From: a virus
IMG/VR virus record: IMGVR_UViG_3300025151_000038
Coordinates: 1-60,762 of that record
Direction: 5' to 3' (one strand)
Length of the DNA: 60,762 bases
Shown: positions 1 to 60,762 of the stretch, one piece after another
How the letters are laid out: the number at the start of each line of letters is the position of its first letter
Position numbering within the stretch: the first letter of the stretch is position 1
Notes under the pieces: model-generated
The model's input: only the letters and a program-made list of their open reading frames with translations
Database searches by the model: none
What the model was told of the DNA's origin: nothing
Translations under genes and position numbers: made by a program

Positions 1-99
1 TAGTTCTACTTTTGTTTTCATTTTGTTTTCTTTGGTTTTGGTTTTGGTTTTGGTTTTGGTTTTGGTTTTGGTTTTGGTTTTGGTTTTGGTTTTGGTTTT
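1..99. repeat. Terminal overlap: bases 1-99 recur exactly at 60664-60762, so the contig closes on itself (unique length about 60,663 bp)
   Basis: Direct comparison of the first and last lines. They are identical through the lead-in tagttctacttttgttttcattttgttttcttt and 11 GGTTTT units. Confidence 0.9.
34..99 (-). repeat. (GGTTTT)11 hexanucleotide microsatellite, which is (AAAACC)11 on the transcribed minus strand. The same units appear again at 60697-60762 because of the overlap.
   Basis: Units counted at 34, 40 ... 94, followed by a degenerate tgggggtttta. The repeat lies between the stop of ORF 113..949 and the start of ORF 60139..60684 on the circle. Confidence 0.95.
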
Positions 100-112
100 T
101 GGGGGTTTTAGA

Positions 113-949
113 TTAGTAGCTGGACACTTCCAGCTTGGCTCCGTTTCGTGGTGAGTAGCCGTTGCCATCATCATCAATGTAGACATGCTCACCGTCACCG
201 CGCTTGGTCTCATCATCAGTGGGTGTATATCCCTTCAGCCCTCCGCCACCGAAGCAACCATCAGCATACCAGTTGTAGCCGTCATCCGTGTTCCAGTAAT
301 GGCTGTTATCCTGAATGACTCCAAGCATGGTCATCTGGTTAGTGTCCAGTGTGTTCTCTGCATGGAGGGTAGCTCTAGCATTATCAAACAGGGCGGTCTC
401 TTCAGTCATCTCAAAGACAACGGGGCGGGTGTAGCCACCCCTGACATCACAACCCTGGTGTATCTGCAACAGGACATACTCCACGTTGTCCTCTGATTGA
501 TACAGGTAGAACTGCAACACCTGCGACAGTAAGCACTCACCATTGTATGTATTGAATGAGGCTGGCTCAGAGGCATCACCATAGATACCGTGTGAGGCAG
601 CCACTTTATCCACATAATCATGAGCGATCTCCATCCATGACTTGTCTTCATGCTCCGGCTGATCTGCAAACTTGCAGAACTTCTCATCCTCCACCTCATC
701 ATAGTGCAGTCGATTACGGAGCCAGTGGAACACGTTGTGTGTTACCTCAATCTCCAATTCACCTCGGCAATCGCTGAACTCAACGATGCTTTCTTTCTGT
801 GCCATGAAATGCTCCACGGCAGTGAGACCAGATAGCTCTACAGCTTTCTGGTTGCGTGACCAATGCCTACCATAGGCATCGCCACTATCGCACAAGGCGC
901 GGCCTGTGCTGGTTGTCAGCATTTCTGCTAGTTTTTCTTCTGTTGTCAT
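113..949 (-). CDS. hypothetical protein, 278 aa
   Basis: Long ORF. AAAGGAAA-type ribosome-binding site (aaagaaaggaaatgatATG) lies upstream of the ATG at 949. No family recognised with confidence. Confidence 0.75.
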   Translation of the reverse strand: MTTEEKLAEMLTTSTGRALCDSGDAYGRHWSRNQKAVELSGLTAVEHFMAQKESIVEFSDCRGELEIEVTHNVFHWLRNRLHYDEVEDEKFCKFADQPEHEDKSWMEIAHDYVDKVAASHGIYGDASEPASFNTYNGECLLSQVLQFYLYQSEDNVEYVLLQIHQGCDVRGGYTRPVVFEMTEETALFDNARATLHAENTLDTNQMTMLGVIQDNSHYWNTDDGYNWYADGCFGGGGLKGYTPTDDETKRGDGEHVYIDDDGNGYSPRNGAKLEVSSY

Positions 950-976
950 ATCATTTCCTTTCTTTGTTTTGGTTTC

Positions 977-1312
977 TTATTCAAATGTGACTTTCTCTAC
1001 TTGCCTCACAACCCTATACAGGTTGGTCGCGTTGATGCGGTCAACCAACTCCTGAACAAACTCTTCCTTGGTCTGTTCTGGGTGTGACTTATGCACAGGC
1101 AGTTCAACCGGCAGGTTTGTTAATGCGAAGCGGGTGCCACTGCTAGACCACCCACTATATAGAACGTATTCAATATGCCCGTTGTTCAGGCTACATATCA
1201 ATGTTAGGCATTCGGATCGGTAGATAGATACTATTGGATCAACTTCCTCCCAACACTTGTCGTCATAGTTATACCTGTTCTTCCCTATTTGGAAGTGTGC
1301 TATTTTACTCAT
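977..1312 (-). CDS. hypothetical protein, 111 aa
   Basis: ORF in the tightly packed leftward operon. Its start overlaps the stop of the upstream ORF. Confidence 0.65.
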   Translation of the reverse strand: MSKIAHFQIGKNRYNYDDKCWEEVDPIVSIYRSECLTLICSLNNGHIEYVLYSGWSSSGTRFALTNLPVELPVHKSHPEQTKEEFVQELVDRINATNLYRVVRQVEKVTFE

Positions 1313-1433
1313 TGTTTTCTACTTGTATATTGAATGCGAAGTCCAGGTCGCCACTCTCTTCGGCGTTACTCAAGACATCTGTTATTGCTTTGGCCTCTTC
1401 ACCAGAGGACACATTTATGGTTATTATATGCAT
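1305..1433 (-). CDS. small acidic hypothetical protein, 42 aa from the internal ATG
   Basis: The ORF track gives 1305..1493. The ATG at 1433 is preceded by the conserved leader aaagaaaacaaaATG and avoids the overlap with ORF 1453..1746. Confidence 0.5.
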   Translation of the reverse strand: MHIITINVSSGEEAKAITDVLSNAEESGDLDFAFNIQVENNE

Positions 1434-1452
1434 TTTGTTTTCTTTTGCGGGT

Positions 1453-1746
1453 TCAATCTTTGGTCTTAGGTTGAATGCGAGTTCCCCAACCAATTAGTGG
1501 GACAAACTCGTAGGACTTGGGGATTACAGGGAGTGGAAGGTGTTCCGACTCATACAGTTCTCCTTCTATAATCTTGCCCCCATTCCAACGCACGGTGTGA
1601 CCATACTGAACATAGGCGGAGCCACTGGGGGCAATGATACCTTTTGGGGGTCGGTTTCCCCAATGGTCTTTCGGGGCATAGCGAGACATCTTCTCGCATT
1701 TCTTTTCATCCCAAGTCTCTTGGGGGTGGGTGTATATCTCTTTCAT
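1453..1746 (-). CDS. hypothetical protein, 97 aa
   Basis: ORF with the ctgaaaacaaaATG leader. It sits directly downstream of an intrinsic terminator. Confidence 0.65.
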   Translation of the reverse strand: MKEIYTHPQETWDEKKCEKMSRYAPKDHWGNRPPKGIIAPSGSAYVQYGHTVRWNGGKIIEGELYESEHLPLPVIPKSYEFVPLIGWGTRIQPKTKD

Positions 1747-1759
1747 TTTGTTTTCAGGT

Positions 1760-1799
1760 AAAAAGAAAGCCGCGCCCCCAAGAGTAGGAGGCGCGGCTT
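1760..1799 (-). terminator. Rho-independent terminator after ORF 1817..2944
   Basis: 10-bp GC-rich stem (aagccgcgcc 1767-1776 / ggcgcggctt 1790-1799) followed by TCTTTTT on the minus strand. Confidence 0.7.
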
Positions 1800-1816
1800 A
1801 TCTTTATTCAGTTATG

Positions 1817-2944
1817 TTAGGCGTTAAGCAGTTCACGCTTATCCGCCAGGATGAGTCCACCCTTACGAGCTTCCTCATTGAGGGTGTTATCATCCAGCAC
1901 CTTTGTCAGCCAGTGGGCAATGCTTGCTTTCTTGTCTGCTCCAGTCCCGAATTCCGCACTGGCAAACTTTGACCAGTTACGCTTAACGGTTCCGTTGTCC
2001 CGCCCAGTGCCATCACCAGCAGTATAATACTGGGTGACTGCATTGAACAGGTCATACAAGGTCTCGCCGTTATTGCCGATGCCTGTGGTGTGCAGGTCAG
2101 CGATGCTCACGATGGTGTTGAACGCTCTGGTGGACAGGTCACAATTAACCTCAACACCATTCCAAGCAGCAATCAACTGTTCCGCCTTCACCGCATCACA
2201 CTCAACTGAAGCGAAGCGTTGCAACAACTGCACGAAGATATCCCTGCCGGCATAGATGCTGGCAAGGGTCTCAGATGCATGTTCCAGTGCAAGCCCTGCA
2301 TTCTTCGTCTTGCGGATCTTGATGTTGATATCACCCTGATCCGAAAGGGAAGCGCGGAACGTGTTGGCACATACAATACGCATGTTGCTGTCATACATCA
2401 TGATAGAGTAAGATCCGTCATGACTCTGGATCACGTTCAAGTAGAACTTGAACACATCTCCGTTGATAAGGCGCTCCTCTTCACCATCAATAACGATGGT
2501 TGCAAAGAACAGCTTGCCATCTTTCAGCGTTCCCGCTGTCTGGATGTTGTAGCCCAGCCCCTCGTTGTCGAGGTGTCCGCAGACAGCCTCCATCAACCGG
2601 CCATTCTCAATGCTGCAATACCTGTTGGTAGGCACTGATAAGGCATATACCTGCCCGTCAAACTCACGGGTAAGTATCTTGTTGTTAGGTGCGGGGGCGA
2701 AGGTGGACATCAATTCGTCCACCTGTTGTGCCGTCAGGTAACCCCGTGTCCGGCACTCAGTTAACAACGTCTGCCTGTGTTGAGGCTGGAGGTCTGCAAA
2801 AGCCCCGCCTTCCTTGATGTGGAAGTAGAGGTTCTTGTGTTGCTCATCAATCGCCTTTGGGCTGATGAACTCCACGATCTTTTCCAAACCATGCCAGCAG
2901 GGTTCTTTGGCGAGGACGATGTCAGTTTCATTTATTTCGTGCAT
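1817..2944 (-). CDS. DUF932 / TIGR03299-like phage-plasmid protein, 375 aa
   Basis: The size, the N-terminal segment (..EPCWHGLE..) and the overall look match DUF932-family proteins as I remember them. Not verified by search. Confidence 0.6.
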   Translation of the reverse strand: MHEINETDIVLAKEPCWHGLEKIVEFISPKAIDEQHKNLYFHIKEGGAFADLQPQHRQTLLTECRTRGYLTAQQVDELMSTFAPAPNNKILTREFDGQVYALSVPTNRYCSIENGRLMEAVCGHLDNEGLGYNIQTAGTLKDGKLFFATIVIDGEEERLINGDVFKFYLNVIQSHDGSYSIMMYDSNMRIVCANTFRASLSDQGDINIKIRKTKNAGLALEHASETLASIYAGRDIFVQLLQRFASVECDAVKAEQLIAAWNGVEVNCDLSTRAFNTIVSIADLHTTGIGNNGETLYDLFNAVTQYYTAGDGTGRDNGTVKRNWSKFASAEFGTGADKKASIAHWLTKVLDDNTLNEEARKGGLILADKRELLNA

Positions 2945-3051
2945 TTTATCACTTTCTATTTACTTTGTTTTGTTTTTGGTTCTTCACCTGAGAAACCATA
3001 TCTCAGGTGAAATCTTTTAGTTTAGTTTTAATACTAAATCAAATTCTTTTC

Positions 3052-3759
3052 TTAGTTATCCTTTTTAAGGGGATCCAGATCAAACAGATCCGCGACCTCC
3101 CGTGAGAGGTAGGGGCTGATATACTCACTACCTTCATTCCCGTATCGGATGCCTACTGTAAGGTAGCTACTACTACCCCCGTAGATACGATAAGCATCCA
3201 GCTTATTACCTGTCTGCGTGTAATGCCTTGTCTTCTCTATGAGAGACTCTTCGGTAACCAAAAAGGCAGGGTCTAAGGGGCATGTTTCTGGGGTTAGGTG
3301 GTTGTTGCACCATAGGTCTCTATTACTCTGAGCCGTCAACGCCCGTATCAATTCCCCCAGGTCTATGGGGACTGCACCTGGGAAATGTTCTGTTGTCCAA
3401 TATGTTTTATTCATCATCTCATTCATGACTTCTCCTGCTGTTTCATCCTCCTGTTTTGGTAACCACTTCTCAATGTCCTTTTCAGTCATTACCCACTCTT
3501 CAGGAGCTAAACCCCACGTTTCCCGCATATCATTAATGACCCCGTGTATCTTGAACAATACCCAACTTAGCTGCGGACGCTTCACGCCCCTCTCAAGTAG
3601 CCAAGGAATGAACGTGTTGATGCAGCACCCGAATGTATTAGGCAAGAACCACTCATCAATAGTGTCGCGGTCTGGTCCTACCCATATCTTATCCCTGCCA
3701 TCGAAGCGGATGACGACATCGAAGTCCTCATATACTATGTGTTCTTTAAGTGTTTTCAT
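3052..3759 (-). CDS. hypothetical protein, 235 aa
   Basis: Long uninterrupted ORF in operon context. Confidence 0.7.
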   Translation of the reverse strand: MKTLKEHIVYEDFDVVIRFDGRDKIWVGPDRDTIDEWFLPNTFGCCINTFIPWLLERGVKRPQLSWVLFKIHGVINDMRETWGLAPEEWVMTEKDIEKWLPKQEDETAGEVMNEMMNKTYWTTEHFPGAVPIDLGELIRALTAQSNRDLWCNNHLTPETCPLDPAFLVTEESLIEKTRHYTQTGNKLDAYRIYGGSSSYLTVGIRYGNEGSEYISPYLSREVADLFDLDPLKKDN

Positions 3760-3768
3760 AAGTCATTC

Positions 3769-4086
3769 CTATTTAATGATAGCCCCTTCGATAGAGGCAG
3801 GGTCAGGTTGCACAACGTCAATGTCGCCGGCTTCTGTTTCCATAAGCTCAAGCCCTTTGACATTCAGGTATTCCTCGACGGGGACAGCTATTTCCCCCAT
3901 GCCCATACACTCATAGAAAGTTTGGGTCTTCCATAGCTGCATGGCATGACGCGCTGTATTAGGCCCGTTTCCAAGCCCGATTGTTATAAGCATAGGTTCG
4001 TACCCATCCCATTTGGAATTGGTACACATCATTACATATCTCCTGCTTGGAGATATCACTTCATCTTGTTTCATAATACAAAGCAC
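3769..4086 (-). CDS. hypothetical protein, up to 105 aa (start uncertain)
   Basis: ORF downstream of the 4143-4178 terminator. Several in-frame Met codons lie near the N-terminus. Confidence 0.55.
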   Translation of the reverse strand: MLCIMKQDEVISPSRRYVMMCTNSKWDGYEPMLITIGLGNGPNTARHAMQLWKTQTFYECMGMGEIAVPVEEYLNVKGLELMETEAGDIDVVQPDPASIEGAIIK

Positions 4087-4142
4087 CCCTGTTATAGGTT
4101 AAGGCAACAGGCGCAGGGCGCATGACGCATGTTGCAGGTTAC

Positions 4143-4178
4143 AAAAAAGCCCGCCGGTTTACATGAAACCGGCGGGCT
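4143..4178 (-). terminator. Strong Rho-independent terminator
   Basis: Perfect 13-bp stem (agcccgccggttt 4148-4160 / aaaccggcgggct 4166-4178) with a 5-nt loop, followed by TTTTTT on the minus strand. Confidence 0.85.
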
Positions 4179-4228
4179 ATACAGTTTACGTTTGGTTAGA
4201 TGCACAAGGTCGAACCTACAGGCAGGCT

Positions 4229-4284
4229 CTTAGCCTTTTTGGATCTTCTTAGCCTTTTTGGATCTTCTTAGCCTTTTTGGATCT
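4229..4284. repeat. Tandem 19-bp repeat cttagcctttttggatctt, about 2.9 copies
   Basis: Units at 4229, 4248 and 4267, read directly from the sequence. Confidence 0.95.
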
Positions 4285-4394
4285 ACCCCCTCGTATTCGG
4301 CAAGATACCACTCGATAAGACGTGCGGTACTCTCTTCTCTAGCCTTGGCATCAATCCGAGCCTTGGATTTGACATATAATTCCCATGGTAACAT
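4230..4394 (-). CDS. small ORF of 54 aa, below the ORF-track cutoff, with a basic C-terminus encoded by the 19-bp repeats
   Basis: gaaaggagttattgatATG ribosome-binding site. Translation is MLPWELYVKSKARIDAKAREESTARLIEWYLAEYEGVDPKRLRRSKKAKKIQKG. The three 19-bp units are read in three different frames. Confidence 0.4.
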   Translation of the reverse strand: MLPWELYVKSKARIDAKAREESTARLIEWYLAEYEGVDPKRLRRSKKAKKIQKG

Positions 4395-4402
4395 ATCAAT
4401 AA

Positions 4403-4445
4403 CTCCTTTCTATATTTAGGTTATACATTCCACGTTTACTTATCG
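4403..4445. repeat. Copy 1 of an exact 43-bp direct repeat (gene-junction cassette)
   Basis: ctcctttctatatttaggttatacattccacgtttacttatcg is identical to 4662-4704. Confidence 0.95.
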
Positions 4446-4651
4446 GCTTGCTTTGCAGTTGCAATTGCTCTTGAGGCTGTTTCGATGAACCTGTTAAGTT
4501 CTCTGAACTCAGATTCGCTGGAGCATATACTTTCCTCATTAACCATGAGGTGTATATCTACTCTATAAAGTAAGTCATCATCGTTATGGATAACTGCATG
4601 TGCTACTGCTTTTACAATCCCCGTCGTTGATGTGATTTCTTCTATATTCAT
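4436..4651 (-). CDS. hypothetical protein, 71 aa
   Basis: gaaaggaggtgagtaggtATG Shine-Dalgarno site. The last codons (..DK stop) lie inside repeat copy 1. Confidence 0.65.
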   Translation of the reverse strand: MNIEEITSTTGIVKAVAHAVIHNDDDLLYRVDIHLMVNEESICSSESEFRELNRFIETASRAIATAKQADK

Positions 4652-4661
4652 ACCTACTCAC

Positions 4662-4704
4662 CTCCTTTCTATATTTAGGTTATACATTCCACGTTTACTT
4701 ATCG
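4662..4704. repeat. Copy 2 of the exact 43-bp direct repeat
   Basis: Identical to 4403-4445. It again spans the last codons of one ORF, the spacer and the ribosome-binding site of the next ORF. Confidence 0.95.
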
Positions 4705-4916
4705 TTCTCGTTTTTCCCCAGATTGAGGAGGTCGAGTGCTTTCCAAGCCTCAGTGGGCTGGTGCGAGGGCTTATGCTTTGCCTCGTTTACTACCTTGGCA
4801 GTATTACCTGTGAAATCATACACAGGGCTGCCGGCTGTTGTCCCTACTCTGTAGGGGCTGTTGTTGTCTCTACTCATAAGATCAGTTTTGGTTGAGTTGT
4901 TTGGATGCTTCCACAT
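4695..4916 (-). CDS. hypothetical protein, 73 aa
   Basis: ORF ending ..DK stop inside repeat copy 2. Confidence 0.5.
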   Translation of the reverse strand: MWKHPNNSTKTDLMSRDNNSPYRVGTTAGSPVYDFTGNTAKVVNEAKHKPSHQPTEAWKALDLLNLGKNENDK

Positions 4917-5067
4917 CTATGAGAAAGCGACCCTTGCGGTGCTTCTCCGCGCCTTCAGGAGGTCGGCAGCCATTGGTGAATGGCGCTAGCCCACCTGATA
5001 GCTTGCGGGGCTTGTTCCGTTTCCAGCCCTGCTTGATTCGTGCATTAGGCTTGTGATATATGTACAT
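4882..5067 (-). CDS. small basic hypothetical protein, 61 aa from the internal ATG
   Basis: The ORF track gives 4882..5265. The ATG at 5067 has an aaacggaaaggaactATG ribosome-binding site. The longer N-terminal extension runs into low-complexity DNA. Confidence 0.4.
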   Translation of the reverse strand: MYIYHKPNARIKQGWKRNKPRKLSGGLAPFTNGCRPPEGAEKHRKGRFLIDVEASKQLNQN

Positions 5068-5280
5068 AGTTCCTTTCCGTTTAGGTTTACTTTCACCAGA
5101 TACGCCAGCTATCATATTGCTGGCGCATCTGTCGAAAGGCGGGTAGCTACTCATGTAACTACCCGCACTAACGAGTTGGTTTCCGTCCTGCTGCCATGCC
5201 TGGTTGCATTCCATTCCGCATCTATCTTTCGATAGCTGCCTTTTGTGCAATAGGTCATGACCCATGTGTTATGATGCCGG

Positions 5281-5369
5281 TTGCATTTTGCTTGTGCATG
5301 ATGCGTGTGCATGATGCAGGCTGCAGGATGCATTTTGCATGGTGCATGGTGCATGGTGCATGGTGCAGG
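5281..5369. repeat. TGCA(T)-rich low-complexity block with a tandem heptamer (tgcatgg x4 at 5336-5363 plus one partial unit)
   Basis: ttgcattttgc occurs twice, gtgcatgatgc occurs twice, and there are four perfect tgcatgg units. All read directly. Confidence 0.9.
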
Positions 5370-5653
5370 ACGTTCTGCGTTTATTCTTTTCGGATGCGTT
5401 ATCATAGGTCAAGCCTATGCGCCCCCTTGCCTAGTCACTGCTCTGTGACAAACTAGCCCCTTGGCACTAGCCCCCCATTGCACTATACAATGGAATTGCT
5501 AGCCCTAACCACGTCACAAGGGCGTAAGTCTTGCGCGATTTATTGACTGTTTTTTCGGCTATGTCTTAAGACGTTGGAAGACATATTGGTGCCTGAGATA
5601 TTCAGGTTCAGGATATTGGGCAACCCGCTTGCCATATGGCAAGCACTAAAGAT

Positions 5654-5903
5654 ACATCCAAGCCCTGCCGGAGCATTGCTTGGCTGTAGAGCTTTAGCCC
5701 TTGGATTGCATAGGGCTGGGATCATCCATTAAATGCCCTATGGGTAACGGCTTGTGAATAGGGACTTGCCCTGCCGGAGCATTGCAAGCCATTTAAAGCC
5801 CTTTCCGTGCCATCATGTAGGGCTTGCCCTGACAGATCATTGCAAGCCCTGTAATGGGATTTTCGCGACATCCAAGCCCTGACAGATCATTGCTTGGCTG
5901 TAG
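5654..5903. repeat. Four-member family of about 35-nt hairpin units: A1 5654-5689, B1 5758-5792, B2 5818-5851, A2 5868-5903
   Basis: Stems are ccaagc/gcttgg (A units) or (g)cttgc/gcaag(c) (B units). Each encloses a conserved 14-nt loop, cctgccggagcatt or cctgacagatcatt. Flanks are conserved within each type. Confidence 0.8.
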
Positions 5904-5910
5904 TCAATCA

Positions 5911-5980
5911 TTCACAGAATGAAGCCCTACCAGCACAATGGCTGATAGGGCTTGGATTCTGTGAACGCCTAGGCGTTCAC
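5911..5980 (-). terminator. Perfect 20-bp palindrome (5961-5980), a terminator candidate, overlapping the 3' arm of a long imperfect hairpin (5911-5965)
   Basis: gtgaacgcctaggcgttcac lies 10 nt after the stop of ORF 5991..6374. ttcacagaat (5911-5920) pairs with attctgtgaa (5956-5965), which shares gtgaa with the palindrome. There is no clear U-tract on the minus strand. Confidence 0.4.
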
Positions 5981-5990
5981 CCTTTAGTTT

Positions 5991-6374
5991 TTAGCTTTGA
6001 AGCTTGTTGAGCGTGTCAAGCTTCTCGACCATAAGCGGAATTGCAAGCTTGCCCGCCTGTTCAACTTTCACAGCATCGACGTATACAGCCTTGGCTTTCT
6101 TGCCATCCTCAAGGGAGCAAGTCCATTCAGATACAGGCTTGAATACCTTTTTACCGTGTGCCTCACGCCCACCGCTAGCGGTGAATGTCTCAGGCAATTT
6201 CTCAAGGTCTGTGATTTCAAGACGCTTGCACTCTTTCCATGCATTCATGGTTTTAGTTCTGCTGAAATCAGCAAACACCCTTTCAAGGTTGTCTACAATC
6301 AACGTTTTAGTTTCAACTGCATTTGCAGTTCCATCATTTTTGGCAGGTGTTTCCACCTTTTCTTTATTTGCCAT
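5991..6374 (-). CDS. hypothetical protein, first leftward gene, 127 aa from the ATG at 6374
   Basis: The ORF track gives 5991..6389. The predicted -10 box lies at 6381-6386, which favours the MANKEKVE start at 6374. Confidence 0.6.
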   Translation of the reverse strand: MANKEKVETPAKNDGTANAVETKTLIVDNLERVFADFSRTKTMNAWKECKRLEITDLEKLPETFTASGGREAHGKKVFKPVSEWTCSLEDGKKAKAVYVDAVKVEQAGKLAIPLMVEKLDTLNKLQS

Positions 6375-6380
6375 GCAATC

Positions 6381-6408
6381 ATTATACACCTTTTATTAAC
6401 TTAATCAA
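6381..6408 (-). promoter_or_regulatory. Sigma70-like promoter, leftward: TTGATT-16 nt-TATAAT
   Basis: The minus strand reads ttgatt aagttaataaaaggtg tataat gattgc ATG. The A of the ATG is 7 nt after the -10 box. Confidence 0.55.
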
Positions 6409-6595
6409 TACCTTGACCTTATTACAGGTAACAGAAAAGCAATCTATTTTCCTTTATTCTAAAGGCAACCTTGCGCCATTTACCATTGTTAATTAGTCAT
6501 AAGTCATTGACAATGAAGCAGTTAGCACGCCACCGGTCTCCGACCAATTTTTATATTAGCGGGTCAGCTATATATATGTGGGCGTGTGAAAAAAT

Positions 6596-6624
6596 TTGAC
6601 AAGACCTTTTTCAAGTTATTTACT
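6596..6624 (+). promoter_or_regulatory. Sigma70-like promoter, rightward: TTGACA-17 nt-TTTACT
   Basis: Consensus -35 box with a 4/6 match to the -10 consensus. The ATG of ORF 6630..6857 begins 6 nt after the -10 box. Confidence 0.35.
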
Positions 6625-6629
6625 CAATT

Positions 6630-6857
6630 ATGGATCCAGAAAAGAAGAAAAAATACTACCAAGAGAATAGAGAACAGCGGTTGGCATACCAAAAAGAATA
6701 CTACCGGAAAAACAAAAACCGGATCAAGCGGAAGAAGGAATTGAAGCAGGCAAATGACCCTTCCTGGATAGATAAACAAAGGGAATACAACAGGCAGTAT
6801 TACATCAAAAATAGGGAGCGGATTCAGCAGCAACGAGCCGAAAAAGCCGGCTTGTGA
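6630..6857 (+). CDS. small highly basic protein with three YYxxN(R/K) repeats, 75 aa
   Basis: KKYYQENREQ / EYYRKNKNR / QYYIKNRER repeats. It is the first rightward ORF. Confidence 0.6.
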   Translation: MDPEKKKKYYQENREQRLAYQKEYYRKNKNRIKRKKELKQANDPSWIDKQREYNRQYYIKNRERIQQQRAEKAGL

Positions 6858-6863
6858 GCGGGT

Positions 6864-6957
6864 AACCGCTCAGAGATTTGCAAAACCGCTCAGAGATTTG
6901 CAAAACCGCTCAGATTTTCAAAAACCGCTCAGAGATTGCAAAAACCGCTCAGAGATT
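6864..6957 (+). repeat. Iteron-like array 1: five direct copies of AACCGCTCAGA(G/T)AT(T) at 19-20-bp phasing
   Basis: Copies start at 6864, 6884, 6904, 6923 and 6943. Confidence 0.95.
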
Positions 6958-7158
6958 CACTTTTCGGGGCTAAATCGGCTCAATTCGCGTCTAACCACCA
7001 TAATTATCATTATCGTTCCGGTGGGCCAAGTTGAAAACTTTCTCAGAGAGAAAGTATAATTGTTTCTGTGATGGAATAAAATAAGTTTCCTCTATAAGAA
7101 AGTTTTATATAGGGGGGTAGCGTCAAATTCTTTTCATTTAATGCTCGCTTTTTGCTCA

Positions 7159-7233
7159 AACCGCTCAGATATTACAAAACCGCTCAGAGATTTACGAAAA
7201 CCGCTCAGAGATTATGGAAACCGCTCAGATATT
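7159..7233 (+). repeat. Iteron-like array 2: four more direct copies of the same motif
   Basis: Copies start at 7159, 7178, 7199 and 7219. The last two cover the ATG and first codons of ORF 7214..7681. Confidence 0.95.
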
Positions 7234-7681
7234 TAAATCCGAAAAACGCATCCCCATCCCCGATACCTATGGCTACGAGATAGACGAATATGGCTTTGTC
7301 TACCGCAACGGCAAACGTCTCAAGCTCCAACGCAAGGCCGGCAAGTGGTTTGCACAGGTGTACACTGTAGAAGGCAAACGTGTATCCTTCGACTCTGAAC
7401 GGTTAGCCCGTAACCTGTTTGGTGAGGACGAATACATTCTCCGGCGTAAGGATATAGAGCAGAATTATGATGTGCGAACTGTACCCGAATTCCCGCGCTA
7501 TGTAGTCACCGCCTATGGGGCTGTGTATTGCATTGACCCACCGAAACGAGGCAGGAATGCTGGCTCATGCTACCTGGTTAGTGAGTCCATCTCAAGGGAC
7601 AAGCCTTATGTGACCTTATACAAGGCTGATGGCACATGTCGCAAGAAGCAGGTTAAGTGGGTTGTAGACTCTGCGTGGTAA
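7214..7681 (+). CDS. NUMOD4-like DNA-binding protein with no nuclease motif seen, 155 aa
   Basis: Two IPxxxGYxI/VPEFPRYVVTAYGAVY segments resemble the NUMOD4 motif of homing-endonuclease DNA-binding modules. Confidence 0.5.
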   Translation: METAQIFKSEKRIPIPDTYGYEIDEYGFVYRNGKRLKLQRKAGKWFAQVYTVEGKRVSFDSERLARNLFGEDEYILRRKDIEQNYDVRTVPEFPRYVVTAYGAVYCIDPPKRGRNAGSCYLVSESISRDKPYVTLYKADGTCRKKQVKWVVDSAW

Positions 7682-7728
7682 GTATTAGCCCTTGAAGCAT
7701 GGGAAAAAAGACTTAAATTTTTGGTTAC

Positions 7729-9951
7729 ATGCCAACTGATAAATTGGAAATAGAAGCTCTTGATGGTTTGGGATCTCTTGACGAGAAGGGCAAGCCTCTT
7801 GTGAGTCGCCTGAAGGATGTGAAGAGTGCGCTTGCGGTCTTTAATAATTTGAGGAAGGCGGATGAGCAGTCTTCCGTTAATCGCGCACGGGTTGATGCGA
7901 TGTTTGATGGTGCTAGTCCTTATGATCAGGCTGGCTTGAACCGCAGTGGTCAGGGGTTGAAGACGAACTTGAATTTTGGGGAGGCGCAACGGCTGCTGGA
8001 TATATCGATGTCTGCTTACGTTGACTTATATTCTTCTCTTGAGAAGTTGGTCGAGGTGAAAGGGACTGAGGGGGAGGCATCAGAGATTGGACCGCAGGAG
8101 GATATTGTTTCAGAGGAGATCACGCACATGTTGCGTAGTTGGCCTGAGTTCCATTCCAATTACCTGCGCCTTTGCAATACCTTCATTAAGCATGGGGTTA
8201 GTGTCTCTTATTTTGATACCCCTGATGACTGGAAGTTCAGGGTGGGTGGTTTTGCGGATATATTGATCCCTAGACAGTCACCTGCTTCAGAAGACATGAT
8301 CGATGTTGCAGTGGGCCGGCGCAATTACCACCTGCATGAGTTGTTTGCCTTCATTAAGAATGAGAAGGCTGCTGCCCGTGTTGGTTGGGATGTGGATGAA
8401 GTGAAGCGCGTTCTTATGAAGAACGCGAACACAGAGGGTAGGGGGAACAGGGTAAACTATTCTGATTGGGAGTCGTTGCAGCAGGAGATGAAGAACAACG
8501 ACATCTACACAGGTCACCAGAACCCGACTGTGGCTGTCCTGCATTTCTGGGTGCGGGAGATGGATGGTTCAATTTCCCATTACATTTGTGCAGAGGATTC
8601 CCCGAAGGAATTCCTTTATAAGAAAATTTCCCGCTATGAAAAACCCGAACAGGCTTATGTGTTGTTTGCCTATGGGGTGGGTTCCAATGGCACTTACCAT
8701 TCGGTCAGGGGATTAGGGCATAGAATTTTTAACCACATCCAGACGAGCAACCGGCTCCGCTGTCAGATGATTGATGGAGCCATGTTGGGTTCCTCTGTGA
8801 TGATCCAGCCAGAGAGCCAGCGTTCTTTGGACGAGTTGGGCTTTACTTATTATGGGGCATATGCAGTGCTTTCCCCAGGGGTGAACATTGTTGAGAAGGC
8901 AGTCCCGAATTTAGGCACAGCCGTCCAGCCGGCGTTGCAGGATATATCGCAACAGCTTGCGATGAACACGGACACAGTCAGCACTTACGGGTCGCAACAG
9001 AGTTCCCCTTATAGGAACCAGATGCAGGTTGTGGCTGACATGGATATATCTACGCGCCTGTCTGGTGCGAGCTTGAACCTTTTCTATTCAAGCTGGAACC
9101 GCCTGATGCGTGAAGTGGTCCGGCGTATTGTGCAGAACAAGCGTGGGGATGCCCTCACGAAAGAGTTTTATAGAAGGTGCGAGACACGGGGTGTCAGTGA
9201 GTCCTTCATCAGGTCACTGGATATAACCAGGACCAGGGCAGTCCGTTCCATTGGGAATGGGTCATACGCCAATCGACTCGTGGCCTTGCGTGAGTTGCAG
9301 GGTATCTCTGGCTCATTCGATGAGGTAGGACGCCGTAACCTCACGCGGGATATTGTGTCAACTCGCGTAGGCCACGATCTTGCTGACCGGTATGCCCCGC
9401 AGCAGGAAGAACCCCGCCCGACTATTGATAATAAGATTGCTTTCTTTGAGAACCAGCAGTTGACACAGGGATCCCCCGTACCGGTGGTCTCCAGCGAGTT
9501 GCATGGCGCACATTTACAGGCGCATGTCCCCGCGATGATGCAGATCATTGAGCAACTTAACGCTGGAGCAGCCGACCCCATTCAGGCGTTACCCGCGCTA
9601 CAGGCATTCTACCAGCACATTGGTGAGACTGCCCAGTTCCTTGCCGGCGACCCAAGCCAAGCACCTGTTGTTGGGCAAGCCAACCAAGCACTACAATTTG
9701 CGGAAGAGATGATAAATAATACATCCAAGCAAGTGCAGAAGATACAACGCGAAGAGGCGCAGGCGCAGGCGCAGGGCGCACCTGATGACGCGGGTATGGC
9801 TATGAATGCCAAGATGCAGGAACACCAGATGAAGATGCAGATGGCACAGCAGAAGGCAGAGCTTGACATGAGCCTGAAACAAGCCAAGTTCGATCAGGAA
9901 CAGGCGATGCGCGATGCCAAGAATGCCTTGGAGATGCGGCAGACACCTTAA
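7729..9951 (+). CDS. portal protein (candidate), 740 aa
   Basis: Based on size and position: it is the first large gene of the virion block and is followed by an acidic coiled-coil scaffold and the capsid gene. It has a Q/A/M-rich C-terminal tail. Confidence 0.7.
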   Translation: MPTDKLEIEALDGLGSLDEKGKPLVSRLKDVKSALAVFNNLRKADEQSSVNRARVDAMFDGASPYDQAGLNRSGQGLKTNLNFGEAQRLLDISMSAYVDLYSSLEKLVEVKGTEGEASEIGPQEDIVSEEITHMLRSWPEFHSNYLRLCNTFIKHGVSVSYFDTPDDWKFRVGGFADILIPRQSPASEDMIDVAVGRRNYHLHELFAFIKNEKAAARVGWDVDEVKRVLMKNANTEGRGNRVNYSDWESLQQEMKNNDIYTGHQNPTVAVLHFWVREMDGSISHYICAEDSPKEFLYKKISRYEKPEQAYVLFAYGVGSNGTYHSVRGLGHRIFNHIQTSNRLRCQMIDGAMLGSSVMIQPESQRSLDELGFTYYGAYAVLSPGVNIVEKAVPNLGTAVQPALQDISQQLAMNTDTVSTYGSQQSSPYRNQMQVVADMDISTRLSGASLNLFYSSWNRLMREVVRRIVQNKRGDALTKEFYRRCETRGVSESFIRSLDITRTRAVRSIGNGSYANRLVALRELQGISGSFDEVGRRNLTRDIVSTRVGHDLADRYAPQQEEPRPTIDNKIAFFENQQLTQGSPVPVVSSELHGAHLQAHVPAMMQIIEQLNAGAADPIQALPALQAFYQHIGETAQFLAGDPSQAPVVGQANQALQFAEEMINNTSKQVQKIQREEAQAQAQGAPDDAGMAMNAKMQEHQMKMQMAQQKAELDMSLKQAKFDQEQAMRDAKNALEMRQTP

Positions 9952-9953
9952 TT

Positions 9954-10256
9954 ATGGACAAAGAAATAATGATACCTGTCCCATTGGACAGGTGGTTTAA
10001 TGATGCTAAAAGGACTCAGGAACTGCGAGCGGTCTTGGATTCTTCGACTTTGCAGGAGGCAATTGCAACACTCAAACAAATCGCTGGTCCCACAAATAAC
10101 ACCGTCAGCACCGACCCAGTTGCGAATAGCCACCGTTTCGCCTGGTATGCCGGATATCGTGATGCTTTTGAGGATCTCCATAAATTAACCAGTTTTAAGG
10201 GAGATAAACAAACATACCAACCTGAAGAATGGAACCACATAACGAAACCGCAGTAG
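9954..10256 (+). CDS. hypothetical protein, 100 aa
   Basis: ORF tightly packed between the portal and scaffold genes. Confidence 0.6.
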   Translation: MDKEIMIPVPLDRWFNDAKRTQELRAVLDSSTLQEAIATLKQIAGPTNNTVSTDPVANSHRFAWYAGYRDAFEDLHKLTSFKGDKQTYQPEEWNHITKPQ

Positions 10257-11437
10257 CCGAAGCCCCGCCTGAAAATGCATCCCCCGCTGTGGAGGATTTA
10301 CCCAATGCCAACCCAGAAGAACCAGCTAGTTTTTCGGACGCATTGGAACAGGCGTTGCAGAATCTTGAGAACCCGCAACCTGAGCCTACCCCAGAGCCTA
10401 CCCCAGAGCCTACCCCAGAGGTTCAAGAGGTTCAGCCCGAAGAAGTCGTTGAGCCGACGGATAATCCGCCCCTTGCGGATAAGGCCGAACAGGAAACAAC
10501 TACAATTGAAAACCCCTTAGAGAGTCTCTCAGAGGATGTTGGGGATGATTGGACTCCAAAAGCAGCCAACCGCTTTAAGCAACTTAAAGGTGAATTAAGG
10601 AGTAGCCAGACGGAGCTTGAACAACTGCGCCAAACAGTCAAGGAGCAGGAATCCAAGATGCAGGAAATGTCAGGTTTGGTAGAGAACCGCGATATTGATA
10701 AGCTACAACAGACAGTTGCTGATTATGAGTATGAGAAGGCCTTCAATAACCTGGAAGACACTACAGCTTACCAAGAGTCTGTAGCGGCACCCTTAAATGC
10801 ATTGCTACAGAGTGCCAATGAGATTGCCAGTAAATACAATGTAGATGCTGACACTATGGTGGACATCATTGCGATGGAGGACCATGATGAGCAGGATAAT
10901 GCTGTGCTTGAGCATCTCACTGAAGCGGGAGACAGGGATAGAGCTAGAGTTTACCGGATCATTGAAGAGGTGCGTCCCATACTTGCTCGCCGGCAGGAGT
11001 TGTATGAGAATGTCCACCAGGCACTAAATGAGGCAAACATGCTGGAGGAACAGCGTAGAAACACAGAAGCTGCGGAACGCGCTGAGATACGCGCTAATGT
11101 TACCCGTAACGTAGTTCAGCGAGTAAATGAGAAGTTACCATTCCTGAGCGGAGTTGATGGTTTGGATATGGATGCTATTCAGGCTAAGGCTGCGGATGTG
11201 GATCCCAGTGTGGTTCACCCTGTAGACTTTGCTTATAATGCGGTAGCTGCGCAGTTGTTGCCTACTATTGTCCGTGAGTATATGTCCTCCCGCAAAGAGG
11301 CTGAAGCCCTTATGGAGAAACTGTCTGAGTATGAGAGTGCAGAACCCACCATGTCCGGCGCACCTGTTGGGGAAGGGTCTGCGGTATCTTCAGACAAGTC
11401 CTTCATGGATGCTATTAATAGCGCCCTTGGGGGTTGA
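10229..11437 (+). CDS. scaffolding protein (candidate), 402 aa
   Basis: Very acidic, with a (PEPT)3 linker and long predicted coiled-coil segments. It lies between the portal and capsid genes. Confidence 0.6.
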   Translation: MEPHNETAVAEAPPENASPAVEDLPNANPEEPASFSDALEQALQNLENPQPEPTPEPTPEPTPEVQEVQPEEVVEPTDNPPLADKAEQETTTIENPLESLSEDVGDDWTPKAANRFKQLKGELRSSQTELEQLRQTVKEQESKMQEMSGLVENRDIDKLQQTVADYEYEKAFNNLEDTTAYQESVAAPLNALLQSANEIASKYNVDADTMVDIIAMEDHDEQDNAVLEHLTEAGDRDRARVYRIIEEVRPILARRQELYENVHQALNEANMLEEQRRNTEAAERAEIRANVTRNVVQRVNEKLPFLSGVDGLDMDAIQAKAADVDPSVVHPVDFAYNAVAAQLLPTIVREYMSSRKEAEALMEKLSEYESAEPTMSGAPVGEGSAVSSDKSFMDAINSALGG

Positions 11438-11472
11438 TTTGCTCCTGGTAATTTTTTGAATTATTTTAGAGC

Positions 11473-11760
11473 ATGGCTCTATTCAAAAGGTTACCTAGTG
11501 GGCGTATAAGTTATCGCGGGGAGACTTTCCCTGGCTTTAACAAACCCAAACGCGCCCCGAAAGGGAGTAAGAAGAAGTTCTTTGTATTAGCCAAGCAGGG
11601 GGACAAAATTCGCAAGATTGGTTTTGGACACAGGGATTATCAGGACTTTACCCAGCACAAAGACCCAAAGCGTAGGAAGAACTTCCGGTCTCGCCATAAT
11701 TGTAAAACAGCTAAGGACAAGTTAACCGCCCGTTACTGGGCTTGTAAGAAACTTTGGTAA
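11473..11760 (+). CDS. small basic protein, DUF5872-like, 95 aa
   Basis: The pattern ..KPKRAPKGSKKKF.V.AK.G.K...I.FG...Y.D.T.HKD..RR.N.R.RH.C.....DKLTA.YW matches DUF5872 proteins as I remember them. Confidence 0.55.
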   Translation: MALFKRLPSGRISYRGETFPGFNKPKRAPKGSKKKFFVLAKQGDKIRKIGFGHRDYQDFTQHKDPKRRKNFRSRHNCKTAKDKLTARYWACKKLW

Positions 11761-12032
11761 TGCCCTCCGATCACATCTCCAATACGGATTACCATAACCA
11801 CCTTAAATCCAGCCCACACGATAACGGGTATGGGATAAGGGAGGATTATGAAGCTCTGAAAGAGCAGAAGATAGAGTTACAGCATCGTTGCGCCTTATAC
11901 AAAACAGGGCTACATAATGCTCTTGAGTGGTTACAGAAACACACCAACTTGCCTGAAGGGACAAAGGATAGCCACTTAGCTGAGAAGATGGTGTGGGATC
12001 GACTGAAAATTAATGAAACTGGATTGGAATAG
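11754..12032 (+). CDS. hypothetical protein, 92 aa
   Basis: ORF with an overlapping stop/start (ATGxxTAA context). Confidence 0.55.
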   Translation: MVMPSDHISNTDYHNHLKSSPHDNGYGIREDYEALKEQKIELQHRCALYKTGLHNALEWLQKHTNLPEGTKDSHLAEKMVWDRLKINETGLE

Positions 12033-12321
12033 GATCGTATGCAATGCCCTCACTGTTCTCGTTGCCTCTGTATTTGTAGGAGCCGCCGCTCAGTTGTGGA
12101 GTGGCGTTCAGACTATAGATTCTAGGATTGAGTCCAATTTGGTGGAGATTAAAGCCACTCAGGATGTCCTGTCGGCTCAGATAGACCGAGCTAACGGCAA
12201 GCTGTCTGAGATATTGCCCCTCATCCTTATTGATGATACCTTTGATAAACCCCAAAAAGGGGCAAAGAATCTGATAGATGAGCGAGTGCAACAACAAATC
12301 CAACAGTCCTATCGACCCTAA
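12013..12321 (+). CDS. membrane-anchored hypothetical protein, 102 aa
   Basis: N-terminal hydrophobic segment ALTVLVASVFVGAAAQLW. Confidence 0.55.
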   Translation: MKLDWNRIVCNALTVLVASVFVGAAAQLWSGVQTIDSRIESNLVEIKATQDVLSAQIDRANGKLSEILPLILIDDTFDKPQKGAKNLIDERVQQQIQQSYRP

Positions 12322-12607
12322 ATTCCTTATTTCCCTACTTGTAGGACTGGCTATACAAGCAGGAGGTATTGTTTGGTGGGCTTCTAAACTACAATCGGAA
12401 GTCCAGCACAATGACTTCCAAATCAAGATGATCGCTAAGGACGTTGCTAAGAACTCAGAATTCACGGAACTCTGGCCCGCCGGCAAGTGGGGTAGTGGAT
12501 CCTTACCTTCTGATGTTCGCCAAGACCTTAAAATCTCGATGCTTGAACTGGACGTAGAGAAAATAATGGAAAAGCTCTACAATGGCCATACACCCCCTAA
12601 AAACTAA
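12278..12607 (+). CDS. membrane-anchored hypothetical protein, up to 109 aa
   Basis: Hydrophobic segment FLISLLVGLAIQAGGIVWWA. It overlaps the previous ORF by 44 nt, so the start is uncertain. Confidence 0.5.
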   Translation: MSECNNKSNSPIDPKFLISLLVGLAIQAGGIVWWASKLQSEVQHNDFQIKMIAKDVAKNSEFTELWPAGKWGSGSLPSDVRQDLKISMLELDVEKIMEKLYNGHTPPKN

Positions 12608-12715
12608 ATACCGCCCAATTGCTGTATTTTTGTTGATAAACAGCTTTGTCTTTAGCAGTATAATACTTTATTTGGTCGCCTCTATGTTGTTGCTAATAAG
12701 CCTGTATCCTGATTA

Positions 12716-12937
12716 ATGCCCAACTACGATTACCGATGTCGCCTTTGTGGGAACACCTTTGAGGTATTCCAGTCAATGAATGATAAGAAGCTCAAGAAAT
12801 GCCTTGATTCTGCCTGTGGGGGCGAGGTAGAGCGTCTTATAGGGACAGGTTCATCAATTATATTCAAAGGCTCTGGCTTCTATTCTACGGACTACAGAAG
12901 CCCCGCCTACAAAAGGGACAAGGCTGCGGATCGTTAA
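12716..12937 (+). CDS. FmdB-family zinc-ribbon protein, 73 aa
   Basis: MPNYDYRCRLCG..F.. (CxxC), then C..SACGG, then ...KGSGFYSTDY. This is the characteristic FmdB/TIGR02605 layout. Confidence 0.7.
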   Translation: MPNYDYRCRLCGNTFEVFQSMNDKKLKKCLDSACGGEVERLIGTGSSIIFKGSGFYSTDYRSPAYKRDKAADR

Positions 12938-13003
12938 GACTAACTCCCCAGTTGCTTCCGAGGCAAAAGTTAGTTAATTTACCTTAATTAACTATCTGAA
13001 ACT

Positions 13004-13759
13004 ATGTCTAGATCACTAGGAAGCCGCATCCGTAAGTCTCGTAAGAAGAAAAGTGCGCCCCCACTTAAAACGAGCTTAAAGCGTAGCTCAAAAAGCCCCA
13101 CCCGCGCTGGCCAGAAATACTCTCGTAAGGTTTCCAGCAAGAAAGCTCCTGCTAAAAAGGCTGTCCCCAAAAAGCCACAACGCGAAGTGGGTAAGCCCAA
13201 GTATAGTCAAGCAGGTGATTATGGGGATGAGCTTACGGCGGCATATATGGCGGGGGTGGAGATGGCGACCCCTGGTGTTGGCACACCTTTATCACCAGCC
13301 ACAGAGGCTTTTTTAGAAGCAAATTTTAAAGGTATACCTATCCCAGAGGGTGGTGAACCTTTACCTATTTCCCCTACACAGACTTATTCAGAGTCTGATA
13401 AACCTTTCTCTCCCGATGAGACACCCCCTGTGGGTCGCCTTGCTGCCGGAGCCACACCAACAGGCGAAGCAATCCAAGCCCCAGGAGGCTCCCTATTTGC
13501 CAATATTCAGGGAACCAGCGCCCCACCACAATCTGGCGCAGTCGTTGCGGTTCCTGTGGAGGCAGCGCCACAGTCTGTTGAAGTAGCAGATATCCCAGCC
13601 TCAGACATTGGGGAAACTGACCCTGTTGGGAGTGCCTTGAGCGGTGATCCGGCTATGCCTTCTCAAGATCAGACGGAAAAGCTCAAGCAGATAATACGTC
13701 GGGATGTTGCACGGAAGTTTGCATCTCTACTTTTTGGAGGTAAAAAAGCTAAAAATTAG
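13004..13759 (+). CDS. hypothetical protein with a Lys-rich N-terminus and a Pro/Ala-rich body, 251 aa
   Basis: Long ORF upstream of the capsid gene. Confidence 0.6.
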   Translation: MSRSLGSRIRKSRKKKSAPPLKTSLKRSSKSPTRAGQKYSRKVSSKKAPAKKAVPKKPQREVGKPKYSQAGDYGDELTAAYMAGVEMATPGVGTPLSPATEAFLEANFKGIPIPEGGEPLPISPTQTYSESDKPFSPDETPPVGRLAAGATPTGEAIQAPGGSLFANIQGTSAPPQSGAVVAVPVEAAPQSVEVADIPASDIGETDPVGSALSGDPAMPSQDQTEKLKQIIRRDVARKFASLLFGGKKAKN

Positions 13760-14037
13760 CCATTGACCCTCCTAAATTTTCCCTTTATCTTTATACACGT
13801 TACAGGAATTAGGTTGCTCTAGCCGTTCAATTTAGTTCAGATTCCTGAAACAACATATCCAAGAAGTCTGTGTGGTTGCTCTAGCCCGACCTAAATAGTT
13901 CTAAGTAAACAGGTTTCACACTGAACTAGGCCATTCCTGGCTACCAGGATTGGTTTGCACCTTAATATAATTATTACACAGGCTGCTACGCATATGCGGG
14001 AGCGGTCTGCCTTTAACACTTAACCATATTTAATACC

Positions 14038-15375
14038 ATGGCCGCAGACTTTGTATTACCACATACTTTTGAGACCGATGCAGCATCCGCAATTGACGTA
14101 GTCCTTTCGCAGGAGGCAAACCGCATCGGTGCCGATATTCACCGCCAGACGGTTCACACAAGCCCCTGGCTCGACCTCATTAAGCAAACCACCTTCCCTG
14201 AAGGCATGGGTTATACCCTTAGCACCCTTGTTTATGATCGCGCTCTCCCCCTTACCGCCCAAGGAAAGAACCTTGCCGGAACAGATTCAACTAGCGTTGG
14301 AGTTAACTGGGAGGAAATGGGAACCACTCATGGGACTTCCGTAAATGGAATGACCGCTGGTCAGCAAGACCAGAGTAATGTCACAGGAAGTAAGTCTGGA
14401 GCAGCGGGTGGGGATGTTAACCTGATTGACTTCACACGGACTCTCAAGTCTTACAGTCTCCAGAGGTCCATCATCGAATCCCCACGCATCAGCGTTGAGG
14501 AACTTCGTTATGCTGCCCACCGCACTGAGCAACTCCGCGCAATCATGGATCTCCTCAAAGAGGCCACCCGTAATGCATGGGAGTCCCGCTACCGTGATGA
14601 GTATGGTAAACAGTGTGATAACCTTGTCTACTGTAAGACTGCTTCTTCATCTACCCAGACGGGACTTGAAGGAACCGCTCTTAATGCCGTTGATATTGAT
14701 GCTGGTGATGGTAGCGACAATGGCGTCCTTGATGTTACCGCAAACATCTCCAACAAGATTCTTGATGACATCTACTTCAAGCTCGTTCGCGCTGGCGCAG
14801 GTGCTAATGCCTATGGTCGTGAGAATGGCCGTCCGGTGTTCTCCATTGTTCTTTCGTCTGAGGCTTCTTACCAGCTTCAAACTGAGGCCGGTTTCCGCGA
14901 CGATGTCCGCTACAACAATGCAAAGGTCAGTGATCTGATTGCACCACTTGGTGTTGAGAAGTCCTTCAGGGGTTTCTACCACTTGTGTGATGATCTTGCT
15001 CCTCGCTTCAGCGGTTTTGACACTAGCTCTGATCTGCTTACTGAGGTTCAGCCTTACAAGCATGACCAGACTAACGATAAGATCGCTGTTAACCCAGATT
15101 ATGACACTGCTGATTATGAAGCAGCCTTCGTCCTTGTTGATAACGTGATGGAGTCCTTGATTCCTGCACCCATTACCAATGTGGGTGGGATGAAGTTCGA
15201 TCCTGTTAACTACAAAGGTGAGTTCAAGTGGACCAACATCCCTGATGTTACACTGAACCCTGATGGAACAATTGGTTTCTTCAGAGGTATCCTTGCTTCT
15301 GCTTCCAAGCCGATTAAGACCAACTTTGGTTACATCATTCTGTTCAAGCGCACCAGCACTACTCCTGCTGCTTAA
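14038..15375 (+). CDS. major capsid protein (candidate), 445 aa
   Basis: Position after the portal and scaffold genes, a 278-bp upstream leader, and a strong terminator immediately downstream. The fold was not verified. Confidence 0.7.
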   Translation: MAADFVLPHTFETDAASAIDVVLSQEANRIGADIHRQTVHTSPWLDLIKQTTFPEGMGYTLSTLVYDRALPLTAQGKNLAGTDSTSVGVNWEEMGTTHGTSVNGMTAGQQDQSNVTGSKSGAAGGDVNLIDFTRTLKSYSLQRSIIESPRISVEELRYAAHRTEQLRAIMDLLKEATRNAWESRYRDEYGKQCDNLVYCKTASSSTQTGLEGTALNAVDIDAGDGSDNGVLDVTANISNKILDDIYFKLVRAGAGANAYGRENGRPVFSIVLSSEASYQLQTEAGFRDDVRYNNAKVSDLIAPLGVEKSFRGFYHLCDDLAPRFSGFDTSSDLLTEVQPYKHDQTNDKIAVNPDYDTADYEAAFVLVDNVMESLIPAPITNVGGMKFDPVNYKGEFKWTNIPDVTLNPDGTIGFFRGILASASKPIKTNFGYIILFKRTSTTPAA

Positions 15376-15381
15376 TCTAAA

Positions 15382-15420
15382 GCGGGGTTCCTCGTAAAGG
15401 GGAACCCCGCATAATTTAAT
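15382..15420 (+). terminator. Intrinsic terminator after the capsid gene
   Basis: 10-bp stem gcggggttcc (15382-15391) / ggaaccccgc (15401-15410), followed by ATAATTTAATT. Confidence 0.6.
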
Positions 15421-15437
15421 TCAACAAGTAAAAAATT

Positions 15438-16007
15438 ATGCCAACTTTAGATGATACATCAACACTACAGAAAAATGTAGCAGTCGCCGCTAACGATGCG
15501 GTTGCAATTGTAAACAAAGATTCAGCCGCCTCTTCCCAAGTTCAGCAAGTCCCAGCGGCTCTTATCGGATTAGGCTTTACCCATGCTTGGGTTATTAACT
15601 ACGATAATGCTGAGTTAGTAGCCCAAGGCACAGATGACACAGATGAGGAGATTAAGCTAATCGACATCCCCGCTAATTCTGTTATCACCAAGGCGATGTT
15701 CGTAGTTACAGAAGCGTTTGCGGGCATCACGGCTTGTAATGCTTTTTTAGGCAGAACCGGAGACACCAATGGTTACATTGAATCAACATCTCTTTTAGCT
15801 AAAACTGCTAAAGTTAATATCGCTGGAGATGAAATTGATGCCTTTGGCGAAGTTGATGTTGTAACTGCTTCTGACAAGGACTTGTTACTTACTTTTGACC
15901 CTGCCAGTAATGGCGATGAACTACAGGAACTGACGGCTGGACAGCTTGTGGTTCTTGTAACCATGCCTGATATCGACGACTTTAAAGATATCGTTCCTGC
16001 AACCTAA
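15438..16007 (+). CDS. virion protein (decoration or minor capsid candidate), 189 aa
   Basis: ORF bracketed by two terminators next to the capsid gene. Confidence 0.5.
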   Translation: MPTLDDTSTLQKNVAVAANDAVAIVNKDSAASSQVQQVPAALIGLGFTHAWVINYDNAELVAQGTDDTDEEIKLIDIPANSVITKAMFVVTEAFAGITACNAFLGRTGDTNGYIESTSLLAKTAKVNIAGDEIDAFGEVDVVTASDKDLLLTFDPASNGDELQELTAGQLVVLVTMPDIDDFKDIVPAT

Positions 16008-16035
16008 TCAGTAACAATCCATAATTCACAAGAAT

Positions 16036-16080
16036 CCCCGATCCTCTAACACTAGAGAGGGGATCGGGGTTCTTTATTTA
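16036..16080 (+). terminator. Intrinsic terminator
   Basis: Stem ccccgatcctct / agaggggatcgggg of about 12 bp with one wobble or bulge, followed by TTCTTTATTTAT. Confidence 0.65.
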
Positions 16081-16095
16081 TAACCATTTGATACA

Positions 16096-16506
16096 ATGCC
16101 AAAAGTAGGAGACAAAGAATTTCCATACACCGAAGAGGGAATGGCCGCTGCTGAAGCAGAAGCCGCCGCGATGGAGCAACCCGCAATGGATGAAGAAGCC
16201 GCCCTTGAGGAGCTTCTCGCCCAGATACCTATGGAGGGTGAAGAACCCCCCGCTGAAGAAGCCGGCGAAGAGATGCCTGATGAGTCCCCCATTGTTATGC
16301 CAGAGGCAGGAACCATGGCAGAGTTATTCGAGGTTATCTTCGGGGACTCTTTCGATGCTGAAGACCCCAGTGATGCAGAGCGTATGTCCCAGGTAGAGTC
16401 TATGCTTGCATCAGACCCTGTCCTCGCAGAAGCTGTAGCAGCCGGTGAGGTTAGTCTAACTGAGGTAGCCCTTCAGTTTTACCGCGCCCTTAACGCTTTA
16501 GCATAA
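16096..16506 (+). CDS. very acidic hypothetical virion-module protein, 136 aa
   Basis: ORF rich in E, A, M and P. Confidence 0.6.
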   Translation: MPKVGDKEFPYTEEGMAAAEAEAAAMEQPAMDEEAALEELLAQIPMEGEEPPAEEAGEEMPDESPIVMPEAGTMAELFEVIFGDSFDAEDPSDAERMSQVESMLASDPVLAEAVAAGEVSLTEVALQFYRALNALA

Positions 16507-16868
16507 TGAAGGGATACGGAAAAATGGTTCCTGTAGATTCCGCCCAGTCAAAGGGGGAGTCTAACCATGACAACCATGACAGTGAGGGTAAGGAAGATGC
16601 CAGCATGGCAGCTACTGATCTCCGCGCTGTCCATGACAAGTCCTGCGAGTTGGTCGAAATGATTGGCTCAGGGCAGTTCGATGATAAACTTTCTAAAGGT
16701 TGGGTTCAGTCAAAGCTGACCCTGGCCAATGACTACTTAACCGCCATTCATGACTATATTGTCCATAATAAAGAAGCCGCCGATTCTGAGCATGGGGATG
16801 TGAGAGGGGACGGCGGCGACATGGGTGGTGGTTTCCTTATTTCAATTGAAAAACGACTGAGTAAGTAA
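16506..16868 (+). CDS. hypothetical virion-module protein, 120 aa
   Basis: ATGA-type start/stop overlap with the previous ORF. Confidence 0.6.
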   Translation: MKGYGKMVPVDSAQSKGESNHDNHDSEGKEDASMAATDLRAVHDKSCELVEMIGSGQFDDKLSKGWVQSKLTLANDYLTAIHDYIVHNKEAADSEHGDVRGDGGDMGGGFLISIEKRLSK

Positions 16869-16869
16869 A

Positions 16870-17454
16870 ATGGCACTTAGCGCATCCCAGTTAAAGCAAG
16901 TTGTATCAGCCCGTGTAACTGGCGTGGGTGCTACTTCAACCCACGTTATTGGTGGGACAAACTCGATAACCGATGACGTTGATATTGCTTTTGAGATTAC
17001 CTTCAAGTGCAAACACGCAGATAATAATATTACTATGCGGTGGCGCAACGAGAGCGCGGGTAAGGACAACAAACCTACATTAGAGCATACTAATGGGGAT
17101 GATGGTTATGGGAGTGGCGACCAGTTCGACATAGACTGCAACCAACGCATAGGGAATGATGGAGCCGCTAATGCCCACAAAATACTTGACCCCGCGATGG
17201 CAGAGGTGGCCGCAATTGCTAAGATAGTAGCTGTTTATTATGAAGCCCCCGTTGCTAATAACGGGAAAATCAGCATAGTGAGTTCTAACAACGGCTTGGG
17301 TGATATTGACCTAAAGAGTGCTGGTGCTTCTGCTTTGCTTGTCCCGCGTATGTCAATCAGCACATTCACAACCGCCTTTACATTCGCGGCAGAGTCTGGC
17401 TCCCCCGTAGGAGACATTTTGAAAGTAATAGTTTTAGCAAGCTCAACCGCATAA
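16870..17454 (+). CDS. hypothetical virion-module protein, 194 aa
   Basis: ORF packed 1 nt after the previous stop. Confidence 0.6.
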   Translation: MALSASQLKQVVSARVTGVGATSTHVIGGTNSITDDVDIAFEITFKCKHADNNITMRWRNESAGKDNKPTLEHTNGDDGYGSGDQFDIDCNQRIGNDGAANAHKILDPAMAEVAAIAKIVAVYYEAPVANNGKISIVSSNNGLGDIDLKSAGASALLVPRMSISTFTTAFTFAAESGSPVGDILKVIVLASSTA

Positions 17455-17465
17455 CCCCAACACCC

Positions 17466-19004
17466 ATGCCAATATCCTCTAACAGAAGGCAACGGGTAAT
17501 TGAGTTTGCAACCCCGAAGGTTGCTGACCTTGTCGTTGTTGAGCGCGTAGATGCCAGTAAGAATGTAAACGCAGCCTCAACCGCTGATGATACTGCTTAT
17601 GGCACAGCGCACCCTGATACTACTCGATTCCCCAACTTCAAGTTAGCCCTTATCAAGAACGGCGATAACGACCAAGGGCAATACCAAGATTGGTATTATG
17701 TAAAAGACCGCGCCGACCAAGATGACTATAACTGGGAGTTCCAAGCGGCTGGCGCAGGTAGCCCACGCTTTGATACCGTTGTCAGGACGTATGTAACTCT
17801 GCGGTCTGCTTTTGATGAAAGCACACCGCCTATTGGTGATACCACATATGGTATGCCCTCTGGTGATGTAAATATTACCCCTTTCGATGCTGATGTGGCT
17901 GATTCAGGTGGGGTAACCTATGATAGGGACTACGTCCTTTTTGAAAAGAAGCAGACACGATCCGGCGACGAGACACTGGACTCCTTGTATGTGGTTGAAC
18001 AGCACGTTTACGTTAAGCGCGTTACTATTGTAAGTGTTGATTCGGATAAGCAGTTTCCATATAATGATTACAATGAATCTGGTAATCCTTACGGGGGTTT
18101 AATATCAAAAGAGACTCTTTACTATAAGAACGAGGTTGTGTATGCAACAGTCGATTTCTCTGATGCTGAGGAGGATACTGCTGGGATACAAACTACAGGT
18201 AACCGTATTTTAGCAGTATACGATTCAGATGCTGCCAAAAAGAAGGCTGAGTATGTGTTTACCAATAAGAATGCGGTTTATCAGATGCCGCACTCAACCC
18301 CCAACACATATAATTTTTGGGGTGTAGATAAGCATGGCATCATGCGCGAGGGCAAGCAGTTGTCCGAAAACTGGTATGCATTATCTGAAAGGCAATTAGT
18401 CTTAAAAGACAGCGATGGGCTGGTAGCTGAATATTTCACAAACCAGAACATGGGCTGGCCCGCTGTATTTAGTAACTTATTCTCCACTGTTTGGAGCCGT
18501 AGGGACGGGGGCAGTCATACAAATGTTTACCCCGTGTATAAGCGTGAGGCATACAATGGTCCTACAAAAACCAAGGTGCAGCTTTACTGGCAGAAAGCCC
18601 CTTTTTCAGAGCCAACTGCTGAAGATGGATCAAATACTGCTTTATGTCTCCTAAAGCCAATGGAGCCTATGGAGATGGAGTTCGTGACTCCAAACTGGCG
18701 GGTAAAAACAAAACCCTGTTTGCACAACAATGTAACTGTAACGTATACCAATGGCACCGAAGACCCTGTATGGAACTATGGTGGGTATAAAGCAACGTGG
18801 AAGCCTACTAACTACATAGATTGGTGCCACCCCGCTGGAGGGAGTGCCTCAGATACTATTGTAATCTCTGATTCTCAGGAAGCCTTTAGGGGAGGATACC
18901 TCCGTACGAAAGTCACGGCATATAAGCCGAACATAACCACTGCTGATGATGCCAACCGCCACTTTCCTGACAACGCGCCCGCTGGCCCTGTATTAGATGC
19001 CTAA
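17466..19004 (+). CDS. virion structural protein (tail/adaptor candidate), 512 aa
   Basis: Large ORF in the late block. Function is inferred from position only. Confidence 0.55.
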   Translation: MPISSNRRQRVIEFATPKVADLVVVERVDASKNVNAASTADDTAYGTAHPDTTRFPNFKLALIKNGDNDQGQYQDWYYVKDRADQDDYNWEFQAAGAGSPRFDTVVRTYVTLRSAFDESTPPIGDTTYGMPSGDVNITPFDADVADSGGVTYDRDYVLFEKKQTRSGDETLDSLYVVEQHVYVKRVTIVSVDSDKQFPYNDYNESGNPYGGLISKETLYYKNEVVYATVDFSDAEEDTAGIQTTGNRILAVYDSDAAKKKAEYVFTNKNAVYQMPHSTPNTYNFWGVDKHGIMREGKQLSENWYALSERQLVLKDSDGLVAEYFTNQNMGWPAVFSNLFSTVWSRRDGGSHTNVYPVYKREAYNGPTKTKVQLYWQKAPFSEPTAEDGSNTALCLLKPMEPMEMEFVTPNWRVKTKPCLHNNVTVTYTNGTEDPVWNYGGYKATWKPTNYIDWCHPAGGSASDTIVISDSQEAFRGGYLRTKVTAYKPNITTADDANRHFPDNAPAGPVLDA

Positions 19005-20359
19005 TGCCCGAAGAACCTAAAGATTTTCCTCAGAGCGGGGCAGATGGTTCCGGTCAAATTGGTAAGCAGGATTGGGAGTTACCCAATTCTGTATCCGCGC
19101 CCCCTGATGGTTTTTCCCCGAACGTGGAGACTGCCTCCTATGGGGGATACGATGAATCCATAACGGATTACCACCCACCCGTTGAGCAGGGCGATATACC
19201 ACATCCATTCAAGGTAACACGGTATACAAATGAAGATGGCGAGGTAAAAGTTCGTGTGCGTCTTGGCAGGTTTTATTATTCAAGCTCAGTGATGACTGTA
19301 GCAAAGCTCCCCCCACATGGACCACACCACGGTGCATTTACTGTGGGAGAAACTGAAATTCTGAAACCGGAAGGCGCGGGGGAAGACGTAGACGACCCCT
19401 TACCTCGCCATACACACACTACAGAGATGACCGCTGGGTCTAATCATTGGGCTGGGCAGGGTGACGATTCAGGTATGAATGGGCCGGATCAAGATAATCT
19501 CTCAGGCACTCAGGCTGGATATTGGCCTATAAATACAGGCACTTCAGACGCCCATGACCCATCAGCAGACCCCCCTGTAGATGGAGGCAAAGCGGCAACT
19601 CCCTATTTTACTTTCACGGGGATGGGTGTTTCGGGCTATTTTGAGCAGGATGTTAACCTTGGCAAAAGCATCCCTTGGTCTTTCAGGTTACCCTTGGGGG
19701 TCGAACCAACCACACTCACTGGTCAGGTTAATGAAGCGATTTCGGACTATATTGAGTTTGATTCTATACCGGAGGCTTCCTCTGTGTGGTTCCGTTATAT
19801 CCTTGAGGATAGGGATACTTCTATTGATTTAGCCAATCATGTAGGTCAAGATGTGATCTATGTTAAAGATGTTGTAGACTCTAACGGCAATCGCGCCCTC
19901 CCCTCTGAGCATGGGCCTATTCAGCCATTGATTTTAGCCCAACTACATAACGGCGACAACACCGTCCCTGATTTAGTACGCGCAAATCCTAGTGGCTGGG
20001 AGACGCTACCCCCTGGCTTGGAGGATCACGCCGCAACTTTTGGCCAAGTCACTGATGGCGTGGCGGGGCCACCCCCCAGCAATGGTACTGATCTTACTGC
20101 ACAAGGGGGGCGCGACCTGTCAGTCTCCACATATCTTAAACATGGGTGCTATTATATAAGATTAGCCTCACTTCCACCAGAAGGGGATGAAGAAACTTAT
20201 GGAGGGAAAGTCCAGCAGGTTATCCACGATAATATTTACCACTCCACGTTTTGGCTTGTAAATAGTGGAATACCTTCGTCATTGCATGATATTGATGGTC
20301 AAGGTTTCGGTGTGCCGAACCGCCCCGTTGATCCTGATTCTCCCAGGGCACCCTCATAA
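19004..20359 (+). CDS. virion structural protein (tail candidate), 451 aa
   Basis: Overlapping stop/start with the previous gene. Function is inferred from position only. Confidence 0.55.
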   Translation: MPEEPKDFPQSGADGSGQIGKQDWELPNSVSAPPDGFSPNVETASYGGYDESITDYHPPVEQGDIPHPFKVTRYTNEDGEVKVRVRLGRFYYSSSVMTVAKLPPHGPHHGAFTVGETEILKPEGAGEDVDDPLPRHTHTTEMTAGSNHWAGQGDDSGMNGPDQDNLSGTQAGYWPINTGTSDAHDPSADPPVDGGKAATPYFTFTGMGVSGYFEQDVNLGKSIPWSFRLPLGVEPTTLTGQVNEAISDYIEFDSIPEASSVWFRYILEDRDTSIDLANHVGQDVIYVKDVVDSNGNRALPSEHGPIQPLILAQLHNGDNTVPDLVRANPSGWETLPPGLEDHAATFGQVTDGVAGPPPSNGTDLTAQGGRDLSVSTYLKHGCYYIRLASLPPEGDEETYGGKVQQVIHDNIYHSTFWLVNSGIPSSLHDIDGQGFGVPNRPVDPDSPRAPS

Positions 20360-20404
20360 CCCACCCCTTGAAATAATCCCCATTTCCCCTATATTTAACG
20401 AGTC

Positions 20405-21133
20405 ATGCCAGCAGTTACCGCAGAGGACTTACAGTCCAAATACCAAAAGTATTTGGATGCATCGCTTCAGACAGGCGCAGTGGAGTTCCGCAAAGCCTTG
20501 AACGAGATTATGCCCCGTATTTACAATATGGGTTTCTGGCGGGATATGTTGACCACTCTTGCGGAGCAACCCGTCCACAAAGGGGTGTATATACTACCTG
20601 AAGATGTTGCCTCTACAGGAGTGGGTTATGATAGCATCCTCCACGCCATCCTAGATGATAGTCCAACGGCTTTGTTCTCCATTTGGCATGATTACCGTAT
20701 ATTTGGGGAGCCTAGCGCAACTGCTGCTTCTGATGTTACTTCACTATCAGTAGGTGTATATGATGACGGTTATACTTCATTTGATGACTACGCCAATGGT
20801 GGTAGTGGAGCCGCCATAGACCCCGCCCGAAGGAAGTATAGGATTTCCCCTGTAGATTCAGACACGAAAGCGACTTTCTTGATGAAAAGAAAGTATGTTG
20901 ATGTCAATGCGGATTCACATAGGGTGTTCGTGCCTAATGACCCATCAGTTCTTAAACACGCTTTCTTAGGAAAATTGTCTGAAGACAACGCCGATGTCCA
21001 GAGGGCTGAATACCACTGGCAGACTTGCCAAAAACTTTTAGACGCTGACCTTGATTCTTATAGGGGTGGCGCAAGACCAAGACCTTATATTGCCCCAAGT
21101 GGTCCTGGGGGTAGGGTAGTGGGCATGTATTAA
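20405..21133 (+). CDS. hypothetical virion-module protein, 242 aa
   Basis: ORF in the late block. Confidence 0.6.
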   Translation: MPAVTAEDLQSKYQKYLDASLQTGAVEFRKALNEIMPRIYNMGFWRDMLTTLAEQPVHKGVYILPEDVASTGVGYDSILHAILDDSPTALFSIWHDYRIFGEPSATAASDVTSLSVGVYDDGYTSFDDYANGGSGAAIDPARRKYRISPVDSDTKATFLMKRKYVDVNADSHRVFVPNDPSVLKHAFLGKLSEDNADVQRAEYHWQTCQKLLDADLDSYRGGARPRPYIAPSGPGGRVVGMY

Positions 21134-21156
21134 TTTCAAACAAACAATAATTAGCT

Positions 21157-21483
21157 ATGGCTACATCAAATATAGACAAACAATCCTTCGGTCAGGCCGG
21201 AGCGGTATATGAATCAGGCACTGACAATAGAACAGGTGAATTTTGCGCTCTTACTATTATAGAAGACACCAAGTTTGAATATTTGGAGTGGGATGAGTTA
21301 GATGATGAAGGTCAAGATGTGGGTGCATTAAGAGTCGCAGGTGATTCACACAATGCTGCCAGAAGACTTGCGCACACCACATCAGGAACCGCTGATACAA
21401 TACCTGCTGGTATAACCATCTATGGGCAAATTTCTCGCTTCAAGTTACACAGCGGGGCTGTTCTTGCCTATCTATCTGCCTAA
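21157..21483 (+). CDS. hypothetical virion-module protein, 108 aa
   Basis: ORF in the late block. Confidence 0.55.
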   Translation: MATSNIDKQSFGQAGAVYESGTDNRTGEFCALTIIEDTKFEYLEWDELDDEGQDVGALRVAGDSHNAARRLAHTTSGTADTIPAGITIYGQISRFKLHSGAVLAYLSA

Positions 21484-21489
21484 AGAACC

Positions 21490-22389
21490 ATGGCTCCTGG
21501 ATTAGGATTAGGGAATAGCGTAACTGCTGACCCGGCAAGCACACTGTTTGCTAGCACACCGTTGCTATTGGATTCTTACCCGAATGCTCACAGGGCTTAT
21601 TCGGTTCGTAAGCTACGGACTGATTATACGGGGTATGCCATGAAGGTTAGGGAGAGTGGCAATGATTATACTGCTGATGTCAGTTTCGATGATGATGGGT
21701 TTGTGTCTGCATCGTCACCTGTAGCCAACTTGTCGGGGGGATCAGGAGCCACACTTGGTGCTTTTATAGGCGGCTCAAACGACGGTTTCGTAACCACCTG
21801 GTACGACCAATCAGGAGAGGGATCAAATGCAACACAAGGCACACCAGGAAACCAACCTAAAATTTATTCGGGCGGTTCTTTAATTACAGAAGGCTCAAAG
21901 GCAGCTTTGTTGTTCGATGGCGATTTATTAAAGGTTGACGAAGCGGGGTTGGCTTTGGGGTCTATAACTACCTTTGCCATTATAAGCCACACCAACACCG
22001 CAATGGGTGTCCCTTGGAATTTAAGTTATGCCTCTGGTAATTATTATTTACACTTTAAAACTAGCGTAGAGGATCAGTATTGGTATGATACGGGTGATTC
22101 AGCCTCCCACTCCTCAAGCACATCTCAAAAATTGTTTTCTTACACGGGTGGGAGCGGGACAGACAAGCAGATACTGTATGCAAACGGTGTAGCATCATCA
22201 GAAAAAGGAGATTCTACAGACACTTCTTCCTCCTTGACTGATAACGCCAATAATGGAATAGGCGGGGTTTGGGATATTTCACTATTTTATGCTGGTGAGT
22301 TCCAAGAGTTCATCGTATACGATTCCGATCAGTCGTCTAATGTATCTAACATTGAGTCAAACATTAACACTGCTTTTAGCATATACTAA
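21490..22389 (+). CDS. tail-fibre/receptor-binding candidate with a LamG (concanavalin-like) look, 299 aa
   Basis: ..FVTTWYDQSGEGSNATQGTPGNQPKI..G....ALLFDGD.. resembles the WYDQSG..Q....QP signature of LamG-type fibre proteins in marine podophages. This is from memory. Confidence 0.45.
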   Translation: MAPGLGLGNSVTADPASTLFASTPLLLDSYPNAHRAYSVRKLRTDYTGYAMKVRESGNDYTADVSFDDDGFVSASSPVANLSGGSGATLGAFIGGSNDGFVTTWYDQSGEGSNATQGTPGNQPKIYSGGSLITEGSKAALLFDGDLLKVDEAGLALGSITTFAIISHTNTAMGVPWNLSYASGNYYLHFKTSVEDQYWYDTGDSASHSSSTSQKLFSYTGGSGTDKQILYANGVASSEKGDSTDTSSSLTDNANNGIGGVWDISLFYAGEFQEFIVYDSDQSSNVSNIESNINTAFSIY

Positions 22390-22649
22390 TGTCTTATTTA
22401 ATATTTAAAAACCCCGAAGAAGCAACCGCACGTTCTGACCAAGCTGGGCAGGATAAATCTTTACCTTATCATCGAGGCGATAATGACCCAACTCGTTATA
22501 TGTGGCCAACTTTTTCAGAGCATGGCGACAATCCCCGTGGGTTCTTGGTGATCAATGAGGAGCAGGACTTACTAACCGACGACGAAAAGGATGCTTTAGT
22601 CGATGAGCTACCCGCCGATTGGAAACATCATCCAAATCCTTTTGAGTAA
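22389..22649 (+). CDS. hypothetical protein, 86 aa
   Basis: ATG overlaps the previous stop. Confidence 0.55.
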   Translation: MSYLIFKNPEEATARSDQAGQDKSLPYHRGDNDPTRYMWPTFSEHGDNPRGFLVINEEQDLLTDDEKDALVDELPADWKHHPNPFE

Positions 22650-22828
22650 TGAACACCGGAGAGATAATCACTAAAGGAACGACAGGCATCGCTGGCTCAG
22701 TCTTGGCGGTTCTCTCTCCCTATCAAGAACATATGGAGTGGGCAATACAGGTTTTAGGTGGGCTTTTAGGAATTGCAGTTGCAGTGGTTTCACTGTATCA
22801 TTTGCTAAGAAACAAGAATAAGAAATGA
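22649..22828 (+). CDS. holin-like membrane peptide, 59 aa (below the ORF-track cutoff)
   Basis: Hand translation: MNTGEIITKGTTGIAGSVLAVLSPYQEHMEWAIQVLGGLLGIAVAVVSLYHLLRNKNKK. It has two hydrophobic segments, a basic tail and a taATG overlap. Confidence 0.5.
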   Translation: MNTGEIITKGTTGIAGSVLAVLSPYQEHMEWAIQVLGGLLGIAVAVVSLYHLLRNKNKK

Positions 22829-22989
22829 GTAAAGAAGCTATTTTAGGAATCGTACGTCACGTTCTCACCTTTGGGGGCGGTTTTTTGACCCAATCTGGGC
22901 TTGCCTCTGGTGATCAGGTTACAACTGGTGTATCTGCAATTGTGACTCTCGTCGGGCTTGTGTGGTCAGTCTTGAACAAGAAGAAGTGA
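22825..22989 (+). CDS. holin-like membrane peptide, 54 aa (below the ORF-track cutoff)
   Basis: Hand translation: MSKEAILGIVRHVLTFGGGFLTQSGLASGDQVTTGVSAIVTLVGLVWSVLNKKK. ATGA overlap with the previous ORF. Confidence 0.5.
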   Translation: MSKEAILGIVRHVLTFGGGFLTQSGLASGDQVTTGVSAIVTLVGLVWSVLNKKK

Positions 22990-23171
22990 AGTTCTTCCGG
23001 CTGTTAACCGCCGCGCTGGAGGCTTACGTCGCGTATGCGAAGTGGCGGCAAAGAACCTACGTTTATGATCTGGAAGATACTATTGATAATCTGGCTTCCG
23101 ACGGTAGCCCTGCTTCAAAGTTGCGTATTGAGAGACTCGCCAAACGCCTTAAACGAGAGCGCACTTTATGA
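22986..23171 (+). CDS. hypothetical protein, 61 aa from the coupled GTG
   Basis: The ORF track gives 22962..23171. The GTG at 22986 overlaps the upstream TGA (GTGA), consistent with translational coupling. Confidence 0.4.
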   Translation: MKFFRLLTAALEAYVAYAKWRQRTYVYDLEDTIDNLASDGSPASKLRIERLAKRLKRERTL

Positions 23172-23297
23172 CCCCCCAACGGTGACCCTAATTGATGGGG
23201 TTACTTACCCTTTCGCGGAAGGAACCCTACAGGGACGAGGGCAAAAGTTTCATTCAGATTACTCGTATCGTAGAGCTATAATCATAGGAGGAGGTAA

Positions 23298-23411
23298 ATG
23301 ATCCTCCGAATCATCAACACAGTGATCATCATAGCGATCATCCTGTTGGCAATAGCATCTCTTTTCATAGTTCCGTTAACCTCAATAATATTTGGAATAG
23401 GACCAGGATGA
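23298..23411 (+). CDS. single-pass membrane peptide, 37 aa
   Basis: aggaggaggtaaATG Shine-Dalgarno site. Translation is MILRIINTVIIIAIILLAIASLFIVPLTSIIFGIGPG. ATGA overlap with the endolysin start. Confidence 0.5.
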   Translation: MILRIINTVIIIAIILLAIASLFIVPLTSIIFGIGPG

Positions 23412-23962
23412 TAGCCCTTTGCGTAGGACATAGCCGACAAGGAGACAGTGGAGCCGCTTCCGTTGATGGAACCACTGAGTGGGACTATAACAGCGACTTA
23501 GCTGAAAGGATTTCTTGCATGACTCAGCAAGAAATTCGGATATATAATGCCTACGGAGGAACGGGGTATACCAGTGCAATGAGATGGCTGGCTAAAAAAC
23601 TCAAAAAGGACGGTGCTGAGTTTGCTATAGAGCTTCACTTTAACGCCGCCGGAGCTTCTGCCACTGGACATGAGTGGCTTTATTGGAACACCAGTGAGAA
23701 AGGACGCCTTTTGGCTCGCTCTTTACGAGACTCCATGGAGGACGCATTCCCACAGTTCACCAGCAGGGGCATCAAAGCGCGTGGAAAAGGCTCCCGTGGA
23801 GCCAGCTTCCTACGCCTGACCCATTGTCCTGCTGTGATTGCAGAGCCATTCTTTGGCACTAACCAGGATGATTGGCAATTGGCAAAGGATCACAGGGATG
23901 GGTTGGCTACTGCCATTACAGGTGGTATAGTTCTTTATAACGAATTAGCCAGCAAATGGTGA
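23408..23962 (+). CDS. N-acetylmuramoyl-L-alanine amidase (Amidase_3-type endolysin), 184 aa
   Basis: The motifs CVGHS...DSGA, ..TEW.., ELHFNAA and PAVIAEPFFGTNQDD match the Amidase_3 zinc-ligand and fold signature. Confidence 0.8.
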   Translation: MIALCVGHSRQGDSGAASVDGTTEWDYNSDLAERISCMTQQEIRIYNAYGGTGYTSAMRWLAKKLKKDGAEFAIELHFNAAGASATGHEWLYWNTSEKGRLLARSLRDSMEDAFPQFTSRGIKARGKGSRGASFLRLTHCPAVIAEPFFGTNQDDWQLAKDHRDGLATAITGGIVLYNELASKW

Positions 23963-23968
23963 TAACCT

Positions 23969-24277
23969 ATGAAGTTCCCGAAGACAGTCACAATCGCTGG
24001 AAAGCGGATTAGGTTGATTGTCGAGGAATTTAAAGGAGCAGATAGTGGCACCTTTGGTGAATACTTCCACGATGATAAGTTGATCCAGTTGAATACTGGC
24101 TTAACTGACGAAGACGCTTTAGAAACACTCCGGCATGAGATGATGGAAGCCAGCCTGTTTATTTCTGGATTAGCTTGGGCAGAACGCTATGAACAGGAAT
24201 CAGTGGTTCGTTGCATGGAAGAGATATTCTTCCCAGCCTGGGAAACAATTTTAAAGAGAATCGAACGCAAAAAATAA
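23969..24277 (+). CDS. hypothetical protein, 102 aa
   Basis: ORF. LRHEMMEA resembles a degenerate HExxH, with the second His missing. Confidence 0.55.
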   Translation: MKFPKTVTIAGKRIRLIVEEFKGADSGTFGEYFHDDKLIQLNTGLTDEDALETLRHEMMEASLFISGLAWAERYEQESVVRCMEEIFFPAWETILKRIERKK

Positions 24278-24286
24278 CATTAAATT

Positions 24287-25120
24287 ATGGCTGCTAGACA
24301 ATTTTTTACACCGCGAAATAAAGAACTTGCCCAATCTGAGGTTGGGATTTTTATGACAAAAGAAGACCCATATGGTGTAGGAGCAATAAGTTCTGGTAAG
24401 GGGGATAAAGGAGGCAAATCGTATGGCACATTTCAAATGCCTAGTAACCCATTTGAACCAGGAGAAAAATCCAAAGCTCAACTATTTGTTGAAAAAGGAC
24501 TCCCATCTCAGTACCAGAAATACTTTAAAGATGGCAAAGGTCAATTCTATAAGGCAGGAACCCCTGGGTTCGATGCTGCTTGGAAATCTTTAGAAAGGTT
24601 TGATAACAAGGGGTTTGGAGAAGCCCAGCAAAGTTACATCTATGCAGGTGATAAGAAAAATATAGGGCTTAATAAATACTTCACAGGTTTCAAAAAAGAT
24701 ACCGGCCAAGATATAGCTAGTTTTAGCGATAAGTCCCGTAACATATTAGAGGGTGGTATAAACCATCTTGGTGGTCTCCACGCAGGACATGTCAGGCGAG
24801 CCGTTGCTGAACGGGATAAAGCACTCAAAAATAATCAGCCATTTACTGAAGATGATTTTATGCGGGCTGTGATAAAATCTAAATTGGCAAATGTTGAAAA
24901 GAACTTCGTAAGCTCCCCTAAAGTTTGGCCTGGACTACGCAACAGATTTAATAGAGAGTTAGCTCAATTTCCAATAACCAAGGAAGAACCAACAAATTTA
25001 ACTCGCGTTCGCAAAGTAACAAGAACAGCACCCGCACCAGACCCCGTAAAAGCTCCTGTCCGCAAAGCAAAGAAAAGAATATCTTTTATAAAGCGAGTTG
25101 CCGACAGGCTAGGGAGTTAA
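24287..25120 (+). CDS. hypothetical protein, possibly muralytic, 277 aa
   Basis: The GKGDKGGKSYGTFQM segment resembles the D-x-GG-x-SYG-x-Q motif of some lysozyme/chitosanase-like effectors. This is a weak recollection. Confidence 0.45.
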   Translation: MAARQFFTPRNKELAQSEVGIFMTKEDPYGVGAISSGKGDKGGKSYGTFQMPSNPFEPGEKSKAQLFVEKGLPSQYQKYFKDGKGQFYKAGTPGFDAAWKSLERFDNKGFGEAQQSYIYAGDKKNIGLNKYFTGFKKDTGQDIASFSDKSRNILEGGINHLGGLHAGHVRRAVAERDKALKNNQPFTEDDFMRAVIKSKLANVEKNFVSSPKVWPGLRNRFNRELAQFPITKEEPTNLTRVRKVTRTAPAPDPVKAPVRKAKKRISFIKRVADRLGS

Positions 25121-25126
25121 TGTTAT

Positions 25127-25666
25127 ATGAGCCGCCCACGCAGAGGAAGAAAGCGGTTCAAACATGTGGATGACCTTGTCGTTTTTACTCCTACGGGTGA
25201 TGACATAGCCCTAGCCCATGAACGCTCTTGTGCCATGGGCATCCTACCTGGATCCTATATGAGAGGTATGGGAAACCTGACAGGCTGTTTGGGCGAGATC
25301 GCCGTGAATGCCTACTTACCCCGTAGCCGGTATGTTGGTAACGAAATATTCACCCATGATCTTGTATATAAGAAACAGAAGGTCGAGGTGAAGTCCAAGA
25401 CTTGTAGTGGGCAACCTAAGCCAGAGTTCAGTGCTTTTGTTAACTGCAAAAAAGACATCACTCCTGAGAATGATGTCTTTTTCTTTACTCGCGTGAGGCG
25501 CGACCTTGCCAGGGTATATTTAGTTGGTTGGTTACCGGCTCCTACTTTTTTTGATGAGGCTACTTTTAGAAAGCGCGGGGACGCAGATGATACGGGTTTT
25601 GTTTTCAAATCTAATGGCTACCAAATAGCCATAGGAGAATTAAACCCACCAGATAGGTTCAAATAA
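25127..25666 (+). CDS. PD-(D/E)XK nuclease-fold candidate, 179 aa
   Basis: GEIAV ... THDL ... VEVKSK has spacing compatible with an E...D...ExK active site. Confidence 0.4.
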   Translation: MSRPRRGRKRFKHVDDLVVFTPTGDDIALAHERSCAMGILPGSYMRGMGNLTGCLGEIAVNAYLPRSRYVGNEIFTHDLVYKKQKVEVKSKTCSGQPKPEFSAFVNCKKDITPENDVFFFTRVRRDLARVYLVGWLPAPTFFDEATFRKRGDADDTGFVFKSNGYQIAIGELNPPDRFK

Positions 25667-25925
25667 TGGTGTGGATAAACACTGGACCATTATCACAGTC
25701 TTCGGCAAAGGTAATAGTATCCCCCCAAAATTGATCCTCTGCCGCTGAGTCAGATAACCCTTGGTTTGTGAGTGTGTTTAGGCAAAGCTCAATGCTATAA
25801 ATAGCTCTAGGTGGTTCCAAGGATACTCCTACAAAAGCCCTATCAAATCCTTCGACTAAAAGGACTTCTTCAGCTTCCTTGCCAAGTTTTTCCTCAAGGA
25901 ATTCAACTACTTCTTCAGATGTCAT
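25659..25925 (-). CDS. hypothetical protein, 88 aa
   Basis: ORF whose start overlaps the stop of the primase-helicase gene. Confidence 0.55.
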   Translation of the reverse strand: MTSEEVVEFLEEKLGKEAEEVLLVEGFDRAFVGVSLEPPRAIYSIELCLNTLTNQGLSDSAAEDQFWGDTITFAEDCDNGPVFIHTII

Positions 25926-28102
25926 AAGGCTACTTTTTCTTTCACGGGCGCTTGAACCATGGGTTCTTTGTCTATATCAAACTTTGAGTCTAAATTAATT
26001 TCCCATATTTTACCACCCCCAAATCCTATAGACTTTATAGGGCGTGCCTTTTTATTATTCTTGCTGGTCTCCTCCAGTGTCAGAAAACCTCTTCTAACGA
26101 ATTCCATATTGCCGGACACTCCAATGTTCCGACCCCCATTGAATTCAAGGATACTCCCCTGAAACTCAGTCAGGGTTCCCCGCCACACGGGGTTAGTAAA
26201 ATACTCCCGCGCTCTCTTAACAAAGAATTCTACCAGTTCAGCTACTGTAGACCTGCTTGAGTTATCATAGGCGGCAGAGGCAATTGTCTTATCGATATAG
26301 CCATATACCCCAAAACGAGAATCTCCCTTCACTTCTTTCGGAACTTCCCAATCCAATAGCCAACGAGCGAAGTGGGGTAACTCATTCTCTATAGTCTGTT
26401 CAAGCTCATCATTAGGGGGAAATTTCGAGGTCGCTGTGTCACTCATACGCAACGCCATTAGCTTATCCCTATTTGATGAATCAAGGCTGGGAATCACGCT
26501 AAGACTATTAGCATCCATGTTTAGCGACATAACCACACGCCCTGTCCACGGGACACTGATTGCATCTACATATTTTGCATGATACTCCATCCTTGGGTTA
26601 GCTACACATTTCTTAATAAGCTCTGTTGCTCTTCTCTGATCCTGAAAAGAAGCTGCCGAAGTTGTGTCATCTACAACCCAGGCAGCAACCCGTGCGAGAT
26701 CCTTATTGAAGTTTGTCTGACCTGATAAGTAGTCAGAAGCATCTGAAAACCCGCCAACCAAAGCAGATATAACTTTGTTAGACAATAATGATTTACCCAC
26801 CCCAGTAGGGCCAACTAAAAGAAGGGCATGCCCCTGCTTACGTTTACGCTCCAGAACAGCCGTGTAGAATCGCTTCAACCAAGCAAAAAAGTAAAGCACG
26901 GTTCCTTGCTCCACACTGTCTGCAAACAGTTGGTGTAGCCACTTATGGAGGAAAGGCCATTTAGATTCATCTCCATCCTCTGCTGGCTCTACAGGATCAA
27001 TATTAGCTGTATTTAGTATTCGGTGACTGTTGTAGGTGACCACTCTGTCAGGACTAAAAACAACAGGAGCTATCTCATCTATCCTATTCTCGTTGGCTAT
27101 TGTAACTAAAGCCGTTTCTAGCTCTGTCAGGTTTTGACCTCTCCTTGGGCGGGGTGAGAACCCTGCCTGACGTAACTCAAGGCAGAGTTGGTCTTTAGGT
27201 ATCTGTTGAGCCGCACCATGTAATAACTTGTAGTGCATTTTCCCGTTGAACCAGTAGTTGTCCAATAGGCTCCCCATTTTCTTTACCTCATAATCTTCGA
27301 CGAATTTTGCCCCGAATAGTTCTCTCCATGTAATAAACCCCTTTCCGGCTCGGATACTATAACAGACCATGCCTTCTTCTGAGACCTGACACCCTACTCG
27401 CTCAACGAAAGGATCTACCCAAAACAAGGGTCCCCGCGCCCCTACAGTGAATTCGCCCTCCCATCGATTTGGAAAGCGTTCCCGCATTTCTTTTTCAACC
27501 ACATCAATTGGTATTGATGACTGAGCCGATTGAGGTGGGTTAGAGTCAGCAGCTTTAAATAAGGCGGTCCTGTAAATCTCTTTAGGTAAGGGAGCACCCA
27601 TTTTAACCCAGTCCTCTCCAATAGCGAAGACCTGACTGGCTCTGTAGGAAGCCTCATCAAAACCCGCAAAGATACGCTCTACCTTTAATTGACTCCCCAG
27701 CCGCCGGATAAATGTATCGTATAACTCAGATGATATTGGAAGTTTTTCCTCAAACTCCCACACTAGGCGTATATACCCTGAGTAAGTCCTAGACCTCCAA
27801 GTTGGTAATAACTCCTTACATTGTGTATGAATTAGCTTGTCAACAGACTCCCAGTCCAGAGGGGCATCATAGTCAATAACAATACCATGAATGGCGTTTA
27901 TGGGGTTGCTTTCGGATATGCGTAGGTTGGGGTTGTCGCCCTCGCACATTGTATAAAATACATATTTTGTGTCCTTTTCACCGCACCACTCTTTGAAATG
28001 TGTCTTGGATTCAAGTGAGGGTTTGTCCTTAACCAGTTTAGATATATCATCAGTCTTGTTCGTTTTAGTTTCTCTGAGGTTTTTAATGTATCTATATTTC
28101 AT
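25922..28102 (-). CDS. primase-helicase fusion (AEP-type primase N-terminus plus SF3/D5-like helicase), 726 aa
   Basis: IVIDYD acidic motif at the N-terminus. Walker A is LLLVGPTGVGKS and Walker B-like is AAWVVDD at the C-terminus. Confidence 0.8.
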   Translation of the reverse strand: MKYRYIKNLRETKTNKTDDISKLVKDKPSLESKTHFKEWCGEKDTKYVFYTMCEGDNPNLRISESNPINAIHGIVIDYDAPLDWESVDKLIHTQCKELLPTWRSRTYSGYIRLVWEFEEKLPISSELYDTFIRRLGSQLKVERIFAGFDEASYRASQVFAIGEDWVKMGAPLPKEIYRTALFKAADSNPPQSAQSSIPIDVVEKEMRERFPNRWEGEFTVGARGPLFWVDPFVERVGCQVSEEGMVCYSIRAGKGFITWRELFGAKFVEDYEVKKMGSLLDNYWFNGKMHYKLLHGAAQQIPKDQLCLELRQAGFSPRPRRGQNLTELETALVTIANENRIDEIAPVVFSPDRVVTYNSHRILNTANIDPVEPAEDGDESKWPFLHKWLHQLFADSVEQGTVLYFFAWLKRFYTAVLERKRKQGHALLLVGPTGVGKSLLSNKVISALVGGFSDASDYLSGQTNFNKDLARVAAWVVDDTTSAASFQDQRRATELIKKCVANPRMEYHAKYVDAISVPWTGRVVMSLNMDANSLSVIPSLDSSNRDKLMALRMSDTATSKFPPNDELEQTIENELPHFARWLLDWEVPKEVKGDSRFGVYGYIDKTIASAAYDNSSRSTVAELVEFFVKRAREYFTNPVWRGTLTEFQGSILEFNGGRNIGVSGNMEFVRRGFLTLEETSKNNKKARPIKSIGFGGGKIWEINLDSKFDIDKEPMVQAPVKEKVAL

Positions 28103-29859
28103 TTTTCGTATCTATCTAGGATTTTGCCTTCAGCCGCCAGAGGGATATCCGGTATCCACTCAGGAGCTTTAGACATGCTTTCAATTACAGTTTCCAATGT
28201 CTTATCCGCTTCTTTCTCATCCGCTTCTATGATGAATTCATCATGCACATGGAAAATAATTTTAACTCCCGCTTCTTCAATACGCAGGAGCATGTCTGCG
28301 AAAATCTCCCTTGCCAGCGCCTGAGATAAATTCTCAGCCAGTAGACCGCCCCATAAGCGCATAGGGATTTTTTTCGACCCTTTATTTACCATAGCTATGT
28401 AGCTACGTCTACCATTCTGTAGTGCGGTAGTTATTTTTCCGTAATTTAACGCTCTTCCCGTAGGAAGTGTCAGCTTGAAATCCTCTTTCCGAGCATATGC
28501 GATGTGCATTTTACGCTGGAGTGTGTTCCACAGCCGGACAACCTTGTTGAGTTTATTCCGATATAGACTCACCGCTGCATGAGCGTCTTCAAGCGACATC
28601 CCCGAAATTATGGAGAATTTATTAGCTGAAGCCCCATAACCACACCCCAAAACCATTTGTTTGACCATGTGCCTTAGTTTAGAGTCCTCATCTTTCAAAG
28701 CCCCCTTCTCTGGAGTCCACTTACCAAAGCGGACGGCAAATGCTTCATAGATATCATCACTCTTTTTAATCTCATCCAGTGTCTCATCATCCTGAGCTAA
28801 CCAACACAGGGTGCGGACTTCGATCTGCGACAGGTCTGCAACAATGAGCTTCCGTTCTTTACCTGGAGAAATTAGATGACGTAGATTTACGCCAAACATG
28901 TCACCGCGTGGGAGGTTTTGAAGATTCAAATTGCCTCCTGACCCTGACCAACGACCCGTGTGTGCGCCAAAATACATTAAACCCCCATAAAACCGACCAT
29001 CAGATAGTGTCGCGTAATCAAAAGAATCTAGTTTCCTCTTAATGGCATTAATTCTTCTAAAATCCCTGACTGATTCTATCCATGGGTAATCCTTACTATG
29101 TAAGTTTACCCAGTCATTTGCCTCTTCACTAGATAGTGCAAGGCTTGCAGGAGGCTCTATATCAATCTTACGGCACTCAGCATTGAACGCTTTGCGTGAG
29201 AGTGGGGGAAAGTCTTCGATCCAGGGTATTTGATTTTCAGCATCAAACCGGCTCTGGGATATTATTTCTCTCTGCTTCTTCAGAAGAGATACATCAATAG
29301 GGATGCCTCTCTGTAGTCCTTTACGTCCAATACTGCTTATCTGCTGCTCTCTTTCTGGCCACTTATCATTTAGCTCCTGCCATAGCTTTAAACACAATTC
29401 TGAGTCTTTTAAAGCATACTCGCTAACTTCTTCTCTGAAGTCCTCCGGCATGTCTTCCCACCGTTTTCCCTTCATGCTGTCGCGGGTTTCTTTGGATACT
29501 TCCAAATCAAATATTTCTCCAGTAGCTCCCTTTAGGGAACGTGGAAGACCGCAGTAGACTGCCAAGTCGGCAGTGCAGTGCCACTGCGCATACTCAACAT
29601 TAGGCCACCACCCCTTTTTTACGCCGAACAGGTATAGTGTCTGGTCAAAGGAAGCATTATGGGATAACACTTGTTGCCCCTCTAATTTAGACCAATCAAA
29701 ATCTTTGGGATGCCCTACAAAACTGGTTCCTTCATCTCCTACGACAGATACCATGTAAGCATCGAAGTCGGGGTGGGCAAAGTAGCCTAATGGTCCCAAA
29801 GTTTTAATTGAACATGACTTATCATAGTAAGTCTCGAAATCCAAGGCATAGGTATACAT
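28099..29859 (-). CDS. family A DNA polymerase with a 3'-5' exonuclease domain, 586 aa
   Basis: ExoI is LDFETY, motif A is VADLSQIEVR, motif B is RHMVKQMVLGCGYG and motif C is HVHDEF. Confidence 0.9.
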   Translation of the reverse strand: MYTYALDFETYYDKSCSIKTLGPLGYFAHPDFDAYMVSVVGDEGTSFVGHPKDFDWSKLEGQQVLSHNASFDQTLYLFGVKKGWWPNVEYAQWHCTADLAVYCGLPRSLKGATGEIFDLEVSKETRDSMKGKRWEDMPEDFREEVSEYALKDSELCLKLWQELNDKWPEREQQISSIGRKGLQRGIPIDVSLLKKQREIISQSRFDAENQIPWIEDFPPLSRKAFNAECRKIDIEPPASLALSSEEANDWVNLHSKDYPWIESVRDFRRINAIKRKLDSFDYATLSDGRFYGGLMYFGAHTGRWSGSGGNLNLQNLPRGDMFGVNLRHLISPGKERKLIVADLSQIEVRTLCWLAQDDETLDEIKKSDDIYEAFAVRFGKWTPEKGALKDEDSKLRHMVKQMVLGCGYGASANKFSIISGMSLEDAHAAVSLYRNKLNKVVRLWNTLQRKMHIAYARKEDFKLTLPTGRALNYGKITTALQNGRRSYIAMVNKGSKKIPMRLWGGLLAENLSQALAREIFADMLLRIEEAGVKIIFHVHDEFIIEADEKEADKTLETVIESMSKAPEWIPDIPLAAEGKILDRYEK

Positions 29860-29978
29860 ATTGATAAAGAGAGGGGGTTGCTCTGGTGACTAAGAGGAAG
29901 AAAGCATAAGACCTCAAAGCCACCAGAGCGGTGGGCTAACTAAGGATAAAACGGAAAACTCCTTAGCTAAACACGTTC

Positions 29979-30212
29979 CTATGTAGCGGTATTAAGTTCC
30001 GACTCTATTTGCTTTCCGTCAACTGTTTCCAGTCGTTGTAGCTCACTACTCAATGTGTCAATTAAGACAGCAAAGTCGTCGTGTTGAGTTTGTAGAACTT
30101 GAATCTTATCAGAATAATCCTTCTGAAGATTTTTCAGTTCTTCAATGTGGGACTCTAATACCTCTTCTCTTTTTTTGTTTGCAGCCATAAATCTAAGAAG
30201 TGAAATTCTCAA
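29979..30212 (-). CDS. small coiled-coil protein, 77 aa
   Basis: ORF with a heptad-like E/L/Q-rich sequence. Confidence 0.55.
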   Translation of the reverse strand: MRISLLRFMAANKKREEVLESHIEELKNLQKDYSDKIQVLQTQHDDFAVLIDTLSSELQRLETVDGKQIESELNTAT

Positions 30213-30846
30213 TGAAGTCTACGACAGCTTCAGGGGCTTCCCCTTTAGCTATTGTAAGGCTGGCGTTGTACCACTCAGTCTTACCCCGACTAGCAAACTC
30301 GGTCTTAAAAGTCCAAGTCTTCTTTGTCAGCGGTTCCTTCGGGTTAAACTTAGCGAAGGTGCAGAGTCTCTTGTAAGTGTTCCTATAAGAAACATTCTGC
30401 ACATCCAGTTTACCCATGGCGTACATTTTATCACCAATAGGGAATTGGAAGGCATCCTCGTCTCCCCCATCGTGCTGTGGAATAAGCATGGTAATGTCCG
30501 CAAACTCACGAACTTCATACTCTGAGTCACTTGCCAAAGCGGCTCGTTCTTCCTCTGTTCTAGCAATTCGCCCTCTAATGTCCATCTCATAGGGAATTTT
30601 TTCCCTCCAGGCTTTTACCGCACTAATGACAATCACTTCTGCGGTGTCCGCTTCTTTGACCACAACATGTGACTTATCAATTACTAAATCCCCGAACTCA
30701 CCGGAATCATACTCAGATGATTTTTGCCGGATGTTAAAACGGGGAATATCGATGTCACTTGCAGCAATCTCCCATTTTGGGCTTTCTGCTAATTCCTGCT
30801 TATCTACTTCTATTACTTCTTCTTTTTTTTCTGTTGTCTTTGGCAT
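30193..30846 (-). CDS. ssDNA-binding protein candidate (DUF2815-like by synteny), 217 aa
   Basis: It lies between the DUF2800-like exonuclease and PolA, the usual place of DUF2815 SSBs in this replication-module type. Support from the sequence alone is weak. Confidence 0.45.
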   Translation of the reverse strand: MPKTTEKKEEVIEVDKQELAESPKWEIAASDIDIPRFNIRQKSSEYDSGEFGDLVIDKSHVVVKEADTAEVIVISAVKAWREKIPYEMDIRGRIARTEEERAALASDSEYEVREFADITMLIPQHDGGDEDAFQFPIGDKMYAMGKLDVQNVSYRNTYKRLCTFAKFNPKEPLTKKTWTFKTEFASRGKTEWYNASLTIAKGEAPEAVVDFIENFTS

Positions 30847-30867
30847 TACTGTTATGCTGTTTATGGT

Positions 30868-31983
30868 TTAGGACAGCGTGTATCGCGTGTCCGATTGGTT
30901 TATTATGTCTGCTGCTTCTACAGCATCCATAAAATCTCTGGCTTTCTGACCCTTCTCCCCTTCGGGGGCTGATCTACCTACAGCCTCTGCAACTTTTTTC
31001 AAGGGAAAATTAGCTAAATCGACAATATCTTCTTGGCTCATATCAAAATCGTTGACGATTTCCATCAGCTTGGCGTTGTCTGTGCATTTTCGAGTTGACC
31101 CTATGGAGCGTAATCTCAATGAAGGGAACTCTTTACCATCCCGCGCAACAGCAATCGCTTTCGCTCTAATTCGCGTGGCCCAGTTGGTGACAATTTTGGC
31201 AATAGGCCAAAGATGTTCTAATACTTCAGGGTCTTCAGGGTTCGTGATGTCTACATCAGGAAGAGTATTCTCTGCGACTCTGTTAGCTATCTCAATCGCT
31301 ATTGCTCCTAGCGCCGGACAGCGTTCTTCGTGTGCGCAGAAACGGCAGTTCACATTAGGAGTTAGTTCCCTAAGTTCAGGGGTTCCATCATCCCATTTTG
31401 GCCGGATGAGTTCACCAGACTTAATAACATATGATAGTTCTTTGATTAGTTGAGGTAACTCAGACCTCTCAAACTGACCGTGCAATACTTCGTCCCGAAC
31501 AGGGATGTAGAAAACAAATGTAATTGTTTGTATTTCGGGAAACTTTTGAAAAGCTCCTACTGTGTAAGCCTTGGCTTGCCAGTTCTCTGTTGGGGGATCA
31601 ATGACGCTTATCCCCGTCTTATAGTCTCCCATGACGGCCTTATCTCCGTAGATAGTTAGGCGGTCACAAGTCCCCCAGGTGCTTGTGCGGTCTAGCTCGA
31701 CATCAACAAGCACTTCATTGTATTCAGTGCGTTCTGCATCACCGATGACAGTTTGCAGAAACTCATCCTCATCCTTGACGATCTGCTCATATATCTCGAC
31801 TTCCTCCTCGTCGTGAAGTGCGGAAGGGTCACGCACTTCCAGAGCTTCATGGATGCGTGTGCCTTTCTCAGCAGCAGCACTTGTCCCCGACCGGCCCGTG
31901 TAGCCAGAACAGGCTGCGACATACTTCAACGATGACGGACTAAATTCCGCGTGGTCTCTACTTGTGTGGTCTGGTTTATCCAT
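30868..31983 (-). CDS. PD-(D/E)XK exonuclease, Cas4/DUF2800-like, with a 4-Cys cluster, 371 aa
   Basis: N-terminal HAEFSPSSLKYVAACSGY, the MGDYKTG (DxK) motif and a C-terminal CRFCAHEERC (C-x2-C-x5-C). Confidence 0.75.
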   Translation of the reverse strand: MDKPDHTSRDHAEFSPSSLKYVAACSGYTGRSGTSAAAEKGTRIHEALEVRDPSALHDEEEVEIYEQIVKDEDEFLQTVIGDAERTEYNEVLVDVELDRTSTWGTCDRLTIYGDKAVMGDYKTGISVIDPPTENWQAKAYTVGAFQKFPEIQTITFVFYIPVRDEVLHGQFERSELPQLIKELSYVIKSGELIRPKWDDGTPELRELTPNVNCRFCAHEERCPALGAIAIEIANRVAENTLPDVDITNPEDPEVLEHLWPIAKIVTNWATRIRAKAIAVARDGKEFPSLRLRSIGSTRKCTDNAKLMEIVNDFDMSQEDIVDLANFPLKKVAEAVGRSAPEGEKGQKARDFMDAVEAADIINQSDTRYTLS

Positions 31984-32536
31984 GGTTTGTAAACTCTCCG
32001 TGTAACTTTTCTCTAAGTTGGGTCAACTGACCCACACATGCCTCTTTCCCCTCTTCCGTAAATGGAAATTTATTGGTGCAGTATCGATGTCTGTTATGAT
32101 CTACAACACCCAACCATCTCAAATGGGTTGTGTTATTTTTACGGCGATACTTAAAGACCCGAAGACCTTTTACTCCAGTAACGCCCTGTTTAAAATCCCT
32201 GTTATGTTGGTTTTGTCCATTAGTGGCAACCCTTAAATTTTCGATCTTATCATTCAAAGTATTCCCGTCGATGTGGTCAATTAACCCTCCTGGTTCCCCA
32301 TTGAACAACGCCCACACGACTCTGCTCCGGTAGTAACTTTTTCCTTTATACTTCAAACGCCAGCGGGTTCTATTTGTGCGTGAGGCAGAATACAAACCAC
32401 CTGCGATGTTACCGGCTTTTCTTTTACGTCCGCTCTCTTTCCAATAAATAATACCATCGCGGTATTCAACAATATCCAGTAATCCTTGCGGGATTGGCTT
32501 CGCCCAAAAGGCTTCAGTTTTTTTATTTTTATCCAT
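31976..32536 (-). CDS. free-standing HNH homing endonuclease with an AP2-like DNA-binding C-terminus, 186 aa
   Basis: IDHIDGNTLNDKIENLRVATNGQNQHN is an HNH_3-type motif. The ORF overlaps both neighbours by 8 nt. Confidence 0.75.
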   Translation of the reverse strand: MDKNKKTEAFWAKPIPQGLLDIVEYRDGIIYWKESGRKRKAGNIAGGLYSASRTNRTRWRLKYKGKSYYRSRVVWALFNGEPGGLIDHIDGNTLNDKIENLRVATNGQNQHNRDFKQGVTGVKGLRVFKYRRKNNTTHLRWLGVVDHNRHRYCTNKFPFTEEGKEACVGQLTQLREKLHGEFTNHG

Positions 32537-33821
32537 GTAATGCAGTCAGGTTCCTTAGTTTCTTTTCAATTGAGTCCATCACCGCTTCCTCAATGGAATC
32601 GGCAGCTACCAAAATCTTCTGTATCGCGTCTGACTTCGCTCCATTGCGGTGAATCCTACCTAACGTCTGGAGGTGGTTCTTAGCAGAGAAAGATGGACTA
32701 ATTAGGCTTATGCGTTGCCGGTTACCGTGCGTGTCGTGCAGTGAAAGCCCGACTCCACCAGCAGCAATATTGACAGCAATAACATGTATTTTGTCTGCCT
32801 GAAAATCATCAACAACTTGTTGCCTTTCTTTGGAAGACTGCCCTCCGTCTATTCGCGCACACTTCAGCCGTTCACAGAGGGCATCTACAGTCTCCTTAAA
32901 GTTCACAAAGATAACAACGGAATTGCCCTGAGCCTCAAGGTCTTCAGCCATCTCAGCAATATCGGGGGTCTTAAAACTTTCAGCCAGTTGCCTTGCCCTT
33001 AGCAAGTTTACAAGGATATGCTCACTTTCTGTGACTGTCCCATTCTCAATGAAATCCTGTATGATCGTTGGGGTTAGCCCCAAGTCATCATAAGCGTCGA
33101 TGATCTTTTTAGAGCCAGCAAAACGGACAGGTTCCACGAACACCCTGTTAGCTCTAAAAGAATCTGGGAAATCCTCAACGGTTAGCTTGTGACCACATAT
33201 ACCATAGATGGATTCCTTTACCTCCGTTAACTTCTTCCGGCTTAATAACCGCCACTGATTCCATTGATCCTGCGCACAACCATTAGCGGACATCCACGAA
33301 TACCAACTCTTTTTACCATCCCCTCTTTTGTTGAGGTTATGTAGGTCGAGCATGTAGCCTATGGAGCGCATTTCGGTAGGATCCTCACAAGCAGTCGCAC
33401 TCATCCCATGGATCAGATACCCTTGTTTTTTCAGGGAAATCACCAATTGGGCATTCTGTGTGTAAGGCCCCTTTGACTTATGAATCTCATCAACGAACAC
33501 AACGGTTTCTTTTGGGAGATGCCAATTCATTATCATCTTCCCCCGCTTCGACATATGAGGTGTTTTACCAGTCCTTAATTTTTCGTAGTTCAGGACAAAC
33601 TCTGGCTCCACGCCAAACTCTTGAAGTTCCCTTTCCCAGGAGGGGATAACACTTTTAGGACAAATAACAGCAATGGGTCTTTTTAGCTCCCGCGCTATAT
33701 AACCAGCTACAACGGTCTTGCCGGTCCCCACGCTGGAAGTGTCTATTGTGCTGTTATTGGCACGGAGTTTCTCCAGAAAGAAGTCGGCGGCTTCCCCCTG
33801 CTTGGGATACAATGCTTTCAT
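32529..33821 (-). CDS. SNF2/DEAD-like superfamily 2 helicase, 430 aa
   Basis: Motif I is VGTGKT, motif II is VFVDEIHK, motif III is MSATA and motif VI is QTLGRIHRNGA. Confidence 0.85.
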   Translation of the reverse strand: MKALYPKQGEAADFFLEKLRANNSTIDTSSVGTGKTVVAGYIARELKRPIAVICPKSVIPSWERELQEFGVEPEFVLNYEKLRTGKTPHMSKRGKMIMNWHLPKETVVFVDEIHKSKGPYTQNAQLVISLKKQGYLIHGMSATACEDPTEMRSIGYMLDLHNLNKRGDGKKSWYSWMSANGCAQDQWNQWRLLSRKKLTEVKESIYGICGHKLTVEDFPDSFRANRVFVEPVRFAGSKKIIDAYDDLGLTPTIIQDFIENGTVTESEHILVNLLRARQLAESFKTPDIAEMAEDLEAQGNSVVIFVNFKETVDALCERLKCARIDGGQSSKERQQVVDDFQADKIHVIAVNIAAGGVGLSLHDTHGNRQRISLISPSFSAKNHLQTLGRIHRNGAKSDAIQKILVAADSIEEAVMDSIEKKLRNLTALHG

Positions 33822-33864
33822 AAACGGGTGGGACTATACACCCTCGTCAAGTTCTTGTCTAATT

Positions 33865-34341
33865 TTATTCCCCTCTTATGTAGCGAGCAATTAAAAAAGC
33901 ATCAATCAGGCCATCATGGGGTTTACTAGCTCTCTTACTTTTTAGCCAGCATTCATCGGGAGCCAGATCATTGGCCACTGCCAAAGCAACCTCTTTCGTC
34001 TTCCCTTTCGGAGTCGGTCCCAACATGATCTTTTGCCACTTATGGACGCTGACACAGTTGACTTTCCACTGCCTGCTTTCAGCCAAGCCTAGTAGTTTAC
34101 CAAAGGATAGTGCCATAGATCGAACAGCCTGCGAAGATTTGGCATGGTGTAGGGGTTCTTCTATTGCCAACTCAAAATCGGATTCCAAGTCCATAACCCA
34201 TTCGTAGACTTTCCGCGCATCCACCTCACGTTTCTTGAGCCGGTGAAGAGTAGGCATCACGGTCTTGTCAATAACTGCACCCGTGCATTTTGATATGGCT
34301 ACCAAACCCCCAGATAAACCATTATCAATTCCAATAATCAC
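33865..34341 (-). CDS. RuvC-like Holliday junction resolvase, 158 aa
   Basis: N-terminal IIGIDNGLSGG, a central IEEPL and a C-terminal HDGLIDAFLIA. This is the acidic tetrad layout of phage RuvC-type resolvases. Confidence 0.65.
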   Translation of the reverse strand: MIIGIDNGLSGGLVAISKCTGAVIDKTVMPTLHRLKKREVDARKVYEWVMDLESDFELAIEEPLHHAKSSQAVRSMALSFGKLLGLAESRQWKVNCVSVHKWQKIMLGPTPKGKTKEVALAVANDLAPDECWLKSKRASKPHDGLIDAFLIARYIRGE

Positions 34342-34589
34342 AGGGAGTCTATGTCCTTACATCTTACCAGAAGTCCTTCACCATCAGTAGGTAAAAATAC
34401 AGATATGTTTTTACCCAACATCTGTAGATATGTGACTTCCCTTGCCGTGCTTGGCTTAACCAGATAAAAATCTCCTAGCTGTATATGCACTAGAAATTTA
34501 AAATCCGAAGGAGGGACTTCCTCGCGGATCAAAACTTTGGGATTGTTAACAATAATCCGGTCAGGAAACATCTGTGCCTGTTTCATCAT
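34338..34589 (-). CDS. hypothetical protein, 83 aa
   Basis: ORF with overlapping start and stop. Confidence 0.55.
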   Translation of the reverse strand: MMKQAQMFPDRIIVNNPKVLIREEVPPSDFKFLVHIQLGDFYLVKPSTAREVTYLQMLGKNISVFLPTDGEGLLVRCKDIDSL

Positions 34590-34833
34590 CTAGAAATACA
34601 GGGGTAGCGTCTTCAAAATTAGTTTGAAGGTATTCATACTCGTATTTTTCACACGCTTGCTTTTTCGTTAAATTGTAGTTTTCCTGAAGGATTTTAATAG
34701 TTATCTGTTTAGAATAACAAGCTACAGGAGGACGCCCATAAGTCTCAACAGTCCCTATAAAGGCGTCTTCTAACCCTGAGTAAAGCAACAAGGTATTCTC
34801 AGGCTCCTCATAAGCCTCTGGTGTGGTAGCCAT
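34561..34833 (-). CDS. hypothetical protein, 90 aa
   Basis: ORF in the operon. Confidence 0.55.
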   Translation of the reverse strand: MATTPEAYEEPENTLLLYSGLEDAFIGTVETYGRPPVACYSKQITIKILQENYNLTKKQACEKYEYEYLQTNFEDATPVFLDDETGTDVS

Positions 34834-34839
34834 TTTTTT

Positions 34840-35385
34840 TTAGTTTTCGTCTACTGACTCAGACTCAACATCAATAACCTTGTTGACTTTTTTGTCCCCC
34901 ACTTTCTTTGTGTTATTGAGTATTGAAATATCAATCTGCATACTTCCTGAGCCATCACCATTCCTGGCATTGAGTCCCAGGTTACGGCGAATTAATTGAT
35001 CTAGTTCTGATAATTCTTTGACTGTGCGAGGACCTCTTATGTTTTTAATGCTATCTCTAAGAAGTTTAATACTAGAGGATGCTACATAGTTCTGATATTG
35101 ATCAGCGGGGGAAGCCTGAGCATCAGCGATTTCTTCAATGGTCTTATCTTCTTTTATGCGTTCATCATGATGAGCAATACTTTCATCCAGACGTATTTCA
35201 ATGTCTGTAGGCTCATTAGGTTCATGTGGAGATTTTTTCGCCTTAACTCCCTCATCTCGAAACCATCTACGCAAAGTAGATTGGTGAATATTCAATTCCC
35301 GTGAGATACTAACGAGCTTATAGTCCTGATTGTAGAGTTCTATTGCTCGCTTTAACAGTTCTGCTTTTTTAGTAATTTTAGCCAA
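34840..35385 (-). CDS. HTH DNA-binding protein, possibly the small terminase subunit or a regulator, 181 aa
   Basis: N-terminal helix-turn-helix ISRELNIHQSTLRRWFRDEG. It is divergent from terL and adjacent to it. Confidence 0.45.
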   Translation of the reverse strand: MAKITKKAELLKRAIELYNQDYKLVSISRELNIHQSTLRRWFRDEGVKAKKSPHEPNEPTDIEIRLDESIAHHDERIKEDKTIEEIADAQASPADQYQNYVASSSIKLLRDSIKNIRGPRTVKELSELDQLIRRNLGLNARNGDGSGSMQIDISILNNTKKVGDKKVNKVIDVESESVDEN

Positions 35386-35428
35386 AGCACTTAATATATA
35401 CTATTCTTTTGCTACCATTTCAAGTTCT

Positions 35429-37207
35429 ATGCCTCGCGTTCTACATGTCTATGAGCCTCGTATTGATTCAGATACGAAAAAAATGGATGTAGGAGGGATA
35501 TTAATTCCTCCTACAAACACACTAACTGCACTACTCTACGGCTTTGCACATCACGAAGCGCACCGCGCCCGTGAGTATTATTTTTGGAGGTTATGTGATG
35601 AGTTGTGGAATAATGAAGAACTCCCTGAGAAAATGATGGTGCGCCACCCCTGGGCAGAAGACATGATTAAATCTGTAATCCGCAACAAGTATGTTGCTAT
35701 CGGGGGTGCTGCTTCATCTGGTAAAAGTCACACGATGGCTGCATGGGGTATTCTGAATTGGTTGGCAGCCCCACGCGATACTCTGGTTCTACTTACTTCG
35801 ACAACTTTAAGAGAGGCTCGCAAACGGATATGGGGTTCCGTTATATCTTTGTTGTCTGTCATTGAAGGCGCACCCCTTAAAGTTCGTGATTCTATTGGAA
35901 ATGTCGCATACATCAATGAACAAGGGAATCTGATCGAAAGAGCAGGTTTATCGCTGATCGCCGCAGAGAAAAGCAAGACACGGGAAGCGGTTGGTAAGTT
36001 TATTGGTATTAAGCAAAAAAGAGTAATTCTTATTGGAGATGAGCTAGCAGAGTTGAGTGAGGCAATCCTCCAAGCAGGTTTATCAAACCTCTCCAAAAAC
36101 CCCTCCTTCCAGCTTATCGGGATGTCTAACCCAAACTCACGCTTCGACGCTTTCGGGGTTTGGTCAGAGCCGAAGGATGGCTGGGATTCAGTAGATACGA
36201 ACACGGATGACAAGTGGCGCACGAAATGGGGAGGGCAGTATATCCGCTTTGATGCGGAAAGAAGTCCGAACGTGGTTGCCGGAGAGAATATCTTCCCTTG
36301 GCTCCCTACTACCGAAAAATTGGCAGAAGATAGAGCGTTGCTTGGTCAGGAGTCGAGGGGGTATATGCGGATGGTAAGGGCTGTGTTTTTTGACTCAGAC
36401 GAAACGGAGGGAATCTACAACGAAGCAGAACTTACGCGCTCCGGTGCAATGAAACCCGTTGAGTGGCAAGGCAACCCTACCCCAATAGCCGGACTTGACC
36501 CTGCTTTTACAAATGGAGGTGACCGTACAATATTATACACGGGTTTTGTTGGATATGATATCAATGGACAATATGTGTGCGAGCTTGGAGAAGCTGTCCA
36601 CCTTAATGACGATGCCACCAACAAGTCGGTCCCCCGCACTTACCAGATAGTCCGGCAGGTGAAGCAGGAGTGCCAGAAGAGAAGAATTCAACCGCAGGAT
36701 TTGGCGGTGGACTCGACGGGCGCTGGCGCTCCTTTCTGTGACGTTCTTGCCGGCGAGTGGAGCGATCAGATTTTAAGGGTCTCATTTGGTGGAAAAGCCT
36801 CAGACCGAAAAGTTTCTGCCAACAGTTCAATGATTGGTCAGGAGCTTTATATGAACAGGGTGAGCGAGCTTTGGTTTGTAGGCAAGGAATTTTGTAGAAC
36901 GAAGCAGCTATTTGGGATCAGCACAGATTTAGCTCAAGAAATAACGGGCAGGAATTATGATATGGTAAAAGGGTCAACGCTTCGGATGAAGATTGAATCT
37001 AAACCAGAATACAAAGCACGGTTTGGTCGTAGTCCTGATTTGGCGGACGCAGCCTTCTTGTGCTTGGACTTGGCGCGGCAGCGACATGGACTCGTTGCGG
37101 TAGATCCTCCCGATGATTCCACGCAGTCTGGTAAGATGCCACGCCAAAGAAGAACCATAAAACAACTCGCACAAACACTTACAATTGATAACTTGAGTGG
37201 CTCTTGA
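35429..37207 (+). CDS. terL: terminase large subunit, 592 aa
   Basis: Walker A is AIGGAASSGKSH and Walker B is VILIGDE. Nuclease-domain Asp motifs are GLDPAFTNGGDR and AVDSTGAG. Confidence 0.9.
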   Translation: MPRVLHVYEPRIDSDTKKMDVGGILIPPTNTLTALLYGFAHHEAHRAREYYFWRLCDELWNNEELPEKMMVRHPWAEDMIKSVIRNKYVAIGGAASSGKSHTMAAWGILNWLAAPRDTLVLLTSTTLREARKRIWGSVISLLSVIEGAPLKVRDSIGNVAYINEQGNLIERAGLSLIAAEKSKTREAVGKFIGIKQKRVILIGDELAELSEAILQAGLSNLSKNPSFQLIGMSNPNSRFDAFGVWSEPKDGWDSVDTNTDDKWRTKWGGQYIRFDAERSPNVVAGENIFPWLPTTEKLAEDRALLGQESRGYMRMVRAVFFDSDETEGIYNEAELTRSGAMKPVEWQGNPTPIAGLDPAFTNGGDRTILYTGFVGYDINGQYVCELGEAVHLNDDATNKSVPRTYQIVRQVKQECQKRRIQPQDLAVDSTGAGAPFCDVLAGEWSDQILRVSFGGKASDRKVSANSSMIGQELYMNRVSELWFVGKEFCRTKQLFGISTDLAQEITGRNYDMVKGSTLRMKIESKPEYKARFGRSPDLADAAFLCLDLARQRHGLVAVDPPDDSTQSGKMPRQRRTIKQLAQTLTIDNLSGS

Positions 37208-37234
37208 CCCCCTACTTAAAAACTCCCCATGTGA

Positions 37235-37275
37235 GGTTACTTAATTTATTCCGTAACAGAATAAACTAAGTAGCC
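37235..37275 (+). terminator. AT-rich 17-bp hairpin after terL (terminator or RNA-processing candidate)
   Basis: ggttacttaatttattc / gaataaactaagtagcc with one wobble, one mismatch and a 7-nt loop, followed by TTCCTT. Confidence 0.4.
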
Positions 37276-37400
37276 TTCCTTAGAAAAGTTTTATATGCCC
37301 CCCCGAAATGCTCACGGTCCCTTGTTGCTAAAGTCAATAAAAAGATTAACTTTATACACACACTTCTTTAGAAAATTCTTGATTTAAACTATTTTCCATT

Positions 37401-38807
37401 ATGGCTTCTCCTAAGTATGAAACTCTCTCGCCCAAAGCTAAAGAATTTTTAGCTAAAAAATATGCTGAAAGGCTTTTTTCAGCTTTGAACCCCCCGATGT
37501 TTAGGACTGAGATGCAGGATATAGACCTTCCTTTTGGGCTAGGTACTAAAGAAGAAGATGTAAAAACTATTTTAAAGCAAATACAACAGTCTGGGGGTTC
37601 TGATCTCGTTAACTTAATTTCAGATGCTAAAAGACCAGATGGCGAAAAATTCTTCGATAAGGGTTTAAGAGAAGCCTTCGATAGTGATTTTGACGGAGAT
37701 GAACTAAAAAATGTATTAAATGCTGCTGGGTATCCAGATATTGATTTTTGGAAGCAAACCGCACAAGAAAACTACGCTGCCCGACAGGGTTTAGATCCAA
37801 ATAAATCTAATTATCAGGCTTTTGGTCCTGAGTTTGTTGAGGGCAGGGGTAAACATAAGGAATTACAAAAAGGCTGGTCTGGTTTAGGAGTAGGAGCTAG
37901 TGGATTTTCAGGTTATATAGCTCCAGGAGGAAAAAAAGCACCCTCATTAATTCCAACACAACAAGAGTTGTTAAAGAATCAGCCAGAGTTTAAAAATATA
38001 TTTACAACTGCGCCAGCTACAACTGCGCCAGCTACAACTGCGCCAGCTACAACTGCGCCAGCTACACCTCCACCAGGGACTACAATAAAGCAGACACCTA
38101 CTGGCCTTGTTTCTCAGGCTCCTGTCAAATTACCGACCACACCTGCGCCCACACCTGCGCCCACACCTGCGCCAGCTACACCTGCGCCAACTACAACTGC
38201 GCCTACAACCACAACCACTGCACGAACAGCCCCACCTATACAATACACCCCATCAAAACCCGAAGGTTTAACTGAGGAACAGAAAAAGAGATATGAGGAG
38301 ACAGTAACTAAAGGAGGAGCTTCAAAAGACCCCCAACAGGAAGCAGCGCGGATAGCAGCCATCAAGAAAAACATGCCACCTACTATTAGCTCTGCCCCTA
38401 CTGAGACTACCGTAGAACCCACAACCAGCACACCCCCACCAGAAAAATCCCAACAGGAGCAAATCCGTGAGAGACTGGCCACAAGAGGCCCTGATCCGGC
38501 ACAACAATTATTGAATGTGATTTCATCTGCGCGGGCTACCCGTGAAGCTATGCTAGATAAAGAAAGAGCCGAAGGTAGGGCGTGGATTGATCGTTTGGTT
38601 AAGAACCCTGAAAATTGGAAAATGGGGGCGCGTGATCCCCGCGATGAGAGAACAACCCGTGAGGAGCGTTATGGCAAACCCAGACCAACTCAGTCGGATG
38701 AAGATCGCAGACGTAAAAATGGGCGAGGTGGGCGTAAAGCTCCCCGCCCCCGCTACGGAGCAGGGGGAACTAATAACCCACCCGTCACAGAGGAGTCACG
38801 CTACTAA
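37401..38807 (+). CDS. Pro/Thr/Ala-linker-rich protein, internal virion/ejection candidate, 468 aa
   Basis: (TTAPA)4 and (PTPA)n linkers with a basic C-terminus. It is the first of three genes after terL. Confidence 0.6.
   Translation: MASPKYETLSPKAKEFLAKKYAERLFSALNPPMFRTEMQDIDLPFGLGTKEEDVKTILKQIQQSGGSDLVNLISDAKRPDGEKFFDKGLREAFDSDFDGDELKNVLNAAGYPDIDFWKQTAQENYAARQGLDPNKSNYQAFGPEFVEGRGKHKELQKGWSGLGVGASGFSGYIAPGGKKAPSLIPTQQELLKNQPEFKNIFTTAPATTAPATTAPATTAPATPPPGTTIKQTPTGLVSQAPVKLPTTPAPTPAPTPAPATPAPTTTAPTTTTTARTAPPIQYTPSKPEGLTEEQKKRYEETVTKGGASKDPQQEAARIAAIKKNMPPTISSAPTETTVEPTTSTPPPEKSQQEQIRERLATRGPDPAQQLLNVISSARATREAMLDKERAEGRAWIDRLVKNPENWKMGARDPRDERTTREERYGKPRPTQSDEDRRRKNGRGGRKAPRPRYGAGGTNNPPVTEESRY
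38003..38062 (+). repeat. Perfect 15-bp tandem repeat acaactgcgccagct x4, coding for (TTAPA)4
   Basis: Units at 38003, 38018, 38033 and 38048. More degenerate acacctgcgcc units follow at about 38136-38215. Confidence 0.95.
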
Positions 38808-38813
38808 TTTATA

Positions 38814-39977
38814 ATGTCCAGAGCAGTATCTTTACAAAGAGAATCCGGCAAACTGCGCAATGCAGCCCGTCGGCTTGCGAAGAAAGGCTTCCGCGCTGAA
38901 GCCGGTAAAATGATGGCAGCCTCTGAGATGGCTCGGATGCGTGAGCCAAACATCATGACGCCTGAGTTCAGGCGTATGGATTCACGGGCGCAAGACGCCT
39001 TGTCTTTTGCTCAACAGGCGGCCAGTTCACCTGACTTTGATTATGAGCGTGACATCCTGCCAATGCGTCAGGCGTTTTTTCAGGATACGGCTTCCCTGCC
39101 CAGGGATCAGCAAAGAATGATAACCGACCGTTATGCCAAACAGTTTACTGATTTGGGTGGCGAGACATTGAAGGAGCGCGGAACCCTAGATCAAATGCGG
39201 GGTCAGCGGGTGGCGCTGGAAGCCACCCAGCAAAGACTAAAGGATGATAAGCGCAAGTTTAAGCAACAACGTAAGACAGAGAAGGCTTTGCCTGACATGT
39301 CATCTCGTTTAGATCGAATTCTTAGTGGAGCCGGAACCAGTTCTCAGAAAGAGAAAGCTCTGGTTTCTGAGGCTCTTTCCAATCCGAAGTTCTACAGTTC
39401 TCAGATGGGTAGTAACCTAATAGGGACTGCCTTTAACTCTATTACACGCGACATCACCCGTAAGAAGAGTGATGATGATAAAGCCATGGGATTTCAAAAA
39501 TGGGCAGCGCAGAGTGGTGCTACGGAAGCCTTGAAACTATTTAAGGCTGGTGACATGGAGGGAGCTTTATATGAAGTGGCTCGCCATACTCAGGAGGAAA
39601 AGGACAAGTCGCGAGAGGCGACTACTGGGCTACGTCTTCAGGCAGTCCGCGATAAAGCTAAGACTTCCGTTGAGAAAAATTTGGCCATTTTAAATGATAC
39701 GGAGAAATACCCCGATCCCATCGCCATTTCAGGTTATATTGCAGATGCTCTTCGCGCTTCATCAAGTTTCCCTGAAATAACGAAAGAATTACAGAGGCTC
39801 CTCAAAATAGTGGATGCGGAAAAAAACAAAGGTGATAAGGCTATTGTAGAGGATTCTGTTATTGAGGATCTTCGTATAGTCTTTGGTGAATTAATTCAGG
39901 CGTTGTCGGCTTCGACAGGTGCGCCCCCTGCGGCTGCCCCTACAGCACCAAGTGTAGAAGAAGAGTTATTTAAATAA
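38814..39977 (+). CDS. coiled-coil-rich protein, internal virion/ejection candidate, 387 aa
   Basis: ORF immediately upstream of the giant gene. It is rich in K, E, Q and R. Confidence 0.6.
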   Translation: MSRAVSLQRESGKLRNAARRLAKKGFRAEAGKMMAASEMARMREPNIMTPEFRRMDSRAQDALSFAQQAASSPDFDYERDILPMRQAFFQDTASLPRDQQRMITDRYAKQFTDLGGETLKERGTLDQMRGQRVALEATQQRLKDDKRKFKQQRKTEKALPDMSSRLDRILSGAGTSSQKEKALVSEALSNPKFYSSQMGSNLIGTAFNSITRDITRKKSDDDKAMGFQKWAAQSGATEALKLFKAGDMEGALYEVARHTQEEKDKSREATTGLRLQAVRDKAKTSVEKNLAILNDTEKYPDPIAISGYIADALRASSSFPEITKELQRLLKIVDAEKNKGDKAIVEDSVIEDLRIVFGELIQALSASTGAPPAAAPTAPSVEEELFK

Positions 39978-39997
39978 TCTAATCAGTTTCATTTATT

Positions 39998-53373
<13,376 letters not shown>

Positions 53374-53377
<4 letters not shown>

Positions 53378-53742
53378 AGGCTACGCCACTCATCAATATT
53401 TGCGACCCACTCGTTGCTCTGCCCTTTAACGGACAGGCGTAACTTGTCAGGCACACCGTCTATCTCTTCAGTGGTGATGTAGATTTCCTCCTCTTCACAT
53501 ATCTTGTGAGCCATGGCTGTGGTGTCCAGCTTCTCCTGTTTAGGAGTATCTGCTAACTTGACTCCTGATAACTGGTCCAGTAAGTCTTCTAAAGGAATCA
53601 GGAAGAAGGGCGCATTGCGCCCGCGCTTCCCTTTCTCCTTGAAGCTCACTACTGACTGGTTGTTGCCAGGGTCGAGGGTTACATAGTATTCTTTTCCGTT
53701 AAGTGTTACCTCACGGGTTATTGGTTTTTCTAGTTTTGTCAT
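53374..53742 (-). CDS. hypothetical protein, 122 aa
   Basis: ORF whose stop overlaps the stop of the convergent giant gene by 4 nt. Confidence 0.6.
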
Positions 53743-53848
53743 TGCTTTTTTCTTTCTTGTTTAGGTAAAGGCACCACAGCATTAAAGCGATGCCATGTGC
53801 CGGTAGGACTGCGATTTGCAGAATCCCTTGTATTTGTTCTGGTGTCAT
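53711..53848 (-). CDS. tiny membrane peptide candidate, 45 aa
   Basis: Hand translation: MTPEQIQGILQIAVLPAHGIALMLWCLYLNKKEKSNDKTRKTNNP. ATGA overlap with the upstream small ORF. Confidence 0.3.
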   Translation of the reverse strand: MTPEQIQGILQIAVLPAHGIALMLWCLYLNKKEKSNDKTRKTNNP

Positions 53849-54021
53849 TTTTCTTTTGTATCCCAGGCTTTCATTCTTAGTAACCGCATTTTCATAAATG
53901 CAGCTAGGTGTTTAGCATCCTTATAAGAGGATGTTTTGTATTCCTTATACCCGCCATTAGGAACGATTGTCCAATCGCTACCTTCTTTGCACAGGTATGC
54001 CGTGCGTTTATATTTACTCAT
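53845..54021 (-). CDS. small hypothetical protein, 58 aa
   Basis: Hand translation begins MSKYKRTAYLCKEGSDWTIVPNGGYKEYK.. It starts 6 nt after the methyltransferase stop. Confidence 0.4.
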   Translation of the reverse strand: MSKYKRTAYLCKEGSDWTIVPNGGYKEYKTSSYKDAKHLAAFMKMRLLRMKAWDTKEK

Positions 54022-54026
54022 CTGCT

Positions 54027-55460
54027 TTACTTGACCAGACGGTTGAATAGAACAAGGAATGCTCTGGCAGCTACTTGCGGAACAACCCCGTTGCCAAGCA
54101 ACCTTAGTCGATCCACTCTGTTGGTAGCTGGGTCCACTGCGGTTCCACTCCCATCAGGTGTTCCACCCAATCGGGATTGAGCTTCCCCTGAGAAGGTGCG
54201 GGGGGCTTCCCACTCGTATTGGTCTTCCTCTGGTCTGGCAGGCCAGCCTTGGCTAACCCCTTCCTGTCCTTGTGCAACGGCTCCCTCTGGACTCCGTAGC
54301 CGTGTACCTCTGGGTGATTGCTCAGTCCCAGTTGGCCATAGTTCGGTTTGCCTCCAATCTTCCCCGCCTCTGCCACTGTCGGTGTTGGCCAACTCTTCAA
54401 CTCTATGTCCGCTAGGTTCTCCGGCTTGCCCTTGTAAGCTCTCGCACTCGGACCCTTCACATCCCTCACTGTCGGTGTTGGCCAACTCTTCAGGGTTCCC
54501 TGCTCCAAGTGGATTACTGCATCTCGTAGCTTCGCTCCGTAACGCACTCCGTTCTCCCGTTCCGCCCAGAACCCGCTTGAGTTCATCCCCACGTTCCTCG
54601 CTACCCCGCCTTCCACTAGCCCTGCCACTGTCGCACTTGGCCAGTTCAGGCTCTCCTGCTGGTATACCTCCACTGCCTTCGGGTCTACTTGTTCCCGCAG
54701 ATTCGCCGGCTTCTTCCGACCCTTGCGGGTTGTCTGCGCTTGCCTCCTCAAGGCTTCTTCTGATCTCTGTGGCAAGCTGTCCATCGTGTTGGGTGTTGCC
54801 CACTGCTCCCTCACCTGCTCCTCCAGATATAGAGGGACACTCGTCTTCCCATGCTTCTGTCTGAAGGCCAAGCATTTCTTCAATGTGGCTTCTGAGCGCG
54901 GACGACTCATCGCTGTTGGAGTACCCCATAATGAATACTCGCTTCCGCTGATGGGGCGCACCGACTTCGCTCGCGCTAAATATTCCTGCCGTTGCGCTGT
55001 AACCCACGCTTTCCAACTCTCGGAGGACATATTGGAGAACGGGTTCTCCATCTCCGGTCTTACAGGAGATGATGCCTTCGACGTTTTCGAGGAAGACAAC
55101 TGCTGGTCTGCACTCTCTGATCCCGTCGAGGATGTATGGGAAGAGGTGTCGGGGGTCTTCTGTTGCTTTCCGGCTTCCTGCGTTGCTGAATGGTTGGCAG
55201 GGGAATCCACCAGTGAGGATGTCCACGCATCCACGAAACTTTCTGAATGGGAATTCTTTAAGGTTCGTGAACACAGGTGCTGCATCCATTTGAGACGCTT
55301 CCATCTTCGCAACCAAGTTTGCGATTGCGAATCCTTCGATCTCCACATGAGCGACTTCGCGCACATTTGGGAGAACTCTTCGGAGTCCAAGCCCGATCCC
55401 TTCGTATCCGCTACAGAGGGAGAGGTGTCTGATATGTTTTTCGGTATAATCCACATACAT
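54027..55460 (-). CDS. DNA (cytosine-5)-methyltransferase, 477-aa frame-A ORF with an apparently out-of-frame central part
   Basis: Frame A carries motif I (LSLCSGYEGIGLGL), motif IV (GGFPCQPFSNAG), motif VI (ENV), motif VIII (QRKRVF) and motif X (RLLGNGVVPQ). Residues about 180-450 are a G/E/S-rich segment that does not look like a folded protein. The leader aaagaaagaaagtaaATG supports the start. Confidence 0.7.
   Translation of the reverse strand: MYVDYTEKHIRHLSLCSGYEGIGLGLRRVLPNVREVAHVEIEGFAIANLVAKMEASQMDAAPVFTNLKEFPFRKFRGCVDILTGGFPCQPFSNAGSRKATEDPRHLFPYILDGIRECRPAVVFLENVEGIISCKTGDGEPVLQYVLRELESVGYSATAGIFSASEVGAPHQRKRVFIMGYSNSDESSALRSHIEEMLGLQTEAWEDECPSISGGAGEGAVGNTQHDGQLATEIRRSLEEASADNPQGSEEAGESAGTSRPEGSGGIPAGEPELAKCDSGRASGRRGSEERGDELKRVLGGTGERSALRSEATRCSNPLGAGNPEELANTDSEGCEGSECESLQGQAGEPSGHRVEELANTDSGRGGEDWRQTELWPTGTEQSPRGTRLRSPEGAVAQGQEGVSQGWPARPEEDQYEWEAPRTFSGEAQSRLGGTPDGSGTAVDPATNRVDRLRLLGNGVVPQVAARAFLVLFNRLVK
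54104..54931 (-). other. Alternate-frame (frame B) segment encoding the target-recognition repeats and motif IX of the same methyltransferase
   Basis: Frame B reads LWGTPTA.., WATPNT.., NWPSATV.., SWPTPTV.., SWPTPTV.., then KLNPDWVEHLMGVEPQWT. It is part of the 471-aa ORF 54104..55519, whose N-terminal 190 aa look like out-of-frame sequence. Confidence 0.65.
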
Positions 55461-55484
55461 TTACTTTCTTTCTTTTTATGTTTT

Positions 55485-55676
55485 CTATTTTGGTTTGCCC
55501 GTACCCTTCTTCTGGACACGGATGACTATTTCTTTTTCCGTAGTTTCTGTTCCATCCTGCTTTGCGCACTGATCAGGGCGCATGTCGAAATGCTTAGTGT
55601 CAACCACACGCTTCCTAGCAGGATCCACAGTAAGATATATTCTATAATCTGGTAGAGGTTCACGATTCATATTCAT
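55485..55676 (-). CDS. hypothetical protein, 63 aa
   Basis: ORF directly upstream of the methyltransferase. Confidence 0.5.
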   Translation of the reverse strand: MNMNREPLPDYRIYLTVDPARKRVVDTKHFDMRPDQCAKQDGTETTEKEIVIRVQKKGTGKPK

Positions 55677-56013
55677 CTAGCTGTTCTTTAACTCGGAGTA
55701 TCTCTTGCATTGCTTGATGAACTCCTTCGTCAGAACTCTTTTCTTTTACTTTGTTCTTTGTTTTCCAACTGGAGACTGCCCCGCGCCCAAACATTTGTCC
55801 GGCTTCTTCGTGGGACATCCCCGACTCATGTGCAATATACATACCCAGATGAACCCAAGGGGTCAGAGCATGATGCCTTTGTGTTAACAACTCCTCTTTA
55901 CTATATCCAGATACCTGAGATACAGCCGGTAGGAGGTTATTCATTGTGTTTTTCTTTATCAGTTTCATTTTCGTTTTTGTTTTCTTGTAATAGCACCATT
56001 GAACGTGGTGCAA
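55660..56013 (-). CDS. DnaA-domain-IV-like HTH protein, up to 117 aa (the likely start is the internal ATG at 55968 or 55944)
   Basis: ..HLGMYIAHESGMSHEEAGQMFGRGAVSSW.. resembles the DnaA C-terminal DNA-binding helix-turn-helix (..AMYL.RE.T..S...IG..FG.RDH.TV). Confidence 0.5.
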   Translation of the reverse strand: MHHVQWCYYKKTKTKMKLIKKNTMNNLLPAVSQVSGYSKEELLTQRHHALTPWVHLGMYIAHESGMSHEEAGQMFGRGAVSSWKTKNKVKEKSSDEGVHQAMQEILRVKEQLDEYES

Positions 56014-56176
56014 AGTCTAGGAGGTCGAGCGGAAACTCTTCCCCCACATACTTGGCTCCTGAATCATCCTCATGGATGGGAAACAGGCGAAGGGAAAGAA
56101 CTTCCCCTATCTCCGATTTTATGGCATCAACCATAATTGGCAGCCCATCTGGCTCAATTTCCCTTAAAATATGCAT
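55937..56176 (-). CDS. hypothetical protein, 79 aa
   Basis: ORF whose acidic C-terminus overlaps the next gene. Confidence 0.45.
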   Translation of the reverse strand: MHILREIEPDGLPIMVDAIKSEIGEVLSLRLFPIHEDDSGAKYVGEEFPLDLLDFAPRSMVLLQENKNENETDKEKHNE

Positions 56177-56235
56177 TAGTTTAATAATATATTAATGTGA
56201 TTAAATAACAAGTTAATATTCAAAGTATTTTCTTT

Positions 56236-56658
56236 TTAGTTTATAAACTCAGAGGCTTCTATATCCATACGGTTCAATGTGTTATGCACCCATTGACTGA
56301 GTGTCATGTTCACAGGCTCCAGCTTTCTGGTTATAATACAAGCCCACCCGTCTACATAGGAGATACCTTCTGACATGATACCTACCAGCACTGCGGTGTC
56401 CCGCCAAGATAGGTGTTTGCGAACCACTGTTCGGATGTCAAAAGGCTCTTCCTCATTAGTGTCTGGGTTGTTTATCATTACAGGGAATGTCCCGCCCTTT
56501 GCGGGGTCAGCGGCAATTGCCACTTTGTAGGTATTATCTGGTCTGTTTCCAGCCCACCATTTAATACCTGCCATTTCCATCTCTTTGATAAAGGCTTCCT
56601 TGTTCTCTACTGAGAAGTAGTTACTTCGTTCTAGTGTATGGTATTTATATACTGTCAT
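56236..56658 (-). CDS. hypothetical protein, 140 aa
   Basis: ORF in the operon. Confidence 0.65.
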   Translation of the reverse strand: MTVYKYHTLERSNYFSVENKEAFIKEMEMAGIKWWAGNRPDNTYKVAIAADPAKGGTFPVMINNPDTNEEEPFDIRTVVRKHLSWRDTAVLVGIMSEGISYVDGWACIITRKLEPVNMTLSQWVHNTLNRMDIEASEFIN

Positions 56659-56884
56659 ATGCTTTCTTTATTTCTTCTGGGGTTGAATCAGGCTCTTGGT
56701 AGTTTTCACCAATGTCTTTTGGGTCATAACAATCCGTTTCGGGATGTGGCTTAGGTTCCCCCTTATAGTGTGGGTTCTTGTGCCAGGTGTCGGCATTAGA
56801 AAGCAGCCAAGCTCTTTCTGGATATCGCTCACCTTCTATGTCAGACCATATTCTCATGTCTTCATTGAAGTTATAGTTCATCAT
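56645..56884 (-). CDS. hypothetical protein, 79 aa
   Basis: ccaaaccaaagaaaacaaaATG leader. Confidence 0.6.
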   Translation of the reverse strand: MMNYNFNEDMRIWSDIEGERYPERAWLLSNADTWHKNPHYKGEPKPHPETDCYDPKDIGENYQEPDSTPEEIKKAYDSI

Positions 56885-56904
56885 TTTGTTTTCTTTGGTT
56901 TGGT

Positions 56905-57774
56905 TTAGTGGACACCAATAGCAATATTGATGTCGTTGAATGTATCAAGGCCACATGCGTGACCCTTCGGGGTGCAGGTTCCACACTGGCCAGGGCATAC
57001 GAAGACCTTACCGTAGCCAGCCAGCTTGGCAGCTTCACGCACTGCTTTCCGGTAAAGGTTAGTGCGGTTGCCTATAGGTGCGTCTGCTTCCTTTGGTATG
57101 TCAACAACTACAAAGTTTCCCCGTGTGCATGGCAACTCCTCCACCTGCTTCCGCATTTCTTGATTATAGATTGATCCATTGGACAAATTTAGTTTGTAGT
57201 TGACAGGGAAGCTACCTCCTGCACTAGCCCATGAAAGGAACAACTCCCATGACTTGCTGTAGCCATAGCACTGGATGTCCGGTCTCTCCCCTAGCAGGTT
57301 GAACCAGAACCTCATAGCCTGTAGATCATGGAAGTCTCCATCAACATAGAGCCTGAAGGTGATCCCTTCATCAAACTTCAGGAACTCATCTCGCAGGATC
57401 GATGGCGCATGGCGCAGGAGCCAAAGGTTCTGGCATTGCCTGAAGAAGGCTGCCGGATAACGCCACGCCTTCAAGCTATAGCAGTAGTCCTTACATCCCC
57501 CCGCACCAGGGCAGGTGACAATGGGCAGGTTGCTGTATGCCTTGAAGGGTAGCTTCATGTTGCCATCCGCAAAGACAGTGAACTGAGGTATCTTATGCAC
57601 CAACACTCGGTCCATGCGGTGTGCGAAGTAACCCCATGTCCCACGCTTCTCTGGCTCACGCCAGTGGAAATGCTCATGAAGATATTCACAAGCATCTGTT
57701 ATTGTATTGTCCTCCCGCATCATACGGGCGAACTCCATTTGAATGGGGCGTGTAACCCCTACTTTCTTTTTCAT
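56905..57774 (-). CDS. GP88-family Cys-rich protein, 289 aa
   Basis: TCPGAGGCKDYCYSLKA, RLYVDGDFHD, CYGYSKSW and CPGQCGTCTPKGHAC match the layout of PF17338-type 'gene product 88' proteins as I remember them. Confidence 0.55.
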   Translation of the reverse strand: MKKKVGVTRPIQMEFARMMREDNTITDACEYLHEHFHWREPEKRGTWGYFAHRMDRVLVHKIPQFTVFADGNMKLPFKAYSNLPIVTCPGAGGCKDYCYSLKAWRYPAAFFRQCQNLWLLRHAPSILRDEFLKFDEGITFRLYVDGDFHDLQAMRFWFNLLGERPDIQCYGYSKSWELFLSWASAGGSFPVNYKLNLSNGSIYNQEMRKQVEELPCTRGNFVVVDIPKEADAPIGNRTNLYRKAVREAAKLAGYGKVFVCPGQCGTCTPKGHACGLDTFNDINIAIGVH

Positions 57775-58097
57775 TATTTATTTAGGTTTATTACTTCTAG
57801 GATTCCATTTCGCATTATCTCTATCTGGTTCATTATGATGGTCTCGCTGTCCTCTACGAGTTTACAGCCATCACCAAGATATTCTCTAACCTCAGAGATA
57901 AAGTCCTCCATGATCAACCGTAGCCGATCCTCCATAGAATCCTGTATCTGGTGAGTTAAGATTGTCATGGCCAGTTTCAGTTGTGCTTCTTCAGCAAAGT
58001 CGCGCTTTTTAATTCCCTGCTGCTCGACGAGACAGAGCCTGTCATATGTCAAGTCATAGGCAAGTTCCAGGGCTTTTTGTGTAGGTCCTTTATTCAT
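57774..58097 (-). CDS. hypothetical protein, 107 aa, paralogous N-terminus with ORF 58553..58888
   Basis: gaaaggaaacaaaATG leader. QKALELAYDLTYDRLCLVEQQ aligns with KEALELAIELVSDRLDLIRQR. Confidence 0.65.
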   Translation of the reverse strand: MNKGPTQKALELAYDLTYDRLCLVEQQGIKKRDFAEEAQLKLAMTILTHQIQDSMEDRLRLIMEDFISEVREYLGDGCKLVEDSETIIMNQIEIMRNGILEVINLNK

Positions 58098-58109
58098 TTT
58101 GTTTCCTTT

Positions 58110-58304
58110 CTATTCTACTTTGAGTTGGCTAACAAACTTGCCAATGGTTTCCGAAAGTTTGTCCAGCTTGGCATCAACATCACGACCGTCTACCTCTTCG
58201 ATAAAGAAGTGAACTTCCATCTCACCACTCTGCACAGCTCGGGCAATTATGTCCCACTCCGCAGCCGTTAGACTGATCGAGTATTTTTTATTTGGTTTAT
58301 TCAT
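58110..58304 (-). CDS. hypothetical protein, 64 aa
   Basis: aaagaaagaaaacaaaaATG leader. Confidence 0.6.
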   Translation of the reverse strand: MNKPNKKYSISLTAAEWDIIARAVQSGEMEVHFFIEEVDGRDVDAKLDKLSETIGKFVSQLKVE

Positions 58305-58322
58305 TTTTGTTTTCTTTCTTTT

Positions 58323-58541
58323 TTATATGCATTCTATAGGTTCAGTGGTCTCAATCCAAACCTTTGCCCCACAAGAGAGGGGCTTGTCTGGTCTGTAAAC
58401 CACCTTGGTGTGTTTGTTAATGATGATCTCGCTGCACTTGTCATTACTCTTATAGGTCTTGCAAGTCAGTGGGGGCATCTGCTCTCCGGTCTTTGCATTA
58501 CGCTTAATGATGTGCTGGTTAACATGAATTACTCGTTTCAT
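58323..58541 (-). CDS. conserved small phage protein, 72 aa
   Basis: agaaaggaaacatATG ribosome-binding site. The pattern VIHVNQHIIKRN...CGAKVWIET recurs in other phages as far as I recall. Function unknown. Confidence 0.6.
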   Translation of the reverse strand: MKRVIHVNQHIIKRNAKTGEQMPPLTCKTYKSNDKCSEIIINKHTKVVYRPDKPLSCGAKVWIETTEPIECI

Positions 58542-58552
58542 ATGTTTCCTTT

Positions 58553-58888
58553 CTAATAGGTTATAAACCTTTTATGTAGCTTAGATATTTCACTGGCATC
58601 CATGTTGCTGTAGCCCTCACAGCCATCAATGAGTATATCAATCAACTCACCATGGCTCATGTTCTCAGCCTCATGTTCAGCTAATTCTTGCCTCCATGCT
58701 ACTATGGTTGCTTCACTTATTTCTTCTGCCCCTTTGGGTGCTTCATGTATTTCTTCTAGGCAACTCAAGGCTTCCTTGAGTCTCCCTTCTTCAACACCGT
58801 CTCGCTCATCCAGTTCTCTTTGCCGGATGAGATCAAGCCGGTCCGACACTAGCTCAATGGCTAGTTCTAGTGCTTCTTTTGCTTTCAT
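58553..58888 (-). CDS. hypothetical protein, 111 aa, paralog of ORF 57774..58097 (N-terminal domain)
   Basis: agaaaggaaacaaaATG leader. Confidence 0.65.
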   Translation of the reverse strand: MKAKEALELAIELVSDRLDLIRQRELDERDGVEEGRLKEALSCLEEIHEAPKGAEEISEATIVAWRQELAEHEAENMSHGELIDILIDGCEGYSNMDASEISKLHKRFITY

Positions 58889-58903
58889 TTTGTTTCCTTT
58901 CTG

Positions 58904-59269
58904 TTATAAGATTGTGCCTTCCCCATTACAGGTCTTGCACTCAGAGTTGATGGGTGTGTAGCCGGTCTCTGGATTTTCTTCTCCACAGTCCTCACACCCA
59001 TGAGTATCATTCCATATCTCTTCTGCCTCCTTCTCTACTGACTCAAGGGCTTTCCAAAAGTCGTCAATTTCAAAGGGATAGTTGACCCCATAAACACCAG
59101 TGTCATGGTCACACCCTTCGACAATGGAACCTACCCTTATCCCTGCTTCTTCTTCAGTTATCCAAGCACCACAGTTTGTATACTTGAAGGTTGCTCGTTC
59201 CACTTCAGAGAAGTCTTCCTCACCACACTTCCTTGCTACAAGGAATTCCTTTAGGTTATTTACTTTCAT
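58904..59269 (-). CDS. zinc-finger protein (CxxC...CxxCxGxG), 121 aa from the ATG at 59269
   Basis: HGCEDCGEENP...SECKTCNGEG. The ORF track starts at 59284, but the conserved leader gaaagaaaacaaaATG points to 59269. Confidence 0.6.
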   Translation of the reverse strand: MKVNNLKEFLVARKCGEEDFSEVERATFKYTNCGAWITEEEAGIRVGSIVEGCDHDTGVYGVNYPFEIDDFWKALESVEKEAEEIWNDTHGCEDCGEENPETGYTPINSECKTCNGEGTIL

Positions 59270-59283
59270 TTTGTTTTCTTTCA

Positions 59284-59556
59284 TTAGTCTTGGCTGCGGA
59301 GGTGCATTACTTGCTCAAGGTTATACTCCTTGAATGCAGTGAGGTTTTCGACATGCTTCATCCTCTCCTCTACTGCTCGCGTGAATGCATTTCCCTCCTG
59401 CATGTAGTAGTCTCTGCTGTGGAATACGCACTCCTGCAAGGCTTCAGACACACTGTTAAGGGCTGCCTGAATTTTCTCCTCACCCTCTAACAGCATCTCT
59501 TTAGGAGTGCCATTCAGGTGGACGGTGGGCAGTGGGTAGTTTACGTTTACTTTCAT
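59284..59556 (-). CDS. hypothetical protein, 90 aa from the ATG at 59556
   Basis: The ORF track extends to 59679. The leader caaagaagacaaaATG and the MKVNVN start support 59556. Confidence 0.55.
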   Translation of the reverse strand: MKVNVNYPLPTVHLNGTPKEMLLEGEEKIQAALNSVSEALQECVFHSRDYYMQEGNAFTRAVEERMKHVENLTAFKEYNLEQVMHLRSQD

Positions 59557-59591
59557 TTTGTCTTCTTTGTTTTTGGTTTGGTTGCACAAGC

Positions 59592-60101
59592 TCATGCTTG
59601 CATTTCTTCGATCTCTTCTTCTGTGGTTGCCCCTAAACGGAGCGCATACTTTATGATTTCTTTCTGCTCTGTCAGACATAAGTCTGTTCCGTCTGCCATG
59701 AGGGCACCGGCAAAGAACCAGCCCTCATCTACATATTCCAGAGTGAACTCGTATTCGGGGAAGTCATTTTGTAGCTTCCGAATGACGGGAATGGGTGGCG
59801 CCCAGGCAGTAAAGAACTTACCGTCCGTAGAGAACAGGTCGATGGTCTCATCCTCATTGGCATCATAGCCATAAGAAGGATACGCATCCCATTTAGTCCC
59901 CCAGTTATCCACCGACCAGTCGTACCAATTTGGGCTATCTGATGGGGACGTTGTCCCCTTTAGTTCCTCCGGCATTGGTATCACCCTGTCTAGGCTGAAG
60001 CGTTTAAGGAGATCCCGTAGCTTGGGGTCGTCTATATGCATGACCTTCGATCCATCTTTCTTGTGGACAACGGTCAGTTCATTTGTTGTATGATTAGGCA
60101 T
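59592..60101 (-). CDS. Api92/DUF1281-like (ferredoxin-like domain) protein, 169 aa
   Basis: MPNHTTNELTV.. at the N-terminus, ..IPMPEEL.., ..WYDWSVDNWGTKWDA.. The signature is recalled from DUF1281-family proteins. Confidence 0.55.
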   Translation of the reverse strand: MPNHTTNELTVVHKKDGSKVMHIDDPKLRDLLKRFSLDRVIPMPEELKGTTSPSDSPNWYDWSVDNWGTKWDAYPSYGYDANEDETIDLFSTDGKFFTAWAPPIPVIRKLQNDFPEYEFTLEYVDEGWFFAGALMADGTDLCLTEQKEIIKYALRLGATTEEEIEEMQA

Positions 60102-60138
60102 TTGTTTTCTTTCTTTACTTATTTGTTTCTTGGTTTTG

Positions 60139-60684
60139 TTAAGCAGGGATTGATCCCTTTCTTCTATCTTCTGCGCACTTACGCATGACTTTGGTGAACT
60201 CTTCTTTGCTGAGTCCGTTCAACATGATGAAGTGGTCTTCCCACCATTGGCACTTCTTCACCATGGCGAGATACTCTGGTGAGGGTTTACCGCTGTTCCT
60301 TAGTTTGACTTGGTAGACCTCACCACCATCGACATACTCGACCTTGGAAGCACGGGCTGCCTTCTGATGTTCCTTCCAGTGCAAGTCATCCTGCACCAGT
60401 TCATCGATGATATAGTCCAGGCATCGCAGGTAGTGTTCCAAAGACTCATCATTGCGAGCCTCCTCTTCTGCTTGCTTGAGCCTAGCTGAAGCATCAGCAT
60501 CAACCTCCCATTTGTTGTCTACTACTTTGCCATTAGCCCAGTAGTCAGTGCATCCTCCGCGCCCATCATTCTTTGCGCCCCCTGTCTTCTTGCCGTCGAT
60601 CCATAGGTCAGCGGTGAAGGCATTGGTTTCTTCACTCATGTTTGTGGCGTGAACCACGTTCTTTAGTTCTACTTTTGTTTTCAT
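60139..60684 (-). CDS. hypothetical protein, 181 aa
   Basis: ORF whose 5' leader is the (AAAACC)11 microsatellite plus aaagaaaacaaaATG. Confidence 0.7.
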   Translation of the reverse strand: MKTKVELKNVVHATNMSEETNAFTADLWIDGKKTGGAKNDGRGGCTDYWANGKVVDNKWEVDADASARLKQAEEEARNDESLEHYLRCLDYIIDELVQDDLHWKEHQKAARASKVEYVDGGEVYQVKLRNSGKPSPEYLAMVKKCQWWEDHFIMLNGLSKEEFTKVMRKCAEDRRKGSIPA

Positions 60685-60762
60685 TTTGTTTTCTTTGGTT
60701 TTGGTTTTGGTTTTGGTTTTGGTTTTGGTTTTGGTTTTGGTTTTGGTTTTGGTTTTGGTTTT

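What the first reader, a model, noticed from the sequence alone, without database searches (positions are those of the whole stretch)
5540..5990. Noncoding array of four hairpin units with conserved loops and compensatory stem changes (candidate structured RNA or protein-binding hairpin array)
- Four units share a 14-nt loop, CCTG(CCGG/ACAG)A(GC/TC)ATT: A1 5654-5689, B1 5758-5792, B2 5818-5851 and A2 5868-5903.
- Their stems differ in a base-pair-preserving way: ccaagc/gcttgg in A units versus (g)cttgc/gcaag(c) in B units.
- Loop type and stem type are combined in all four ways.
- The same gcttgc/gcaagc stem also forms a perfect 18-bp palindrome at 5627-5644.
- The heptamer AAGCCCT or its complement AGGGCTT occurs about 7 times in 300 bp.
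- Only one marginal 61-aa ORF lies in this region.

Covariation of this kind argues for selection on a folded structure, either RNA or DNA cruciform, rather than on a linear word. Possible roles are an sRNA cluster, an origin or packaging structure, or decoy repeats that mimic a host RNA. Phage RNA anti-CRISPRs that mimic CRISPR repeats are one published precedent for the last idea. I cannot tell these apart from sequence alone.
Basis: partly seen in the sequence, partly recalled or inferred. Interest (0 to 1): 0.75.

Follow-up and report, generated by a model that had tools for sequence, protein, structure and literature searches.

The report
Hairpin-rich phage noncoding RNA module
The four hairpins are real and under selection to stay base-paired, but they are best read on the opposite strand, as part of a roughly 0.9-kb structured noncoding RNA that always follows one small phage gene in a group of uncultured marine phages; its function is unknown.

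Summary
Across four genomes, 91% of 195 unit base-pair cells are paired, and 7 of 13 positions show changes on both sides.

The array is only a piece of something larger. The whole gene-free stretch 5068-5990 consists of successive hairpins: 22 covarying pairs in 120 pairs, none of 500 shuffles reaching that, and MFE z about -7.

This stretch always lies just downstream of a small gene (5991-6374, minus strand, "p132"). Every contig that carries a p132 homologue and extends far enough shows a 700-920-nt gene-free gap after it. On the p132-sense strand the gap holds 3-4 hairpins capped by UG-N-[UNCG]-N'-CA at similar offsets. The caps are UCCG here, UACG in a second clade and UUCG in a third. 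There are 21 caps on the sense strand and 0 on the antisense strand.

I therefore read it as a structured RNA on the window's minus strand. It has no Rfam match and no copy in cellular genomes. I found no support for a CRISPR-repeat mimic, a replication origin or hairpin promoters. Function is inferred only: a scaffold or stability domain, possibly bound by p132. Transcription is unproven.

The parts
5868..5901 (-). Sense-strand cap UGA-UCUG-UCA, AA/GG internal loop, CCAAGC/GCUUGG stem.
   Evidence: offset +102; -14.7 kcal/mol on the minus strand against -13.4 on the plus strand.
5818..5851 (-). Nine-bp outer stem AGGGCUUGC/GCAAGCCCU, cap UGA-UCUG-UCA.
   Evidence: offset +152; -20.1 kcal/mol, z -4.2.
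5760..5793 (-). Cap UGC-UCCG-GCA.
   Evidence: offset +210.: -16.3 kcal/mol on the minus strand against -11.8 on the plus strand, where an A.C mismatch replaces a G.U pair.
5646..5697 (-). Cap UGC-UCCG-GCA.
   Evidence: helices 6-7: three covarying pairs in the outer helix. (offset +316). (-26.3 kcal/mol, z -4.5).
5911..5965 (-). Long hairpin H13. The outer stem is TTCACAGAAT/ATTCTGTGAA. The apical helix exists in at least three different but always paired versions among relatives.
   Evidence: I3, I9; helix 14.
5961..5980 (-). Hairpin H14, 10-13 nt after the p132 stop codon. The stem GTGAACGC/GCGTTCAC is invariant; the centre is CTAG, TTAA or TTTAA. It overlaps the 3' arm of H13 by 5 nt. In the L090 clade the hairpin at this position is a canonical sense-strand terminator.
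5710..5741 (-). Hairpin H9 (ATAGGGC/GCCCTAT) between units U4 and U3. It is deleted in L083.
   Evidence: (helix 8).
5627..5644 (-). In L162 it becomes GCCTGCCA-TGG-TGGCAGGC, with a compensatory change and a 3-nt loop, so the pairing is kept but the palindrome is not.
   Evidence: helix 5.
5592..5606 (-). Hairpin H6 (CCTGA/TCAGG).
   Evidence: helix 4.
5380..5588 (-). Left module, hairpins H1-H5, including H5 at 5560-5585, H2 (GTCAC/GTGAC) and H3 (CTAGC..GCTAG). It is the most conserved segment of the locus (88-97% identity). In L198 the inner hairpin of H3 is replaced by a different one.
5294..5367 (.). Tandem array of the heptamer GTGCATG, 10.7 copies here. Copy number varies among relatives.
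5068..5293 (-). Proximal part of the gene-free region. It contains the hairpin CTTTC-GA-CAGAT../..ATCTG-GT-GAAAG (5090-5138) just upstream of the ribosome-binding site of the next gene. That hairpin is also conserved in the L090 clade.
   Evidence: (I2).
5991..6374 (-). Gene p132 (127 aa from the ATG at 6374; the ORF finder lists 132 aa from a GTG at 6389). It has no family assignment. In every contig that carries a homologue and extends far enough, the structured gap follows it.
   Evidence: AlphaFold2 model with pLDDT 73. No significant fold match.
6381..6408 (-). Sigma-70-like promoter TTGATT-16-TATAAT. It would place the transcription start at about the p132 ATG, giving a leaderless mRNA. 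This is inferred.
4143..4178 (-). Canonical minus-strand intrinsic terminator (AGCCCGCCGGTTT...AAACCGGCGGGCT followed by T6). It is the first such signal downstream of p132 found on the minus strand and closes the inferred leftward operon.
   Evidence: A 42-43-nt stretch of it is 98-100% identical in relatives.
4882..5067 (-). Small gene p61 with an AGGA ribosome-binding site, the first gene after the structured region. The 127-aa ORF 4882-5265 is an over-extension of it.

Best explanation
The four hairpins are arms of a long structured noncoding RNA that is read from the window's minus strand, the same sense as the flanking genes.

The RNA domain spans roughly 5068-5990. It lies directly 3' of the small gene p132 (5991-6374).

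Shown:
- The region is a chain of at least 14 hairpins held by compensatory substitutions.
- The four repeated units share one architecture: an outer stem of free sequence, a conserved symmetric internal loop (AA/GG on the sense strand), an invariant U-G/C-A step, one freely covarying pair, and a four-base cap that is usually of the UNCG type.
- The same gene-plus-gap arrangement, with 3-4 such caps at similar offsets, recurs in diverged relatives.

Inferred:
- It is transcribed leftward, from the promoter-like site at 6408-6381 or by read-through, inside an operon that ends at the terminator at 4178-4143.
- The UNCG-capped arms act as very stable folding nuclei and as barriers to nucleases and Rho. 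They keep a 0.9-kb untranslated RNA intact.
- Their invariant internal-loop and UG/CA features form a four-copy docking platform for a protein. The co-inherited p132 is the first candidate.

Because the module is present in few relatives and sits among small accessory genes, its biological role is probably an accessory, host-directed function early in infection rather than a core function.
For: 1. Structure is under selection.
- In the 16 units, 91.3% of cells are paired against 70% in shuffles (0 of 500 reach it). Thirty-nine cells have changes on both sides against 16.4 expected, and controls with the 3' partner shifted by 1-3 columns give about 30-40% paired.
- On the four-genome alignment, 120 local pairs are 96% paired. 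Twenty-two pairs changed on both sides against 9.1 in shuffles (0 of 500) and 0-2 in the shifted-partner controls.
- MFE z is -6.8 on the plus strand and -7.1 on the minus strand.

2. The region is under purifying selection.
- The array is 78-92% identical and the left module 88-97% identical between genomes. The adjacent p132 coding sequence is 69-71% identical to L083 and L194.

3. The noncoding gap travels with p132.
- Eleven p132 homologues were found among 5.8 billion proteins.
- Every contig long enough to show it has a 697-923-nt gene-free gap after the gene, at the same genome position.
- Only 2 of 79 relatives retrieved through the portal gene carry p132. Those two (L083, L090) are the only ones in which an array was found.

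4. Evidence for the strand and for RNA.
- The strict cap motif TG-N-T-N-CG-N'-CA occurs 21 times on the sense strand of 6.4 kb of gaps and never on the antisense strand. It occurs 3 times in 120 kb outside the gaps. The background is 0.014 per kb per strand.
- The caps are UCCG, UACG or UUCG in three diverged clades. UNCG is a classic extra-stable RNA tetraloop class, first seen in phage T4 mRNA (PMC4371310).
- Folding is more stable on the sense strand for all four units, for the whole region (-244 against -227 kcal/mol) and in both consensus folds.
- The flanking genes, the AT skew and the only canonical terminators (window 4178-4143; after p132 in L090) are all in the same sense.

5. The A and B units keep the loop orientation while three stem pairs are flipped. 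Recognition of double-stranded DNA by a dimeric protein would not tolerate that.
Against: - There is no transcript evidence of any kind. The one sequencing run I could check is a DNA virome.
- In the window's own clade, the G.U versus A.C count in helices common to both strands is indecisive: 6 against about 8. In the L090 clade it is 5 against 3.
- Five of the 16 caps in the window's clade are not UNCG: UCUG twice in this very window and CCCG three times in L083. One cap in L201 is CACG.
- In the L090 clade a conserved intrinsic terminator sits between the p132-like gene and the array. There the array needs read-through or a promoter that I could not find.
- Terminator-like hairpins followed by T-tracts occur on the + strand at 5362, 5522 and 5961, although the T-tract after 5961-5980 is not conserved.
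- Only 4-5 genomes per clade are available and they are related, which inflates shuffle-based statistics.
- The p132 model resembles no known RNA-binding fold.
- UNCG loops are not known as protein-binding sites, so the docking-platform step rests on the internal loop alone.
Confidence: 0.6

Rival explanations
1. Pure cis-acting mRNA stability and processing elements. The UNCG-capped hairpins only block 3'-to-5' exonucleases and Rho so that the p132 mRNA and the downstream cistrons are expressed at different levels. No trans-acting RNA or ribonucleoprotein function is involved.
For: - The first hairpin lies 10-13 nt after the p132 stop codon.
- UNCG hairpins were first described in T4 mRNA and are considered autonomous stabilising elements that bind nothing.
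- In the L090 clade the first hairpin is a real terminator.
- No partner protein was identified.
Against: - A barrier does not need 0.7-0.9 kb.
- Long unpaired stretches are nearly invariant: the left module is 88-97% identical, and in the L090 clade most of the variation lies in the hairpin stems, with long stretches of the distal part identical in all four genomes.
- The internal loop and the UG/CA step are invariant in all 16 units while everything else covaries. That points to specific recognition or tertiary contacts.
Confidence: 0.25
2. DNA-level hairpins or cruciforms: a replication origin, a primase-loading or packaging signal, or N4-type hairpin promoters used by a virion RNA polymerase.
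For: - Watson-Crick covariation is symmetric, so DNA hairpins cannot be excluded from covariation alone.
- The G.T and A.C counts are similar in the window's clade.
- The locus is within 1 kb of a switch in gene orientation and GC skew.
- The phage encodes a 4459-aa protein of unknown function.
Against: - The hairpins have conserved internal loops and mismatches, which disfavour cruciform extrusion.
- GC content is about 50% and there is no AT-rich unwinding element.
- The module is absent from about 97% of relatives that share the same replication and packaging genes. An essential origin or packaging site would not be.
- Better origin-like repeats lie at 6864-7233.
- N4 promoters, from my own knowledge of Glucksmann 1992 and Gleghorn 2008, have 5-7-bp stems, 3-nt loops, and one promoter per early transcription unit. 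Here four units lie in 250 nt with no genes between them.
- The strand-asymmetric UNCG caps (21 against 0) have no rationale in DNA.
Confidence: 0.12
3. One or several small RNAs transcribed from the + strand, the orientation in which the reader described the units, antisense to the flanking operon.
For: - There are three + strand terminator-like hairpins with T-rich tails, at 5362-5381, 5522-5536 and 5961-5980. The T-tracts after the first two are conserved.
- Some one-sided changes are G.U only on the + strand: H6 in L162 and the outer stem of H13 in L083.
Against: - No convincing + strand promoter exists, and the TTGACT at 5543 is not conserved.
- The T-tail after 5961-5980 is not conserved.
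- The + strand is T-rich anyway because the genes lie on the other strand, which inflates terminator-like hits.
- The + strand caps CGGA, CAGA, CGGG and CGUA belong to no stable loop class, and the + strand units are less stable.
- The cap motif shows complete strand asymmetry across clades.
Confidence: 0.1
4. Decoy repeats that mimic a host RNA: CRISPR repeats (RNA anti-CRISPRs, Racr), a type III antitoxin such as ToxI, or GGA-loop binding sites that sponge CsrA/RsmA.
For: - Unit length (about 34-36 nt) and hairpin shape resemble some CRISPR repeats.
- Phage-encoded solitary repeat units are documented (PMC10651486).
- On the + strand, 11 of 16 loops read CGGA, which contains the GGA of CsrA sites.
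Against: - No CRISPR-DR or other Rfam family matches.
- The unit pattern is found only as scattered single chance hits in 185,579 species genomes and 241 million metagenome records. The only multi-copy arrays of the unit are in the related phage contigs.
- The A and B units have different stems, so they cannot both copy one repeat.
- Spacing is irregular, 50-106 nt.
- GGA is absent from 5 of 16 units and from the whole L090 clade.
- The units are not head-to-tail identical repeats next to a toxin gene.
Confidence: 0.04

Closest known systems
C(UUCG)G / UNCG-capped hairpins in phage T4 mRNA (Tuerk et al. 1988, as recounted in PMC4371310)
   Same: These are short hairpins in untranslated phage mRNA, capped by UNCG-type tetraloops, with stem sequence free to vary. 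They are presumed to act as folding nuclei and stabilisers.
   Different: Here 3-4 units share an extra conserved internal loop and a UG/CA step. They sit in a 0.7-0.9-kb conserved noncoding domain tied to one gene family. Five of the 16 caps deviate from UNCG.
Large ornate phage-associated noncoding RNAs (GOLLD, ROOL; PMC12286853, PMC5737381)
   Same: They are several hundred nucleotides long and multi-hairpin. They are sporadically distributed in phages and prophages, have no known function, and were identified by covariation.
   Different: There is no sequence or structure match to the Rfam models. This element has internally repeated arms and a dedicated neighbouring protein gene. Nothing is known about oligomerisation.
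Multi-hairpin protein-sponge RNAs (CsrB, RsmY/Z; own knowledge)
   Same: Several similar short hairpins in one RNA, with conserved apical features and variable stems. Multi-copy protein docking is a plausible function.
   Different: The defining GGA loop motif is not conserved on either strand.
RNA anti-CRISPRs (Racr; PMC10651486)
   Same: Phage-encoded repeat-like hairpin units in noncoding DNA.
   Different: No matching CRISPR repeat or array was found anywhere. There are two stem types, and the spacing is irregular.
Phage N4 hairpin promoters for the virion RNA polymerase (own knowledge)
   Same: A hairpin-forming sequence with conserved features near early genes, in a phage that also encodes a giant protein.
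   Different: The stem and loop geometry differs. Four copies lie in 250 nt without intervening genes. The element is absent from most relatives, and no RNA polymerase homology was detected.
Lambda N / nut boxB antitermination (own knowledge)
   Same: A small early protein gene next to RNA hairpins in the same transcript.
   Different: The hairpins lie downstream of the gene, and in one clade downstream of its terminator. There is no boxA or boxB similarity. p132 is predicted to be a folded alpha-hairpin with a beta-hairpin, not a disordered arginine-rich peptide.

Membership tests
UNCG-capped RNA hairpins (structural class) | A four-base loop U-N-C-G closed by a Watson-Crick pair, on the transcribed strand. 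| tested here: met
   On the p132-sense strand, 11 of 16 caps in the window's clade are UCCG. Nearly all caps in the L090 clade are UACG, with one CACG, and L198 has UUCG. There are 21 sense hits and 0 antisense hits. The exceptions are UCUG twice (both in this window) and CCCG three times. Transcription of that strand was not tested.
Any described RNA family (Rfam 15, including GOLLD, ROOL, CRISPR-DR, riboswitches) | A score at or above the family's gathering threshold. | tested here: not met
   No match for the window or for 17 related loci. With the permissive threshold, only generic hairpin hits far below cut-off appeared.
RNA anti-CRISPR (Racr) / solitary CRISPR repeat units | The unit resembles the repeat of a CRISPR array present in cellular genomes. 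| tested here: not met
   The best CRISPR-DR hit is 13.8 bits against a cut-off of 38. The exact pattern scan gives 11 single scattered hits in 185,579 genomes. In metagenomes the only multi-copy arrays of the unit are in the related phage contigs. Caveat: only the strict pattern was scanned, and the host is unknown.
RNA anti-CRISPR (Racr) / solitary CRISPR repeat units | The units are copies of a single repeat sequence. | tested here: not met
   The A and B units differ at three stem pairs that are flipped.
N4-type hairpin promoters | A 5-7-bp stem with a 3-nt purine-centred loop, and one promoter ahead of each early transcription unit (own knowledge). | tested here: not met
   The units have a 4-nt cap on a 3-bp stem, then an internal loop. 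Four units lie within 250 nt with no ORF between them.
N4-type hairpin promoters | A virion RNA polymerase is encoded by the phage. | tested here: inconclusive
   The 4459-aa ORF has no Pfam, PHROG or PDB-sequence match. No structure-based test was run.
CsrB/RsmZ-type CsrA sponge | GGA in the loops of most hairpins. | tested here: not met
   On the + strand GGA is in 11 of 16 units and in none of the L090 clade. The sense strand has none.
Type III toxin-antitoxin antitoxin RNA (ToxI-like) | Head-to-tail identical repeats of about 34-45 nt, directly upstream of an endoribonuclease toxin gene (own knowledge). | tested here: not met
   The units are 50-106 nt apart with unrelated spacers and two stem types. 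No tandem-repeat call was returned for the unit array. The neighbouring proteins match no Pfam, PHROG or NCBIfam family.
Iteron-type replication origin | Same-sequence direct repeats next to an AT-rich unwinding region, present in all relatives with the same replication genes. | tested here: not met
   Stem sequences differ between units, and GC is 0.48-0.51. The element is absent from 77 of 79 relatives retrieved through the portal gene. Better candidates lie at 6864-7233.
Rho-independent terminators | A GC-rich stem followed by a U-tract on the transcribed strand. | tested here: not met
   No minus-strand terminator-like site occurs in 4800-7300. The + strand site at 5961-5980 loses its T-tract in relatives. 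The L090 post-stop hairpin does qualify, as does window 4178-4143.

The most novel reading that the evidence does not exclude
p132 and the roughly 0.9-kb RNA form a dedicated phage ribonucleoprotein. It would be a new class of large phage noncoding RNA with its own protein partner. The four UNCG-capped arms would dock p132 oligomers or capture a host RNA-binding factor. The complex would act early in infection to disarm or redirect a host process, such as an RNA-sensing defence or RNA decay.
Probability: 0.2. Interest if true: 0.8.

Novelty: new variant of a known kind. Interest (0 to 1): 0.6.

Why it matters
Large structured noncoding RNAs carried by phages are few, and almost none has a known function. 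This one has three useful properties.

- It is defined by unusually dense covariation for so few sequences.
- Its repeated architecture gives clear mutational handles.
- It is strictly linked to one small protein family, which gives an immediate biochemical experiment: does p132 bind the arms?

It also corrects the strand and the boundaries of the original finding, and it removes the CRISPR-mimic and origin readings. If the RNA and protein work together, it would be a new type of phage ribonucleoprotein from abundant, uncultured marine phages.

Tried and rejected
- **Rfam.** Gathering and permissive thresholds on the window and 17 related loci found nothing. No tRNA or tmRNA was found.
- **GenBank phages.** No DNA or portal or terminase protein match. 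DNA polymerase is at most 27% identical. The lineage has no cultured relative.
- **Recurrent metagenome hits.** The single hits 'CAAGCCCTGCCTGAGCATTGCTTGG' looked like a host homologue. They lie inside a small membrane-protein ORF and are chance matches.
- **Unit covariance model.** Across 1.44 Mb of relatives it found only the 12 training units, and nhmmer found only L083. The deeper homologues surfaced only through the neighbouring protein.
- **Viral-contig scan.** A scan for paired TGATACGTCA caps returned the L090 contig plus 13 coding tandem repeats that are unrelated.
- **Strand call from G.U against A.C counts.** This was indecisive.
- **p132 function.** Pfam, PHROG, NCBIfam and PDB sequence searches were empty. 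The first AlphaFold2 model had pLDDT 40. The second had pLDDT 73, but Foldseek returned only generic coiled-coil, prefoldin-like similarity.
- **Logan contig L197.** I hoped it came from a metatranscriptome. It comes from a DNA virome.
- **Other readings considered and dropped.**
  - REP/RAYT-type elements: the GTAG tail is on the wrong side and is not conserved.
  - Integron attC sites: there are no R-box sequences and I found no integrase.
  - Long-range A1-H13 pairing (11 nt, perfect): it is not conserved in L083.
Full report

- The core GCCCTG-N-C-N-GA-N-CATTGC occurs four times, at 5662, 5768, 5826 and 5876 (+ strand), and nowhere else in 60.8 kb. That is 4 matches against 0.14 expected.
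- The stems, the 18-nt palindrome at 5627-5644 and the excess of AAGCCCT are as stated.
- ORFs in the region are short. Relatives differ by indels that are not multiples of three, so the region is not coding.
- The '14-nt loop' actually folds into a 2x2 internal loop, a 3-bp stem and a four-base cap. The third pair of that stem is C-G or A-T and is never mismatched.

**Context.**

- The window is almost a whole contig of about 63 kb from an uncultured marine phage.
- The phage encodes a family-A DNA polymerase, a DUF5906 primase-helicase, a DUF2800 exonuclease, an SNF2-type helicase, a large terminase and a C5 methyltransferase.
- It has no detectable cultured relative.
- About 80 related IMG/VR contigs share the portal gene at 40-89% identity.
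- The finding lies in a leftward (minus-strand) block of small accessory genes.
- The gene caller of the source assembly finds no gene for 1.3 kb after p132. I place the true gene-free stretch at 5068-5990, between p132 (5991-6374) and a small conserved ORF, p61 (4882-5067).

**Homologues of the array.** Sequence searches found the array in only a few other contigs.

- L083 (the same contig as L177) has all four units; L199 carries a near-identical array. L162 and L194 also each have all four units in the same order. L195, L192 and L193 carry fragments.
- Within a genome the caps are homogenised: L162 has CCGGAG four times, L194 has ACGGAT four times, and L083 has ACGGGT three times plus ACGGAT once. 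The two A units also change together.
- Across the 16 units, 91.3% of cells are paired against 70% in shuffles. Seven of 13 pairs carry changes on both sides. Controls with the 3' partner shifted by 1-3 columns drop to about 30-40% paired.

**The whole region is structured.**

- On the four-genome alignment, a set of 120 local pairs predicted on both strands is 96% paired.
- Twenty-two of those pairs changed on both sides, against 9.1 in shuffles (0 of 500) and 0-2 in the shifted-partner controls.
- Some hairpins exist in three different, always paired versions: H2 as GTCAC, GTCGC or GTTAC, and the apical helix of H13.
- The 18-nt palindrome becomes an 8-bp stem with a 3-nt loop in L162. Pairing is conserved; dyad symmetry is not.
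- MFE z-scores are about -7 on both strands.
- The noncoding DNA is more conserved than the neighbouring p132 gene, and the left module (5380-5588) is more conserved than the portal gene.

**The link to p132.**

- A weak tblastn hit led to L090, which carries a p132 homologue of 35% identity.
- Downstream of that gene, in the same sense, lies a 706-nt ORF-poor region with MFE z of -11.7.
- That region contains a hairpin right after the stop codon, a 20-bp perfect hairpin and three direct-repeat hairpins ATA[G/T]TGA-CGTA-TCA[C/A]TAT.
- A profile search then found 11 family members among 5.8 billion proteins.
- In every contig long enough to show it, the gene is followed by a 697-849-nt gap without genes, at the same genome position.
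- Among 79 relatives retrieved through the portal gene, only L083 and L090 carry the gene. An array was found only in those two. L085, checked directly, has small ORFs there instead.

**Strand and molecule.**

- On the p132-sense strand the gaps carry 3-4 hairpins capped by UG-N-[four bases]-N'-CA at similar offsets from the stop codon. Offsets are +102, +152, +210 and +316 here, and +122, +163, +203 and +286 in L090.
- The caps are UCCG (11 of 16 in this clade), UACG (L090 clade) and UUCG (L198, in a unit with a 3x3 internal loop). The variants are UCUG, CCCG and CACG.
- The strict motif occurs 21 times on the sense strand of 6.4 kb of gaps, never on the antisense strand, and 3 times in 120 kb outside. 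The background is 0.014 per kb per strand.
- UNCG is one of the two classic over-represented, extra-stable RNA tetraloop classes. UUCG was first noticed in phage T4 mRNA (PMC4371310).
- Units and whole regions fold more stably in the sense orientation.
- In the L090 clade several one-sided changes are G.U in the sense strand, but the counts are small: 5 against 3 there, and 6 against about 8 in the window's clade.
- Gene orientation, AT skew and the only canonical terminators are all in this sense.

**Transcription model (inferred).**

- A good sigma-70-like promoter at 6408-6381 would start transcription at about the p132 ATG.
- The scan of 4800-7300 found no minus-strand terminator. The first one I found downstream is the strong one at 4178-4143.
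- The structured region would therefore be an internal untranslated part of an operon: p132, RNA domain, p61, p73, p71, p54.
- A second promoter-like site (TTGACC-18-AAGAAT, 5412-5383) sits at the left edge of the hairpin domain.
- In the L090 clade a conserved terminator follows the p132-like gene. Expression of the array there needs read-through or another promoter. This is the main weakness of the model.

**Function.** Nothing identifies the function directly.

- The units keep their orientation while three stem pairs are flipped between the A and B types. The internal loop (AA/GG on the sense strand) and the UG/CA step are invariant in 16 of 16 units.
- That argues for a folded, strand-specific element with a recognised motif, not for a double-stranded DNA site.
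- UNCG caps themselves are regarded as inert stabilisers.
- I therefore propose that the arms are rigid, nuclease- and Rho-resistant folding nuclei of a large RNA domain, and that their internal loops are docking sites. p132 is the first candidate partner because the gene and the RNA are always found together.
- The p132 model (pLDDT 73: helix, beta-hairpin, long helix) has no significant structural neighbour.
- The cis-only reading, mRNA stabiliser or insulator, is the strongest rival.

**Rejected readings.**

- *CRISPR-repeat or other host-RNA mimic.* There is no Rfam CRISPR-DR match, and the unit occurs in arrays only in these phage contigs. Metagenomes and 185,579 species genomes give only scattered chance hits, some of them inside a coding gene.
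- *CsrA sponge.* GGA is not conserved.
- *Type III antitoxin.* The units are not head-to-tail repeats.
- *Origin or packaging site.* GC is about 50%, the units are not same-sequence iterons, and the element is absent from about 97% of relatives. Better iteron-like repeats lie at 6864-7233.
- *N4-type hairpin promoters.* The geometry and the arrangement are wrong, and no RNA polymerase was detected.

**Verdict.** This is a real, selected, structured element. It is most likely a previously undescribed large noncoding RNA domain tied to a small orphan protein family in uncultured marine phages. The finding's coordinates cover only its repeated core, viewed from the antisense strand.

Noticed in passing
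window 6864-6957 and 7158-7233: Two tandem arrays of a 20-nt repeat (AACCGCTCAGAGATTTGCAA, 4.8 and 3.8 copies) flank a 200-nt spacer. The spacer holds the best sigma-70-like promoter of the region (TTGAAA-18-TATAAT, 7031-7060, + strand). The arrays lie between the small basic-protein gene (6630-6857) and the HNH-like gene (7214-7681). Self-hits suggest that L162 has them too. This is a candidate operator array or origin.
   Followed up: partly
window 5294-5367: A tandem array of 10.7 copies of the heptamer GTGCATG inside the same gene-free region. L083 has about 3 copies and L162 about 4-5, so the tract is hypervariable.
   Followed up: partly
window 5380-5588: The left module of the noncoding region is the most conserved stretch of the locus, 88-97% identical and above the portal gene. 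On the minus strand it has four G-tracts in GGGCTAG-like repeats. In L198 the inner hairpin of H3 is replaced by an unrelated 9-bp hairpin at the same place.
   Followed up: partly
window 6374-6408 (minus strand): The promoter-like TTGATT-16-TATAAT ends 6 nt before the p132 ATG. The p132 mRNA would therefore be leaderless.
   Followed up: no
window 4392-4445 and 4648-4700 (minus strand): A nearly identical module of about 45 nt, GATAAGTAAACGTGGAATGTATAACCTAAATATAGAAAGGAG, precedes two successive small genes. A related version precedes p61. It may be a repeated translation-initiation or promoter cassette.
   Followed up: partly
window 39998-53377 (+): A 4459-aa ORF with no Pfam, PHROG or PDB-sequence match. 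It contains proline/threonine-rich and PE-repeat linkers. It may be a giant virion or internal protein.
   Followed up: partly
L162 6856-7056, L198 649-825 (and L083/L199): A 58-66-aa coiled-coil ORF (…SKSEM[VI]DY…RNW[DN]ARQKEC[RQ]RLRK…ELQADNKELR…) sits between the structured region and p61 in relatives. It is missing from the window.
   Followed up: no
L165 (Ga0247723_1019692), 86-1400: An unrelated contig with a repeat 'AACATGCCCTG[C/T]CA[G/T]GGCATTGCATGC' spaced about 320 nt apart. The pattern scan picked it up by chance.
   Followed up: no
window 6630-6857 (+): A 75-aa, very basic protein with an internally repeated motif (KKYYQENREQRLAYQKEYYRKNKNRI / REYNRQYYIKNRERI). It is conserved upstream of the portal module in most relatives.
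   Followed up: no

Follow-up and report, generated by a model that had tools for sequence, protein, structure and literature searches.

Nine direct repeats in two arrays around a conserved hairpin and leader: a possible two-part operator in an uncultured marine phage

The repressor of phage Mu binds arrays of asymmetric sites in the O1 and O2 operators, and the C1 protein of phage P1 binds asymmetric 17-bp operators. I-TevI represses its own synthesis via its homing-endonuclease DNA-binding domain. The alpha protein of P4 binds short repeats that lie in both orientations and in two separate clusters (ori and crr), and in SPP1 the pacR site extends into the coding region of gene 1.

Here we analyse two arrays of direct repeats in the genome of an uncultured marine phage. 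The window, by which we mean the whole stretch of 60,762 nucleotides, is a circular assembly of about 60.7 kb (bases 1-99 are the same as 60664-60762); the phage appears to be lytic and to have its own DNA polymerase. As in the Mu operators, the repeats are copies of one asymmetric site, and they lie on both sides of a conserved core. We conclude that a gene switch is more likely than a replication origin. The phage belongs to a widespread marine family without cultured members and with hardly any annotated genes, for which the element marks a point of control; region 6400-7800 had no DNA match in the cultured-phage collection.

Repeat units, neighbouring genes and relatives

The repeats and the genes around them are:
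6630..6857, + strand: the gene of p75 (75 aa), first of the rightward block (ORF)
6855..6872, no strand assigned: 7-bp inverted pair TGAGCGG-gtaa-CCGCTCA, overlapping the p75 stop codon
6864..6957, + strand: left array, five units of AACCGCTCAGAKATT (sequence, Tandem Repeats Finder)
7159..7233, + strand: right array, four units (sequence, Tandem Repeats Finder)
7214..7681, + strand: the gene of p155, a basic protein of 155 aa with two NUMOD4-type modules (AlphaFold2, Foldseek)
7729..9951, + strand: the 740-aa gene, next downstream of p155 (ORF)

We found nine exact copies of AACCGCTCAGA, all on the + strand, with five at 6864-6953 and four at 7159-7229. Units start at 6864, 6884, 6904, 6923 and 6943 in the left array and at 7159, 7178, 7199 and 7219 in the right array, with start-to-start spacings of 20, 20, 19 and 20 bp, then 216 bp between the blocks, and then 19, 21 and 20 bp. 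The initial annotation had thus described the layout correctly (nine repeats in one orientation, 5+4, with a period of 19-21 bp). No further exact copy is present elsewhere in the 60.7-kb genome, for which base composition predicts about 0.013 copies per strand by chance, and the observed number of copies with at most two mismatches was reached by none of 100 shuffles. Tandem Repeats Finder calls both arrays with a period of 20 (4.8 copies on the left and 3.8 on the right), and 10 of the 13 genome copies of the heptamer CCGCTCA fall in 6855-7227.

When comparing the 46 units of the window and five very close relatives, we find that (A)AACCGCTCAGA(G/T)ATT is invariant or nearly so and that the 4-5 nt between units are essentially random. 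The repeat had therefore been annotated with the right sequence but too short. The core under selective constraint is an asymmetric site of 15 bp, AACCGCTCAGAKATT: substitutions are confined to the spacers of 4-5 nt and none occurs in the core. An invariant core with freely varying DNA in between fits a protein-binding site. The 7-bp inverted repeat that had been noted at the end of the p75 gene is present as well, formed by unit 1 and a single core motif in inverted orientation. It is also found in one relative (L088); in the sister clade (L080, L081, L083-L087), where the gene ends differently, the inverted copy is missing, and the pair is thus not conserved.

The right array enters a coding region. 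Its third unit abuts the ATG at 7214, and the fourth forms codons 2-7 of p155, with CCGCTCA as codons 3-5. In the coding sequence, the motif ACCGCTCA appears as an N-terminal tripeptide TAQ or TAH, which is found in about half of 33 p155 homologues, down to about 45% identity, in an N-terminus that is otherwise unconserved.

The p155 protein has a pI of 9.35, and its AlphaFold2 model (pLDDT 88) contains two beta3-alpha (beta-sheet/helix) modules without a nuclease domain. Foldseek matched it to viral models of HNH/homing endonucleases, in their NUMOD4 modules, with E values down to 6e-9. Matches to PHROGs were weak and named 'HNH endonuclease', and Pfam and NCBIfam gave no match. In the PDB, no fold matched at E <= 0.001 and a profile search of the sequences gave nothing below E 0.4; a literature search on NUMOD4 found nothing relevant. 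Across the phage family, p155 is a core gene kept in synteny and not a mobile one. The p75 protein is very basic (pI 10.1) and belongs to no Pfam or NCBIfam family, and its PHROGs matches are all of unknown function. Of the three products proposed earlier as binders, the one encoded at 7214-7681 thus has a modelled DNA-binding fold, whereas those of 6630-6857 and 55660-56013 match no family of known function (the latter has no Pfam or NCBIfam match). The 740-aa protein, which by size and position is possibly the portal, had no match in Pfam, PHROGs, NCBIfam, the PDB or the cultured-phage database, and a giant protein of 4459 aa had none in Pfam and NCBIfam. Apart from the weak p155 matches, one gene alone in the rightward block (21490-22389) falls into a family with a named function, that of a virion protein. 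The early/late boundary at which the arrays had been placed is a plausible inference.

Short tandem arrays abound in this genome and in those of its relatives. Repeats are dense at about 4.2-6.0 kb, a region with short, doubtful gene calls, where L080 has a stretch of about 1.4 kb without a called gene.

To compare the element among relatives, we fetched 79 related loci with the 740-aa gene as an anchor. In the window and 57 relatives, 58 loci in all, the p75 gene was found to precede the 740-aa gene; a homologue search with the p75 protein gave just two very close matches, which were used to fetch sister contigs. In the closest relatives the arrays count 5+4 or 4+4 units, and the distance between the blocks is 216 bp throughout. 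Four or five copies in the left array are found even among near-identical relatives, and the right array has four units in every close relative that holds it whole. The last unit of the left array is orthologous to a single site in L001, which has 2+2 sites in total. In more distant relatives the core CCGC(T/G)CA persists, with variants CCGCTCAGAGATT, CCGCGCA and ATGAGCG, and the number of sites, their spacing (12-38 bp) and the orientation of the left block change: the left block is inverted in L003, L050 and L073, and the spacing is 12 bp in L073. Repeat number and phase, suggested earlier as a check, are thus conserved in the closest relatives but not further away. Inverted and direct copies are alike over the 14-15 nt motif and no further. 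In each of the six lineages examined, the sites next to the p155 start are in + orientation and lie within about 25 nt of the ATG.

Within 450 nt downstream of the p75 gene, CCGCTCA is 19-fold enriched, and 22 of the 58 loci have it there. Its presence does not follow p155 identity cleanly, as L008 (56%) has no site and L005 (47%) has seven. The most distant relatives inspected have no array, and the hairpin described below lies directly 3' of their p75 gene. Across IMG/VR, the exact 15-mer gave single chance matches outside three relatives that were already known, which offers no second genomic context.

Hairpin, predicted promoter and leader between the arrays

Between the two arrays, we distinguish four features:
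6958..7029, + strand: spacer A, conserved non-coding DNA between the left array and the hairpin
7034..7106, + strand: long hairpin of about 75 nt with base GAAAACTTT...AAAGTTTT (inverted repeat, covariation)
7031..7060, + strand: predicted sigma-70-type promoter TTGAAA-18-TATAAT (11 of 12 consensus matches)
7105..7157, + strand: conserved leader TTATATAGGGGGGTAGCGTCAAATTCTTTTCATTTAATGCTCGC, 98% identical to L080

The initial annotation had described an AT-rich spacer of about 200 bp with an 8-bp-arm palindrome. The spacer (6958-7158) is indeed 201 bp long and has 37% GC compared to 46% in the genome; however, only 7030-7140 is truly AT-rich (30% GC). Similarly, the palindrome exists at 7037-7055 but accounts for just a portion of the 5' arm in a longer inverted repeat (7034-7066 and 7074-7106). 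Judged from the alignment, the AT-rich segment is a conserved, covarying hairpin and probably not a generic unwinding element. As a relative comparison, the DNA between the blocks is 93-98% identical among relatives and the flanking genes 80-92%. Spacer A is 93% identical to L080, compared to 80% for the p75 gene, and is still recognisable in L001; it has no significant RNA fold (z = -0.08).

The hairpin folds well as RNA (z = -3.6) and shows covariation. In the alignment, 88% of the cells are paired, a value matched by none of 500 shuffles and compared to 45-58% in slid controls, and 31 cells carry changes on both sides, which again none of 500 shuffles reached. G-U pairs outnumber A-C pairs (24 to 10), which favours an RNA of the + strand. 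An unanchored scan for minimum-free-energy hairpins 3' of the p75 gene was too unspecific, and we used a search anchored on the hairpin base instead. The base elements occur at a constant distance of 61-66 nt in 16 of the 58 loci. In seven of these 16, the start of the hairpin roughly coincides with the p75 stop codon, and five of the seven have a T6-T8 tract. In the window, the hairpin is followed by T4 only and lies 176 nt downstream of the p75 stop codon. Because the hairpin of distant relatives directly follows the p75 gene and comes with an A-tract and T6-T8, it looks like a terminator of the p75 gene. A search of 5500-8000 against Rfam gave nothing credible, the sole match being a sub-threshold miRNA model on a palindrome at 5913-5963.

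The predicted promoter sits inside the 5' arm of the hairpin, and its consensus is that of sigma-70, which may not be the host's. Read from the alignment, TGAAAA is conserved in relatives and TAnnnT often follows 17-19 nt downstream. In the leader, the blocks TATATAGGGGG and CAAGTTCTTTTCTGTGCTA are kept down to relatives with 47% p155 identity, and the word TTATATAGGGGG occurs once in the genome. The leader is a candidate for the promoter or 5' UTR of the p155 operon. The words TATATA and TCAAGTTCT are found both in the leader of the p155 gene and upstream of the large terminase gene, with a spacing of 11 and 19 nt, respectively; as the spacing differs, a late-promoter motif common to the two is no more than a possibility.

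Readings of the element

Our preferred reading, which we hold tentatively and put slightly short of an even chance, is a two-part operator for a phage DNA-binding protein, possibly p155 itself. The nine repeats would be predicted sites of one phage-encoded, sequence-specific protein that reads the asymmetric 15 bp, with one block upstream and one block downstream of a core made of the terminator-like p75 hairpin, the predicted promoter and the p155 leader. Bound to both blocks, this protein would set the transcription that enters the p155 gene and the structural genes beyond, whether by repression or activation. It might do so as a downstream roadblock over the start of the p155 gene, by looping of the core of about 200 bp, or by both. 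Adjacency and the modelled fold point to p155 as the most likely binder, with its nuclease-free tandem NUMOD4 modules and a start codon between two sites; the circuit would then be autoregulatory. Other candidate binders are p75, the HTH protein encoded at 34840-35385 and an RHH-like protein encoded at 58110-58304. The lineage of the window may have enlarged an ancestral set of about 1+2 sites to 5+4 via tandem duplication of the 20-bp unit.

The initial annotation had treated origin and operator as equally valid. The anatomy of the window does resemble iterons, but the comparison with relatives favours an operator, on the grounds of the covarying hairpin, the unconserved phase, copy number and left-block orientation, the absence from distant relatives, the lack of an adjacent initiator gene or DnaA box, and the tie between the motif and the p155 start. 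Clustered copies of one constrained site flank a terminator-like hairpin and a conserved leader, as an operator would have it. Sites that shift in number, spacing and left-block orientation, with those close to the start kept in + orientation, fit orientation-tolerant DNA sites tied to the p155 gene. Against an operator, the motif is found at one locus, whereas a regulator of late genes in general should also have sites at the second rightward block; upstream of the large terminase gene there (35.4 kb), we found none. Furthermore, the strict 20-bp phasing in one orientation is, in the window, exactly how origin iterons look. A more specific version, which we regard as rather unlikely, is that a nuclease-less homing-endonuclease scaffold of two NUMOD4 modules was domesticated as a core gene that works as an autoregulated switch; it would bind arrays of the 15-bp site on both sides of a terminator and leader, between a small early gene and the structural operon, with its own start codon between two sites.

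That the repeats are instead iterons for a phage initiator, with melting in the AT-rich hairpin region, seems unlikely to us. The window and its closest relatives do have 15-bp cores at a period of 19-21 bp and in one orientation beside a stretch of 30% GC, and this pattern of at least three direct repeats of about 17-22 bp, or about two helical turns, is lost in L003, L050 and L073. Phase and orientation vary among the relatives with sites, and the distant relatives inspected have no arrays. The element occurs once in the genome, as expected of a cis-acting site. The arrays are also near a local minimum of the cumulative GC skew and near a point of divergent transcription; however, the skew tracks the coding strand and has its global minimum at about 35 kb. 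The cognate initiator could be the primase-helicase (726 aa, 25922-28102), whose match to P4-family primases is weak (E 4e-4) and below the cutoff. It is the only initiator-like protein and is encoded, with the other replication genes, 19 kb from the arrays; we found no other iteron-like repeats in that replication module. Contigs that link this gene to the 740-aa-anchored loci number four, too few for co-variation with site presence. No Rep_3- or lambda-O-type initiator gene is nearby, and neither p75 nor p155 matches a Rep or initiator family in Pfam, PHROGs or NCBIfam. There is also no DnaA box (TTATCCACA, at most one mismatch) between 4585 and 8391, to which, as a host-dependent site, we give little weight. 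The AT-rich segment, in which melting would have to occur, is a covarying hairpin that behaves like + strand RNA and resembles a terminator in distant relatives. Finally, the repeat-rich region at about 4.2-6.0 kb would be an equally good candidate for an origin.

Three other explanations fit parts of the data. It is improbable that the element is a pac site with a cluster of binding sites on each side of the terminase cut, similar to the pacL/pacC/pacR sites of SPP1 or the 4+3 hexamers of P1. Such a site would account for the two-part layout with a highly conserved centre, the right cluster that enters the 5' coding region of an adjacent small basic gene, and the single occurrence at the head of a block with a virion protein gene. 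However, the genes of the large terminase (35429-37207; its PDB sequence search was empty) and of a small-terminase-like HTH protein (34840-35385) are not adjacent but 28 kb away, p155 has no small-terminase features, no accumulation of contig ends is seen at the locus among relatives, and distant relatives inspected have no arrays. We give a similarly low chance to a function in RNA, with the motif as a translational operator that brackets the p155 AUG or as a 3'-UTR platform for an N-like antiterminator (the small, very basic p75) acting on the hairpin terminator. The sites beside the start codon are without exception in sense orientation and enclose the AUG, and RNA of the right array has remarkably little structure (z = +2.3), with 199 of 200 shuffles folding equally well or better. 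In addition, the left array is located between the p75 stop codon and the terminator-like hairpin and would thus be transcribed, as part of the p75 transcript. But where the left sites are inverted (L003, L050, L073), the RNA would carry the complement of the motif; moreover, the similarity of inverted and direct copies ends at the 14-15 nt motif, so that a site in duplex DNA fits better than RNA-RNA pairing, and no Rfam family matches. Least probable of all, and in our view barely credible, is a functionless minisatellite in which replication slippage amplified the 20-bp unit and the extra copies have no selected role. The copy number of 4 or 5 among near-identical relatives, the wealth of short tandem arrays in these genomes and the 2+2 sites that suffice in L001 would agree with slippage, but not the 15-bp core that stayed unsubstituted in 46 units, the independent amplification of arrays on either side of the core region, or a motif kept at this position in 22 of 58 loci.

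Further candidates were rejected. The spacing of the units fits neither sigma-70 nor the Bacteroidetes -33/-7 promoter pattern, and spacers of just 4-5 nt are at odds with a CRISPR-like array. The arrays are not taken as arm-type sites of an attP, as no integrase was found among the subset of ORFs scanned against Pfam. A site for a host factor was dismissed since the motif changes between lineages of the phage family, and a partition centromere (parC/ParR) since neither p155 nor the 740-aa protein downstream has a ParM- or ParA-type match.

If the operator reading is true, the phage family gains a cis element, a candidate regulator and a module of terminator plus leader, and a nuclease-free DNA-binding protein of the homing-endonuclease type would act as a regulator. 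A domesticated NUMOD4 switch would be a kind of phage gene switch without a described precedent. An origin, if true, would be the first for the family. With operator or origin, the element would be a variation on well-known themes and not a new principle.

Comparison with known systems

The iteron arrays of P1 oriR/incA, F, RK2 and lambda ori resemble the locus in having a core of about 15-19 bp with a variable spacer, a period of about two turns, one orientation and an AT-rich neighbour; in P1 and F, the iterons also lie on both sides of a central element. Unlike in these origins, an initiator gene of the Rep or O type and DnaA boxes are missing from the locus, and the AT-rich part forms a hairpin that covaries and looks like a terminator. 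Relatives differ in orientation and spacing, and the distant ones inspected lack the arrays. With SPP1 pacL-pacC-pacR and the 4+3 hexamers of P1 pac, the locus shares clusters on either side of a conserved centre and a right cluster that reaches into the 5' coding region, whereas 28 kb separate it from the terminase genes and its neighbouring protein shows no small-terminase features.

In the parC/ParR system of plasmid R1, the parMR promoter lies between two groups of five direct repeats of 11 bp each. The likeness consists of two blocks of about five repeats that flank a promoter-containing core just upstream of the gene of the presumed binder, an autoregulatory layout. The differences are the missing ParM- or ParA-type NTPase downstream, the 20-bp spacing instead of contiguous 11-mers, and the lytic-looking phage genome. 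I-TevI is comparable in its homing-endonuclease-type DNA-binding module and in a target at the 5' end of its own gene; in contrast, p155 has no nuclease domain and is a syntenic core gene, and nine arrayed sites replace one operator. The Mu O1/O2 and P1 C1 operators differ from the locus in that our candidate binder has a NUMOD4 fold and not a winged helix or HTH, and in that the sites here are restricted to one genome locus. They share with it several asymmetric sites of 11-17 bp in two clusters around an early/late control region, a variable site orientation and possible looping between the clusters.

Repeat arrays between the p75 and p155 genes

The assembly is circular (bases 1-99 equal 60664-60762), corresponding to a genome of ~60,663 bp, and a perfect (TTTGGT)x11.5 microsatellite is located exactly at the join (31-99 and 60694-60762). 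No resemblance to this genome was found in the cultured-phage collection. The genes are arranged as follows:

From 6389 across the assembly join back to ~53.4 kb, - strand: leftward genes, including a DUF932 protein, a C5 methylase and a GP88-like protein
6630 to 25.7 kb, + strand: first rightward block
25.9-35.4 kb, leftward: replication block with D5/P4-like primase-helicase, family A DNA polymerase, PD-(D/E)XK exonuclease and SNF2 helicase
35.4-53.4 kb, + strand: second rightward block with the large terminase gene and a 4459-aa ORF

The 4459-aa ORF (39998-53377) makes up 22% of the genome, contains in-frame short tandem repeats (e.g. 48194-48239 and 48994-49049) and has no match in Pfam or NCBIfam. 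In ORF 37401-38807, perfect and near-perfect 12- and 15-nt tandem repeats (38003-38207) result in a protein with repeated peptides.

The arrays are situated between the genes of a 75-aa protein (p75, 6630-6857) and a 155-aa protein (p155, 7214-7681); next follows a gene for a 740-aa protein, which may be the portal. The initial annotation placed them at an early/late boundary. This label is inferential, since only one gene of the first rightward block matches a functionally named family (21490-22389, virion protein), apart from weak matches of p155 to HNH-endonuclease PHROGs. Across the whole window, AACCGCTCAGA occurs exactly nine times, only on the + strand:

Left array, + strand: copies starting at 6864, 6884, 6904, 6923 and 6943
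Right array, + strand: copies starting at 7159, 7178, 7199 and 7219

We thus recovered all nine same-orientation copies (5 + 4, period 19-21 bp) that had been described. The copy-to-copy spacing is 20, 20, 19 and 20 bp in the left array, 216 bp between the arrays, and 19, 21 and 20 bp in the right array. There is no further exact copy in the window; chance alone would give ~0.013 per strand. When units are anchored on this 11-mer, the conserved core is longer, (A)AACCGCTCAGA(G/T)ATT, and is followed by 4-5 variable bases. Of the shorter heptamer CCGCTCA, 10 of the 13 occurrences in the window fall within 6855-7227. The reported AT-rich spacer of ~200 bp holds in length and on average (201 bp, 37% GC vs 46% in the genome), but only 7030-7140 is truly AT-rich (30% GC). 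The palindrome with 8-bp arms is present at 7037-7055, inside the 5' arm of a far longer inverted repeat (7034-7066 / 7074-7106), here called the hairpin. At the p75 stop codon, the window also has the inverted pair with 7-bp arms, but its inverted copy is missing from the sister contigs.

Conservation of the sites among relatives

With the 740-aa protein as query, 79 related loci (L001-L079) were retrieved from IMG/VR, most of which keep the order p75, intergenic region, p155 and 740-aa gene; very close sister contigs were found via p75 and p155 homologues. The sister contigs contain 5+4 units (L080, L081, L084) or 4+4 units (L083, L087) with a spacing of 19-20 bp, and the distance from the last left to the first right unit is 216 bp in every case. 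Since the 15-bp core never varies in the 46 units of the window's clade while the spacers are near random, it looks like a recognition site under selection and not like a product of neutral tandem duplication. A neutral minisatellite, for which this invariance would be unexpected, is accordingly highly improbable.

Repeat number and phase are largely conserved in the sister contigs but not in intermediate relatives. At 47-80% p155 identity, CCGC(T/G)CA still clusters in the corresponding interval, with varying copy number, spacing and orientation: there are 2+2 sites in L001; in L003 and L050 the left block consists of two sites, both inverted, and the right block of two or three direct ones; L073 shows four inverted sites with a 12-bp period, and L005 a mix of both orientations. 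Among 58 loci, the stretch of 450 nt that follows p75 is 19-fold enriched in CCGCTCA, and 22 of the loci have it there. The sites proximal to the p155 start codon are in + orientation in all six lineages examined, within ~25 nt of the ATG. In the protein alignment of 33 homologues, about half show the motif as TAQ or TAH (ACC GCT CAx) within the p155 N-terminus, at identities as low as ~45%; the first 15 residues are otherwise unconserved. Arrays are absent from the distant relatives inspected (L031, L035, L064, L058 and L019). The junction is prone to duplication, as L058 carries a tandem duplication of the p75 3' end together with the terminator-like hairpin (-725 to -500, counted from the 740-aa gene).

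The hairpin and leader between the arrays

Comparing the region between the arrays by nhmmer and alignment, we found three parts: a conserved base GAAAACTTT...AAAGTTTT, an upper stem that varies, and a tail TTATATAGGGGG-N-CAAGTTCTTTTCTGTGCTA that is again conserved. Aligning 10 sequences gave pairing in 88% of cells, a value that none of 500 shuffles reached (slid controls 45-58%), and 31 cells are changed on both sides of the pair. Read on the + strand, there are 24 G-U pairs vs 10 A-C mismatches, which points to a hairpin acting as rightward-transcribed RNA. Of 58 loci, 16 have the two base elements at a distance of 61-66 nt, and in seven of the 16 the hairpin starts approximately at the p75 stop codon, in five of the seven with a T6-T8 tract alongside an A-tract, so that it looks like an intrinsic terminator. 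The window hairpin begins 176 nt past this stop codon; the left array, together with 72 bp of conserved sequence, thus appears to be inserted between p75 and the terminator-like hairpin. A sigma-70-type promoter (TTGAAA-18-TATAAT) is predicted in the 5' arm, only by its match to the consensus.

Nucleotide identity between the window and sister contig L080
p75 gene: 80%
Left array: 87%
72-bp segment (6958-7029): 93%
Hairpin: 95%
Leader (7105-7157): 98%
Right array: 95%
p155 gene: 92%
740-aa gene: 91%

Constraint on the non-coding core is therefore no weaker than on the flanking genes.

A second hairpin copy (37206-37296; AAAACTTTTCT...GGGGAGTTTTT, loop TTCTGTTACGGAA) lies ~10 nt past the large terminase stop codon, ahead of gene 37401. 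TATA-like words and a G/C homopolymer run flank it on both sides, and it has no neighbouring CCGCTCA repeats. On the + strand, TATATA followed by TTCTTTT within 25 nt occurs only upstream of p155 (7105-7135) and of the large terminase gene (35390-35428). TCAA(G/A)TTCT is likewise common to both regions, and relatives conserve the version found upstream of the terminase gene. Possibly the two regions have a late-promoter or leader word in common, but the spacing differs (11 vs 19 nt).

Operator and alternative readings

Our best reading of these sequences is a two-part operator with putative sites for a phage DNA-binding protein. Its halves would lie on either side of the terminator-like hairpin, predicted promoter and leader, which together divide p75 from p155 and the structural genes. 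The most likely binder is p155, which hence would be an autoregulator. Its structure model (pLDDT 88) has two beta3-alpha modules matching NUMOD4-type modules of HNH/homing endonucleases (Foldseek against viral models, E down to 6e-9); no solved structure was found at E <= 0.001 and no significant PDB sequence match. The protein lacks a nuclease domain and has a pI of 9.35. As monomers, NUMOD4-type modules bind long asymmetric sites. That p155 is a domesticated, nuclease-free homing-endonuclease DNA-binding protein serving as an autoregulated switch is a tentative idea, and somewhat doubtful. Among the other candidate binders, p75 is very basic (pI 10.1) and matches no family of known function, an HTH protein (34840-35385) adjoining the large terminase gene resembles a small terminase subunit, and a 64-aa protein has a sub-threshold RHH match.

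The initial annotation considered origin and operator equally valid. We prefer the operator because of the selection on the core at the level of sites, the way the right sites strictly accompany the p155 start, the p155 fold and the tolerated inversion of the left block, which suggests duplex DNA rather than RNA as the target. The same inversion contradicts an RNA-level role as translational operator or antitermination platform, which is thus quite unlikely. Against the operator, the motif occurs at a single locus, and site presence tracks p155 identity poorly (none in L008, seven in L005). A replication origin with iterons keeps some weight but is unlikely: the layout in the window is textbook iteron-like, the element is unique in the genome and the primase-helicase is weakly P4-like, whereas no initiator gene or DnaA box is nearby, the AT-rich part is an RNA-type hairpin and the distant relatives inspected do without arrays. 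A pac site of SPP1/P1 layout is improbable, as the terminase genes are 28 kb away.

Also counting against an origin at the arrays, an equally good candidate is the repeat-rich 4228-6000, left of the divergent promoter region, which has only short doubtful ORF calls and might alternatively be a genome-end site; in L080, ~1.4 kb of its counterpart lacks a called gene. In the window it contains:

4228-4284: perfect 3x19-bp tandem
4403-4445 and 4662-4704: perfect 43-bp direct repeats
5294-5367: GTGCATG x10.7
5654, 5760 and 5868: 36-nt repeat, three copies
5819-5850 and 5870-5957: palindromes

The element between p75 and p155 is real and conserved, in a phage family without prior study, and arrays of protein-binding sites in control regions, the kind to which it probably belongs, are well known.

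In the equivalent upstream region of L001-L079 (0.85-4.5 kb upstream of the 740-aa gene), short-period tandem arrays, mostly of 7 bp or a multiple and with a lineage-specific unit, are present in 27 of 71 loci, for instance 65 copies of GTGACAGC in L038 and 17 copies of ACAGGAG in L033. They are similar to the heptamer arrays that adjoin the terminal repeats of T7.
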